A stretch of 64,000 bases of DNA, from contig NC_042998.1 in assembly GCF_006345805.1 (NCBI RefSeq), positions 56,048,001 through 56,112,000 of the forward strand, read 5' to 3'. Origin of the DNA: Octopus sinensis. Lineage: Eukaryota. Numbering within the stretch: position 1 is the stretch's first letter; every line of letters starts with the position of its first letter. The position numbers and the translations under genes are program-made. The notes below the pieces were generated by a model that was not told where the DNA came from, did not search any database, and worked only from the letters and a program-made list of their open reading frames with translations. Of this stretch, positions 1 to 64,000 are shown piece after piece.

Positions 1-69
1 TATGTATATATATAATATTTATATATATGTATATATATATAATATTTATATATATGTATATATATATAT

Positions 70-101
<32 letters not shown>

Positions 102-188
102 ATATATATGTATATATATATAATATTTATATATATATATATTATATATATATATATCATGTATATATATATATATATATATATATAC
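1..188. repeat. Imperfect (TA)n microsatellite
   Basis: TA dinucleotide array with scattered G/T variants. Confidence 0.95.
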
Positions 189-540
189 AGGCTCAGGGGT
201 GGCTGCATGGTAGCTTGCTTACCAACCACATGGTTCCAGGTTCAGTCCCACTGTGTGGCACCTTGGTCAAGTGTCTTCTACTATAGCCTTGGGCCGGCCA
301 AAGCCTTGTGAGTGGATTTGGTAGACAGAAACTGAAAGAAGCCTGTCATATATATATATGTGTGTGTCTGTTTGTTCCCCCTCCCCCCAACATCGGTTGA
401 CATGCAATGCTGGTGTGCTTATGTCCCTGTAACTTAGCGGTTTGGCAACAAGGGACTGATGGAATAAATACTAGGCTTACAAAGAATAAGTCCTGATTTG
501 TTCGACTAAAAGGTGGTGCTCGAGCATGGACGCAGTCAAT
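189..540 (+). mobile_element. tRNA-derived SINE, family A (octopus CORE/OR-type)
   Basis: tRNA-like head (gtggctgcatggtag...ggttcagtccc), ccttggtcaagtgtcttctactatagcc body, internal TG tract; near-collinear copy at 59499-59903. Confidence 0.85.
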
Positions 541-623
541 AAAAGAATATTGTATATATATTATATATATATATAGCATATATATATATATCATGTATAT
601 ATATAATATATATTATAAATATA

Positions 624-1207
624 GGATCTTTTCCTTTTGAACGGCAGTTTGTAACATAATTTCTAGGTTACTAAAAAGTTTTAAACTTCGTATACTGGTA
701 GAATGTGTTTATAAATGTTTATAAAACATCATTTTCTCTTGGTTTTATTGAGAAAATTCTATAGTTTGTAAGATATTTCATCTGAAAATCCGAGCATTTC
801 GGCAATTTTAACCAATTGATTACCTCCATTGAACTAAAATCATTTGCTGTGTCTAAAACTGAGACAACATCCTGTCACTAACCCTCAACCTAACCCTAAC
901 CCTAATTTTTTTTTTTATTGTTAAATGAATTTAACAATTAAGAAAAAAAATTTAGGGTTAAGGTTAGGTTGAGGGTTAGTGACAGGATGTTGTCTCAGTT
1001 TTAGACACAGCAAATGATTTTAGCTCAAAAGAGAGCATAGGATTGGTTAAAATTTGAAAAATTAAACTATGTTAAACAAACAGATTAAAATTTTCTCAAG
1101 AAAGCCAAGAGAAAAAAATGTTTTATTTTGACAAATTCTACCAGTATACGAAGTTTTAAAGTGTTTAGTTAACTAGAAATTGTCTGCCGTTCAAAAGGAA
1201 AAGATCT
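624..1207. mobile_element. Foldback MITE with ~24-bp TIRs, TA flanks and inner inverted arms carrying telomere-like repeats
   Basis: ggatcttttccttttgaacggcag ... ctgccgttcaaaaggaaaagatct; inner arms ~830-905 and ~950-1027 almost perfectly complementary. Confidence 0.85.
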
Positions 1208-1369
1208 TAATATATATTATATGTATATATATATATTATATAAATATATATATATATGTATACATATATATTTATATATGTATATATATATATGTATATA
1301 TATGTATATATATTTATATATGTATATATATATATATATATGTATATATATTTATATATATATATATTG

Positions 1370-1402
<33 letters not shown>

Positions 1403-1413
1403 ATATATGTATA

Positions 1414-1458
<45 letters not shown>

Positions 1459-1560
1459 ATATGTATATATATAGGTATATATATACATATGTATGTGTAT
1501 GTATGTATATATTTGTGTGTGTCTATGTGGGCACACACACACATATATATATATATTATA
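1208..1560. repeat. (TA)n/(TATG)n microsatellite
   Basis: Direct inspection. Confidence 0.95.
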
Positions 1561-1740
1561 TAATTATTCTCAGATTCATTTGTGTTCTGTTTTTGAAACA
1601 GGCAGCATTGCTTAAAAAGATGTCATTGGTATTACGTCTATAAGTCAATATTTAGCTTCTATAATTCTTTGTTTAATATTAGTTCCTTATCTAGTTGATA
1701 TTATTTAAATGTAATAATTCAATTATTTATTTTTTCAAAG

Positions 1741-1776
1741 GGGCCTAAGGGTCGAAGTGGTTATCCTGGCTATCCG
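1741..1776 (+). CDS. Collagen exon, 36 nt, [12 protein letters not shown]
   Basis: tttttcaaag|GGGCCT...TATCCG|gtttgt; 4 Gly-X-Y triplets. Confidence 0.9.
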
Positions 1777-2950
1777 GTTTGTACTATTTTAAGACATGTT
1801 TGTTTTCTGGGTTTTTGTTTTTGCCCCTTCACTTTATATGCATTGTGTAAAAAGAAATATGATATGTTATTACTAAATTTCACTTGATAATATGAGTAGG
1901 TTACTGTCATCATCATCATCATCATCATCATAATCAACATCATCTTATAACTGTTTTTTCATTATTGGCATGTTTTGGATGGATTGTTTTTTAACATTGA
2001 TTCTCTTCCTATTGCCAACCCACTTTACAGACAATTAAAAATGAATACTTTATATTAACATCAGTCACAGGCATGGCTATCTGTTAAGAGGTTGACTTTG
2101 CAACTGTGTTTCCATGTCATTGTTCAGTAGCCATATTTTTTCTTTACTACCCACAAGGGGCTAAACATAGAGGGGACAAACAAAGGGATTAAGTCGATTA
2201 CATTGACCCCAGTGCGAAACTGGTACTTTATTTTATCGACCCCGAAAGGATGAAAGGCAAAGTCGACCTCGGTGGAATTTGAACTCATACATAACGGCAG
2301 ATGAAATATGGCTACGCATTTCACCTGGCCTGCTTACGTTTCTGCCAGCTCACTGCCTTATGTTCAGTAGCCATATGCTGACCAAAGCCTTGCAAGTAAA
2401 ATTTGATGTATAGCAACTCTGCAGAAGTTAGGTGTGCTACTCTGTGTGTGTGTGTGTGTGTGTTTGTTTTCATGTGTGCGCGTGCTTGCGTGCATGTGAA
2501 CAAGTGTCTGTACAGGAGGATAAAACCAAAATCTTGAATGAAAATGCCTTGTTTTTTCTATTATCTTGATTGTCTCCCTTTATGACCTCTTGACTTAGTC
2601 TTTGATTTTTGTCCAAGGTAAACAAAATAAATACTGATTTGATACAACCAACTAAAATCCAAGAAGTTATGCTCCAGCATTATCGCAGTCGATCATATCT
2701 GAAACAGTTGTGTATTGATTGTATACATAATTTTTAATGTTAATTATTATATACATATTTTAGGGTTAACTGCAATTTTATTGCTAATTTTAAATCAATT
2801 TATCTTTCTTTAGCCATTCAGTAATCTCTTCATTTCTTTCTACTCATCTACTTGTATTGTCTCTATGGAAGCACTTTAAATGCATGTTTTATCCGTTTAT
2901 ATATAGCGTCATTATAAAGTCCTTGTACAATTTCACATTTGCATAACTTT

Positions 2951-2994
<44 letters not shown>

Positions 2995-5900
2995 TTATAT
3001 CATCATCATCATCATCATTTAACGTCTGCTTTCCATGCTAGCATGGGTTGGACGAATGACTGAGGGCTGGTGAACCAGATGGCTGCACCAGGCTTCAATC
3101 TTGATCTGGCAGAGTTTCTACAGCTGGATGCCCTTCCTAACCACTCCAAGAGTGTAGTGGGTGCTTTTACGTGCCACCGGTATGGAGCCAATCAGGCGGT
3201 ACTGGCAACGACCTCACTTGAATCTTTTACACATGCTACCGGCACAGGTGCCAGTAAGGCGATGCTGGTAACGATCATGCTTGAATGGTGTCTTTTACGT
3301 GACACCGGCACGGAGGCCAGATAGCCGCTCTGGCAACGATCACGCTCAGAAGATGTTCTTAATACCCTACTACAAATATATGTATCCATACATACATATA
3401 AATATATATATTTACATAAGTAAATTATATGCACACACACACACACATATATAATATCACCTAATATAGGAAAAAATTCTCAAAAAAATTTTATCAGTGG
3501 CTAGCATATTAAAAAATACCTTATAAGATGAAATTTATTAACAACTTATAAATAAGGGTAAAGCAAAAAATTTCAATGCCAAATATGCCGAGAATAGACT
3601 TTAAATTGTGAATAACCACGATTTAAAGTCTATTCTCAGCATATTTGGCATTGGAATTTCTTTCTTTTGCCCTTATTTATAAGTTATAGCTGATGTTCAG
3701 TTTCATCCTGAATCATATTACGTATTCTAACTTACAAATCATCTTTAGAATGAGATCCAGTTGAATAAACTTTATTGTTTTTGTATTATGAAGCTGAAAT
3801 AATTATTAAACTTTTTAAGATAAAAAAGTAATTGCAACAATATTTTGATTGTCATATAAGGAACAACAGTTTTAAAACTGCTTAATAATTTAAAATTGTA
3901 CATGGACTTTATAATGAACATATTTATATATATATATATGTATATATATATTTGCCTGTAACCTATGTAGAAATTTTCTAACCTTTGAACATTTTATAAA
4001 CTGGTTCCAAGATGCTTATTTTAATATTTTGCTATATCTGCATATCTGATGTTCTATTTTTCTTAATATTATTTTAAAATGATATTTCTAAGTATTTCAA
4101 TTTTTTTTCAACTTGTGAAAGATTCTCTGAATTTTTTTCAAAATAAAATCTCCTTTTATTTTAAACTGTATAGTTTAATCCTTGATAATGTAAACTTTAT
4201 ATGATTTAATGAATATAGATTTACCACGTCAATGTTTTATTGGAATCAACCAGATCTTAGTATGATTATATTGAAAAAAAAAATGTTTTATTTCATGCCT
4301 CATTGAGTCTTAACATTTTAAAATGCCTTGATTTGAAGTGAAAATTTGACTGGACATAACAATCATTTATGTTATGTTAGCTATTAAATTTTATTTTTTA
4401 GCTAACTGAGGTCAGAGAAAACTTGACTCTGAAACTGTAGAATGTAAAATATCTTCAAAGCATGCTTCTAAGCTACTCCATAAAATGATAGCATCTACAG
4501 AAAGAGTTGTAAATTTTTATAAACAAAATTTTATTATCATGTAAAACCAAGTACTTTTTGTTTATAGTTAAAATATATAATTTTATCTTGTCAAGAATCT
4601 CAAATATAATACCTGTTATTTTAATCTGTAGCTTATTTCAGTAAAGATATGTGATGGAAGAAGCTGGCATGTTAAAATCTAACAAATTTGAATGAACTGT
4701 AAAACACATTTTTTTATAGTTGTTTTTTGCACTCTAAGATATATATCATTTGAAATATTCTAATAAAGCTTTGTTGAGATCATGCATGCTGTATAATAAT
4801 CAGTACTGCATCATAAAAACTTAATTACAATCTGATAAATATCCTGAATACACTTCACTATAGCATGTAATAAATATTGAACTCTGAAAGGTTCCCAATA
4901 TTCTGTTAAAATAGAAAATAAATAGTTATTTACTGCATCATCATTCAATGTAAATATATATTCTTCTGTATATAGGGACCAGGTGGTTTAAAAGGAGGAA
5001 AGGGTGATGTGGTAAGTATTTAGCTTCACACAAATTAAAAAATTAAAATAATAATATCAAATTTGTGATGAAACATTTTTCCACTGCTATAAATATGTCT
5101 CAGCTCAGTAAATTTTCTAAGTAAATGTTGTAATTTTCCATTGAAAAATCTGATCCCTCAATTATTTTCAATTTAAAAAAGTCCAATATTAAATTTTTTA
5201 TTAGAACTTATAATTTACTTTAAATTCCCTTGCATTAGTCGAATTTTCAAAATTTTATTTAACAATATTTTTTGTGAGAAACATTTCAAAATTTATATAA
5301 CTCTTCAATTTTAAGATTTCAGAAATACTTAGCTATAGAATATCAGTTGATATCAATTTATTGGTTATATTCACAGTTCACTTTCCTACCTGTTACTTCA
5401 TGTTTGAGAGCCACTGGATCAAGTGAAGACCTCAAATTTATGTCAATCTATTTGGTTATATTATCATTCATTATTAATAGATTTCTTATTTCCTTAAGGC
5501 TTAGATTTCACTTAACTTATTTTTTAAAAGAAAGGAATACATTCAAGTTTTACTTTAGCTAATAGTTTTACTTCAGTACAAATTTGTCTTGAAAAGCATT
5601 GAATATTATTTAATTTTGTTTAAAGGCAGTGCTCCAGTATGGCCACAGTCAAATGACTGAAACAAGTAAAAGAGTAATTATTAGTTTATTGAGAGACTCA
5701 CAGAATTAAGGTTATAATTTAATTAATACCTGCAATTATGTATTCAGGAAAATGGCATGTTTGATAATTCAAATATTTTAATATTAATTCTATATAACTT
5801 ACACAACTAAAAAATCAACTGCATGGTGTTCTATTTGTTAAAATAAATAGAAATTTTAAACATCTCAACTATCTTACCTACTTCTCATATTTCTTAAAGC

Positions 5901-8900
5901 AGGGATATATATATGAATATAGATTTAAAGCATAGCTTCTGCATCATCATCAATAGTGACATGAATGACTCTCATGGAGTTGTAATCGGAATATAAAATG
6001 ATTTCATGAAATATTAAACATTGACTAGCAATCTTCTGTTTCTGGCACTCCACTGCACATACAGGTGTGTGGGTGTTTGTGATATATATAAATAAATGTA
6101 TAAATACATTTGTGTATAAGTATATGTATAATTAAGGCACATGGCCTACTGGTTAGGATGTTGGGGTTATGGGCTTGTTTCTTTCACCCTGTAATTTGTC
6201 CTTGATTTAGGCACTTTTATATTGCTCCAGCTGACTTAGCTAAAATGAATATTAGCTGAGTACTGGTTCAGCCCCCCACCCCCTTCCCCGGTAGTCACAT
6301 CATTGATGTTGCACTTAGTCAGTGATGATAGAGATGAGGTGTCTGCTCACAACATAGGTATGTACAACAATTAGTAAAAAATATATTAAATTTTTGATTC
6401 TGAGTCATGACCATTTACATATATATCATAAACACCTTCATTTTCCGTGCTTGCATGGGTCAAATAAAATTTGTTGAGGCAGATCTTCTAGATGCTCTTC
6501 CAGTTGCCAAGCCTTCTCTGTTTCCAAAAGAGTTTATATTTCCTCATGGACAGTTATGCTTTTCACAGAAGACTGGAAATCAACAACATACTTTGTATGA
6601 CAGTGATGCTTGTAAACAGATATACTTGTGTATTGGAGCAGCTGTTGATTGAGTTTTCCTTTGGTTTTAGGCCAAGTCAGTGACTAGTAAAGGATGTTGA
6701 GTAACCATTAACTTCTAGTGGTTTCTCACCGTGTGTAATTCTTCAGGTCTGAAAGATTTAGCAAAAAATTATAGGTAACAACAGAGTGAATAGCTCGCTT
6801 CAAACAAAATACATGTCTTTCATTCAATTTTAGACAATGCAATACTTCTGAATTTCCTGAGTTTAGCTAGCTATTAGGAATAGTCATCAGAGTTTGCAAG
6901 ATAAGTTATATGTGGTAGACTAAACATCCTATTAAAGAAAGTTTATCAGTCAGCTGCTTATTACTGTAGAAATTTTAGAATTAAACTTTTGCCCTGCCAT
7001 GCAAAAGACCTTATCATTTATTAAGAAAATAATATATTTCAAATTTATAATTATTTAGTTCTCATAGTTAAATATACATCATCCACAAAGCATGAATATT
7101 ATTTTTTCAAGCATCACTTTATTAATAAATGTTGTCTATTTTAATCTAACATACAACTAATGTGTTATGCTTTGTGAAGTTTAACCCTACAAAATCAACA
7201 AATTCTGTATTGTATTATGTCTATATCCTACTTACCTGTTATTACTTATGTGTTCCATTTTAGGGACTACCAGGTCCAAAAGGAGACAAGGGAGAAAAGG
7301 TATTGTATTAACTTTATTTTGTTCCATGAAATAAATGTTATTTCTGTTATCTATATACATTAAACTACTTTTAGAAATGAAAATGTTTTATCCTTCTGGG
7401 TGGAAATCCTGAAACAGAAATTTTGAGTGTCAGTTTTGCCCAAGTGTAATATTTTCTATTGAATTGACAGAGATGAACACCAGTGGTAAATTAATGCCTG
7501 TCACTATTATCATATCAAGTTTATCTAGTTTATACTATAAAAGCTGGATATTGTAACATTCCACCTTCCTTTACTTAAAATTCAAAACCAACAGTATAAT
7601 TTTGCATAATAGCTTCTGAAATCAGTCTAGGTGTTCAAATGAAAATGTAATTATTGTATCTGTTACATAAAGTGAAGACTACACTCCAATCTCTCTATTA
7701 GTTTACAACTAATTGTATTCCTGTTATTGAGTTACATAACTTGAATTTAATAATCCAAATAGACACAAATGATAATAGGGAGAATAGATGTGCGACTCAC
7801 ACATTAAATATATTATAGGCAGTCAGCAATACTCTATGTTTACATACCTTTTCACAATCTGAAAGTAAAGAAAAACTGACACTGAACTATGTTATTGAAA
7901 TCTTTGAAATATATGAGTCAATTTTCCAAAATGTTTGGTCTATACTAAGATTCATTAAACAACCAGTGCTAAAGCCTATGAGAATTGTTTAGTGAAAGGA
8001 ATTGTATATGGACCAAGATAAATCTTGCAAAATATGCTAAAATGATTATACATATCTAATATGAATTAAACGGTCAGTATTTCTGATTTTCAACTGCAGG
8101 TTGTAAAATATTTCATTTTTCAAACCAATAAGTTAATGCTGAGATATCAAGGAAGAAAGACAAATAAAAAGAAAGTTAAATGCAATCAAAGTAACAAAAT
8201 GAATACTTAGAAATTGATCCTTTCATAGGCTCCTACAGCACTATGGTGTGTGTTTTTCAATTCTATGCTTGTACACTCCAGTTTCCTAATGAAAAAGGAA
8301 CGGTTATGACGTATGCAACATTTACAGTTTAGTATGAAAAATCCAAATTTTTATTTATTTCTAAATAAATGTTTCTTTCAGGGCATTCGTGGAGAAACAG
8401 GGCAGAAAGGAAATCCTGGATTACCTGGTTATGATGGTATCAAAGGTTCTAAAGTAAGTAAGAAGATTCATGTATATCAATGATATTTTATAGAACAATT
8501 TCATGAATTATTGAGAAATGACCCCTGCAAGGTGGCGTGGTTGAAGCATCAAGTATCACTGATCATTCTCCTTGGCAATGTCATTATGGCCACATCCATG
8601 GAGCACAGCTGAGCCCACTATTTTGGGGCTTACAACCTGTTACTACCGCCTCCCATCTTCTACTACCTTTTTTTTTTTCTTTCTTTTCATTTCAATAATA
8701 ATTTACTCAAATAATGATGGGATGGTTAGGGTTATCAACAATATTATCAGCAAGAAAGCCACAGTTGGGTAACATTTTGTAAAGTAGAACAAAATGGCTT
8801 TTGAGGCCCTGAAAAGAAATTATGTTCAAACTCGAAATATACGCTAAATAAACCTTGAGTCCACATTTAAGTAAAGAAAATAGCATAAGATGAACTTTTA

Positions 8901-11900
8901 AAGTTGTAATTTTTTATTCTTTATCAAAAGGTATGGTTATGATAAAATATGGAAAAACTAGACAGCTTTTGATGTGATTATAAAAGTCTAATTGAACATG
9001 AAGACTAATGCTGGGCTATCTGAATACAACCACTTCAAACTGAAGTATTGGTGGTGTGTTTGACACAAAAGTCAACATTGCAAGCAATATAATGCATTTT
9101 TTCTTTTTAATTCTAAATGAGCCAGACTTGTATACTTCTTCATCAGAGCACCAAAACTTCAAGTCAGTTTTTGGAAAGAGTTGATTGTTTATGTTCTTTG
9201 ATAATTGTTTTTGGCAATGGGATGTGACCACTGGAGAATTGTTATAAGATCAATTTGGTGATTGCCAGTTGAGTACTGCAGTGACATGCTGTTTGCTCAC
9301 TATATTTAATTTCAAATTTTTTTTCTCTTAAGTATTTTGTGTATATACATATTTACAAGTTTCACATGATCAATCTGGGTGGTTTTGCAAATGTTTGTTA
9401 ATATACATACTGCATTATTACTTTTCCACAACAATTTGAACTAACTCCCACAATCCTTGTTTTACTGTCTACCATGCTGAAGAATTTTTTTCTTTTTTTT
9501 ACCTAATTACAGCACAAAATTAAGTAAAACACCAATATGTTGGGTTTTTTTCAATACCAAATATATATATACTAAGCACAACAAAACATTCCTTCCACAT
9601 TCATGCACCCTGACACACACAAACACACTAAGATCTGTTCCTATTCTTTAATCTTTTACTTTCAATCATTTGACTATGGCCATGCTGGAGTACCACCTTT
9701 AGTCAAGCAAATCGACCCTAGAGCTTATTCTGTGTAAGCCTAGTACTTATTCTGTCAATCTCTCTTGCCAAACCGCTAAGTTACGGGGATGTAAACACAC
9801 CAGCATCGGTTGTCAAGCAATGTTGGAGGGACAAACATGGACACACAAACAATGCACACATATCCAAATCTCATAAACTAAGCAGCAAAAAAGGTTAGTG
9901 AGATTTGTGAAACTGGCATTTAGCTTTGGAATTGCTGCATCCAACCAAGAGAATTGCTTTCAAATGTTCCATCAGTGAACCTCATTCAATGTGTTGACTT
10001 CACAGACATAAGTTGTTCAAAACACTTATGCCATACCAGAGGCAAATTTCTTCAAATTTGAAAACTCATCGTCAGGTAAGCAGTGATAAAATTCAACAAG
10101 TTTTCCGTCTCTGTGCTTCTCTTTCAACAAGTCATTTGCTTGCAAATCAATGAGCACCAACTGTAGTTCAACTGGCACATCATCAAGGTTACAATCAAAT
10201 GGATTCTGGATCTGAAGAATGTCACTCTAAATTCTGTTGAGATCTGAAAATCTCTCCAAAATATACTTATTTAAACCATGAATAATCTTCTTCGGAAACT
10301 CAAGGTGACATCTTCTGTGATTCCAGTGCAAAACTCTTTGAGACACTGAAAATAGATAAGTTTCCTCCTTCCAGTTGTGCTTCAAACAATGATGGCTTTC
10401 TCTGAAATCCTTGGCTGAATCTGAAGTAATCATAGATAAGGTTATCCTTCCCCTGAAGTTTCAAGTCCAATTCATTCATGTAGAATGTGATGACAACCAA
10501 AAATGACAACTTTGACGACCAGATCAGATCTGACAGAAGTGGATCTGCTCCACAGTGAGAAAAATATCTATCTCTCTTCGAAAGTTGTAAAAATGAAACA
10601 GGACTTTACCACTGCTGAGCCACCTTACTGCTGTGTGATAAAGCAAGTCACAGAGTTAGGAGTCAATTTCTTCAAGGAAAGCCTGGAACTGGCAGTGATT
10701 AAGTGCACGACTCCGAATGAAATTCACTGCAGAAACAACTGGTTTCAGTACGTAAAAAATATCTGTCTTTCCCACAGAGTGCTTGCTGATGTATAATGCA
10801 GTGTGTAAGCAGAGCACTCAGGAGTTGAGAATCTTCCAGATTAGTCCTGATGTGCCCCACCAGACTCTTCCTCACTCCAACCATGTTTTTACCTCCATCA
10901 GCTGTAACACATCAAAGCTGATTCCAGTTTTCTGCACTTCCATGAAAATGTCTTCTCCAATTGTTGTTCTGTGCATGCTGCAAATGGATGCCAACTCTTC
11001 TATGATCTGAAAGTCTAAATTAAGACCACAAATAAACATGAGAAGTTGTGACATACTTGAGAGATCAATAGACTCATCTAGCACCAGAGAATCCAACAAG
11101 AAGCAGATAAAAAAAAATAGAAATTTTCACAATTAAATAAGTAGAAGTTAAATAAATAAATGGATTTGGATACTCATTAATATATATATTTTTATTTTTC
11201 ATTGTTTTGACAAGTGAGTAGAGAGAAGAGTGGCAGCCAGCCTCTAAAACACCGATCTAAATTCCACTAAGGGGGAATAGATAGGGGACATGAAATTGAC
11301 TATCATATAAATAAGTTGATTTTTCTGTTCACACTCTCCATTTTCTTTATATCATACTACTAAAATTCTGTTCTCCTATATCAGATAGATGAAAACATCT
11401 ATGACAACAACTGGAGCCTGATGTCAAAGAAGAACCACCAATAAATACCAATACTAACACAAATTAACAAATTCCTGAAAAATTAATCGATATAGAGTTA
11501 AACCGGTGTACAGTTGGATAAAATCATCCCTGTGAAAGAGCAACCTCTTTCCATTCAAAACTAGATTGTATGTATGTATGTATGTATGTATGTATGTATG
11601 TATGTATGTATGTATGTATGCATGCATGCATGCATGCATGCATATTAATAGCAAAATAAATTTTTTAATCTAATTTGGTAAGAAAAGAATGTCTACTAAA
11701 AAAATGCTGAAATACATTATCAAAGGCACATATTTTGTATATTTTCAAGAATCTAAACTTACCTAACTTAATTTAACATGCCATTAATGTTAGGTTAGTT
11801 TAAGTAAAGTTAGATTAATTTATTTATGAAAATATACAAAATATTTACATTACAGATACACTTCTCTGTACCAATAGTGCAGTAATAATACCCTACATCT

Positions 11901-14900
11901 GAACACATTGTATGTCAAATGCACAACAGCAGAGTATCTAACAATATGTTTTTAATAACAAAATAACCCTACTTGTTGGTGTTCAATAAATTCTGTGCTT
12001 TAATTAAGTAAAAAGAATTTATTTAGCTATATTAAACATCTACTAGAATTACAATACTGTGTACACAGTATTGTAATTCTAGGAGATGGTTGTTGATTAC
12101 AGACTATGTCTCTGCAGTATTCTGTTTCACAAATCATGAATCTTTACTCGAGATTTGTTAATAGTGAATCTCATTCTTCTGTTCATAACTGAAAATTTCC
12201 ATTCATTAAAATAATCACACTTGAATTTTTTTCTTTTTCTTTTTAACACAATATCTCTTAGAAAGGAAAATGAAAATTAAATGCACTTTCTATTTTATTT
12301 ATTTATTTATTCAATTTTAAACAATGTAGGTACTTTCCAGCAAAAATTTTTGGCTATTTTGAAATTTGGGTCTAATCTATTCTTGTGATAAAATCATAGT
12401 TTATAATTCAAATATATCAACTTTTCTATTTTCCTATTTTGGAATGAAATGAAAATGAATAATTGAATACAATTAAGGTACTTAATTTTAGTTTTCTGAT
12501 GGTTGGTTTGTCCACAGAGCTTTTGGTTTTAGATTTTAAGTGGGTTATAAATTTGACATAATTCAGACAATTTCAGTTGTCCACTCGACTTAGATTTTAA
12601 TTGGACATACAAGATTAAAAGTAGATACATACAATATCTGAAATAAAATATCTTGTTTATAAATATTATCTCATCCTTTCATGGAGTGAAATTAGCTTCC
12701 TTTCATAGTAAAAATAATGGGTTCTGGTGAAAGCCAAGAAATACCTGAAAAGCTACAAAGTTTGATAAATTTGGTAAATAAATATAAAACAGTGGAAATG
12801 AGTTGTGAGGTTTTTTAAGGAGATAGAAACATCAGACAGTCACGTGTATAATTTATACCACCTGAACTAAGTGATTACTGCAGAATGTTGAATGTATTTA
12901 ATTGAAGAAGCTTTCTTTTATTTTTTATTGCATTCATTAATTATTTCATTTTGACAGCTTTTGTTCAAATTACAATGCAAAAGCATCACTCGAATGTATT
13001 TTTACACCTGGCATCAAGTAAAATACTTATAATACTTTAAAATAATAAAGAATTAGAATTGGTATTATAATATAATAAGAATTATAATGTATTAAGATCA
13101 GAATATCAGTTTGATATTATTGTAATGCTAAAATTTAAATTTTCTTTATATTTCTTGTGGATAAATATTGGTTCACTTATTGTTCTTTATTTAATTGAGG
13201 AATATTAAATTAACTTTTCGTTTTCATTCTTATGACATTATAAATTACTTTAAGGCAGTGAGCTGGCAGAATTGTTAGCACACCAGGCAAAATGCCTAGC
13301 AGTATTTAGTCTGCCGCCTACATTCTGAGTTCAAACTCCGCTTTGGTTAACATTGCCTTTCATCCTTTTGGAGTCAGTAAATTAAGTACCAGTGAGACAA
13401 TACTGGGATCGATGTAACCAACTAGTCTCCTCCCCCAAATTTCAGGCCTTGTGCCTATAGTAGAAAAGGTTTATGAATTACTTTATGTTCTATAATTATG
13501 TGTTGGAAAGTACAATACTAATATTTAGTTTTTACTGGAAAAATTTCCTCTTTGGATACTTTTTCTGTTTTATTCATAATTATGCTGCTTTCTCAGTATG
13601 ACTTAATTTTTAGTTTGTGATTATTTTATATAACTGTTCTACTAACATGTTTACTAACATGATCTTTAAAATTATGTGGTATCATCAAGGAATTTATGAA
13701 TTATGGATTAATTTATAGTTTTGATAATTGTTTTTAATAAATTAATATTAAAATTATTTTCTCATTAAAAATAACAGAATTTTATAAGGTTCTGTGTTTT
13801 CATTAAAGACAGTCATTAATTTAATGAATAATTACCTTTTTCCTGATTACTTTGACATTCAAGGCTAACAATCTACCAGAGAAAATACATGTCACTAATT
13901 ACCAACTGGGTTTAATGGACCCAATATTTTTCTTTTAATTAAATTTTATTCAAACTACCATTATTTCTTAGTTACATTATAAATGCCATCAGATGAATAA
14001 AGAATTACTGTTTCTCACTAATTTTAATAAAAAAAATACAGCTTACAGAATATATTTTAAATTTTAAACATTACAAAAATACAGAATTACAGCTCTTTAT
14101 GGCAGTGAATGCAGACAACATTGGAATGTTCTTGGCAAACATGGATATTACAATTCTTATATGTAGTACGAGTTTTCCTGTCTTTTTTGGGGCCACACAA
14201 AGAACATTTTCCTTTTTTCTTTGGCTGAGAAATCACAAATAAGGTTGAAGATAGTCTTCTTTTCTTATTTGGTTGAGAAATGTAAGTGGAACTAGAAGAT
14301 TGTTTGTCATGTTCTTGTTTAGCATTAACTCCATTGGTACACCCAAGGTTAATTATAGAGAATGTAAATTTGGGATGAGTTAATTCCAACTTCTTATCAA
14401 ATGAAAAACCATACTTTTAAATCTGTTGAAGATGAAATGACCCTGATGTGATGATTGATGATGAGTTAAACTCCTATAAATACACTTTGTTGCAAACTTT
14501 TTGGTGATCAACAAAACATCATTCCAATACAATTCGGGTTTCTTGTAGATAGAGTGCAAAGGAAATCTCAAAATTGCTACTTAAAAAAGACCTTTTGTGC
14601 AATACAGACAAATAAGACAATATGTCAACAAATATATTATCTTGGAATATTATTAATTGTTAATACAAGATCATTCCTAAGAAATAATGCAACAATCCAG
14701 CTAAACAGAAAACTTTATTAAACAGGGTCTATGCAAATTAAGTTGGGTCAAGTAGAAAATTGACATATAGGCTTCAGAAATATTAGAGTATTATATGTGA
14801 TTATGAAAAAAAGGACTGTAAAAAAAACTTAATTGAAATAAATTTATAATTCATAAATTTTGCTCATCAATAACTTCAAACCAATGTGAATTAAGAATAT

Positions 14901-17900
14901 TTTTAAGAATCTTCTTTTGTAGGTATTATTATTTTCATAATCACAACTATTGTTATTGTATTATCTCAATTCTAAATCTGCTTATTAAAGCTTACAAACC
15001 AAATTAATCATTGAAAGGCAAAACAACAAAAGCTCTTCAATGATTTCCTGGTTCAGTTTTCAGTTTATATTTTGAAAAAATACATGAACATGGAACATTG
15101 GGTTTATGGTCATCAAACAAAACACTCCTTTATGTTTGCCTAAAACTTCATGTCTTTTTAAAACCAATATTATTTTTTAATGGTGATGTTGTTTTTAATA
15201 TTAAATGTTGTTTCAATATTTTAATTTCAAACTTTAGAACAAATACTTTCCTATGTTAATATTCAGCTCCATATTAAAAAATTTTAAATATTAACTCAAA
15301 CTATACAGATATATTCATAATAACCTTAATGTTCCTTTATTTATCAACTAGCAGTATCGCCCGGCGTTGCTCAGGTTTGTAAGGGAAATAACTATAAAGT
15401 ATTTTTAGAGAGTTATAGCCAAAAAATAGCAAAAAAATGGAAAAAAAATGATGGTAAATTTTTTTTTGAGATTTAAAAAAGGTGGAGTTGCGTCCCCTAG
15501 ACAGTTTGTGGTTCGTGTTTCTGATTCTCGACCCCATGTCGAATTTATCGATTTTTTCAGAACTGGGGGAACTTTTCAAAATTTTCACTGCGTTAGTTTT
15601 GAATTATGACATTGGGCTATGTGTGTGTCAAGTTTCAGCAGAATCGGTTGAAAGCCGTGGTCAGGGTGAGGGTACAACCTGACAGACACACAGAAACACG
15701 CACAGACAAACTGCCGTTTATATATAGAGAGATATACAAGTTGGATTTTGAAAATTAAATTACTTCTGCTTTATTTACAATTAAACTGGATAAAATCACT
15801 CAAATATTTTTAAAAACTGTAGCTTTAATCCTTAATTATGTGTATGAGCCCCAAAATCCAAAGGGCCAAAGAAGCAGCACCTAGACACATTGTCTTTATG
15901 TAATATAGCTAAATTACATCAGCTTTTTGAAACCCATTACTTTTTTAGAATAAACTCATGGGAGTTTTGAACTCAGCACTGTGATTTAATGAAGATGTTT
16001 CAATTATATACTGCATGTATGACTAACTTTATCATATTTTACCTGTGTATTTACTGCCTTGATTGTGAATACAATGAAGTACAGTTAACAAGATAGTGAT
16101 CTTTCAGCCATTCAATTGACTTACCTGGCTGCAGCTTAAAAAAATGTTAAAAACTAGAATAAACAAAATTTGTATCAGTGTATAAAATATATAAATACAT
16201 GTATGGTCTACAAAACTGAAAATTCAATATTTGATATAAACTGTTTATATAAAGGAAGTTGCAACAATTGCCATTTAATATATATTTTTCCTTTTTAGAC
16301 AGGAGTGAAGCGTTCAGTTAAACTTCAAGATGGATTAATCCATCTAAAGGTATTTGTTACTAACCCGCTTCTTAAACTCTCTTATTTATAAATTTATGGT
16401 TTAAATTTATATCAATATCATTTATTTCAAAATAATTCTGTCATCACTTAGTTAAAGAATGTCATTTGAAATTAAATCCATCTTACTAAAATCTTTTATT
16501 ATTGTATTAATTAATTTTATATTTCAATAACAGAGTGTATTTCACTTTGTAATGTTGCCTCTGTAAATATCTTCAAAAAAATGGTCTGCAGTATATGAAA
16601 TTTCTAAGTATTTACATCATTATTAACATTTAAATAATATTATCTTTCTTTCTTCCTAGATGTGATACATTAATTTCTCACAATTCTGTTTGTATTATTA
16701 ATTGCACATTAATAATGATATACTTTTTTCTAGGATGCTACATATGAAGTTATAACCATTAAGGTTTGTGCTTAGATCCTCAGATTTTTGCATGTTTTCT
16801 TACAACTGCACTTTTATTTCTCAAAAAGGTAGCTTCTAAATCAACTCATTTTCTTTCTAATTATCGACATGTGGTATTGAAGTTAGAAAAACTTGAAAGA
16901 AACATACATATCATCATCATCATCATCATCATCATCATGCATGCATGCATGCATGTTTCTTTCAACTTTTCCTATCTTCAGCACAGCATTTACTAGAGGT
17001 CCACCAAACATACCAACTTTGATCTAGGCATTAGAGAGCTCTCAGTTCATACAATGGATTTTGAAAAGCTACACCTCAAAATTCTAAGGCTTTTACTAGA
17101 TATTCTATTAGTTCTAGTTTTGTATAAAGTTCAGGGTAATAAAACCTTTTAGGTCTCACAGGTGGCTGCCTGACTGCATTTAATTTTCTTGGCTGTAATT
17201 CCTACTATGGAGGCCCAGTGAACTTAATGATAATGATCACTAACACACCTGCTTCATCATAAACAAAGAAAGCATAAACATCTTGCATATCTACCCTGTA
17301 AACCAAGCAAAAAGGCAATCATCTTGAAATCCCCTTACATATCTCACTTAAATTCTATTCAGGTGATTTTGTCAAATAGCTGTTGTACGTTTTCATTATA
17401 TTCTTTCATTTGCCCTAAGTAGTAGAGGTGGTTATTGGTTTCCATTGTGAAGTTAACTGTACTTCTAATTAAGAGCTTGTAAGCTCAGATTACAGGTTCT
17501 TAATAAAAGTACAAGTTTCATAGTAATCTAACCACAATAAATATTAATTTCATTTACAGATACTTGTGACATCAGTAGGCTATGGAAGACAATGTCTGGT
17601 TACTGATGGGCTTACCATCACTATCCATCATCATTGTAATGTCAAGAAAGCAAAAAAACATAGTCATCATGATGATTCTCTCCATATTCTGGGAAGACTC
17701 ATTCTCATACCTTTTAGCTATCCTTCATGAATAGATTACCAACTTCCACATATTACATGGAGGTGAGGGTAGCAAAGGTTGTTTTAGTCACTGATAGTTA
17801 CTCTGAAGTACATTCTTTATGCTATCCAAAAATTGGCAGGATTCACAATTTTATGTGATGTTAGTTTGAGTCCAACAAAATATCTATAAAGATAATGTAT

Positions 17901-20900
17901 CTAGCAGGTTTTAGTTTTTTTACTTGAAATAGCAGCTGAATTTTCCTTGGGTTATAGGCTTTTGTCTTAAACAAAAATGACACCATCTGAATAAAATATA
18001 GGATGACATGGCTCACATGCCTTTTATCATAATTTTGTTCACTTAAGGCTAACTTATGGATAAACAATTACAAAACAAGGTGAGAAAATGAGTTAATTTA
18101 CAACTAAATGCTACTATCTTTTTCCACTTTCAGATTCATATTTCTCAAAAGCAAGCATGATGGAAAATATTTACTGCATTTATTTTTCTTCATTTCTTTA
18201 TTTTATTTTATTTTATTTTAAGTTCTGCTTTAGTCTTAACACAAGGAACATTTATCTAGAATGAAAGTGCATGTTTTAATCTTCAGTTTGTTTTGCATGT
18301 ATTGTTAGGGAGACCGTGGCCCCAAAGGCTTACCAGGTGCTCTTGGGGAAGATGCAGAATTAAGAATTATTGAATTAAAGGTAAATAGATATTTTAACTG
18401 ATTTTAGAAATTTTAAAAAATATATATCCAGCGTAGCTTTTAATTAACCATGACATTCAAATATAAATATATATATATTGAGTCATTCCATGAATAATGC
18501 AATTTTTTTATATTTCTTTTATTTTTCAAAATTAAGATAAACAAAGTTATTTTTTAATCTAAAATATACTCTTTCATTTTCTACAATGCTTTATTATCTA
18601 TCAGGTAGACTTGCAAGGACCCTCTTCCAAAATTCACTTGTCTGTGACAAAAAATACTCCTCCAGTACTGTTCTGACCTCATCTACAGAATTCATTTTTT
18701 TCCCATCCAAATGATTTTGAAGACTGCAAAATAAATGATAATCAGATGGGGCAATGTCTGGCGAATATGGTGGGTGGGGCAGCGTTTCTCATTCAAACTG
18801 CCCCAACCTTTGGAATGTCATCCTCACTGTATGTGGCCAAGCATTATCCTGATGGAAGAAAACCTTTCATCTTGAAACCAAAGGTGGTCGTTTTCCTTCT
18901 AGTGCTGACTTAAGCCACTGAAGCTGCTTTTGTTATCGTTTGGTTGGGTTTAAAATTTTAAAGAGGACTAAACTTTTCATATCCCACCAGATAACACTTT
19001 ACATGGGTAAAGACCTTCTTTAGCCTGGGGTGCCAGTGTTTCTCCTTTCCTTACTCACTGTCTTTGGTGCTTTACATTTTTATAGAGAACCCCTTTCTCA
19101 TCACCAGTCACCATTTGATCCAAAAAAGGTTCATTCATGAGACGTGACAGCAAGGAAGAACATACATTCACTCTTTGCACACGATTAGACTCGGCAAGTT
19201 TGTGAGGAACCCATTGACCCAATTTGCTGGCTTTTCCAACTTGGAATTTTCGGACTTGGAATTTCTGGAACCACCGTTGACACTGGCTTACACTCATTGT
19301 TCAATCCCCATATACTGCATTAATATTCTTTGCACTTTCCATCGAGTTGTTGCCTTTATTGAACTCATAAAGCAAAATATACCGAATATGCTCCTTTGTC
19401 ACTTCCATTATATCTTTGAAAAAATACCTGTTAAAATCGAGCTGCACTCTTCAAAGCTTGCACTAAGAATAAGTACAAGATAAAATTACTACCAGCTTTT
19501 ATAGCAAGTTGATGCAGGTAGTTTATCCCATCCCCCTCCAACTTTAAGTTCATGCAATTGAAAAAACTCACATTATTTATGATATATATATATATATATA
19601 TACATACACACACACATGTATATATTCAGTATAGGTTTTAATTAGCCATGATTTTTTAATAATAAAACTGTTATTTTAACACTGTCATTACCATATTTAT
19701 TTTGAGATGCTCTATGTTTCTTTCAACTAATTTTAAATATAACAAAGAATTTAGTAAAATAACTTAGTTATCATTAAGATAGTGTTAGGAACAAAAATTG
19801 TGACTAAGGTTTCATAGAAGATTTTAATTCAAAACTTAAAACAAAACATTTGTTGAGGCGGTTCCAGCTGGGTTGGTATCAAAAGCGTTAAAGCATATTT
19901 ATGGCTAAAGTAGGGCATCACAGGTTTTTGACTGCTCTTGCTATAGCTGTTGCTTATACTAGTTGTCACTTGTTAATATAAATAGTTACTCTATTTGCTC
20001 TAGCTTTATAGTCCCATCCATTGAAGGGTTCTCATCACTAGATAACCAGACATTTTGATAAATCTATACTACCAAATAGTCACCATATTAATATTGCAGA
20101 AAGTAAAATGGAAGACATAATTTTACTATATCTCCAAAAGCTATATTAATATCACATAAGTGAAATAGAATAGCTAAATTTGCAAAACAGCTGATGTATT
20201 GCACAGTTCAAGCTATATCACTACAATATGGACATGGAATGATAAATTTGTATTAAATTGAGTTTACAAAGTTCTTTTATGCAGGAATTTATCCTTTGAA
20301 TCCTCAAATTAAGCTTTTACATCACTAGAAGACCATTTTAGATTTCATTCATGGAAGCAATATACAAATAGGTGATTTCTTTTTTATTTGATAAGCAAAA
20401 TTTATCATTTTTTTCCTGCACTTTTTTCCGGCTTTAGGATGCAGCATAGACAGGAATTTTAAAATTCCTCTTATTGTTTAAATAGCATTTTTTTTATTTC
20501 TTAGTGCTTGCATTATTGTTTTACATTTAAATGCATGTAAATGTTTATTTGTGTTAAACTTTCAAAACATTCCCAAATTGTTCTTTCAAAACATTTTGTT
20601 AGAATAAACAGATTTATTCAAAGCATGTAGCTTACTTGTGTTGCATGATTACATCTGCTTTAGGCAAATTTCCATAATGAAATTTATTACTATAATCATT
20701 TCTACTATATTACTAGATATGCACCATTACAATTCTTATTTACTGTATAAGATTTATATACATTGTAACAATCAAATAATGAATCCTAACCAGTTGGGAG
20801 AATTTTCTTCAAGACCACAATCATAATGCAGTTCATTGTTTTTTTCTGTATCTCCTATATAATTTAGAAGTGCCAAATCAGAATAATTTGTTTTTTTAAT

Positions 20901-23900
20901 ACAATCATTAGACATTATTTCCTAACAATCGCTATATTTTTATTTTCATTATTTCTAGTTTACTTCTTTCAACTTTTTCTTTCCATTTCTTTCTGCACGT
21001 ACAATTAGTTATTCATTTTCATTACTGGGTTGTGTTAGGTAAAAAAAAACAAAAAAACATACAGAACTAAATATTACATTAAAACAACCTGTATTATATT
21101 CATTATTTTAAGTAACCATATTTCTGCTACTGCTTTTTATATTTTAAAATTAAATACAATTTTTATTTCCATTTTAAACTTTTAGGGCGAACCAGGTGAA
21201 GCAGGGCGTCCTGGTCCCCCAGGTCCTAAAGGCACACCTGGTCTGCCAGGATTTGATGGATTAACAGGTGCACCAGGAGAACCAGTAATATTTTTATTTT
21301 ATTTCTATTCAAACTTTATTAAAACTTTGCTAGAAATTTAGTATTTATCAAATAATTAAAACTTTTTTAATATTACTGTTTATAATAGAAAAGGTGTAAT
21401 ATTTACATTTCTTTAATACAGTGTAAATAAAACAGTGTTATTGAAAAGACATCATTCAAAGAAAAAAAATACAGTATTTAATAGTGCCATTGCAATGTGG
21501 TTTAGAAGCTAGATTTGCAGCTTAATGAATCTAAGTTCAATCTTGCTACACAGAACCTTGGGCAAGTGTCTTTCTACCATAGCCTTGTATTGAGCAATGC
21601 CTTTTGAGTGAAATTTGATATTTGGACACTCTGCAGTAGCTAAGTGTAACTGTGTGTGTGTGTGTGTGTGTGTGTGCACGTGTGTGTGTGTGCTTTCAAT
21701 GAAAGCCATAAACATTTGGTAAAAAATTGATAAAATTGGTGTTTTGCAACAAAATACTTTGTGACATTTGTTTTGAGTTGCAAAGATGCTCCTTTGACAC
21801 TCTTACCATTTAAACAAAATGGGTTAAAATAAGTGATTGGTTCACTGGAAACGTCTTAAAAATTGAAGTATATACAATATGAAAAGAAAACAAATAAAGT
21901 TTGGCTGGAACTGGTAAGCCAGAGAGCTGTACAAAGCTTCAGTCTGATTTTGACTTGGTTTCTACAGCTGAATGCCCTCCCTAATGCCAACCACTCCAAG
22001 AGTGTAGTGGGTACCTTTTATGTGTCACCAGCATGAGTGTCTTTTACGTATCATTGTCATGGATGCCTTTTATGTGTCACCATCACAGGTGCTTTTTATC
22101 TGTCATCGTCATGGGTACCTTTTACATGTCACCATCATTTACGTGTCACCATATATTTGTGATGGGATTTGTGCAGCCTGGTTCTATCATAGAAGACGCT
22201 TGCTTAATGGTGCCATGCAATGGGATTGAACTGCAAACCAAATGGTTGAGAAGCATGCTGATATATCATGTATCAGCATGTATATTTAATATCAGTTACT
22301 AATTTACATCTTTCCTTCATTTGTCTCTTATTCAGGTAAGATTTTATTTAAAAATCAGTATATTAGTTTATTTTAAACAATAATGATTCAGACTGCGTGA
22401 CTGTGTGCAAAGATATTTTATCGACAAATTTATATTATTCTTTTATATGTTTCAGCCTTGAGGCTGAAATCTTTTACTGATTAAAAAATTTTAAATACTT
22501 TTATTTTATAGGGTCCGGTTGGTCCACGTGGCCCACCTGTAAGTAATGCTTTTTCTTCATACATTTTTCCTTTTATATTTTTGCTAACTTCTTTTATGAA
22601 TAAATTTAAGTTAGTCCTTTCATAGAATCCCTTCTCTTTTGGATCATACATGATTCCAGTTTCTATAATTGACAAAAATCAAATATCTCAATGGATAGGA
22701 TGGAAGTCTTTAACAAGTTTTAATTTTCACAACCACATATTACACATTATTTGATTTGCAATCCTTTTGCAATTTTATTAGAGTTAAAATATTTTGAACC
22801 CTTTCATTGCTATATTTCTAACCAAAAATACACCCCTTATGTGTTTCAGTGAAATTCTAATACCATCACAAATTTAGACTGGTTTCATAAAACGACTTGA
22901 ATTTTTTTCTCTATTAACATATTAATGTGATTTTTAGAACACAATTCATCAAAAAGCTCTTGAACAAATCTTTTGTATAATTTTAGTCTCAAAGTAGCTA
23001 TATTACAAGTAAAAACAGGTGAATTCAACTATATATAAATTATATAAGGGCTGTTTTCCCACTTTCATTGGCATATAGGCTCCCCACCTGGATGAGACAC
23101 TGGTCCGTTGCAGGTGAGCTGCTAGATGCAGGAGGAAAGAGTGAGAGAAAGTTGTGGTGAAAGAGTTAGCAGAAGTTTGCCATTACCTTCTGCCTGAGCT
23201 GCATGGAGCTGAGGTGTTTCACTCATAAACACATGCATCACCTGATCTGAGATTCAAACCCATGATCCCTCAGCCACGAGCTCGCTGATCTAACCACTAG
23301 GCCATGCGCCTCGGCACCTGTGCCGGTGGCATGTTGCCAGCCTATCCTGGCACCTGTGCTGGTGGCCCGTAAAAAGCACCATCCGTATGTGGCCCATGCC
23401 AGCACCACCTTGACTGGCTTCCGTGTTGGTGACACGTAAAATCCACCAACCGATTGTGGCCGTTGCCAGCCTCCTCTGGCGCCTGTGCCAGTGGCACGTT
23501 AAAAGCACCATCTGTACATAGTCGATGCCAGCACCACCTTGACTAACTTCCATGCCAGTGGCACGTAAAAAGCACCAACTGATCGTGGCCGTTGCCAGCC
23601 TCCCCTGGCACCTGTGCCTGTGGCATGTAAAAAGCACCCACTAAACTCATGGAGTAGTTGGCATTAGGAAGTGCATCCAACTGTAGGAACACTGCCAGAT
23701 CAGACTGGAGACTGGTGCAGCCTCCTGGCTTCTCAGACCCCTGTCAAACTGTCCAACCTATGCTAGCATGGAAAACAGACGTTAAACGATGATGATGATG
23801 ATATATATATTAATGCAATTGAAACAGTTGTGGGATTTTAGGGTATGATATAAAATAAAGATATGATTTTCTTCATACATATTTATTAGTTGTTGTTAAT

Positions 23901-26900
23901 TATTCTGAATGTCTTAAAATTCTGCATAAGGATTGTTGGATATACCTGGGAATTGTATTCTACATACATTTACTGGTATCTACTTGTTGGAAATTTAACC
24001 ATATTCCTTTATACTGATTGCTTACTTGATATCTACCAGGATTTTTTAATCCCATTTTTTCTTATATATATATAAACATTATCAACTACACATACTTTAT
24101 GTATGTTTTTTGTTTCTTTGCTGTGGTATGGCACCTTGAGAATGATTCCCTCTTAGTACTGGGTGATAAGTCATAAACAAGCAAGACAACTTGCCTCAAA
24201 TCCCATACTGATATTTTGCCATTTTTTGTGACTTATCAATCTCACCTACCAGAACCAAACCAGGGACCAACCAAATTGCCATACTATATACAAATAGTGA
24301 GTTGTCTCACTTGTCTATGACTTTCAGGTGTTTTAACACCCAGTGCTTTGAGAGAGTCATCCCCAAAGCACTATACTGCAGTGAACAAGCAAAGCACAAA
24401 CATTGAGTATGTGCAGTCAATAATGTTTACAACATTAGTGCTGTTTTTAATTCATAATTGGATATGTATATATGTATATGGTGTGTGTGAGAGTATGCAT
24501 ATGTGTTTGTATATGTATGTATACACAAATCATGCAATATTTCTGACATCAAATCTAGTAAAGCACCCCACTCTGCAAAATGTAATCTTGCAGAATGCAC
24601 AATGGAGACTTGTTTCAACTGCCCATCCACTGAGATCTTTCCTTTTTTAAGGAAGACATTTTGTGGCACTTGATTTTCTTGAAGTTGTAGGGGCTGGCTG
24701 AATTTGGAGGAATATTCCTCTGGCTGGCTTTAGTTTTTAGTTTTTCTCTCATCATCAATTTTCTTTTTTTTATGAAAAACCAGCCCTCAACTGTGTTGTT
24801 ACATCTGCTTGGAACTGCAGATAGTCACATCACTTTCAAACCTCTTCTGATTTGGTATATCATATAAATACTCATATCTACTACATACCAAACCAGGTAT
24901 CACCACCACTTATTACCTGATCTACTGACTAAGATAATGGCTCATCATTTAATTCAGTTGATCTACATGACCCATGTACCTATTATAATCAAAGTTCATA
25001 AATGGGGTAGCATTTTCACCTACATGCAGTTGGATTATTTCTCATCTCTTTTTTAATTTTGCTTTTTTTATATCCAATGGTATCCCTTTCCTACTTGCAA
25101 CAACTGTAGCACATGCGTATGTTGCCATGACTTCTAAATCCACTGCAAATTTAACTGAACTGAAGATGAGTCAAAAAAAAATAACGTCTGAAAGTGTTGA
25201 ATTCCAGACCACATCAATATATCCTAGACCATGCTGGCTTACATTATTGTCCTTTTTCCCCTTATAAAAGTTCAATCCACTGTGGGTACCCAATGTAAGC
25301 TTTCTAAATCTCAATTTTGATCCACCCACCATTTACTGTGTTTTTCTGAGCATGTGCTGTCAGAAACGTAATCAGCCTTTATATTTCACCATACCCTCAT
25401 CAATGGATAGGTATCTCCCTGGATTGTGTGATGTTTTATATGCATTTTGAATGCAGTCAGTTTGGTTCTTTATGTACTGATGTACTACTAGTGTCTCTTT
25501 ACTGTGATAATTTTGAAAATCTTGTCCATGTCATAATGCTAGATACATATTGATCTCCAAAAATCCCACTGCTGCTTCACTATTTCTTTTTTCTGTTTAG
25601 CTTTCTTACACCCATAATTATATTGATTGCAAAAAAGGCTCAGATTTCATCTAAGTATGTGGAAAACCACGATGATTAGATTCCACAGCAATTGTTTCAA
25701 ACAAACTAAGGGGAAAAACTTAAACGAAAATAGTTTCATGCTTTTATCTCCTGGGAAAAACTGACTAGGCCCAGTCTCCTCAGAAAAATCAATATGAAAG
25801 ACAGTTTTCAAATTTTTACGCCATTCAGGTTCAAATTCATTTTTATGTTGCTACCTGAGTTGTCATCAGAATCGTTGGTTTCACTTTCAGAAATAGAAAT
25901 ATTTAATTCATACTCACACACCACATGGCTTTTGTGTTCATTGTATATTTTACTTGGTTTTGCCATGTCCTTAGTGAAAAATCCCCTCAAATCCTGATTC
26001 ACTATTTAACAACATGAAACTAGTATCCATTTGTCATCAGTATCAAAAATTTTCAAAATATCGATGTAGAAAAAATGTTGAAAAAAATCTCCAAAAATTC
26101 ACAAAGGTCAGATATCATACCAAGTAATGTAAGATACAGTAACTCAATTGTTTATGTAGTGAAATCATGTTCTCACAAGTGTACTAATGAGATTCACACT
26201 GACATTTTCATTTAAATATGACTAGGTTATTTCAGCCATTTTCAGCTAGATTGGTAACATAAGCCAATAAAATTATCAGTCAGCTATGGCCAGACTGGTA
26301 ATGTATTAAAGTGTACTGCCTTGCTGTTTTGAGTTTCTGATATTGTATTGCTTTACCATTTGAATAAAAATTTATATTTATAAATTTATAATATAGTCAG
26401 TCTAATTTTTTAAAAATTTAATTTATAAGCTTACATACTTTGTTTTATCAGAAACTCTACATATCCAAATCCTATTGTCATTTCATGTTTTACAATGTCT
26501 TTCTGATTTATGTACAGAATTTATGAAGAGTGTAATATCCATATTATAATAGTTTCTGTTTTACTTACACTATGTGAATATCTGAATTCTTTTTTTTTTG
26601 TTTTGAAGGGTCCATCAGGTAAAGATGGATTGCCTGGACGTCCAGTAAGTATCTTTTTAATATATACTATTCCAAATAATTTTCTTTGATTATAATTTGT
26701 TCTGTATATCCATATTTTAAAATGACCAAGAATATTAATTTTCTAAAATATGCATGATGCATATACTGCAGTTACCAAATTGTAATATATTCTCAATAAA
26801 AATGAAAGCCAAAAATATTTTTGTATAGTTCTGCTATCTGAAAATGAATGTTCAGGTTGGAAAATCATAACCAAATAAAATACAGAATTACCATTGAAGG

Positions 26901-29900
26901 CTCTAACTTACAAATTTATTGTAAATGCTCTAGTATATTTGGGCAAGGTGCTTAACTCTACCTCACTATATTTGTAAAAATATTTTAGTTACCTAAGTTC
27001 CATGAAAATATAAAATCTCATAAGTATTCCAAGGCCAGTAAATGTCAATGATTTTTTTTTTGTTTCTTTAAAAAACTTGATTTAAAAGGAAATGCACTTC
27101 AGATTCATTTTAATTTGTTGATTTTATTTTACCTTAAATTCTTCAGACTTGTTTCACATGCATTAAAATCTTAATCTAATCAATATATTACTAGTTTAGT
27201 TGGACCAACTGGAAATAGATACTACAATGTAGAAACAACCCTTAGTGCATACAAGAATAACATTATAAAATTGACAAAGAATCCATATGCTTAGTGCTGA
27301 GTTCAACTCTTGAATATTGGGAGAAGTATTCAGTTTAGTTCTGATGCTCAGTTTTTCAGTACTGCGTACCCAATATTCTCTTCTTCAAGCAGATGTTTGC
27401 AACTATATTGGTTCAGATTCTTATTCAAATTTTAGGTTAATATATGTGATTGCTCGTATGTAAGATCCATTTCCATTTTAAATTTATAAGCAACAGCTCC
27501 AAAGTGAACATCTTCTAAGTCATAATAAATAGCTGTCATCTACTAGACATGCTATATTTAGTCACTGAACTATCATAACTCTATTAAGATACTTACACAA
27601 TATATTAATGTTAGCTGTGATAACTTGACAGATTTAATTGCATCTAATATATATATTCAAAAATGCTATACAAAGCCATATTCCTGAGTAAGGAAAGTTC
27701 AGCTAACTTAATACTAAATCAGGTCTACAAATTGCTTCAAATTTATCCTAGAAAGAAGTTTATTTCGATTCTGTTCAGATTATTTACAAATGCATTTTTA
27801 AAAATTCTATTATATCCACAATCCAGTTTCATTATGGGTGTTGGAGAGGCTACAAGGTAGTTAGTGATAAGATACATATAGATCACTGCAATAGTGCATT
27901 TTTATTTCATCATCAGAATCATTGCAGTAAATTTGGAAAATACTCTTTTGCACTATAACTGAAAAATATTTTTTTAACTCTTAATGAGATCATAGTTTTC
28001 AATTTTACCTACATTTCTCCATATTGACAGGTAGATCACCAAATTTGTGTATATAGATGAAGTGTGATTTATTTACTAACTGATTATTTCTGATTATGGG
28101 TATCTATTTTCCAGATAGGGAGATTGATATAATGCAAGTTGAAACAAATTACATATTATCAATCCATCTGCTTGAATTAGTTTACCATAATATCTAAATT
28201 ATGTACACTTAATATTAATTAAATGAAATACCTTGCAGACAAAACAAACAATAGAAATACAAAGTAAGAATGAAAAGTCTTTTACATTTTGTTTGTGGTC
28301 CTTCTTAAAAAAAATAAAGAAGACTAGAGAAAAAAATAGAGAAGAAAATGTTTCAAGACATGAAAATGCAATGTAGTTAGTTTAGTGGCATGGTGTGCAG
28401 TGAGTGGTGGACAAAGGTTGTGTAGCTAGAGGAAGATGAAATTAACAGCTTAGGGTGCAAAGCTCAATGAGGACTCTGGGCAAATAAGTTATTTGTATGT
28501 GTGTGTGAGCATGCATGTGTGTCTGTGATGTGTGGGTGTATGAAGTGTATGTTATGCAGGCTGTCTATATGCATTCAAGTGGTGTGTGTGTATTTACATG
28601 TGATGGTGGTTGTTGTAGTTGTGGTGGTAGTGAAATGTGTATCTAATTTTTTCTTTGTTTTGTTCCTGTGCCATTTCCTTGGACTTTTTTCTCACTTTTA
28701 CAGAGAACTTAGACCCTTACTCTGATTAGTTAATCCAGATAACACAATCTATGATTATTAAAATGTTAATTATATAATATATCATTAGAGTTATGCTACT
28801 AAGTCAAAAATTTAAACGACAAATAAACAATAGAAAGACTAGTTTGTAGTTTAAACAGAAACTTGTTAAGACTGCACTTTTTGCATTGAAAGTTTTAAGC
28901 ATATGTATCTATTAAAGAAATACTATTAAACAAATTTAAAAGAAAGTTTAAATGCATTTTCAAAATATATATATAATGATTGTAATACATGCCAGAAAAC
29001 AGAATTTTGTTATACTTAGTGTTGATGTTTAATTTGATTAATTTACATGAAAGAGGATATTGCAGAAACAATTAGGTAGTATCAATTTCCATTTCATCTT
29101 AATACCCGATCTTTATTGTTTGAACTTTCAGAACTGCTAAAGATAAAGCAATTAGACAATTTATAAAAGATTTTTTTAGCAATTTTTCATTTATAATCAT
29201 CATGTAAGTTAATAATGGTCTTCCCATTTGGTTCTTAATTATAAGTTTTCCATGTGGGTTGTAAACACTGCTTATAGACCATTTTTCTGGTCAAATTATA
29301 GTTAAAAATATCTATTATTATTATTATTATAACAATACTGTTATTGTTGATGATTATAAAAGCCATTTGTATCTTTGTATTTATTAAATTATATACATAT
29401 TAAAGCTGAATTATTTTCTGGTAATATATTTTCATAATGTATCAACAATGATACATCATCAGATGTGTTAATATCATTAGCTATATATATATGCATATAT
29501 ATACATATATATATTTATTACTTGTTAGCTACATTTATGTTGTCACTTTGCTGCAGTCACAAAACTTATTTATTATTAAATTTTTTACTTTTATATTTAT
29601 TTTATATTTATTTTACATTTTATATTTATTTTACATTTGTAAAAAAATTTAATTCTTTAAGCTTATATCATATTTTTTTTATTAATAAATTTTCTTTAAA
29701 TATATTTCAACATACTTGGTAACTTTTAGAATTTTCCATTCTTAGCTTCTAGTAATTAAGAATTAACTGATATCTTGCTCCAAAAATACCATATCCATAT
29801 TTAAATATATTCTCCTATATGAAATTATTAGGATATTAATATTAATAATTTTGGTTTCAATGTCATTGTTCTTAGACATTCATTACTATATAAATGCCTT

Positions 29901-32266
29901 GCTCAGTACTTTCCAATTGAATGCAATATTCAGTCTTGTAGCATTTAATTTTGTCAAACTATATCTGAAGAAATCTTGTAATCTATATTAAACCTAGACT
30001 TGTTTTATCATTGTTGTTTTTTTGGGTTTTTTGTTGCAATAAACACAGTTTATGTTAGGTTAATGTGATAGATATAAAACCTAAACCTTGTGAATTAAGG
30101 TCTGTCTTTTTCACTACTTGATGGTGCACAGAATTTTTTTTTTATAAATGCTGAAAATTTTAAGATGAGGCTCTTAGTTCCTAAATTTTTCTTTTATATA
30201 ACTATATAAATTATTTACATTCATATATGTATTTCTATTGTACATTTAATTTTTGCATTTTTTTTATTCTTTGTTGCTGAATTTAGAAAAGGGCTGTGAG
30301 TAATATAATCCAAGTACTGATTAACATTTTTTTAAAAGTCTGAAATGCAACTGTATCAGATATGATAATATACACTATTCATTCAATGGCTATCAGTTTA
30401 ATATAAATTTTAAAAACCATCTACAATATTTAATTTCCCAAATATATTTGGTACATGTTGTGTAATTCAGAAGCTTTGCTTTAATTCTAAATTATTGTTA
30501 ACTTACTGATTTTTATGCTTTCGATAATAAATTAGGAATATGGTAATGCACTTACCCACTTAATATACTAACACTGTGACTGCAGCAAAATTCAAGTGTA
30601 GCTTAGTATATTCATTTTCATGAGTAGAGAGAAAGACAGCATCAGGTATATTTCAAAATGTTTTTCTTTCCCCTTTGAAGAAACGTACCAAAGCCTGTGA
30701 ATTTGAAGTCACGGATATTAAAGCTGCACGTAAAAAAAATCGCAAGACCAGAAGTCATGCACCTAATAGTCAGGTAGACCCTTTTTGTAGCAAGGACTTC
30801 ATAAGCTCCAAACTAAGGCAACTAACATTTAATGCTGCAGTCATGGTTGAGGCTGCTTGCAGGCCCTTGCTCAAACTGTTTTAGCTACTGTAGGATCTTA
30901 ACTAGGAAAGCTTAAATCTAATCTAATTTTACAATGCAGGACTCATTTTGAAAATATTTTGTTAACAATTAAAGATAGCATTTTGTTGGAATTTTTTAAA
31001 AACTATTTGTTCAGATATATTATTTATAATAGCTGTAAATTATTTAATCTAATACAAAAAAGATGTTCTTTTCTGATGTTTAGACAGATAGAATAATTTG
31101 ATATAGAAATATTTTCCAACATGAGTCTTAGCAATTAATATACTACTGAAGGTGTTAACTCCCCTCTTTAAAATCTTAAGTCATATACCCCTTTAAAAAA
31201 AATTATGGCACATTGTATAGACTTTAACTTTCAGTAACTTCTGTGCAATCAATTTTTTTTTTGGTTTTAGACTATGTTCTTTTATTTCTAGATTTATCAG
31301 TTTAAAGACTATCAGTATATATACATACTAATTTTGAATTTATTATATTATTGTTTTTCTATGCTGACAAGAGTTGGACAGATTTGCAATATATGTCACA
31401 ACTTATGATTTGTTTTGTAGTTTGATTTGTTTTCTTTCAAACAAATACTTAATCTTAGATGAGAGATTATGCAAATTCATAAAGAAAGTTTGTTTTTTTA
31501 ATGAATTTCAAATAAATTTTCCCCATATTTGAAGTGCACTTTGTATTACATATTTTATAACACCTTCAGAAGTGTATAAAGCTTTACATTTACTTATAAT
31601 AATGATATTTTATACTTTTGGGCTACTTCATATAAAAGGTTTATTTTTATATTACTTTTTCAAATCAGTTGTACACACAGGTAAACTTAAGATCTTTTTG
31701 ATATTTTGTATGAAGTTATTTTTCTACCCATGCAGATTGAATGGAATTCAGCATTAAATGATCAAGGTAAGAAATTTGTTAATATTTGTATGTTAGTGTT
31801 ATGATCTCATCTTTTATTTCTCAGGGTGAAATGGGTTTATCTGGTCTTCCTGGATACAAAGGAGAAAAAGGGAATCGAGGCAAGCGTGGACGCAAAGTAA
31901 TTAAGTTATTGATGATGCATGTATATTAGTTCAATATATTTTCTCTCATAGGAATCACTTTGGCATGTTCTAACTGATGTTGTTTTCATTGTTGCCTGGT
32001 ATAATAGTACCCAATTTGTTCTAGTGACATGTGATTTCTTTCCCCTAAATAATTCCTATGACATGCAAATTGATATCCAAATAGCTGTTTCATACAAGTA
32101 ATCATATAAATTACATGTGCAGGCACATGCACACATACACACATGCATATATTTATATATATACACACACACATATATATATACACACACATACATGTAT
32201 ATATACATTCACATATATGTATTTATATATATATATATAGACATACACACACATAAATATATTTAT

Positions 32267-32314
<48 letters not shown>

Positions 32315-32701
32315 TATATATAGACATACACACACATATATGTATATATACATACACACACATAATATGCATGCCTACATGCATATTAACACTAATTGTA
32401 CTTTGTTTAAATTTTATTTCCTTGGATGAAAAAATGATTTAACATAATGAAATAATGAAAATATACTAACAATTACTTTATTTTAATATCTACTCTTATA
32501 ATATCACCATAAACTTTTCAGCACCATTTTCATTTTTTTTGTGTATATTATCATTAATATATAAATATATTATGAGTGCATAATCTTCCTTCTTAGAAAA
32601 TAATAAAATAATAATTAACACTTAATGGAGAATTCCTTCTTTTATAATAGTTTGAAAAATGAAAGTAAAATTCTCAGTTTTTTAATTAACTAATACATAT
32701 A

Positions 32702-32739
<38 letters not shown>

Positions 32740-35700
32740 TAGTTAATTAAAAAACTAATATATATATATATAACTAATATATATAATATATATATATATA
32801 TAGTAACATCAGTATTTTTATAACATTCAAGTTAGTTGCAGGTAGAATATCCAACAGTAAAATTCTGTTTCTATGATTCATTAACATATCAAATTTTGCA
32901 AAATCAAATCTGTCTAAAAATTCCGAAAAGCAAGGTAGTTTTGTATAAAGCTGTAAATTTAAAGGTGTGTAAAATAAGATTATGTAACTTTTTTGCTTCT
33001 CTCAATGGCATTATTAAAATGTCCACTACCATCATAAGAAGGAAAATTAGAATATTCTTATAAATATTTATTAATTATGATAGCAGACAAAATAGAGATC
33101 ATGCAAGAGTTGTAGAACAATCTATTCCCTATATATAGGTGTGTTGATTTGGAAAATTTAATAAATCTATTTAAATTGCTATAAGTTTTACAGTTAGATG
33201 GACAGTTCATTGCTGTCCACTTAAAAAAATTAACGTACAAATATTTTCAGTTAGGTAGTTGAAGGCAAACATAATTATGTATTTTGATTATGGGCAAACT
33301 ATTTTAAAGTCTAAATTTTAACTTTACTGTCAGCAGTCCACCTTCTTAAACAGTTAAAAATATTCTTGCTATCATATATAGAATATTATAATATATTGAT
33401 TACTATGATTACTATTAACTGTCACCATTTTAGAATTTTAATTTACATTATCTGTACAATTCAAAATATATTTGATTAATTTTGGCAAATAAAAGATAAA
33501 AAGTATCATACTGGAATATTATAAAAAATTTCAATTTATTTTTTCAATCTTCAAAACCATTCAAAATGTTTATAATAAAAATGTAGTTGAGTATCATTAT
33601 AACTAAAAATATTTGAAGAGTAGAATAATCTAAAAATTATATTGTATTTCTAGTATGCTTATGATACAATTGGCTTATTTTCCTCTTTCTCTTTCCATCA
33701 ATAGTCCATTGCATGCAAAATATGCTACATACAATACTAAATGTTATCAGGTTTAGTCTTTCTTAGTTTACTTCTAGTGATACCTTACATATTCAGTTTG
33801 ATCACAGAATGTATCATCACTTCATAATGCATGCCTATACCAGCATAATTCTGCTAATGCTTCTGTTAACAATCAATCTCTTAATTGATTTTGCCATCAG
33901 CCTTTCTTTGCAAGTTATTTAACTTTGTCCCAACATGGTTACTTAGTTTATCACATCATATCTTCTACATCTATTCCTCCATGCTTTGCTGTTATACATT
34001 GTTACACTTTTTTACACAGTGTGCATTGTACAAGGTTTGGCTTCTGTTACCTCCTTCCTTGAGCCTATTCACTTTTTATGGCTCATTTATTAAAAATAAT
34101 ATTGCTTCACTAATTATTAAAATAACAAATTCTCACTGATCCTTTTAATTAAGCAAATATGTTGGTTCAAGTGTCTCCTTAAAACACTACTTGTGATCTT
34201 CTGGAGATCTTCATTTTCTTGGTTCTCATTAGTGGTGGTCTTTCTTTATCTCATTGAAGCTTCTTGAGCAGTCACTTATAATGAGTCTTTAAAATCTCTT
34301 TCCTCAATCACATGCATATCTGTCTCATTTTCTTGTCAAAAGTGATACTCATAAATACATAGCCATCCATACAAATGTTAAATTCATTTACTTTACAGAA
34401 CTCTATCTTATGTCCTATTCTTTCCTCATGTTGTATCTGCAAGCTCCATGTTCTCAACCCTGATCACTTTTTAAAAAATATTATCAGCTATCATTCAAAT
34501 TACCCACACTAGTGTGTCATAAACCCGAGTTTCTGTTTCATTCTTTTTTCACCAACTTAATATATTTTCATTATCTGTTCTTTTTTCTGCTAATGTACAT
34601 CACACCTTTAATTCCTGGACTATTTTGTACTCAAAAGAACCTATATCATTGTCAGGGATATTTCAGTCTGATGCAATATACTGCCTTGCATGTTCAACAC
34701 CTTCAAGTTACCTGTCTTCTAATAGCTAATTCTACCTTGCTATTCTGAGATAAATTAGTAAGGATGTTCATATGCTAAGTACTACCAGTTGAATATTCTT
34801 AGAATTGCTTCCAGAATTGCACTCCCCTAAATCTGTTTTATTTTTCATTAAATACAGTTAACTAGAACAAATAGTCAATTTGAATTAAAATAAGATTTAT
34901 TGATAATTTATATTTCTAATACAATAACAAAGTTCAGTTCTTAATTCCACAGAAACCTTTTTTGCTTCAATTTATTTGAACTTGAACTTAAAAGAACTAT
35001 GAAAGTAAAATTTATTTGCAACTTCAGGTTTTTTTTTTATTTCTAATTTAAAATTACCCACTTGTAAGTAAAAACTAACAAAATATTCACTACAAATAAT
35101 GTGTTTGAGCTTAATTCTAAACATGGGGATACACATCTTTCAAAACTGCTCAAGAAAAAACACATTTAAGGTAGCTAAAACCATTATTTCTAGTTTTACA
35201 AAGTTTTTTTTTTCTAAATATTTCTCAATATTGGCTTTCATTGTCTCACATAACATCTTTACTTCAGCAAATGAGTTTTCAGTCTTCCTTAAGCATTTCT
35301 CTGCTTGCTAACATCATTCTTGTCTCTTTGTAAGCATAGATTTTAACAATTATTGATGCTCGCTGTTTATTTTTTCTGTAATATTCTCAACCTAAATAGA
35401 TTTGACATTACCCTTTTCTCTGATCTGTTCTTGATTCTCAAATATTTTTGCTTTCAAAAACTCAATTTGCAAAAAAATTTTTCTAGTACAATTAAAATAC
35501 TTATATAATACTCTTCATTTCATTTGGTATAGGATGGAATCATATACAAAAAAAAATGAAAATGCTAATGAATACATTTTCTTTTCTTTCACTTTTAAAT
35601 ATATTATTTAAGGTATCTAATTTGTTTTTAAAAGGTGAAAATTTTTGTGTGTGTGTATGTACGTACACACAGCCACTACCAACAGCAGCATCATAAATCC

Positions 35701-38700
35701 GATTCCTTGCTATTGTTTTAGTATTTGCTCTTCGTTATTGGAATAAGTTAGACAGGTCCACTTTAGGGTATGTTTATGTACACCTGAGCTCTGCATCATC
35801 TAATCTGTTAAGATTAATACCATTAGATCTAATCTGATTACTGGGTTTCACTTCAGTGAGTTTTTTTCTAAATCTACAAGCTATCAATTTACAGCATATG
35901 TCAAGCAACATTATATGACAATATATTTGTAGGGTTTACTCTTACAAACATTAAGTAGTGCTTTTAATGCCAGTTTCTGTGTCAACTTGATTGGTCCCTT
36001 TCACATAACTGTTATTATTTAATGGAATATACTCGATAAATTCATTTCCACTTCGTCATTTCTCTTATTCTATCGCCTAAGTTTGCCCACTGACAGTGTC
36101 TCATTTTAGTTTACTTTTGTCAAAAGGATTTCATTGTCACCAATAGTGATACTCATGAAACTTGTCCTCTAAGCTAAGTACTATTTCTAGCATAAATAAT
36201 GTTTCAATTTAGACATCTGTAAAATCCTCTGTGTCTAGTACTTCAAATGATCTGATTTCCATCAATTAAGAATCTCAATAGACCTTGTATGTTGTTTGCA
36301 CCAATTATGCAATACTAATTTCTTATCTTCTGCTTTTGCTCTAGTTATGTAATATTAAGTTCTTATCTTCTGTTTTTTCTCTAGGGCCTATCTAGCAAAG
36401 ATTACCTTATGGTAATCTTTGCTGTTTACCATAAGGTCTTTTAACTCAAATTCGTTCTTTGACATTTAGAGCACTTTTATAGTTCTTGGATTAATTTTGC
36501 CATCATGACTGCATTGTAGATATGCAAAAACTCCAGCAAAAACAGCCTTTTTTATGATGGCCTCAAAAATAAAATAATGAAAAGGATCTGTAAACAAAAC
36601 CTTGACAAGTAACTACTTATACATTAAATTTCTCATTTAGCTCTATGCCTATCTTGACATTATTTTTCACCTTTGTTATACTTGGCTTGAACATCCTTCA
36701 TAAGCCATGCAGTCAGGCTTACTTTTACTGACTAGACTATGAAAATATACGCTCTTCAAAGTCAGCAAATACAAAATGGAGTTTTTGTTCTCTACCATAA
36801 ACTGTTAGTCTTGTTGATTCCTCATACAGACAAAACCTGCATCCTATTTGGTTGAGTGCTATCATGTACAAAATTCATAATTTGATTATTTAAACTTAGT
36901 AATTTTCTGTTTCTTGTACTTTGTCTTTAGCTTTGTAATAGTTAACAATACTCTTATCCCAGCCATTGAGAATAATTTTCTGAAAAAACTTACTGACCAA
37001 ATGAGTGACACTAACTAGATTAACAATTCATTGTTACTAGGAGCAAGTACTCCAGCATCACTTTCTGTTTCAGTACTAGTAACAAACATTCTAGTTTTTC
37101 ATCTTGTTATGCTTTTTCACATTGATGCTATATGCTTTTCTTAAGACTGTTCCTCTGTTTTATATATTATCTGACTTACCTATAACTCTAAGCCTTTATG
37201 AGCATTTGCTTGTGCATTAAGAAGCAGGTTCTTGTTTCAGCTTCCATTATATTTTTGTTAAAGTTAATATTTTTTCCTCTACTTTCAACTCTTTTCATCT
37301 GAAGTTGATTTTAAAATATATTTCTCTCTTGCATTAAACTTTTTCAACTATTTGTTTCTATTCTTGTATAGGGCAAAGCTGATCTGGTTGTTAGTACATT
37401 TACCTAGTAGATAACTATTTGACAGGCTAATATTCTGAACCTTGTGATGCTGATTATATATTGATTTATATTATCCAGCAGCCTTCTTTTTTTTTTCTAA
37501 ATGACTATAAAATCTGCCCATTAAACTACTTTCCTTGATATGGCCATTAAAATAAAACATTTATCTTTGAAACAACTTTATATATTAACATAAGATTTGT
37601 CTTCTCAATCTTTATTCATATCTACATATTGTATTCAATAAAAATCTTATGTATCACTTACGCATATGTGACACAGCTATTCACTTGTTTAATGGCCTAT
37701 AAAATTAACTTATTTACTCCTTTACTTTAAACTATTGAAATCTGAATTAACTTTTGCAATTTATTTACATGTAAAAACCATTATAAGACTATCAGTTATG
37801 ACATTAATTATTGTAAAATCAGGACAAAATAGCAGTTCTTTAGCATGAGAAAAGTTTTTTTTAAAGAAAATTAGCTTCAAAATAAATTAAATACTATTAA
37901 TCTTAGAAATCTTTATTATACATTTGTAATTAGAATATAAAAGTTGCCTATTAGAAATAATTTGTCTTTTTTATTTTAAATTTATTTAATTTCTTATACA
38001 ATAAGTTGCTAAATTACTTTAGAATATTTTTTTCCTAATTATAAGTTATTTTTCATTATATACATCATTTTTCAAGCACTCCATGTTGTTTTGTAGGTTT
38101 CTAAAAAATATTTCTTTAATGATGTCAGTATTATATAAGATCACAAGACAGCTTCTAAATATAATTTCAAGGTTTTATTTTATTATACATTATGTATTCA
38201 TTCTACATTTTTGATGAAATGATCTTGGAATTTTTTATGCAATCAACTAAATGTACAGGGGCGTCGAGGAGAAAAAGGTTACCTTGGGCCACCAGGTGAA
38301 ATGGGTATAACTGGTGCTATTGGGAAAACTGGTGCAAAGGGTTCATTGGGACTTCCTGGACCTCAGGTATGAATATGATTTTTATTTTTTTAAATTGAAA
38401 CTTTTAAAGTAATTTTTTTACACAGTTCATCATTTTTTTATCTGAAAATAGTTGTTCATAATCAGGGGAATATTATTTTTTAATATAGCAATAAGCAAAA
38501 GTAAAATTAATTGAAAAAGATTTTATAAATATACTAATTTCTTTACACTTCTCTTAATAAATATCTTTTTACATTGTGAGTGGTTATAATTTTATAAATT
38601 AATGAATGCCCTTAGGTTATTTGGGAAAAATGATAACACTCAAACCTCTTCAAGAATTGTTATTTAATAAATTTAGAACTTCCTTAGTTTGATGTGATAC

Positions 38701-41700
38701 AATTTTTGAAGAGATGACTCCATATATTTTAGAGGCTTTAGAAATATAATTCATAATGTATGAGAAAATTAACTAATTATACAAACTTACTTTGTTATTA
38801 CATTTTTCTTAGTTTTTTTCTATTGTCATTTAATGAATATATAATGATTTATATTTAAATGATATTTAAAATTATTTATATTCAATAATAACATTTATGA
38901 ATTTATTTGTAATTCATCACTAAATAACAATGTGAAACAGTTTTTAGGATTTATTTAACTTTTTACTTATTGTATATGATGGCATATATTCCCTACTAAT
39001 ATTTTCTATATTTGTAGGGAATATTAAATGAATTGTTAGTATTTTTAAGCAGTTAATATTTACTTAAATATGTAACTGCAGTATGGTAGGAAAAAAAACT
39101 CAGACAAAATATGCAACAAGGATTTCAGGAAAAATCTTGTCAATAATAATACTGATGAAAATATACAAAACAAAAAGTAACAGAAAATATTTTACATCTC
39201 TATCTGTAACAAGATACAAACAGAGATGAAAATATGAGTATATCAGGAAACCAGGCATGGAGAAAAGTCATTTACAGTGGAAAATTCTATATTTTACACC
39301 AGAGAAAGCATTTTCTATGCAATGGCTGTTTTCATATTTATTCATAAACTCTGCTTTTCATAAACCTTTAACACCAGTATTCTATTTCTGCAATGCCCTG
39401 AGTTTCTTGTTCTAATCTCCTAGCCTCATTAGATACCATTTTGGTAGAAACACATTTCTCTGTATACTCAATTATCACCTGATTTTTTAAACTTCTCATG
39501 TTCTAGCTGATGTCAAGCTGGGCAACCTTTAGTACTTTTACAGAGTTTACTCAGTTACATTCATTCAGACTAAGTCTCCAGTTTGAACATACCTTTCATC
39601 CAGCAGCATCAGTGTTATGTAGACTATGGGCAGTCTTCCCTCCTTATTGAAAGATAGAAAACAAATAGACATAACACATATTATACAAGAGCAAAAATAG
39701 ATACTGTTTACTTTTAATATTTGGATATTGAGCCAAAATATTCATCTCAGGATATCCACCTTCAGTTTCATAATAATTCTTTTTCTGTTTTTTTTTTAAT
39801 TAAAGTACCTAAAACAATAATGATGATGATGATGACTAGATAATATTACAATATTATCAAGTTCAGATTAGTAGATGTACCTATAGTCTATGGCATCTAG
39901 GTAAACATTAGTTTGTCAGATATTTCAGCATTGCATATAAGATCCAAAGTTTGAGAAATTTTAGACTGAGAAAAAGTGGGTAATATATGCCATCAAATAT
40001 GGTAACTGATTTTTATCTTCTTGTTCCTTAGAAAAATATTTTACATTCCTTATTTTGAATTTTAATAATATACCTCCATATTAATTTGTAAAACATCAAA
40101 CACAACAAGTAATTATTCTTCATAATATTTACCTTTCATGTTTTACAATAATAAAAAACGAATGGCCTAAAATAATTTTAGTGCACATAACTCTACAAAG
40201 TCATAATGTAGGACAAAGGACGTCATAAATTTTATAACTTAATTTTTCTTGCACTGATTTGAGCCATTTATTTTTTTATATTCATATTTATGTACCATTT
40301 CTATTGCCACTATCATCATCATCAACATCATAACATCTGTTTTCCATGCCATTGTGTCATGCAGCATTGCAGCAATCTATTGTCCTTCATTACTTTTACT
40401 ATGCATCCAGTTGATGACTAAGGACCAAGATGATTAGCTATTCATTGTGCTTGAGTAAACCCATCTGTCATAGTGAAAATAAGGTTCTAAAAGCATTATG
40501 TTTATGTCTGTGCACTCTATGAGCCTTACCCCTGCATCCAATCGGTCCCCATCAAGTCTCTCATTTCTTAACACCTATCCCTCCATCACTCTTCTAACTA
40601 CAGCACTGTTCAGTAATTATAGGAGAGCAAAATCTGCACATATTTCATCTTCCTGTGTACTATCAATTACCTCCCATCTCACTAGAACCACTTTATTTTC
40701 TACTGATCACTCTTTCTGTGCTGCCAGTTACTTCAGCTTCCCTTCTGAGATACATTGTTGGACTGCCATACCTTAACACCCCTCATATCTCCTATCATTC
40801 TCAACACCTCATACCTGCTGTTGATGCACACAACCCACTGTTTCCCTATATTCACTATAGCCCACCCCATATGCTTCTCACATCCCTCTATATCAGTAGA
40901 TCTCTCTCTCCTGATCAGCCACTGTAGGACACACTGTGACCCACCTTTTTCTCCTGTGTGATGTCCCAGTCATCATCGACAATGATGGACAAACATTACA
41001 TTAACCCCCCTCTCTCTCTCTCGCTCTCATACACACACATTCACACTAACTCCCTATTTTCTGATCTATCTACAGGTTTCTTATACTGCTGCTCTCTGCC
41101 TTTGTACTGCCTCTCATCACCTCCTCCTTCCTGAATCCTTATTATTTTCACCTCCACCTCCTGCTGATATTTACCATCAACCACACTGCCAGACTTGTTC
41201 ATTATTCACAACATTCATCCCCATATCTAACCATCTGTCATTCTCCTTTCACTTTTATGAACTCATTCACTCACACTTTGCCATCCTCTGTTTTCTCGCT
41301 TATACTCCTCTTCTTATACCTTGAAGATAGAATTTGACACATTTTTACCATTGTCTTTGTCTTCTTTCCAACTATTCCTACCCACCTTTTTAAAATGCAA
41401 GGTAGCCATGTATCTTCTCTATAACAAGATACCTGTGCTCATATCTCTATCATACCTGAGCTTTTCAAAAGCTGGCTTAAAACCACCTCCCTTTCTACTA
41501 CAACCTCACCTAGTTGGGGCTCTTTTCCTTTATATCTTGTGAGTTACTTGGCAACCTCACTTGTGTTGAAGTCATGAAAAAGCATCCACTACACTCTATG
41601 AAGTGGTTAGTATTAGGAAGAGCATCCAACTATAGAAATCATGGCAAAGCAAACATTGGAGCTCAATGCAATCCTCTAACTCATTGGATCCTGTCAAACC

Positions 41701-44700
41701 ATCCAACCCATACCAGCATGGAAGACAAATGTTAAAATGTTGTTGTTGATGATGATGACGAAGGTGATGAGGATATTTTCTTTCAAAGTTGAGAATTTAA
41801 TTTGTGGAGGATTTTTTGTCATCGAAAATATCCTCACATATGTAGAGAAACTCAGAGTAGTGACAGAAGTGAATCATCACTTCTGAATAATTAAGTAAAC
41901 TTTAGTACATGCTGTTGATACTTTTCCATCCATTTGTTTGTGTGTGTGTGCATGCATGTGTGTGTGTGTGTGCATGCATGTCTGTATGCGTGTGTGTGTG
42001 TGCGTGTGTGTGCGTGCGTGTATAAATCATTAATCTATATTATTAAATCACATTAACATTTTTTTACATTGTCTTCTACAGGGTCAGCCTGGTCCCCCAG
42101 GCATCCATGGTATAGATGGTTTGGATGGAAAGCCTGGAGAAGCTGGACCACCTGTGAGTGCTTTTCTTTGGGATATGCTATTGTAATTTTGAGGTAAACA
42201 ATAGTATGATTTGCAATTCTGTGTTTTCTCATAAGAAAAAAATTCCCACTGTGAGAATATGAGTTTTGTAATTGATAGCATTTTAGTGGGAATTGCACTT
42301 TTCTTGAGCCTGAGAAATTGAATACTGAAATTATATCGATAGTATAGAATTTATCTGACCATTTGTTTATTCAGTAGATTTAGAAATGTTGTGGAACGAT
42401 TCTATGCTCTGATGAGTACAATAAACATAGTGAAGACATTGTAAATTCTTTCATAATTCTATCAATACAGGCCATGTTTTACATTTGCAAATATATGTGT
42501 ATTACAATTTAATAAATACAGCACTTGGTTTTACAAGTGGCATCTTATAATAGAAACATGGCCAGAACCCTAATGATTCAAATACATGATATAAAATTGC
42601 TTGAATTTTCAACTATGCAATTGTAAGAAAATAAATAAGAATAGAAAGTAATGATGAATATATAAATTTTCACTTTATAAGAGTAATCCTGATTAAACAA
42701 TCCATGATTGTGTACAACTTTCAATACAGCATGAAATAAACAAAATCAAATGCATCCAGTTTCATACTAAAGCTATTTTTGTTCATTGCAAAGTTAAACA
42801 TAGAAAAGATACAGAAACACTATGACTTGAAGGTACTGTCTGATTGAAAATCTGAGTAATAATCAATCTTAGAACTTAATTACCTGCACTATCTAATTTC
42901 TTTGGATAGAATTTGTCTCTCATCTTCATATTGCCTTTATAATTCTCTCTTCTGAAAGACAACTTTTTTTTTCATCACTAATATCTGTAAACATAAAATC
43001 ATTGTCCTTTTTCTGAAAAGTAGTCAAATATGAAAGCAAGTTCAGTTGAATTTTTCTTCATTTCAAACAGTTATATAAGTTTTCAACATGTGTTCCTTTT
43101 CTGAAACTAGTTTGTGGTACAAAAACAATTCCCTGTTTTAATTTTTCCATTTGTCATTAATCTAGAAATAATATATGAGACACACCTATGTCATAGTCGT
43201 CACCATCATCATCATCACCATCATTATCATATTTTTTCCAACACTGTAGTCATTGTCTCTGTCATGAACAAGTCCTCTCTACTCTATACATTCATTATTT
43301 CCTATCACCATTGAATTTATAGCATAGACACAGTACCATGCCGCTAGAACTAGAGAGGTTGTTCATCAAAGTGCTAAAGAGTTTTCTCTATATTACATAA
43401 TTCTTATATTGAGTTTCTACTCTCCTTGACATGACTCTCCATAGTGTTAGGAAGAGATTTCTCAAACTAGAGGCTCACAGTGGAAATCTAGTACCATTGA
43501 GAACAATAGTTATCTATGTCATGTGGAGGGAGGACCAATTATAGATACTACCAGGATTAAATAGTGACACTACTTTTCAAGAATCCTATAGAAGCCCTGA
43601 ATAAAAGTTGACAGGTTTTTAATCAAGGTTCCTGCTCCTAAACAAATTGTCTTTGCTTTAGCTTGTTGAGTCCAGTTCTCTGTGCAATTATGACAGAACT
43701 CCTTTTATTGATACAGATCATCTGTGTTTAGTTTGGAGATCTGATAGTGTCTTTATAAATACTGGAGGGATGAAGGAACTAATAAATTACGTTAACCCAT
43801 TTACTATTGTATTTTTGATACATAATAGTTTTAACACCTATTTGAGTGAGCCATAGTTGTTTCCTTCTCAATAATTTTCTGACAGTTTCCACAATTATAG
43901 GAATGTTAATAGTTAATCCAATCTATATACACAACAACTAACACTTAAACATCTCAGAAACAAAAATGCTAGTTGCTTTTCAATATCTTTCAGCTAATTT
44001 GATGAGCTAGCAGCTTTACTTTTTAAGTTACCATTTAAGAGACTTTGTTATTACTTCAGTTTAACTGTCATAACAGCCTTTGGACAAGAGTGTTCTATTG
44101 ACAGTTTTCTATCATCCACTCAAGATTTCACCTATACCTTCTGCACTCATTATTGAATGAACAGCATATGAGATATTTTTTCTTATTTTTTTAGTAACAA
44201 TTTGAGAGAAAATGAACTGTTACCTAAATCAATGTTGAAGATATAATAACTCTTACCAGATTTCCAGATATACAATATTTACCATTCTAATTTGAGTTAT
44301 CTACTCATCAGAACTCTTCTTACAACTGAATGTAATCCAGCAAAAGAGCAAACTAATATTCATGGTAACCAACTAAATTCAAACAGAGAGCTTTTTATGG
44401 AAATTTTCCTGTTTTAATTACCCCAATAACATATTTCGAGTACTTATTCTCTTGCAGAATGACAGAAACAATCTTGACATATTTTGATTTGAAAATTTTG
44501 TGGAATTGATATAAATTATCAATTCCCTGATATTATGAATTATCTATTCTAGTATTCTGTTCTTCTTTGTTGATATATTTTATTTAGCAAACTGCATATA
44601 TTAAAGAATTCATTTTTAATAATAATTCTATTTTTAAAGTTTTTAACCTTGTTTCCACAGATAGAAAAAGGAAAAGCACTATAAAAATAGGAATAACTCT

Positions 44701-47700
44701 TATAGTAGTAGGTTCATGATTAAATAAAATAGACAATTTAAAATAACATCTTGGTTAAGTAAAATGTCTAAGATTTTTTTGAAAAGTTGCTTTTTTCATA
44801 TGCCCACAACCACTATGGCAGTTTCTGTAAATATTCATACAAACAGGTGGTAACATATATGTAAATATATTATGAATAAAGATACGATAAGGAATGTATA
44901 TCACTTCCAATTCTTAGCTAAATGGTTTATATCAAGAAAGTATCCATTTTTAAACACTTAGTCAAACATTAAAATTGCAAATCCATTAAATTCATATTAG
45001 TAAGAAAAGAAAATGTTTAAAAATTTGCCATTAGTTGTAAACTTTTAACTCATCTCACATAAACATGCTGCAGGACTCTTATCTTCTGAACTTCATGGCA
45101 CTTGAATTCAGCAGACTATCTCTGGCAGTTACTATGCTTCACTCCTATGCCACCCGATATAGCTAAGCTGAAAACTGAAATCTCTGTCTTATATGTCCAT
45201 TTATATCCCTCAAAACCAAAGCCACAATTCCAAATCTTGTGAGTGATTCACACATAGCCACAGTGCTGGAAAAGAGCATGGCTTATAGCATCTTAAGTGA
45301 GTGTGCTATAAGGGGTTTATAGCTCCTAATGGCACACTCACTTTCAGTGCATGGACGACTATTTTATGTACCACTGCAACTCCTGTGAGACTTCTATCCA
45401 AAAAGTAAATGTACTTTTTTGCATCATATAACCTGCAAGTTCTCGCACTTTTCAAACTACAGCCAGACCAACCGCTCCCTTACTAAGATCTCTACTAACT
45501 TAGCAGAATCCTCCTATTCAACATTTCCCAACCAAGATGGCTCTATATGCAGTACTGCTATGTAGACAGTTTCCACATTTGCTACCTGATTTGCAGCTAT
45601 CTCCACAATACATTTCTTGTTCATTCCACAAATCTCACCATCATAAATGCACTTTTCAAACCAACATGGCTACTGATTCCAAAAATACTTCTTTTGTTAT
45701 TCTTCCTTCAACAGATTATAAAATATCCTGAAATAATAATAATTTACCAATTGATCCCTATAATGATATACATCTATCATGATCATTTATAGACAAAATT
45801 CCTTTCATTATTTTTTGTCTTTTATTTACACTTATCTGGCTTTATAAGAGTGCAATCAATACCAAAATGTCATCTTATTCAAAAGCGATTTTTTCATAGT
45901 GTGAATTTTTTATATACCATACTATAGTACTATTTTAAGGAAAATTCTGCAAACTGTACCTAAAATCACATTGAAAGTTAAATTGATTTAAAGTCATTCA
46001 AATTAATTTAAGATAAGCAATGTACTGTTTTAAGTTTTCAAATTTTTTAGGGACAGATACTTAGATACAAAATGGATAATACAAAACCACTGCTTTGGCT
46101 TTAAGAATTTCAAAAATTTAAACATGCATGCATTCAAAAAATTAAACATACATGCGCCCATTCCCTTTTCTTTCCAATACCACCCACATGCTCCCATTCC
46201 TTTTTCTTTCCAATACCAACCTCCTCACTGGAGTCACCCAAATAACCAGCACTTCTGCTATATTAATTTACTATGCAATATGCTCCTTTCGTAATTCCCT
46301 ATAGACTAAACATTTGTCTTGATAATGATTCTTTTACTGCATGCTATTTCTCTTCTGCAAATCACTCCACCAAATATCTCTACATGTTCGGTATCACTCG
46401 ATGCAGAAGTTCCCTAAACTCTCCTCAACAATGTGAACATGAACTTATTTTCAGTTTTCAAATATTCACTCTTTTTGTTTAACACCACATGCTTTAAACA
46501 TTTGGCTTTAAACCTGAAATTTTACCAGTTTTTTATCATCTTATAGACACTTCACCAAACTCTCCAGACCTTTTATCAGTGGCATGTAATCATTACTAGT
46601 TTTTGTTTTTTGAGGATTTTTTTACTTTTCTTCCCTCCATGGTATTCATATATTCTCTTTCCTTTTCTCTCTTTTCCAAATTTTAGCTTAACACTTGCCT
46701 CCTCATTAAAAGATATTTCACACTACTACATAATCTTGTTATACACTTGCACATACATCAATAACAGCTTATATATTGTTTTTGCCATCCCATTTGCTTC
46801 ACAAATATATTTTTCCTTACATGATTTTATGCCACCCACCTAATGATTATACACACACACGAAACACTCTACATGTGCACTATGCTTCCACACTTTGCAT
46901 ACCTCTATACACATACACAACACTAATACATACTTATATTTGCATTTACACAGCAACTCAGATAGCTGGTCCCTCTGTTGGGTCGACATTCGGCAGACTC
47001 TCTTTCTCCCATTCATTTTCTTTATTGAGCAACCTTTCATAGTGGCGTCTCCAAACCTCTCTCTTTGCAGCCTTGTTTAGTGCAAGTGAACCATCATCCA
47101 TGCAGACACATTTCTCTCCTATGACATCACGATTCTCTCTCACACACTGTCTTGCAACACGAAATACCTCAAGTCTTTGGTCCTCACGGCGCAGAACATT
47201 GGCAAATTTTTTCTTATCTGCTTCCCCTCTGGCTAAATAGACCTGTCTCCTAGCTTCCCTTCTGGCAGTCTGATACAATTCCCTGCTACGACTGTCCCTC
47301 CAAGCCTGTTTCTTTTCTCTAATAGCCCTGTCAACAAAATTGTTCCACAACCACATTATTTTGGATCGAGAGGGGACTTTGCACCATCCACAGATCTGGT
47401 CAGTGGCCCTCAGCAGGTTGTCCCATAAAACCTCCAGTTGTCTTCTACATCATGTGAAGCTATATTCCCTTCTATTTCGTCAAAGGCTTCGAGTAATATA
47501 TCTCTAAATCTCTCTCCATTCACAGGGTCTTTAAGCTTCCACACCCTTCTCCTCCATGCTCGTCATCTTCTGGGCATCCACTTAGCCCTGATCCTGAAGT
47601 CACTGAGTACCAGTCTATGCTGTGGGGTACATTCTTCACCTGGGAAGGGTTTGGCATTTATAAGCAGCCATCTTTCCCTTTTCTGGTGAGGATGTAGTCA

Positions 47701-48956
47701 ATTTGGCTAGTGTGTCTGCCAGAACAGTAGGTGACTAGGCGACTGGCAGGTTTTCTGAAGTTAGTATTGCAAACCATAAGATCATTTGCATCACAGAACT
47801 CCAGCAGCCTGGTTCCCTCCTCATTGCGGGAACCAAAACCATAGCTTCCATGTACACCATGGAAGGCCCCTGTATGTTGTCCAACATGACCATTGAAGTC
47901 ACCAGCCACAAAGAGATGGTCCCTGTCATTCACCAATGAGGTAGTCTGCAAGAGGGTGTCATAGAATCGGTCTTTAACCCTTAACACAAAAACCCCCTAA
48001 TATAAACCCCTAACTCCAACTTCCACTCATAAATAATTTAATATTCAACTAGCTCTTCCTTTCTCGACTACCTATACACACACAGCCCCATTGCTAAAAA
48101 TAACTCTACAGCCACTGACCTTAGCCAGGATGGACACAAGCAATTACTACCAAACTTCCTCCCCCAACAACTTTAGACTTTCTTTAAATTCCTTTCATTT
48201 CACTCTATTTTTTTACCCTGTCTTCCTCTACCTCCTCATCCTCTCTCTTATCTTCGCGGCTACCCCATACACAATTCTTAGACACCATACACATATACGC
48301 ATTACTTTATCATATAGCCAATCCTTAAAATCCCCCCTATCTCACTCTATCCACCCCTCTTTCTATTTTTTTAAAATTTCTCTACTTTTACCAATTAACA
48401 GCCACCTCTGCTACCATTCTGTTATTGAACGTTGATATGTTCGCGTCTTTCTTTTGGGATGTCTACTATATAAGGACTTTAACCCACATGGATATACACA
48501 GAATTACACCAAAGGACTCATGCTTTGGTTTCTATAACTTTAGAAAGTTGAACTACAAACTTTTATGCCTTTTTTCTTCTTTCTTTCCATCTCCTTATTC
48601 TCTTACTCCCTTCCTCTATGTTATCATCTTATTGATATATACCATTCTCATTTTCCATACTTTTTCCCCAATTTGTCTCTGATGACAAATATTCAATACT
48701 CAAGGATATCCCAGAAACAGCTGTAAGATTTTTTTATTTCTTCCTGTAATAATATCATATATGACTTGAGATGTTTGCCTTGCCTTAATGTTTGATATCC
48801 TGTTTAACAATTATCTATCCACTGCATTAGAAATCTGCAATGGCTCCATAACTACCGTCTCAGTTATAACCTTGGAGTCCCAGTGGTCCACTTACTAGTG
48901 TAGCTAATCATTTAGCTCACCTGTGAACTAAAACCTCATACTTTGTATATATATAT

Positions 48957-48992
<36 letters not shown>

Positions 48993-50044
48993 GCTAATCC
49001 AAACATGAAAGCACAAAGAGAAAACACAACAATGTGAGGACGTGGAACAAGTATAGTGTTATTGGATGCTCAGGAAAGGAAAGAAAGAAGGAGGATTTAA
49101 CGTTTCGAGCAGAGCTCTTTGTCAGAAACATAGAAAAAGAAAAGGTCCAAGGAATGGAAGACGGAGAAAGAAAATCGCCAACGATACACACACGGTCACA
49201 TATATATATGTGTGTGTGTGTATGTGTGAAGATGTACCCAAAAGTAACCAGGAACATTCTCTATGGGAAAAGCCCATTGTAGTTCCGGTTTCCGCCACTA
49301 GAAGTCACTTGATGCAACCCTCAGGCATCAGTCTGACAACCAGCGTTGTGCGCTGAGGTCATACTGCTATGTGCTGTGTCTTTGTTTTGCAGTGCTTCTC
49401 CAACCATTGGTTTGCCGTGTCTCCGAAACATGTACTGAGAGTGATAAAGATCAAACATCCAGTCAACATCATGGTGTTTGGAGTGATCACTAGTAATGGT
49501 GACGTTATATCTCCATTCATCTTCCCACACGGCCTTGGACTCAATACAGAGGAATACATCAAGTGCCTGGATGAGGTAGTGCTGCCCTGGGTCAAGAGGG
49601 TGGCCTCTGGAAGACCCTATATCTGGCAACAGGTCTCCACACCATGCCACGCAAGCAGGAAAACCAGTCATGGCTGTCGGACAATTTCTGCAACAACAAC
49701 GCCCTTAAAATCTGGCCACATAACTCCACAGACTGCAACCCTCTTGATTATTATGTATGTAACACCAAAGATGAACTGAAGGCAAGGATTATGGCAGAAT
49801 TCAACAACTTAAATGAGAAGACCATCCAGAAGAGTTGTAGGAGATTCCAAAATTGTTTGGAGGCTATAGTTGAAGCCAATGGTGATTTTATTGAATAAAT
49901 TTACTCTTTAATATTTCAAGATACTTTTATGTAATTTTGGTAAATACATCTTTTAAAATGAGGTGTCAGTATTATTTTCATTTTTGCATAATTTAGATGG
50001 CAATTTATTCACTGCACCCTGTGTGTGTGTGTGTATGTGTATAT

Positions 50045-50094
<50 letters not shown>

Positions 50095-50162
50095 TGTATG
50101 TATTATATACCCTGACTACCTATATATATATATATGTATATATATATATGTGTGTGTATGTG

Positions 50163-50193
<31 letters not shown>

Positions 50194-53100
50194 GCATGTG
50201 TATTATGTGGATGATATTTTCAATCAAGATAGTATAACCGTATCTGATTCTTCAAGTACATCAATTCTGTGAATGTACATTTATTCACTAGATTCCTGAC
50301 ATTTAGCAATTGTTACTTCCATTGTGTTAACGCACCATTTTCTATCATTAATAAAACTGTTGACGTCTTTGACAATATCGGTATGCTATTATATGTATAA
50401 TATACATACTTTTGGTGTATAGAATACTACCAGATTTTGACATTAAGTTTTTGAATGAAAATTATTTCTTGTACACTAAAAAATGCAGTGTGTGCACGTG
50501 TACACACACACACACACAATATATACTTACATGCATATATACATACATGCAGATATATATATATCATCATCATCATCGTTAACGTCCGTTTTAATCATGC
50601 TGGCATGAGTTGGGTTGTTCAACTGGTGTCTGGGAAGCCAGGAGGCTGCACCAGGCTCCAATCTGATCTGGCAGTGTTTCTACAGCTGGATGCCCTTCCT
50701 AATGCCAACTATTCCAACTACAATTTCCATTTGATTGTGGTTTGATTTGATTTTGATGTTAATGATGATGATGTACTTGATCCAAAGGTATTTTATGAGT
50801 GGGCTGGTTATGCAACACTGGTGTAGGCTACAGTTGTGATCTCACTTTATTTGCCAGGTCTTCTCAATCACAGCATATCTCTAGAGGTGCAGTAAATGTA
50901 TTCAATAATATTTATTACACTAGAACTGCTTTTACTTCATATATATGTAACATTTATGACTGGATACAGACTTTATTTTATATACACATGAATTTTGAGT
51001 TCATCCACTATATATCAATTGGGTAAATGTCTTCCGTTACAGCCTCAGACTGACCAATGCCTTATAAGTGGAATTTTAACAGAAATTCTATGGAAGTCAT
51101 TCATAAGAGAGTGTGTGTGTGCATGAATGTTTAAATTCCGTGTCTCAGGATGAAATCATTTGAGCAAAATTATGATGCAATGCTTTACATTCTTGTAAAC
51201 AATGCATCCAGAATCTCTGCATGTTTAAAGAATAGTGGAGTAAAATATTACTTACTTGAAAAGACTTGCTGGATAAGACTTGCAGCAGGAAGGGTATCCA
51301 GCTATAAAGATAATTACCTAATCCATTGCCAGCACAAAGAATGCTATTAGTTACAAAAAGCTACCTTGCATGAAAGAAATACTTAACCCTAAAAGTAAGT
51401 TATCTCTTGAACACTTGAAAATAAGTCTGCTTTGAACAGATGTATGGTGTAACTTTCAAAGACCATAAAGTACTTTTTGAGCTATTTGGACCTAAAACCA
51501 TCTCAGATCATTGTCGTATGCCTGGTCTAGAGATGCCCTTGGTCTTCTCAATTATTAATGTAATATTCTACATACTTGGTCACTTTTCTGATTCTTTGAT
51601 ACTGAATTTGAACTTGCATGTCTCCTTTGGTTTTGGTTGGGTAATACACTTCTATCATTTATGTAGACACACAGGCCTCTTCCTAAGTACTTGCTGGAAA
51701 CTGTTCTTATATCAATATGATCATATTTATTAGTCATCTTATGTTCTTTAGCAGTATATTTTGAAGGATGACATTGTAAAATATATCTTGAAGCTTCTTT
51801 CTTCTTAGATCATTTACATTGCTTCTATTTTATTCTAATTTTCATTTTGTTCATAATTGAGTGGTAATATGGTTTCAGTTAAATTTAAGCCAAGCATGCC
51901 ATATTTATAACTGTGTTATCTATATTCTCAAATATCTTAGTTTATTTTAGATATGGTTTAATAGTATCACCCCAAAGATTATATGTGTAAACTTGTGTTC
52001 TGTCTAATAAAACAATTTTGGTATTAGGCTTCATTTGTGATATGTTTATCTTGTTTCTTAGCAATGTGTTTGCCAAAAATCAACATTTACAAAGTTATCT
52101 TTAGTCTGATTTCAACTCTGTGTTAATGTCTCCATAGATTCATCAAAACAGTTTTAATTTGCAAACTGGAATTGATAATCGAAATCAACATTTCAATGCT
52201 TAATTTGTGGAAAAAATCTAAATCTTATTTAGGCCTAAAAATCCAGTTTTATTATGCCTCTCTTTGAAAAAAATTATAAATAAATTTTCTTATACTTCTG
52301 CTCAAATCATATTTCTGTTGCGTACTTATACTTTGATTCATGAAAAAAAATTCTTAAACTTCATGCAGATCAACTGTTTATCTATAAACCTTCACTAAAC
52401 AAACTGCTGTTTTCTGATTTGTATTCTATTACTTTTCACTTATGAAGTTGAGTCTCATAATTTTTTTTATAAGAATCTTGCTTATTCACCAAAAAATACT
52501 TTAAAATGCAAGGTGTTATAATTATATGGGGATTTTTATTTTACTTAGAATCCTTTGAATTCAATATCATTAAATGGTATACTTATTTTTAAATATTGTT
52601 CTTGTTATTTTAATACATTCAGAAAAGCTTATTTTACAATCTAATTTAGAACTCAGTAACAGTAGTCTCTCTTCGTGGCAAGGTGACTATAAATATTGGT
52701 CTATTTTAGTGGCAAGATAACTATAAAATACCCTTTGTTACAGTACAAAAAAATCATTGATAATTTCTTAATTCAGGTCCTTTCATTAATTCAGTATTTA
52801 AGAATTCAATTATTGCTTTAAAATTGCAACTGTAAAAAGATTATGATAATTTTCATAAAATATTTTCCTTTTTTTTTCTTTTGGATAAAACTAATATTAA
52901 TCCCTTTACATTTAAAAATACACTAAAGGAAGTTATTGTGAATATTAATACTATTACTTATTAACTTGATTTTTATTATTCTCTTTACGCTTTACCCAGA
53001 TTCTAAAATTTAGTGAGATAACAAATAATTAATATAGAAAAATAATCGCTTATAAAATTAGACTAACACAAACAAAACTCTGTAACTCCCCCTTTTTCTT

Positions 53101-56100
53101 ATTAACAGGTAATCAAATTTCTACAGGATGACCAGCTGTTGCCTTGCCACAGGTATGAATCTTAGTACTAGAGATAAGTGTATAGTAACAACTAAGATGA
53201 ATTCTAAGTTGACCCTGGTGTACCTCAAATTTTACGGAAATATGAAATGTTAGGAGTATGTTCAATACATTACATCCGCTGTTCTTTGAGATTAATATAA
53301 ACTTATATAGACTGGGAAGATGTTTATACAGTTAAAAAATACTAATTGAAATGAAATATGTAACAACCGAAATTCTTGCAAGAATATGTTCAATCTTAAT
53401 TTACAGTATTTTATAAAACAGAAATTATGATTTTTTTTTTTTCAATTACAAGAATTTGTCATAGATTATTTAATATTTGCATATGACTCTGAAATCTTGG
53501 CATCTTACACATTCATTACCCAATTCAAATTTGCTTTTGCTTTTAGTTTTATTTATTTTTAGTTTTGCTCACTTTTATTGCAATATTGATGACAGAACAT
53601 TTTACTTTATATTTAGTTTATTGTTGGATGTTTTATGTCTTTATCTGACTGTTTCCATCACTTGACTTATAATTTTTAAACCATTCCAGTTTTGCCACAT
53701 CAGAATTTATTTCTCATTTAAATAATTGCATGTGTAACTATTTTAAAGAGAAAACAGGCACTTTTACCAATTATCACATAGATCTTTTCTCAACACTAAA
53801 CTGAAATACTTAAAAAATCTTGATTTGAGAGATCATTGAGTTTTGAGAGATAACAGCATATCTTATCCAAAATATGTTCATTACATGCAATTTGCAAATT
53901 TAATTACATGCAAAAAAATATAAAATTCAATTACTTGCATAAACTAATCATCAGTTATTAATAGCTACATCCAATTTCAGTTAAAAATAAACTATAAAAA
54001 AAACATTGTTTTACAAAACATTTTCATCACCATCGTTTTTGTCATCATTTTACAGTCATTTGTCCATGCAGGCATATAGATTCAAAGGTTTGTCACTTAG
54101 TGTCGTCTGCATGCTTTTGTGTGTGCACACATATACACAAAGCAACACTTATGTCTTACTGTGTGAACTTAATGCATTTCATTGTACCACCAGAACTAGA
54201 GAAATTGTCCCATATGGGGGAAATAAAGAGTTTCTTCTAGTTTATCAGCTCCTGCTCAGAGTTACTACCTGCCTAGATATGCAACCTGCAATATGACTTT
54301 CAGAATCCATATTGTGCTCGTATATTCCACTTTGGCACAGTTTCCACAACGGAGATCTTCTCTCACCAATCACTTTGTGCAGTACTTTTGATGCATTTTA
54401 TTATTATGTGTAGGCACTAAAGATATCATCCTTGTAATGAGTTCTATTTGGAGTTATTGCTCTCCTTGACAGGTATCCTACAATACCACTTATGTCAATA
54501 TCTTGCTTCTATGTTCCATTTTTCAGGTATAGTTACTATAACTGGATGCCCTACATATTACTAATTACTTTACAATGTGTTAGATTCTCCCTTGAAGGAG
54601 GATTAAAACACACTCTTTCTCCTACATCAGTTCTTATTTGGAGTTGTTTTTCAACTATTATCTTCTTAAACAAGTAGCCTGTGATGCAACTTGAAAAGCC
54701 TTGTGTGTGTATGTGTGTGTGTGTGTGTGAGTGCATGTGAGTGTGTGTAAGCATGATGTAAACAGTTCAACTCAGTTCTACTGCAACATTACTTAAATTT
54801 TTGGTGTAAATTTCATCATCATCATCACACATCAGCTCTCTTCTATGCTAGCATGGGTTTGACAGCATCGAACATCTCACCACCCCTACCATGGTCTTTT
54901 GCCACACCATTTACCACAGTTCTTCAACCAGTAGCACATCCTACTAAGGAAAAGTCAACCAACTCTTTTGTTGTGTATATTGTTTTTATAGGTTCCTTGT
55001 AGGATTATATGGCTGGACTGTGTTTCTATCACCAACTACATTATAGCATGGACTGGGTACATTGTGGAGATGAAGCCACATGCAAAAGGTCTAAAGAGCT
55101 CCCTCTCCCTTACACTGTCTACATTTTTACCTTCCTTTTTTGTGTGGATTGGAGGGAGAGTTAAGCAAATAAGTGGTCAGTATCAATAAACATAGAAGGT
55201 GGGGAGTTTAGGCAATCAGGATCAGTGGAGTTCCATTGACCAATAAGTGCTTTTGTCATTGGCTGCAAAACGATTCATATTTAATGTTAAATTGTCCTTC
55301 TTAGAAACAATATTATTTAGAATACATATATAATACATATACATATATAATTCATAAACAGGATTTATTCACTTTACAACTGTCTACACACAAAGAGTTT
55401 CTTGACTTTGATTTTGTATGTTTAAAAGAGAAATGGCCAACATAAATGACATGTTGGCCATATTTTAAATTAAATCAAATTTAAAATTGGGTCAGATTTA
55501 AAACTAAATCGTTCTTCTTAGAAACATAGTAATAAAAAGTGGGAATAGTACATAGTTAATAATAAATGAATAAATATGGAATCTTAGTTTTATTGCATCA
55601 GAGGTATCCTCTGCTAGCATCAGAGGTATCCTCTGCTAACATCAGAGGTATCCACTGAAGCTTTCTCAACTTATGTGTTTCAATGAAAAAAGACCTGCAT
55701 TATGTGTAGAAAAGTAGAGTTACTGTAAATGTTCTTTCTGTTTACCAATACCAAATTTTGTATATGAAGTGCTTTTATTCTTTTGCTTAAATTGTCTACA
55801 AAAGTTATATTGATAAAGAAATTGTCTCAAATTTAATATTGTTTGTAAATGTACAAGGATTATTATATGCTATTTATGATGTTCACACTAAATATGTTTA
55901 GAAAAATTGTATTAAAAACTTTTTTTTTTAAAAATTCGTAATGAATATGAAGAGAAAGATACAAGGAAAATTGAATGAAATGTCTTTCATTCTAAATTGT
56001 GAAGACAATAAACATCCTTAACATCTTCGCTCGTGTAAACTGAGTGAAAGCTACAAAACAAAAGACACTTGCACACATACACCTACATACACAAATGAGT

Positions 56101-58142
56101 GTATACAAAACTATTACTTATATAATGATACCAGGTAATTTTAAAGCAATTAAATGAGTAGTGTCTTTCAGGCTTTTCTAAAATCATTAGCAACACTGAA
56201 AATTAAAACTGGGTTAGGTCTTACCTTACCAAGGACTGCCTGGCCTACAGTATATGAACATGCATAAAAGCATGTATATATTATGTCATATTATCAAATG
56301 TACTTTTTTACAGTGATATAACATAACAAAAAATAACCTCTGTAATTGTTATCAGTGACTTAAAAATTGTCTAATACTGCTACATCTACATTGTACATAT
56401 TATTCTACATTTATAGGGACCGCCAGGCTTGAAGGGAGAACCAGGTGAACAAGGATTAAGAGGAATAGCTGGACCAATTGGCCCTCCTGGATTACCTGGA
56501 CCCCCTGTAAGTAAAATCATTGTTAGACTTGCATATCTTTTTTTTTATTATTGCAGAAGGCAGTAAATTTTGAGAGAGAGAGATTATAATTCTTCATTAA
56601 ACTGATGCCAATACATTATTGGTACTTTATTAAGCCCAGGGATAAGGGAATTAATCAACTCTAGGATTTAATCTCAGAATATAAAAGGATGTAGAGATGC
56701 TAGTCAAGATATTTTGTCTGGTATGCTATGATTTCTGCCAAATTTAACAAGTTTTATATGGTCAACAAAAACAGAATGTGTCCTTTTTTTGAACATTTAT
56801 GTTTGTGTGAGAGGAGAAGGGGTGCATTTAGTATAGTGTGATACATGATCAGTTTCTACTGTTGTTTGCATTTCCCCTGTAAAGAATGTATGAAAAAGAA
56901 TTATGTATTACCGTAAATTCTCAAGTATAATCCGCATTTTTTTCCCAAAATTTAAAGGTCAAAATCCCTAGTGCATATTATATACGAGGTTAAAAATGAA
57001 AAATATTTTCTAAGCAATGTCCGAGTCTATATTTGCTGTTCAGCAATATTTATTCAGACACATTTTGTGATGTCGGGTGTGAAAATACCTTAAGCTAAGC
57101 TTGAAAGCAATGAAGTCATAAAAAAATCATCCATAACTTGCAGTAAGCAACATTTATTAAAATAAAATTATTCAGAACACAGAATAACATATAACAAATA
57201 CAATTTGCAAACATATTTACATTCCCATTGTATTACACATGCACAGAAGTGTTTGTTCGACTAGGTGCTGCTGGCTTAATTATGCATGACTCAGTCTATA
57301 CTCGAGGATTTACGGTATTTTGTTATTAAACTTAAATCTTGAAAGATTTAAATTAAAATATTACAAACAAATAATGTTTCTCTCATATACACATCCACAC
57401 ACAAATATCTCTGTCAATAAGTTTTCTATTTACATCTTAAAGCTTGCATTAGGCAGTGTTGAGGTTTGTTCTTTTACCTACTATTTGAGTAATGCTTCTT
57501 TCTGTCTCAAATATATATATTGTAAATAATTATATATTGTTTACTGATTATGTATGTATTTTGATTTTATTTATTTTATTGCATGATTCATTTTAAAAAT
57601 GAAATTTGTTGTAATGGTTTCGTCTGATATCCTATATTTTACCTGACAAAATTTACTATACCAATGTTTGTTTTAATTGATTGAATTTAGTATTGTCATC
57701 GTTGATTTTTAATTCTGAATTATCCATTTTGTAAATAAAATTATATTTCTTTTAAGCTTGATCAATTTATCAGTGTTCTCTCTTATGCAGTAGTCAGACA
57801 TTTTTTCTTTTTTCTTTTTTACAGTTGAATCATGCCAGAATAACAACTGCGAAGGTAGGAGTTGAGGGATAAATTTGGGGAAATACAAATACAATTTTAA
57901 AAGAAAATGCATTATCAAAAGCTATTTTCAAAATCAAAAGGCACTAAGACAGCTTCATAATTTCAATGAATGATACTTATTCCTAAGTTATGCATATGTC
58001 AAACAACATGAAGTAAAAATTATAATAGACTTATCAATTTGGCTCAGAGCCATATACATATATATATATATATATATATGTGTATATATATGTATATATA
58101 TATATGTATATATATATATATGTATATATATATATGTATATA

Positions 58143-58224
<82 letters not shown>

Positions 58225-59963
58225 AATATATACATGAGAGTATCTATCTATCTATCTATATGGGGAATTTCAACTGTGTTTTGTGGTCTGCTACCACAAC
58301 AGCTCCTTTATAGGATCTAGTTAGCTCAAGACATCATCAGGAGGAACTACGTCCGGTTTCGGCCCCTACTCTTCTACCGTTTTGATGTGGCGCCCCCCCC
58401 CCTTTCAGAGGTGTCTTCAGCTCTGGTGTTGGGTGCATGTCTTCTTTCTTCTGTTCCCTGGCCTCTTCGATGTAGTGTCAACAAGTGTCAGTGGGATACA
58501 GAATGAGAAAAAAAATCCAAGGCTGTGAATAGTTTTCAGAACATTTATAAAGAGATGGTCTTACAGCTGTTTCCAGGATATTTTATATATCCCTTCATCA
58601 GAGATGGTGTAAGAAAATGTTTAAGTAATAGTTAATATAGAGAAGATATGAAATACAGTGTGAAGTAGAGGAATAAAAACAGATGTGAGATACGTAAAGA
58701 TATTGTATCTGCAGTTCCATTATTTAAGCAGAATGGTGTATATATAAGTTTCTTATACATATATATATACATCTCTCTATATATATATGTATATGGAATC
58801 TGACATCCTAGAGGAGAGATGAAATTTGGAGTGAACTCAAGGACCTGCAAGGCAAATGTTGGCATGGGAAAGATGTACAAACTGCCGGTTTGTTCACCTG
58901 AGATCCTGCCAAAACTTCAGGGTCCTTAAGGAGAAATACTTCCTTAAGGAAAGGCACCGATTGCTTCCAAAGAAAAAGTATACAAATGCAGTACACACCT
59001 CAGATGTTATGCACAAGGCAGCAGCTAAACATTATTATTACATTATTACTACACAAGGCAGCGGCTAAACATTATTACTAACTACACTTCTTAAATTTGA
59101 ATCTCTTCATCCATACATTTCTATACATACATACTTTTTTGAATGCCCATTACTCCGATTATTCTACATTTTTACGGTTACACTTTCTCCATGACCGTAT
59201 ATAAATTTGTTTTTCCATAACATATTTGTAGTGGCTTCTGCCACTGGATTTGGTTAAAAAGAGACGCTGAGCAATGGCTAGAAGAATATTCAGTAAAGCC
59301 TAATAACCAGTTGATCTAGCAGGTGGGGCTTCATTTCAGTGAGTGGGGCCAGTGTGCAATGATGCCATCAATAGGAAAGCCCTGAAACTGCATGCATACT
59401 CTCCTGATGACCCCATAAACTTGTTAGCATCCAGTATGCAGAGCTTTCAAGTGGTAGTACTTGCATCTGCAAGTTGTTTGCAACAAATAAATAAATATAG
59501 GTGTGGCTGTGTGATAAGTAGTGTGCTTACCAACCACATGGCTCAGGGTTCAATCCCAGTGTGTAGCGCTTTGGCCAAGTGTCTTCTACTATAGCCTCGG
59601 GTTGACCAAAATCTTGTAAGTGAATTTGGTAGACGGAAACTAAAAGAAGCCCATCATTTATATGTGTGTGCGTGTGTATATGTTTGTGTGTCTGTGTTTG
59701 TCCCCCCTACCACTACCACCATCGCTTGACATCCGATGTTGGTGTGTTTACGTCTCTGTAAATTAGCGGTTCGACAAAAGAGACCCATAGAATATGTTCT
59801 AGGCTTACAAAGAATAAGTTCTGGGATTTATTTGTTTGACTAAAAGCGGTACTCCAGCATGGCCACAGTCAAATGACTGAAACAAATAAAAGAATAAAAG
59901 AATGTATATATATATACACACACACAGAATGCTCAACACCACATTGTTGTATGCATACACACA

Positions 59964-59994
<31 letters not shown>

Positions 59995-61124
59995 TCATAT
60001 ATATAAGAAATAAGAATAAAATATATAATATATAACAAAAAATAGAATAAGCTATTTAAATGACATAAACATAATATGTTTTTTGTTTCTTCAGGGTGAG
60101 ACTGGTGTTATTGAAGGTGGTGGCAGTGGTGAAGGGGTAAGTGTATAAAAATCTTAAAGTACAGATTTCATATCCTTTTTTTAAAATGTTTTTCTTTAAT
60201 ACTTCTAATTGAAAAGAAAATATTATAGGATGTCAGGTACTTTTCATTTTAATTTTTTTTCTTCTTTCAAATAAAGTCAGTATTATACAATGAATGACAA
60301 ATATAGCTAATTTATATCATTCTTTCATTTTCTATAAAAATTTCATCCTTTCCTTTTTTTCCTTTTGTGGTTGTGACAACTGTTAATCAAAGAAGAGAAA
60401 ACAGATTTTTTTATCAATCATTCTCTTAATCACATTTGATAGCCAATAGACATTGCAGCTTATATGCAAAAGCTGACTGAACATTTTTGAGATTCTAAAC
60501 ATGAAAATTAATTTTATAGATTCTCTTAACTCCACTTTCCCAAATGCTTTGCATTAATTGTTTTCATATTTAGTCTAATTCATATTCCTATGTAAGTAAA
60601 CCAAGTAGAAAACATATTTTGAAATATTAAGGATTCAATCACTGTGTCATTGCTACAGCAGCTTTAAAAGTGTCACTTCAAATAACTCATAAAGCATTCA
60701 TGTACTCATTTAACTAATTATAGATATTATAACCAATATTCCTTTTCAATACTAACAATAAGATTTTAAATCACTTTTATATCCTTATATATATCCAGAT
60801 TTCTTAAAAATCTATAACAGATAATCAAACTTAGAAAAAGAGGGTTAAAATTAAAAGCTCCATAAATAGAAAAATGTGGTGATTTTTCTATTCAATACCT
60901 AACATGATTAAGGGTAAACCATTAACAGTAGAAGAGTTATGAGCTCTTTGTGATTTAAATGTCAATATGATCACCTGATTGGAAAGAAAAACTGATATGA
61001 GGCAAAATGCATTATTTTGTCTTAAAAATATATTTCATGAAAGCATGCACTATAGTCTTATTAAAACATATATAAACATTCTATTCTATAGATACCAGGT
61101 CCAACCGGTCCTCCCGGCCCTTCG
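1741..61124 (+). CDS. Internal part of a multi-exon interrupted collagen gene, MACIT-like (collagen XIII/XXIII/XXV, col-99, CG42342 family); start, TM domain and stop lie outside the window
   Basis: 17 AG/GT-bounded phase-0 exons join into one open frame: [42 protein letters not shown]...[36 protein letters not shown]...[18 protein letters not shown]... [18 protein letters not shown]... [35 protein letters not shown]. Linker order resembles CG42342 as recalled (GLKRSV, YAEIVAVK, VIKLKGEPGE, TGIIEG). Confidence 0.85.
2137..2359 (-). mobile_element. tRNA-derived SINE, family B (Meta-domain-like core)
   Basis: Minus strand aaggcagtgagctggcagaa...gagttcaaattcc...gcctttcatcctttcggggtcgataaaataaagtacca; homologous to 13253-13470. 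Confidence 0.8.
2953..2992. repeat. (CT)n microsatellite
   Basis: About 20 CT units. Confidence 0.95.
3001..3370 (-). mobile_element. Retroelement family C (SINE with RTE-like 3' end, (GAT)n tail, internal ~60-bp repeats)
   Basis: (cat)n-ttaacgtctgctttccatgctagcatgggttggac...ctggatgcccttccta; reverse complement of 23620-23800. Confidence 0.85.
3543..3685. repeat. ~68-bp inverted repeat with 6-nt loop
   Basis: aacttataaataagggt...gactttaaattgtg-aataac-cacgatttaaagtc...cccttatttataagtt. Confidence 0.9.
4976..5011 (+). CDS. Collagen exon, 36 nt, [12 protein letters not shown]
   Basis: tatatag|GGACCA...GATGTG|gtaagt. Confidence 0.93.
7264..7299 (+). CDS. Collagen exon, 36 nt, [12 protein letters not shown]
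   Basis: ccattttag|GGACTA...GAAAAG|gtattg. Confidence 0.93.
8382..8453 (+). CDS. Collagen exon, 72 nt, [24 protein letters not shown]
   Basis: tttctttcag|GGCATT...TCTAAA|gtaagt; 8 triplets. Confidence 0.95.
9650..9850 (-). mobile_element. 3' half of SINE family A
   Basis: Reverse complement of the taacttagcggtttggcaa...ctaggcttac...ccagcatggcca segment. Confidence 0.75.
9870..11099 (-). mobile_element. Decayed hAT (Buster/SPIN/GTF2IRD2-type) transposase
   Basis: Frameshifted ORFs: [65 protein letters not shown]. Confidence 0.85.
11567..11642. repeat. (TATG)n then (CATG)n microsatellite
   Basis: Direct inspection. Confidence 0.95.
12043..12082. repeat. Perfect 40-bp palindrome
   Basis: ctagaattacaatactgtgt|acacagtattgtaattctag. 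Confidence 0.95.
13253..13470 (+). mobile_element. SINE family B copy
   Basis: aaggcagtgagctggcagaa...gagttcaaactcc...gcctttcatccttttggagtcagtaaattaagtacca. Confidence 0.8.
14087..14600 (-). mobile_element. piggyBac transposase relic (C-terminal Cys-rich domain)
   Basis: ORF 14087..14389: [39 protein letters not shown]; upstream boundary uncertain. Confidence 0.75.
15348..15732 (-). mobile_element. Non-autonomous Helitron, ~385 bp
   Basis: Minus strand A|TCTCTCTATATATA...CCTGAGCAACGCCGGG hairpin, CGATACTGCTAG|T: 5' TC, 3' CTAG, subterminal hairpin, A/T target; CpG-rich, so probably young. Confidence 0.8.
16299..16349 (+). CDS. Non-collagenous linker exon, 51 nt, [17 protein letters not shown]
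   Basis: tttttcctttttag|ACAGGA...CTAAAG|gtattt; phase 0-0, open; GVKRSV resembles recalled CG42342 GLKRSV. Confidence 0.75.
16734..16763 (+). CDS. Non-collagenous microexon, 30 nt, [10 protein letters not shown]
   Basis: cttttttctag|GATGCT...ATTAAG|gtttgt; phase 0-0; resembles recalled YAEIVAVK; TGCATG at 16789. Confidence 0.7.
18309..18380 (+). CDS. Collagen/NC exon, 72 nt, [24 protein letters not shown]
   Basis: attgttag|GGAGAC...TTAAAG|gtaaat. Confidence 0.92.
18478..19582 (-). mobile_element. Decayed mariner (Mos1/Hsmar-like) element
   Basis: WVPHKL...[11 protein letters not shown] in ORF 19055..19297; [13 protein letters not shown] on minus strand ~18725-18770; degenerate TIRs in TA runs. 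Confidence 0.85.
19676..19891. mobile_element. piggyBac-type MITE (TTAA ends)
   Basis: ttaacactgtcattacca ... tggtatcaaaagcgttaa imperfect TIRs. Confidence 0.55.
21186..21284 (+). CDS. Collagen exon, 99 nt, [33 protein letters not shown]
   Basis: acttttag|GGCGAA...GAACCA|gtaata; 11 triplets. Confidence 0.95.
21495..21690 (+). mobile_element. Degenerate 5' half of SINE family A with TG tract
   Basis: ccttgggcaagtgtctttctaccatagccttg...gccttttgagtgaaatttg. Confidence 0.65.
21900..22150 (-). mobile_element. Family C fragment with short ttttatgtgtcacca repeats
   Basis: tctacagctgaatgccctccctaatgccaaccactccaagagtgtagtgggt. Confidence 0.75.
22512..22538 (+). CDS. Collagen exon, 27 nt, GPVGPRGPP
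   Basis: ttttatag|GGTCCG...CCACCT|gtaagt. Confidence 0.93.
23047..23310 (-). mobile_element. tRNA-headed SINE
   Basis: Minus strand aggcgcaTGGCCTAGTGGttag (A box) ... gGGTTTGAATCtc (B box). Confidence 0.7.
23312..23800 (+). mobile_element. Family C element with alternating ~60/64-bp internal repeats and (GAT)n tail
   Basis: Repeated gtggcacgtaaaaagcacca; 3' end ccaacctatgctagcatggaaaacagacgttaaacgatgatgatg. Confidence 0.85.
24545..26310 (-). mobile_element. Decayed piggyBac (PGBD4-like) transposase
   Basis: Minus strand [12 protein letters not shown] (~25376-25411), acidic N-terminus ([10 protein letters not shown]), C-terminal [19 protein letters not shown]; boundaries approximate. Confidence 0.75.
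26609..26644 (+). CDS. Collagen exon, 36 nt, [12 protein letters not shown]
   Basis: ttttgttttgaag|GGTCCA...CGTCCA|gtaagt. Confidence 0.93.
30287..30295 (+). CDS. Candidate 9-nt microexon, KRA
   Basis: Long U-rich tract, TGC at 30275-30277, tttag|AAAAGGGCT|gtgagt (consensus donor); phase 0-0. Confidence 0.55.
30681..30773 (+). CDS. Candidate alternative polybasic NC exon, 93 nt, [31 protein letters not shown]
   Basis: tttttctttcccctttgaag|AAACGT...AGTCAG|gtagac; open, phase 0-0, more CpG-rich than flanks; part of ORF 30675..30884. Confidence 0.65.
31825..31896 (+). CDS. Collagen exon, 72 nt, [24 protein letters not shown]
   Basis: ttttatttctcag|GGTGAA...CGCAAA|gtaatt. Confidence 0.95.
32125..32365. 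repeat. (CA)/(TA) microsatellite
   Basis: Direct inspection. Confidence 0.9.
36480..36870 (-). mobile_element. Highly decayed RTE-like reverse transcriptase fragment
   Basis: Minus strand remnants VFADFEE (cf. FVDLEKAFD) and [10 protein letters not shown] (cf. WLVRAVQAMY). Confidence 0.4.
38259..38366 (+). CDS. Collagen exon, 108 nt, [36 protein letters not shown]
   Basis: atgtacag|GGGCGT...CCTCAG|gtatga; 12 triplets. Confidence 0.95.
40340..41770. mobile_element. Composite decayed retroelement region ending in a + strand family C 3' end
   Basis: 41540-41770 gtggttagtattaggaagagcatcc...ccaacccataccagcatggaaga + (gat)n; 41400-41520 is reverse-complementary to 62640-62720. Confidence 0.6.
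42082..42153 (+). CDS. Collagen exon, 72 nt, [24 protein letters not shown]
   Basis: gtcttctacag|GGTCAG...CCACCT|gtgagt. Confidence 0.95.
46955..47980 (-). mobile_element. RTE-clade LINE fragment (APE endonuclease and linker)
   Basis: [39 protein letters not shown]; downstream [10 protein letters not shown]. Confidence 0.92.
48676..48728 (+). ncRNA. Minimal hammerhead ribozyme motif (Penelope-type), degenerate stem II
   Basis: tct-CTGATGA-28 nt-GAAA-C-AGCT-G-TA-aga. Confidence 0.55.
48944..48992. repeat. (TA)n microsatellite
   Basis: Direct inspection. Confidence 0.9.
48994..49200 (-). mobile_element. Penelope-like pseudo-LTR fragment with mutated hammerhead (49095-49128)
   Basis: Minus strand ttt-CTGACAA-a-gagc-tct-gctc-GAAACGTT-aaa; one substitution in the CUGANGA core. 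Confidence 0.5.
49340..50021 (+). mobile_element. Decayed Tc1/mariner (maT/mori-type) transposase with right end
   Basis: [25 protein letters not shown] (cf. QQDSAPCH), [28 protein letters not shown]; ends ...cactgcaccctg. Confidence 0.88.
50022..50195. repeat. (TG)/(TA)/(CA) microsatellite
   Basis: Direct inspection. Confidence 0.9.
50563..50720 (-). mobile_element. Family C 3' end
   Basis: (cat)n-cgttaacgtccgttttaatcatgctggcatg...ctggatgcccttcctaatgccaac. Confidence 0.8.
55595..55660. repeat. 22-bp tandem repeat x3
   Basis: gcatcagaggtatcctctgcta x2 plus diverged third copy. Confidence 0.9.
56417..56506 (+). CDS. Collagen exon, 90 nt, [30 protein letters not shown]
   Basis: catttatag|GGACCG...CCCCCT|gtaagt. 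Confidence 0.95.
56911..57315. mobile_element. pogo/Tigger-type MITE with TA TSD
   Basis: ta|ccgtaaattctcaagtata ... tatactcgaggatttacgg|ta. Confidence 0.8.
57825..57854 (+). CDS. Non-collagenous microexon, 30 nt, [10 protein letters not shown]
   Basis: 20-nt pyrimidine tract then acag|TTGAAT...GCGAAG|gtagga; phase 0-0; [13 protein letters not shown] parallels recalled LTTTIKG..TGIIEG. Confidence 0.65.
58051..58260. repeat. (TA)n and (TATC)n microsatellite
   Basis: Direct inspection. Confidence 0.95.
58559..58604 (-). ncRNA. Minimal hammerhead ribozyme motif (Penelope-type)
   Basis: Minus strand tct-CTGATGA-a-gggatat-ataaa-atatcct-g-GAAA-C-AGCT-G-TA-aga: intact core, stems I and II, palindromic stem III loop. 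Confidence 0.7.
59499..59903 (+). mobile_element. Full-length SINE family A
   Basis: Collinear with 189-540; ends ccagcatggccacagtcaaatgactgaaacaaataaaagaat. Confidence 0.88.
60095..60136 (+). CDS. Collagen/NC exon, 42 nt, [14 protein letters not shown]
   Basis: ttttgtttcttcag|GGTGAG...GAAGGG|gtaagt. Confidence 0.9.
60574..60591 (+). CDS. Candidate 18-nt microexon, SNSYSY
   Basis: tgctttgcattaattgttttcatatttag|TCTAATTCATATTCCTAT|gtaagt; phase 0-0, falls inside an NC linker. Confidence 0.4.
61092..61124 (+). CDS. NC/collagen exon, 33 nt, [11 protein letters not shown]
   Basis: ttctatag|ATACCA...CCTTCG|gtaaga. Confidence 0.9.
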
Positions 61125-62305
61125 GTAAGATATCATTTAGCTCATTTAAAATTTTAGTTAATGTGTGGTTTTTTTTTTTTTTTGGTTTTCTTTTTTTTTT
61201 TACCTCTAAGTGTTAATAGCTAGAGTAATATAACTTCACCCAATTTGAGCCCCCAAAAGTAATTCATATTATCCTAATTTGAAAGATTGAACTAGACTAA
61301 GGTTAATGATGTCAAAAGCAGATAATTCCTTAAGTTAAGCCCATTTCTATTTCATTGATAGAAGAAATAAATTTGAGCATTTCATTAATATCAATTAAAA
61401 GTTTACTTTTAAAATATCCATGTAAAATGTTTCCATTTATTGAATTTGATAAACTAAACCAATTATAGTAAATAAGGAAATTTACTAACTCTATATTATG
61501 TTGATAGTGTCTTTAGAACATAAAATAAATAGTTATTCTATATAAAATGTTAGAGAAAATCAAGTGCAAAATAAAGATCCAAGAAATAAATTGTTTTTGA
61601 AACTAAACTGAAAGCACTGATATTATTTACCAGAACAAGGTACACAATTATGATAAAATAAGTAGCATCCAGGGAAACTAGTGATGGTTTGTGGCAAATA
61701 GTGAGTACAAACAGTTGGAAGTTTAAATAATTGGTAGACAAGAACCTTCATGCAGAGAAATGTTTTCTGATGTCAAAGAGTTGCTCAAAAAATGATTCAC
61801 TAGCCAACAGCTGGACTTGTTTCATTTAGAGATTTGCAAGTGATGTAGTGAATAAGGTTGGTGAAAGTACAAAGTGGTTTGCAACTTACAATTGGGATTG
61901 AGAACTGGTTATATACTGATTGTGATGAACTGACAAATGTAATATACAAAGTAGAAGCATTTGAAGGTACTGGAAGAAGAAAACTTCTGACCAATAAGGT
62001 CTTGCAAGTTTTTTGTCTCTTTTGAAAAAGAGGCAGAAAGGTTTGGGAAAGATGAAGCAGTTTGAGAGTCAAAGGAAAGAAAATGGAAGTTGTAGATAAT
62101 ATTCTGCTAATGTAACAGAGTTAACAAGTGTAAGTCAGAACAGGGAACCTTGTTTGTGGATATCTTCATGTGGAGCAAAAATTATATGGCTTTTTCATAT
62201 GGAGCAAAAATGATATGGCTTTGTCAGAGAGAGGCTTGGATTTATTGGAACACAGTTATGGTACATGGAATGAGAATAAGGAAAATTTGAAGCAAAAGTG
62301 CAAGT

Positions 62306-63020
62306 CATCATCATCATCATTTAACATCTGTCTTCCATGCTGGCATGGGTTGGACAGTTTGACAGGAGCTGGCAATCCACAGGACTGCACCAAGTCGCAC
62401 TGTCTGTTTTGACATGGTTTTTACAGCTGGATGCCCTTTCTAACACCAACCACTTTACAGAATAGATTGGGTGCTTTTTACATGGCACTAGCAAGGTCTG
62501 TTTTGGCATGGTTTTCATGGCTGGATGCCCTTCCTAGTACCAACCATTTCACAATGGACTGGGTGCTTTTTGCATAACACCAGCACTGGAGACTTGCATG
62601 ACAAAGATTGTTTAAGGGGGTGGGTGGTATTGAGAGAGGTGACTTTGCATCAGTTATAAGAGGTTAATGTATGATAAAGACAGAAACGGATGTCTTGTTG
62701 TAGAGGAAATACATGGCCATCACAGTCAGAAGGAGGAAGTAGGAGAGAGAGAGAGATTGTAGCAATATGTGGCAAGGTACAGGAATGAAAATATAAATGG
62801 GATGGCAGAGCATTGCTGAGGATGCATGACTACAAAGAGGGTGAGGGGAATGCAGTGACTGGTGAAACCTGTGTATATAGAGATATTGAGCAGGGACAAA
62901 AGATTAGCAATGATATGATTGGAAGGACAGGGTTGGGCTGCAGGAATGGAGACGAGATAAGCATAGTGCATGAGAAAAAGGAAATGTGTGGAAGAGGAGA
63001 TGTAGTTGGGTTTGTTGGTG
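62306..63020 (-). mobile_element. Family C element with duplicated 3' segment
   Basis: (tca)n-tttaacatctgtcttccatgctggcatgggttggacag; ctggatgccct..accaacca occurs twice. Confidence 0.75.
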
Positions 63021-64000
63021 TCTGAAAGATTTAATGTTACTTGTTGGTAAAACACACAGCACTTCCAGAACTCAGTTTTGCTGAGGTGAGCAGGTTGTCT
63101 CAAGAACCTCATATTATCAGACATCTCAAAAAATATAAGCGTTATCAATTGTGATGGAGATGTTGATAATTGTGACAGAAGTGTTGGAGATAATAGAGAT
63201 AATTTGCAGATCGGGATGAGAGGCATTGATGTAAGAGAAGGTAGTGAGAAAATTTCTAGAGTGAGCTCATATAATTCCAGCATAGGTTTGATGGATTAGG
63301 AAAATATCCAGGCCTTAGTATTGCTCATAAAGGAAGAAAAACAATTCAGTATAAGGAGGAGTTCGACTAAGCAGAATTTGGGGAATGCTAGATTAAGCTA
63401 AGTCACAGAAGTTGAAGAAGTGTTCAAGGCCTAAGATTCTGTCATTGTGGATAATAATAGTGTACAGGGATTTCACAGCTATGTCGAATAGGAGTTGCAA
63501 AGGTCCAAGATAGAAGAGAAGAAAAGTTAAAGGCATTGTTAGCTCCTTTGATATGGAAAAACAGCAGTAACAAAGGGTGACCTGAATTTAACAAAGTAAT
63601 TGTAAAGGAGTTCAGTATAGCAGCTACAGGCAGAGATAATGGAGTGATTGAAATAGAAAGGTTTATATATCTTGAGTTAAGGAAGTGTTAGGTGATTGCA
63701 GAGCATGTTAAGAGTGAATTATGGTGTGGGATAAAGATTTTCGATTTTGGAGTATGTTACATCAGTAAAATTTGGTGTTACAGAGCTGCCAAACGGCTTC
63801 ATTTTGGTGTCTGCCAAATACCATCTTTAGTTCAATCACTTAATGGCTTTTACTGAAGTGTGTGTAGTGCACAAACAATTATATTAAAGTATTGGAGATG
63901 TTTTTTAAAGTTAAATAGACCAAATCATGACAACTCTTTTGAATAAACAAATTACTGGAGTTTGAGATTGCCCCAAGCTTAGTGTCCTCCATGTTGAGCT

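What the first reader, a model, noticed from the sequence alone, without database searches (positions are those of the whole stretch)
30287..30773. Splice-switchable furin site: 9-nt KRA microexon and 93-nt polybasic exon inside a triple helix
Seen: the upstream exon ends GLPGRP and the next collagen exon starts GEM, so skipping leaves an unbroken Gly-X-Y run. Both candidate cassettes begin with K-R, so either one creates R-P-K-R across the junction. Both together add R-A-K-R, and the long exon also has RKKNRKTR and a Cys. Established: R-X-K/R-R is the furin consensus, MACITs are shed by furin, and a UGC just upstream of the acceptor (here -12 to -10) marks SRRM4/eMIC-dependent neural microexons. 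Inference: splicing toggles an intact versus internally cleaved ectodomain, releasing a fragment that begins near the basic GKRGRKGRR segment.
Basis: partly seen in the sequence, partly recalled or inferred. Interest (0 to 1): 0.75.

Follow-up and report, generated by a model that had tools for sequence, protein, structure and literature searches.

The report
Splice fork in octopus membrane collagen
In the middle of an octopus membrane-anchored collagen gene, RNA either splices straight on through the helix or takes a side branch that adds basic residues and a predicted furin cut site; the branch likely leads to a shortened protein rather than back into the helix, and use of the 9-base mini-exon is likely but was not seen.

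Summary
The anatomy is as described. The host gene is a full MACIT (collagen XIII/XXIII/XXV, COL-99, CG42342 family) in a mollusc, a phylum where Tu et al. 2015 found none. The direct 26644>31825 joint shows in 6 of 8 runs laid, and 26644>30681 in 1 of 8, so the 93-nt exon is real and optional. The 9-nt KRA exon has eMIC-type features (UGC at -12, 107-nt AG-free zone, GTGAGT donor), but no joint shows it; only an unresolved branch 3 nt after 26644 hints at it.

In the three runs that branch at 26644, the downstream contig is unbroken. In the two deep ones it holds only about a quarter to two-fifths of the upstream depth. The K-R branch therefore probably ends elsewhere, giving a short collagen with a basic tail rather than a long helix cut in two. 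A close relative has K-H-P for K-R-T, which loses the long exon's junction site. Furin cleavage, neural bias and squid conservation are untested. Splice-controlled furin exons (ApoER2) and heavy MACIT splicing are known. Verdict: real and testable, partly supported.

The parts
21186..21284 (+). collagen exon (99 nt), start of COL2
   Evidence: the 165-nt upstream contigs fit this exon plus 22512-22538 plus 26609-26644 plus 3 nt
22512..22538 (+). collagen exon (27 nt)
   Evidence: joint 22538>26609 in X1 and X22
26609..26644 (+). collagen exon before the fork; ends G-R-P and supplies the P4 Arg of the junction site
30178..30286 (+). microexon acceptor region: 107-nt AG-free zone, pyrimidine tract, TTAAT branch-point-like site at about -41, TGC at -12..-10
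30287..30295 (+). candidate 9-nt microexon K-R-A (gtgagt donor); inclusion inferred, not seen
   Evidence: indirect branch evidence
30681..30773 (+). 93-nt optional exon (31 aa, basic, one Cys); acceptor use shown, partner of its donor unknown
   Evidence: joint 26644>30681 in X11, depth 52.7; unique in the genome; word shares argue against read-through past 30773
31825..31896 (+). collagen exon after the fork, with the basic G-K-R-G-R-K segment
38259..38366 (+). next collagen exon (108 nt)
   Evidence: loose ends behind 31897 match its start in X13 and, with changes, X12; Pfam Collagen at the cut-off
1741..18380 (+). five upstream exons in the window (1741, 4976, 7264, 8382, 18309): COL1 and the NC2 linker. 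Further upstream and outside the window: transmembrane exon L024:5012-5269 and furin/CxC exon L018:3548-3617
   Evidence: gene model from splice sites, not from reads
42082..61124 (+). four downstream exons in the window (42082, 56417, 60095, 61092). Further downstream and outside the window: exons to the C-terminal signature exon L006:1270-1353

Best explanation
This is a real splicing fork in the middle of the second helix of the octopus MACIT collagen gene: transcripts either continue straight into exon 31825 or take a branch that begins with Lys-Arg (93-nt exon shown, 9-nt microexon likely), and that branch likely does not return to the helix but leads to a different, not yet located 3' end. 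Shown: the two routes, and the gene's MACIT anatomy at sequence level. Inferred: the branch product would be a short MACIT (membrane anchor, coiled coil, juxtamembrane furin site, COL1, NC2 and 18 triplets of COL2; 295 aa) that ends in an unfolded basic tail and lacks the rest of the helix and the conserved C-terminal cysteine motif. It could still trimerise because MACITs fold from the N-terminal side. The R-P-K-R and R-K-T-R sites would then let furin trim that tail, or leave it as a glycan-binding patch, rather than cut a long rod in two. The microexon route is predicted to be neuron-biased through the Srrm234 eMIC factor.
For: Skip joint in 6 of 8 runs and 26644>30681 in X11. A 33-nt contig (26615-26644 plus 3 nt) marks a branch in X11 (depth 118.3) and X13 (110); X12's upstream contig also stops at 26644. 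The skip contig is unbroken through 31825-31897 and beyond in 3 of 3 branching runs; a rejoining path shares those 31-mers and should break it (all 31-mers are distinct per accession; Logan preprint passage). Depth: X11 upstream 165.7 against branch 118.3 plus downstream 38.8 (157.1), where about 160 would be expected downstream on rejoining; X13 142.2 against 110 plus 56.9, where about 137 would be expected. Word shares fit the 93-nt exon being held in X12 and X13 in records not shown (11-12 words listed, 4.3-4.7 expected from visible pieces, 11.5 with the exon) and argue against read-through past 30773 in X11 (P about 2e-6). N-to-C folding of MACITs (PMC7848082 passage). SRRM_C hit over cut-off in the genome.
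Against: The continuation records were not shown, so the branch's end was never seen; no last exon can be picked among 80 acceptor-like sites. Both exons are phase 0, 3n long and stop-free, which is what ordinary cassettes look like. Contigs are simplified graphs with a filter that drops records, and my claim that the assembler would not delete the return paths rests on recalled Minia rules. Contig depth is a flat mean and is not uniform along the transcript (X12 downstream 18.1 exceeds upstream 9.5; X22 reads fall from about 6x to 4x across the skip joint). A chimeric contig breaks X11's long-exon path at 30766. The word-share argument assumes even sampling, checked only roughly on X1, X10 and X11. 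One search hid 165 joints. No tissue labels were available.
Confidence: 0.5

Rival explanations
1. One reading: both exons are cassettes that rejoin 31825; inclusion interrupts the helix and creates a furin site, so the shed ectodomain is cut in two and a fragment starting near the basic segment is released.
For: Frame-keeping, stop-free exons; both start with K-R after a G-R-P exon end (2 of 14 window exons end G-R-x; 3 of 264 intronic AGs precede K-R/R-R). Invertebrate MACITs carry extra predicted ectodomain furin sites (PMC4678570 sections 6 and 10 passages). An arthropod MACIT has a polybasic linker inside its ectodomain, though at a later position (P0090). ApoER2 is a precedent for a furin exon.
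Against: No return joint in any displayed row; unbroken, shallow downstream contigs in the branching runs. The long exon's junction site reads K-H-P in a close relative. The microexon alone equals one Gly-to-Lys change in the helix, and the skip form already holds R-G-K-R and R-G-R-R inside helices, so a motif alone does not predict a cut. The internal site of COL-99 'remains to be proven'.
Confidence: 0.28
2. The exons are cassettes (or lead to a short form) whose job is charge and flexibility, not cleavage: they add a kink, a free cysteine and basic residues next to the G-K-R-G-R-K segment and so tune binding to heparan sulfate or receptors.
For: RKKNRKTR and the Cys are kept in the relative that loses the junction site. 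C. elegans col-99 exon 12, which is skipped in two isoforms, carries a G-K-R-G-R-R segment (supplement 1 of PMC4678570). Collagen XIII binds heparin (title of a cited paper only).
Against: Two independent exons both start with K-R at the one place that completes R-X-K-R. No binding data exist here.
Confidence: 0.14
3. The 9-nt site is a silent look-alike and the 93-nt exon a young, weakly constrained exon; the branch is splicing noise.
For: No joint shows the microexon; two amino-acid changes in 31 codons against a near-identical relative; no family or distant match for the exon; acceptor scores of 3.9 and 4.6 lie below the median of true acceptors.
Against: The branch carries about 70% of upstream depth in X11 and X13 and a branch at 26644 also occurs in a diverged relative (X12). 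Less than half of X11's branch depth is explained by the long exon, and only 30287 and 30681 are AAA-starting acceptor candidates in this intron.
Confidence: 0.08

Closest known systems
MACIT collagens (human XIII/XXIII/XXV, C. elegans COL-99, Drosophila CG42342); PMC4678570
   Same: Type II membrane anchor, coiled coil, juxtamembrane R-F-R-R plus C-x-C, interrupted helices and the C-terminal two-cysteine motif (19 of 21 residues as in COL-99 and 18 of 21 as in human XXIII, compared by eye); single copy; a 70-nt furin-site exon ending in phase 1, the length given for COL25A1 exon 3; heavy alternative splicing.
   Different: Found in a mollusc, where the 2015 survey found none. The splice variants in the passages read drop in-frame exons and, for collagen XIII, keep the furin site and C-terminal peptide; here optional non-collagenous exons add basic sites inside a helix and may remove the C-terminus. 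The conserved Trp after the last Cys is missing.
ApoER2/LRP8 furin exon (PMC1635701, passages)
   Same: An optional exon supplies a furin site in an ectodomain.
   Different: There the site lies wholly in the exon, in a non-helical linker, and cleavage is shown. Here the site forms across a junction, at a triple helix, and cleavage is only predicted.
SRRM3/4-eMIC neural microexons (PMC8797185 and 10.1101/2024.09.17.613571, passages)
   Same: 9 nt, frame-keeping, UGC near the acceptor, long AG-free zone, consensus-like donor.
   Different: Inclusion and tissue bias not shown here; the tract is U-rich without the UCUC repeats described for fly targets.

Membership tests
MACIT collagen | type II transmembrane topology | tested here: met
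   First exon L024:5012-5269: short N-terminus, 19-residue window of mean hydropathy 2.44, then a heptad-like charged stretch. This is a prediction, and the link of this exon to the gene comes from the model, not from reads.
MACIT collagen | interrupted triple-helical ectodomain | tested here: met
   Four Gly-X-Y runs of 41, 58, 17 and 21 triplets in the model; 45% identity to a CG42342-like protein over residues 108-563 (low-complexity, so weak alone).
MACIT collagen | conserved C-terminal motif with two cysteines | tested here: met
   L006:1270-1353; phmmer gives 134 hits at E<=0.001; of 9 hits looked up, one is named CG42342-like; matches the alignment.
MACIT collagen | juxtamembrane furin site before C-x-C | tested here: met
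   R-F-R-R|Q then C-D-C-P-P in a 70-nt exon, L018:3548-3617.
MACIT collagen | furin-dependent shedding of a trimer | not testable with these tools
   Needs expression experiments.
eMIC/SRRM4-dependent neural microexon | 3-27 nt, frame-keeping, UGC near the acceptor, long AG-free zone | tested here: met
   9 nt; TGC at -12..-10; AG-free zone 107 nt.
eMIC/SRRM4-dependent neural microexon | weak 3' splice site | tested here: inconclusive
   2.0 against 6.9-15.4 in-sample, but 3.9 against a leave-one-out range of -2.4 to 12.1 for 21 true acceptors.
eMIC/SRRM4-dependent neural microexon | included in mRNA | tested here: inconclusive
   No joint or between-letters row shows it in 8 runs (tables were cut); an unresolved branch exists in X11 and X13.
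eMIC/SRRM4-dependent neural microexon | regulator present in the genome | tested here: met
   One PF15230 SRRM_C match over the cut-off, 32.6 bits; whether it is a working eMIC domain was not tested.
eMIC/SRRM4-dependent neural microexon | neural-specific inclusion and conservation across species | not testable with these tools
   Runs carry no tissue label; no squid or cuttlefish genome is held; a metagenome scan found no relative.
splice-controlled furin exon (ApoER2 type) | optional exon creates R-X-K/R-R | tested here: met
   R-P-K-R appears only in inclusion models; lost for the long exon in P0001.
splice-controlled furin exon (ApoER2 type) | exon is an internal cassette of the full-length protein | tested here: inconclusive
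   No return joint seen; contig topology and depth point against it, but the continuation records were not shown.
splice-controlled furin exon (ApoER2 type) | cleavage shown | not testable with these tools
   Needs a furin-inhibitor experiment.

The most novel reading that the evidence does not exclude
A neuron-specific three-residue microexon, read by the eMIC factor, writes a furin site across a splice junction inside the triple helix of a molluscan MACIT and so decides whether neurons display or shed an intact rod, a cut rod or a short basic-tailed form of this axon-guidance and synapse collagen.
Probability: 0.2. Interest if true: 0.75.

Novelty: new variant of a known kind. Interest (0 to 1): 0.5.

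Why it matters
MACITs guide motor axons and build neuromuscular junctions in mice and worms (PMC7848082, passages). A complete MACIT in an octopus overturns the published absence of the family from Lophotrochozoa (PMC4678570), although public annotation of the gene was not checked here and may already name it. A fork that carries most transcripts in some samples and none in others means the protein exists in at least two forms. If that form is short, it would be a MACIT without the C-terminal motif that defines the family and whose function is unknown, which offers a natural test of that motif.

Tried and rejected
Read-through last exon: the frame of the 93-nt exon stays open to a stop at 30882-30884 and GC stays at 37-47% to about 30900. 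Rejected as the main form because X11's word share leaves no room for it and the tail is frameshifted in P0001. X11 record 11 (1167 nt ending on 30737-30766) is a chimera with a locus on contig C27, not a second gene copy. Repeat origin of the long exon: one match in the genome. Full-length octopus or other named mollusc proteins were not returned by three word-based searches or seen among the phmmer hits looked up (19 of 134-plus hits looked up); these short low-complexity queries are weak, so this is no evidence of absence. Metagenome scan, two ESM Atlas searches (best scores 0.84 and 0.87) and Pfam on the long exon gave nothing. A search for the branch's last exon from sequence alone failed. 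Laying reads on 13.9 kb let repeats crowd out the joint table. No complex or fold was run, because the junction isoforms cannot be submitted and a model would not decide cleavage. Earlier scan notes on this place, sequence or relatives: none.

Full report
Observation. All sequence claims hold. Exon 26609-26644 ends G-R-P, 31825-31896 starts G-E-M, and between them lie ag|AAAAGGGCT|gtgagt at 30287-30295 and a stop-free 93-nt exon at 30681-30773. TGC sits at -12..-10 of the small exon. It is the only one of 167 short AG..GTRAG candidates on the + strand of 264 kb that passes a pyrimidine-plus-TGC filter, against 0 of 180 on the - strand (post hoc filter). Its AG-free zone of 107 nt is second of 17 exons. 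Acceptor weakness is less clear than the in-sample score suggests: 3.9 and 4.6 for the two exons against -2.4 to 12.1 for 21 true acceptors scored leave-one-out. The region 30200-30850 has one match in the genome.

Host gene. The genome is molluscan (37 matches to the haemocyanin beta-sandwich family); earlier scan notes call it Octopus sinensis, which fits my recall of the assembly size. From 400 kb of fetched flanks I built a 27-exon model over about 230 kb: a first exon with a predicted transmembrane helix and coiled coil, a 70-nt exon with R-F-R-R and C-D-C-P-P, four helices of 41, 58, 17 and 21 triplets, and the two-cysteine signature exon. The last coding exon was not found, and most joints of the model are not read-supported. 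The signature has one match in the genome and 134 phmmer hits, among them a CG42342-like insect protein. These are the three criteria of Tu et al. 2015, who report no MACIT in Mollusca or Annelida (PMC4678570; abstract, sections 5, 6 and 9, passages of 10 and 13, supplements 1 and 2 read). My searches for a later report in molluscs listed none by title or abstract start; subscription journals and database annotation were not covered. The fork lies after residue 295, 18 triplets into the second helix.

RNA evidence. I laid 8 of the 24 runs listed. The direct 26644>31825 joint is listed for X1, X22 (3 reads), X10, X11, X12 and X13, and not for X21 or X23, where depth was near zero. The 26644>30681 joint is listed for X11 (depth 52.7). 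X11 and X13 each hold a 33-nt contig of 26615-26644 plus three letters (depth 118.3 and 110). The letters are not printed; overlap with X11's long-exon contig makes them AAA. X12's upstream contig also ends at 26644. X1 and X10 run through in one contig without a branch, and X1's unspliced contig crosses the long exon unbroken. So the fork is sample-dependent; tissues are not given. Only 30287 and 30681 are AAA-starting acceptor candidates in this intron, with six more downstream in the window. The 65 or so depth units of X11's branch that the long exon does not explain may therefore be the microexon, but this is inference.

No displayed row joins 30295 or 30773 to 31825 (one search shows its joint table whole; one search hid 165 rows). 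A path that rejoined 31825 would share its 31-mers and split the downstream contig, since all 31-mers of an accession's contigs are distinct (Logan preprint 10.1101/2024.07.30.605881, methods passage). That contig is unbroken in X11, X12 and X13 (642, 561, 642 nt). Its mean depth is 38.8 in X11 and 56.9 in X13, against about 160 and 137 expected on rejoining, and branch plus downstream roughly restores the upstream depth (157 of 166; 167 of 142). By my recall of Minia's bulge and error rules these return paths would not be deleted; that is recalled, not tested. The records that continue the branch were not shown in any run; in X11 a chimera with contig C27 cuts the path at 30766. Word shares fit the 93-nt exon being present but unseen in X12 and X13, and argue against read-through past 30773 in X11. 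The simplest reading is that the long exon uses its donor, but to an exon outside 26560-31940 that does not return within the next 540 nt of mRNA: an alternative end. I could not locate it. Depth is uneven along the transcript (X12 is deeper downstream), so the cassette model stays open.

Furin sites. The skip model has R-F-R-R at 98 and also R-G-K-R and R-G-R-R inside helices. Inclusion adds R-P-K-R|A (microexon), R-P-K-R|T and R-K-T-R|S (long exon) or R-A-K-R|T (both). Two of 14 window exons end G-R-x and 3 of 264 AGs in the intron precede K-R/R-R, so the double K-R start is unlikely to be chance, though it could reflect selection for charge. An unnamed Logan ORF from a close relative, seen on 5 contigs, matches 29 of 31 residues of the long exon; both changes (K-R-T to K-H-P) fall on the junction site, while RKKNRKTR and the Cys are kept. 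From established knowledge, furin needs an extended single chain, and a three-residue insert equals one Gly-to-Lys change, so a cut after the microexon alone is uncertain; a free tail or a 31-residue loop would be cut more easily.

Mechanism. Shown: two routes from the 26644 donor, use of the 30681 acceptor, and MACIT anatomy. Inferred: microexon use, neural bias through Srrm234 (one SRRM_C match over cut-off; features as in PMC8797185 and 10.1101/2024.09.17.613571, passages), a short product with a basic tail, trimer formation from the N-terminal coil (PMC7848082 passage), and furin trimming.

Comparison and novelty. Alternative splicing is common in MACITs: col-99 has six isoforms, one skipped exon carrying a basic segment; COL25A1 has 13 further in-frame alternative exons and mouse collagen XIII at least 17 transcripts (PMC12669723, passages). 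Extra furin sites in invertebrate ectodomains were predicted and remain unproven. A splice-controlled furin exon is established for ApoER2 (PMC1635701, passages). Searches for a microexon in a MACIT or a splice-made furin site in a helix listed no such paper; I saw only listings for most hits, and microexon tables in supplements were not examined and may hold MACIT exons. Three further papers were opened by passage without bearing on the result (10.64898/2026.09.05.749416; PMC4890022, which reports a skipped collagenous exon of Col25a1). The finding is a new variant of a known kind: real, cheap to test, with its most striking step unproven and its cassette premise in doubt. Interest 0.5.

Noticed in passing
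L024:5012-5269 to L006:1353 (about 230 kb around the window): A complete single-copy MACIT gene in a mollusc, a phylum where the 2015 family survey found none.
   Followed up: yes
window 21183-21186: The upstream contig is 165 nt in X11, X12 and X13, which implies two upstream partners of exon 21186 that share three last letters. Exons ending at 7299 and 18380 share four, and no unknown exon was found in 8454-21185. The transmembrane exon would fit; that would skip the furin-site exon and COL1. Untested.
   Followed up: partly
L005:4691-4786: An exon with two possible donors (51 or 96 nt); the longer form adds a C-A-C linker and three triplets.
   Followed up: no
window 56557-56562: A 6-nt exon-like site (K-A) with a strong acceptor only 50 nt after exon 56417-56506; probably too close to be used.
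   Followed up: no
window 31828-31897: No difference over 70 nt in the diverged run X12, while the first 30 nt of the next exon differ at about 4 places; the exon after the fork may carry splicing signals. Its first ten residues equal a stretch of human collagen XXIII in the alignment.
   Followed up: no
L002 and L003 (G000 contig C27, about 5.92 and 6.13 Mb): Two near-identical copies of an expressed AT-rich stretch about 207 kb apart on opposite strands; one forms a chimeric contig with the long exon in X11.
   Followed up: partly
window 36305-36411: A tandem 40-nt duplication that ends in two acceptor-like sites before a 27-nt open stretch.
   Followed up: no
window 18500-20050 and 21900-24300: Abundant transcribed repeats inside introns that dominate read depth.
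   Followed up: no
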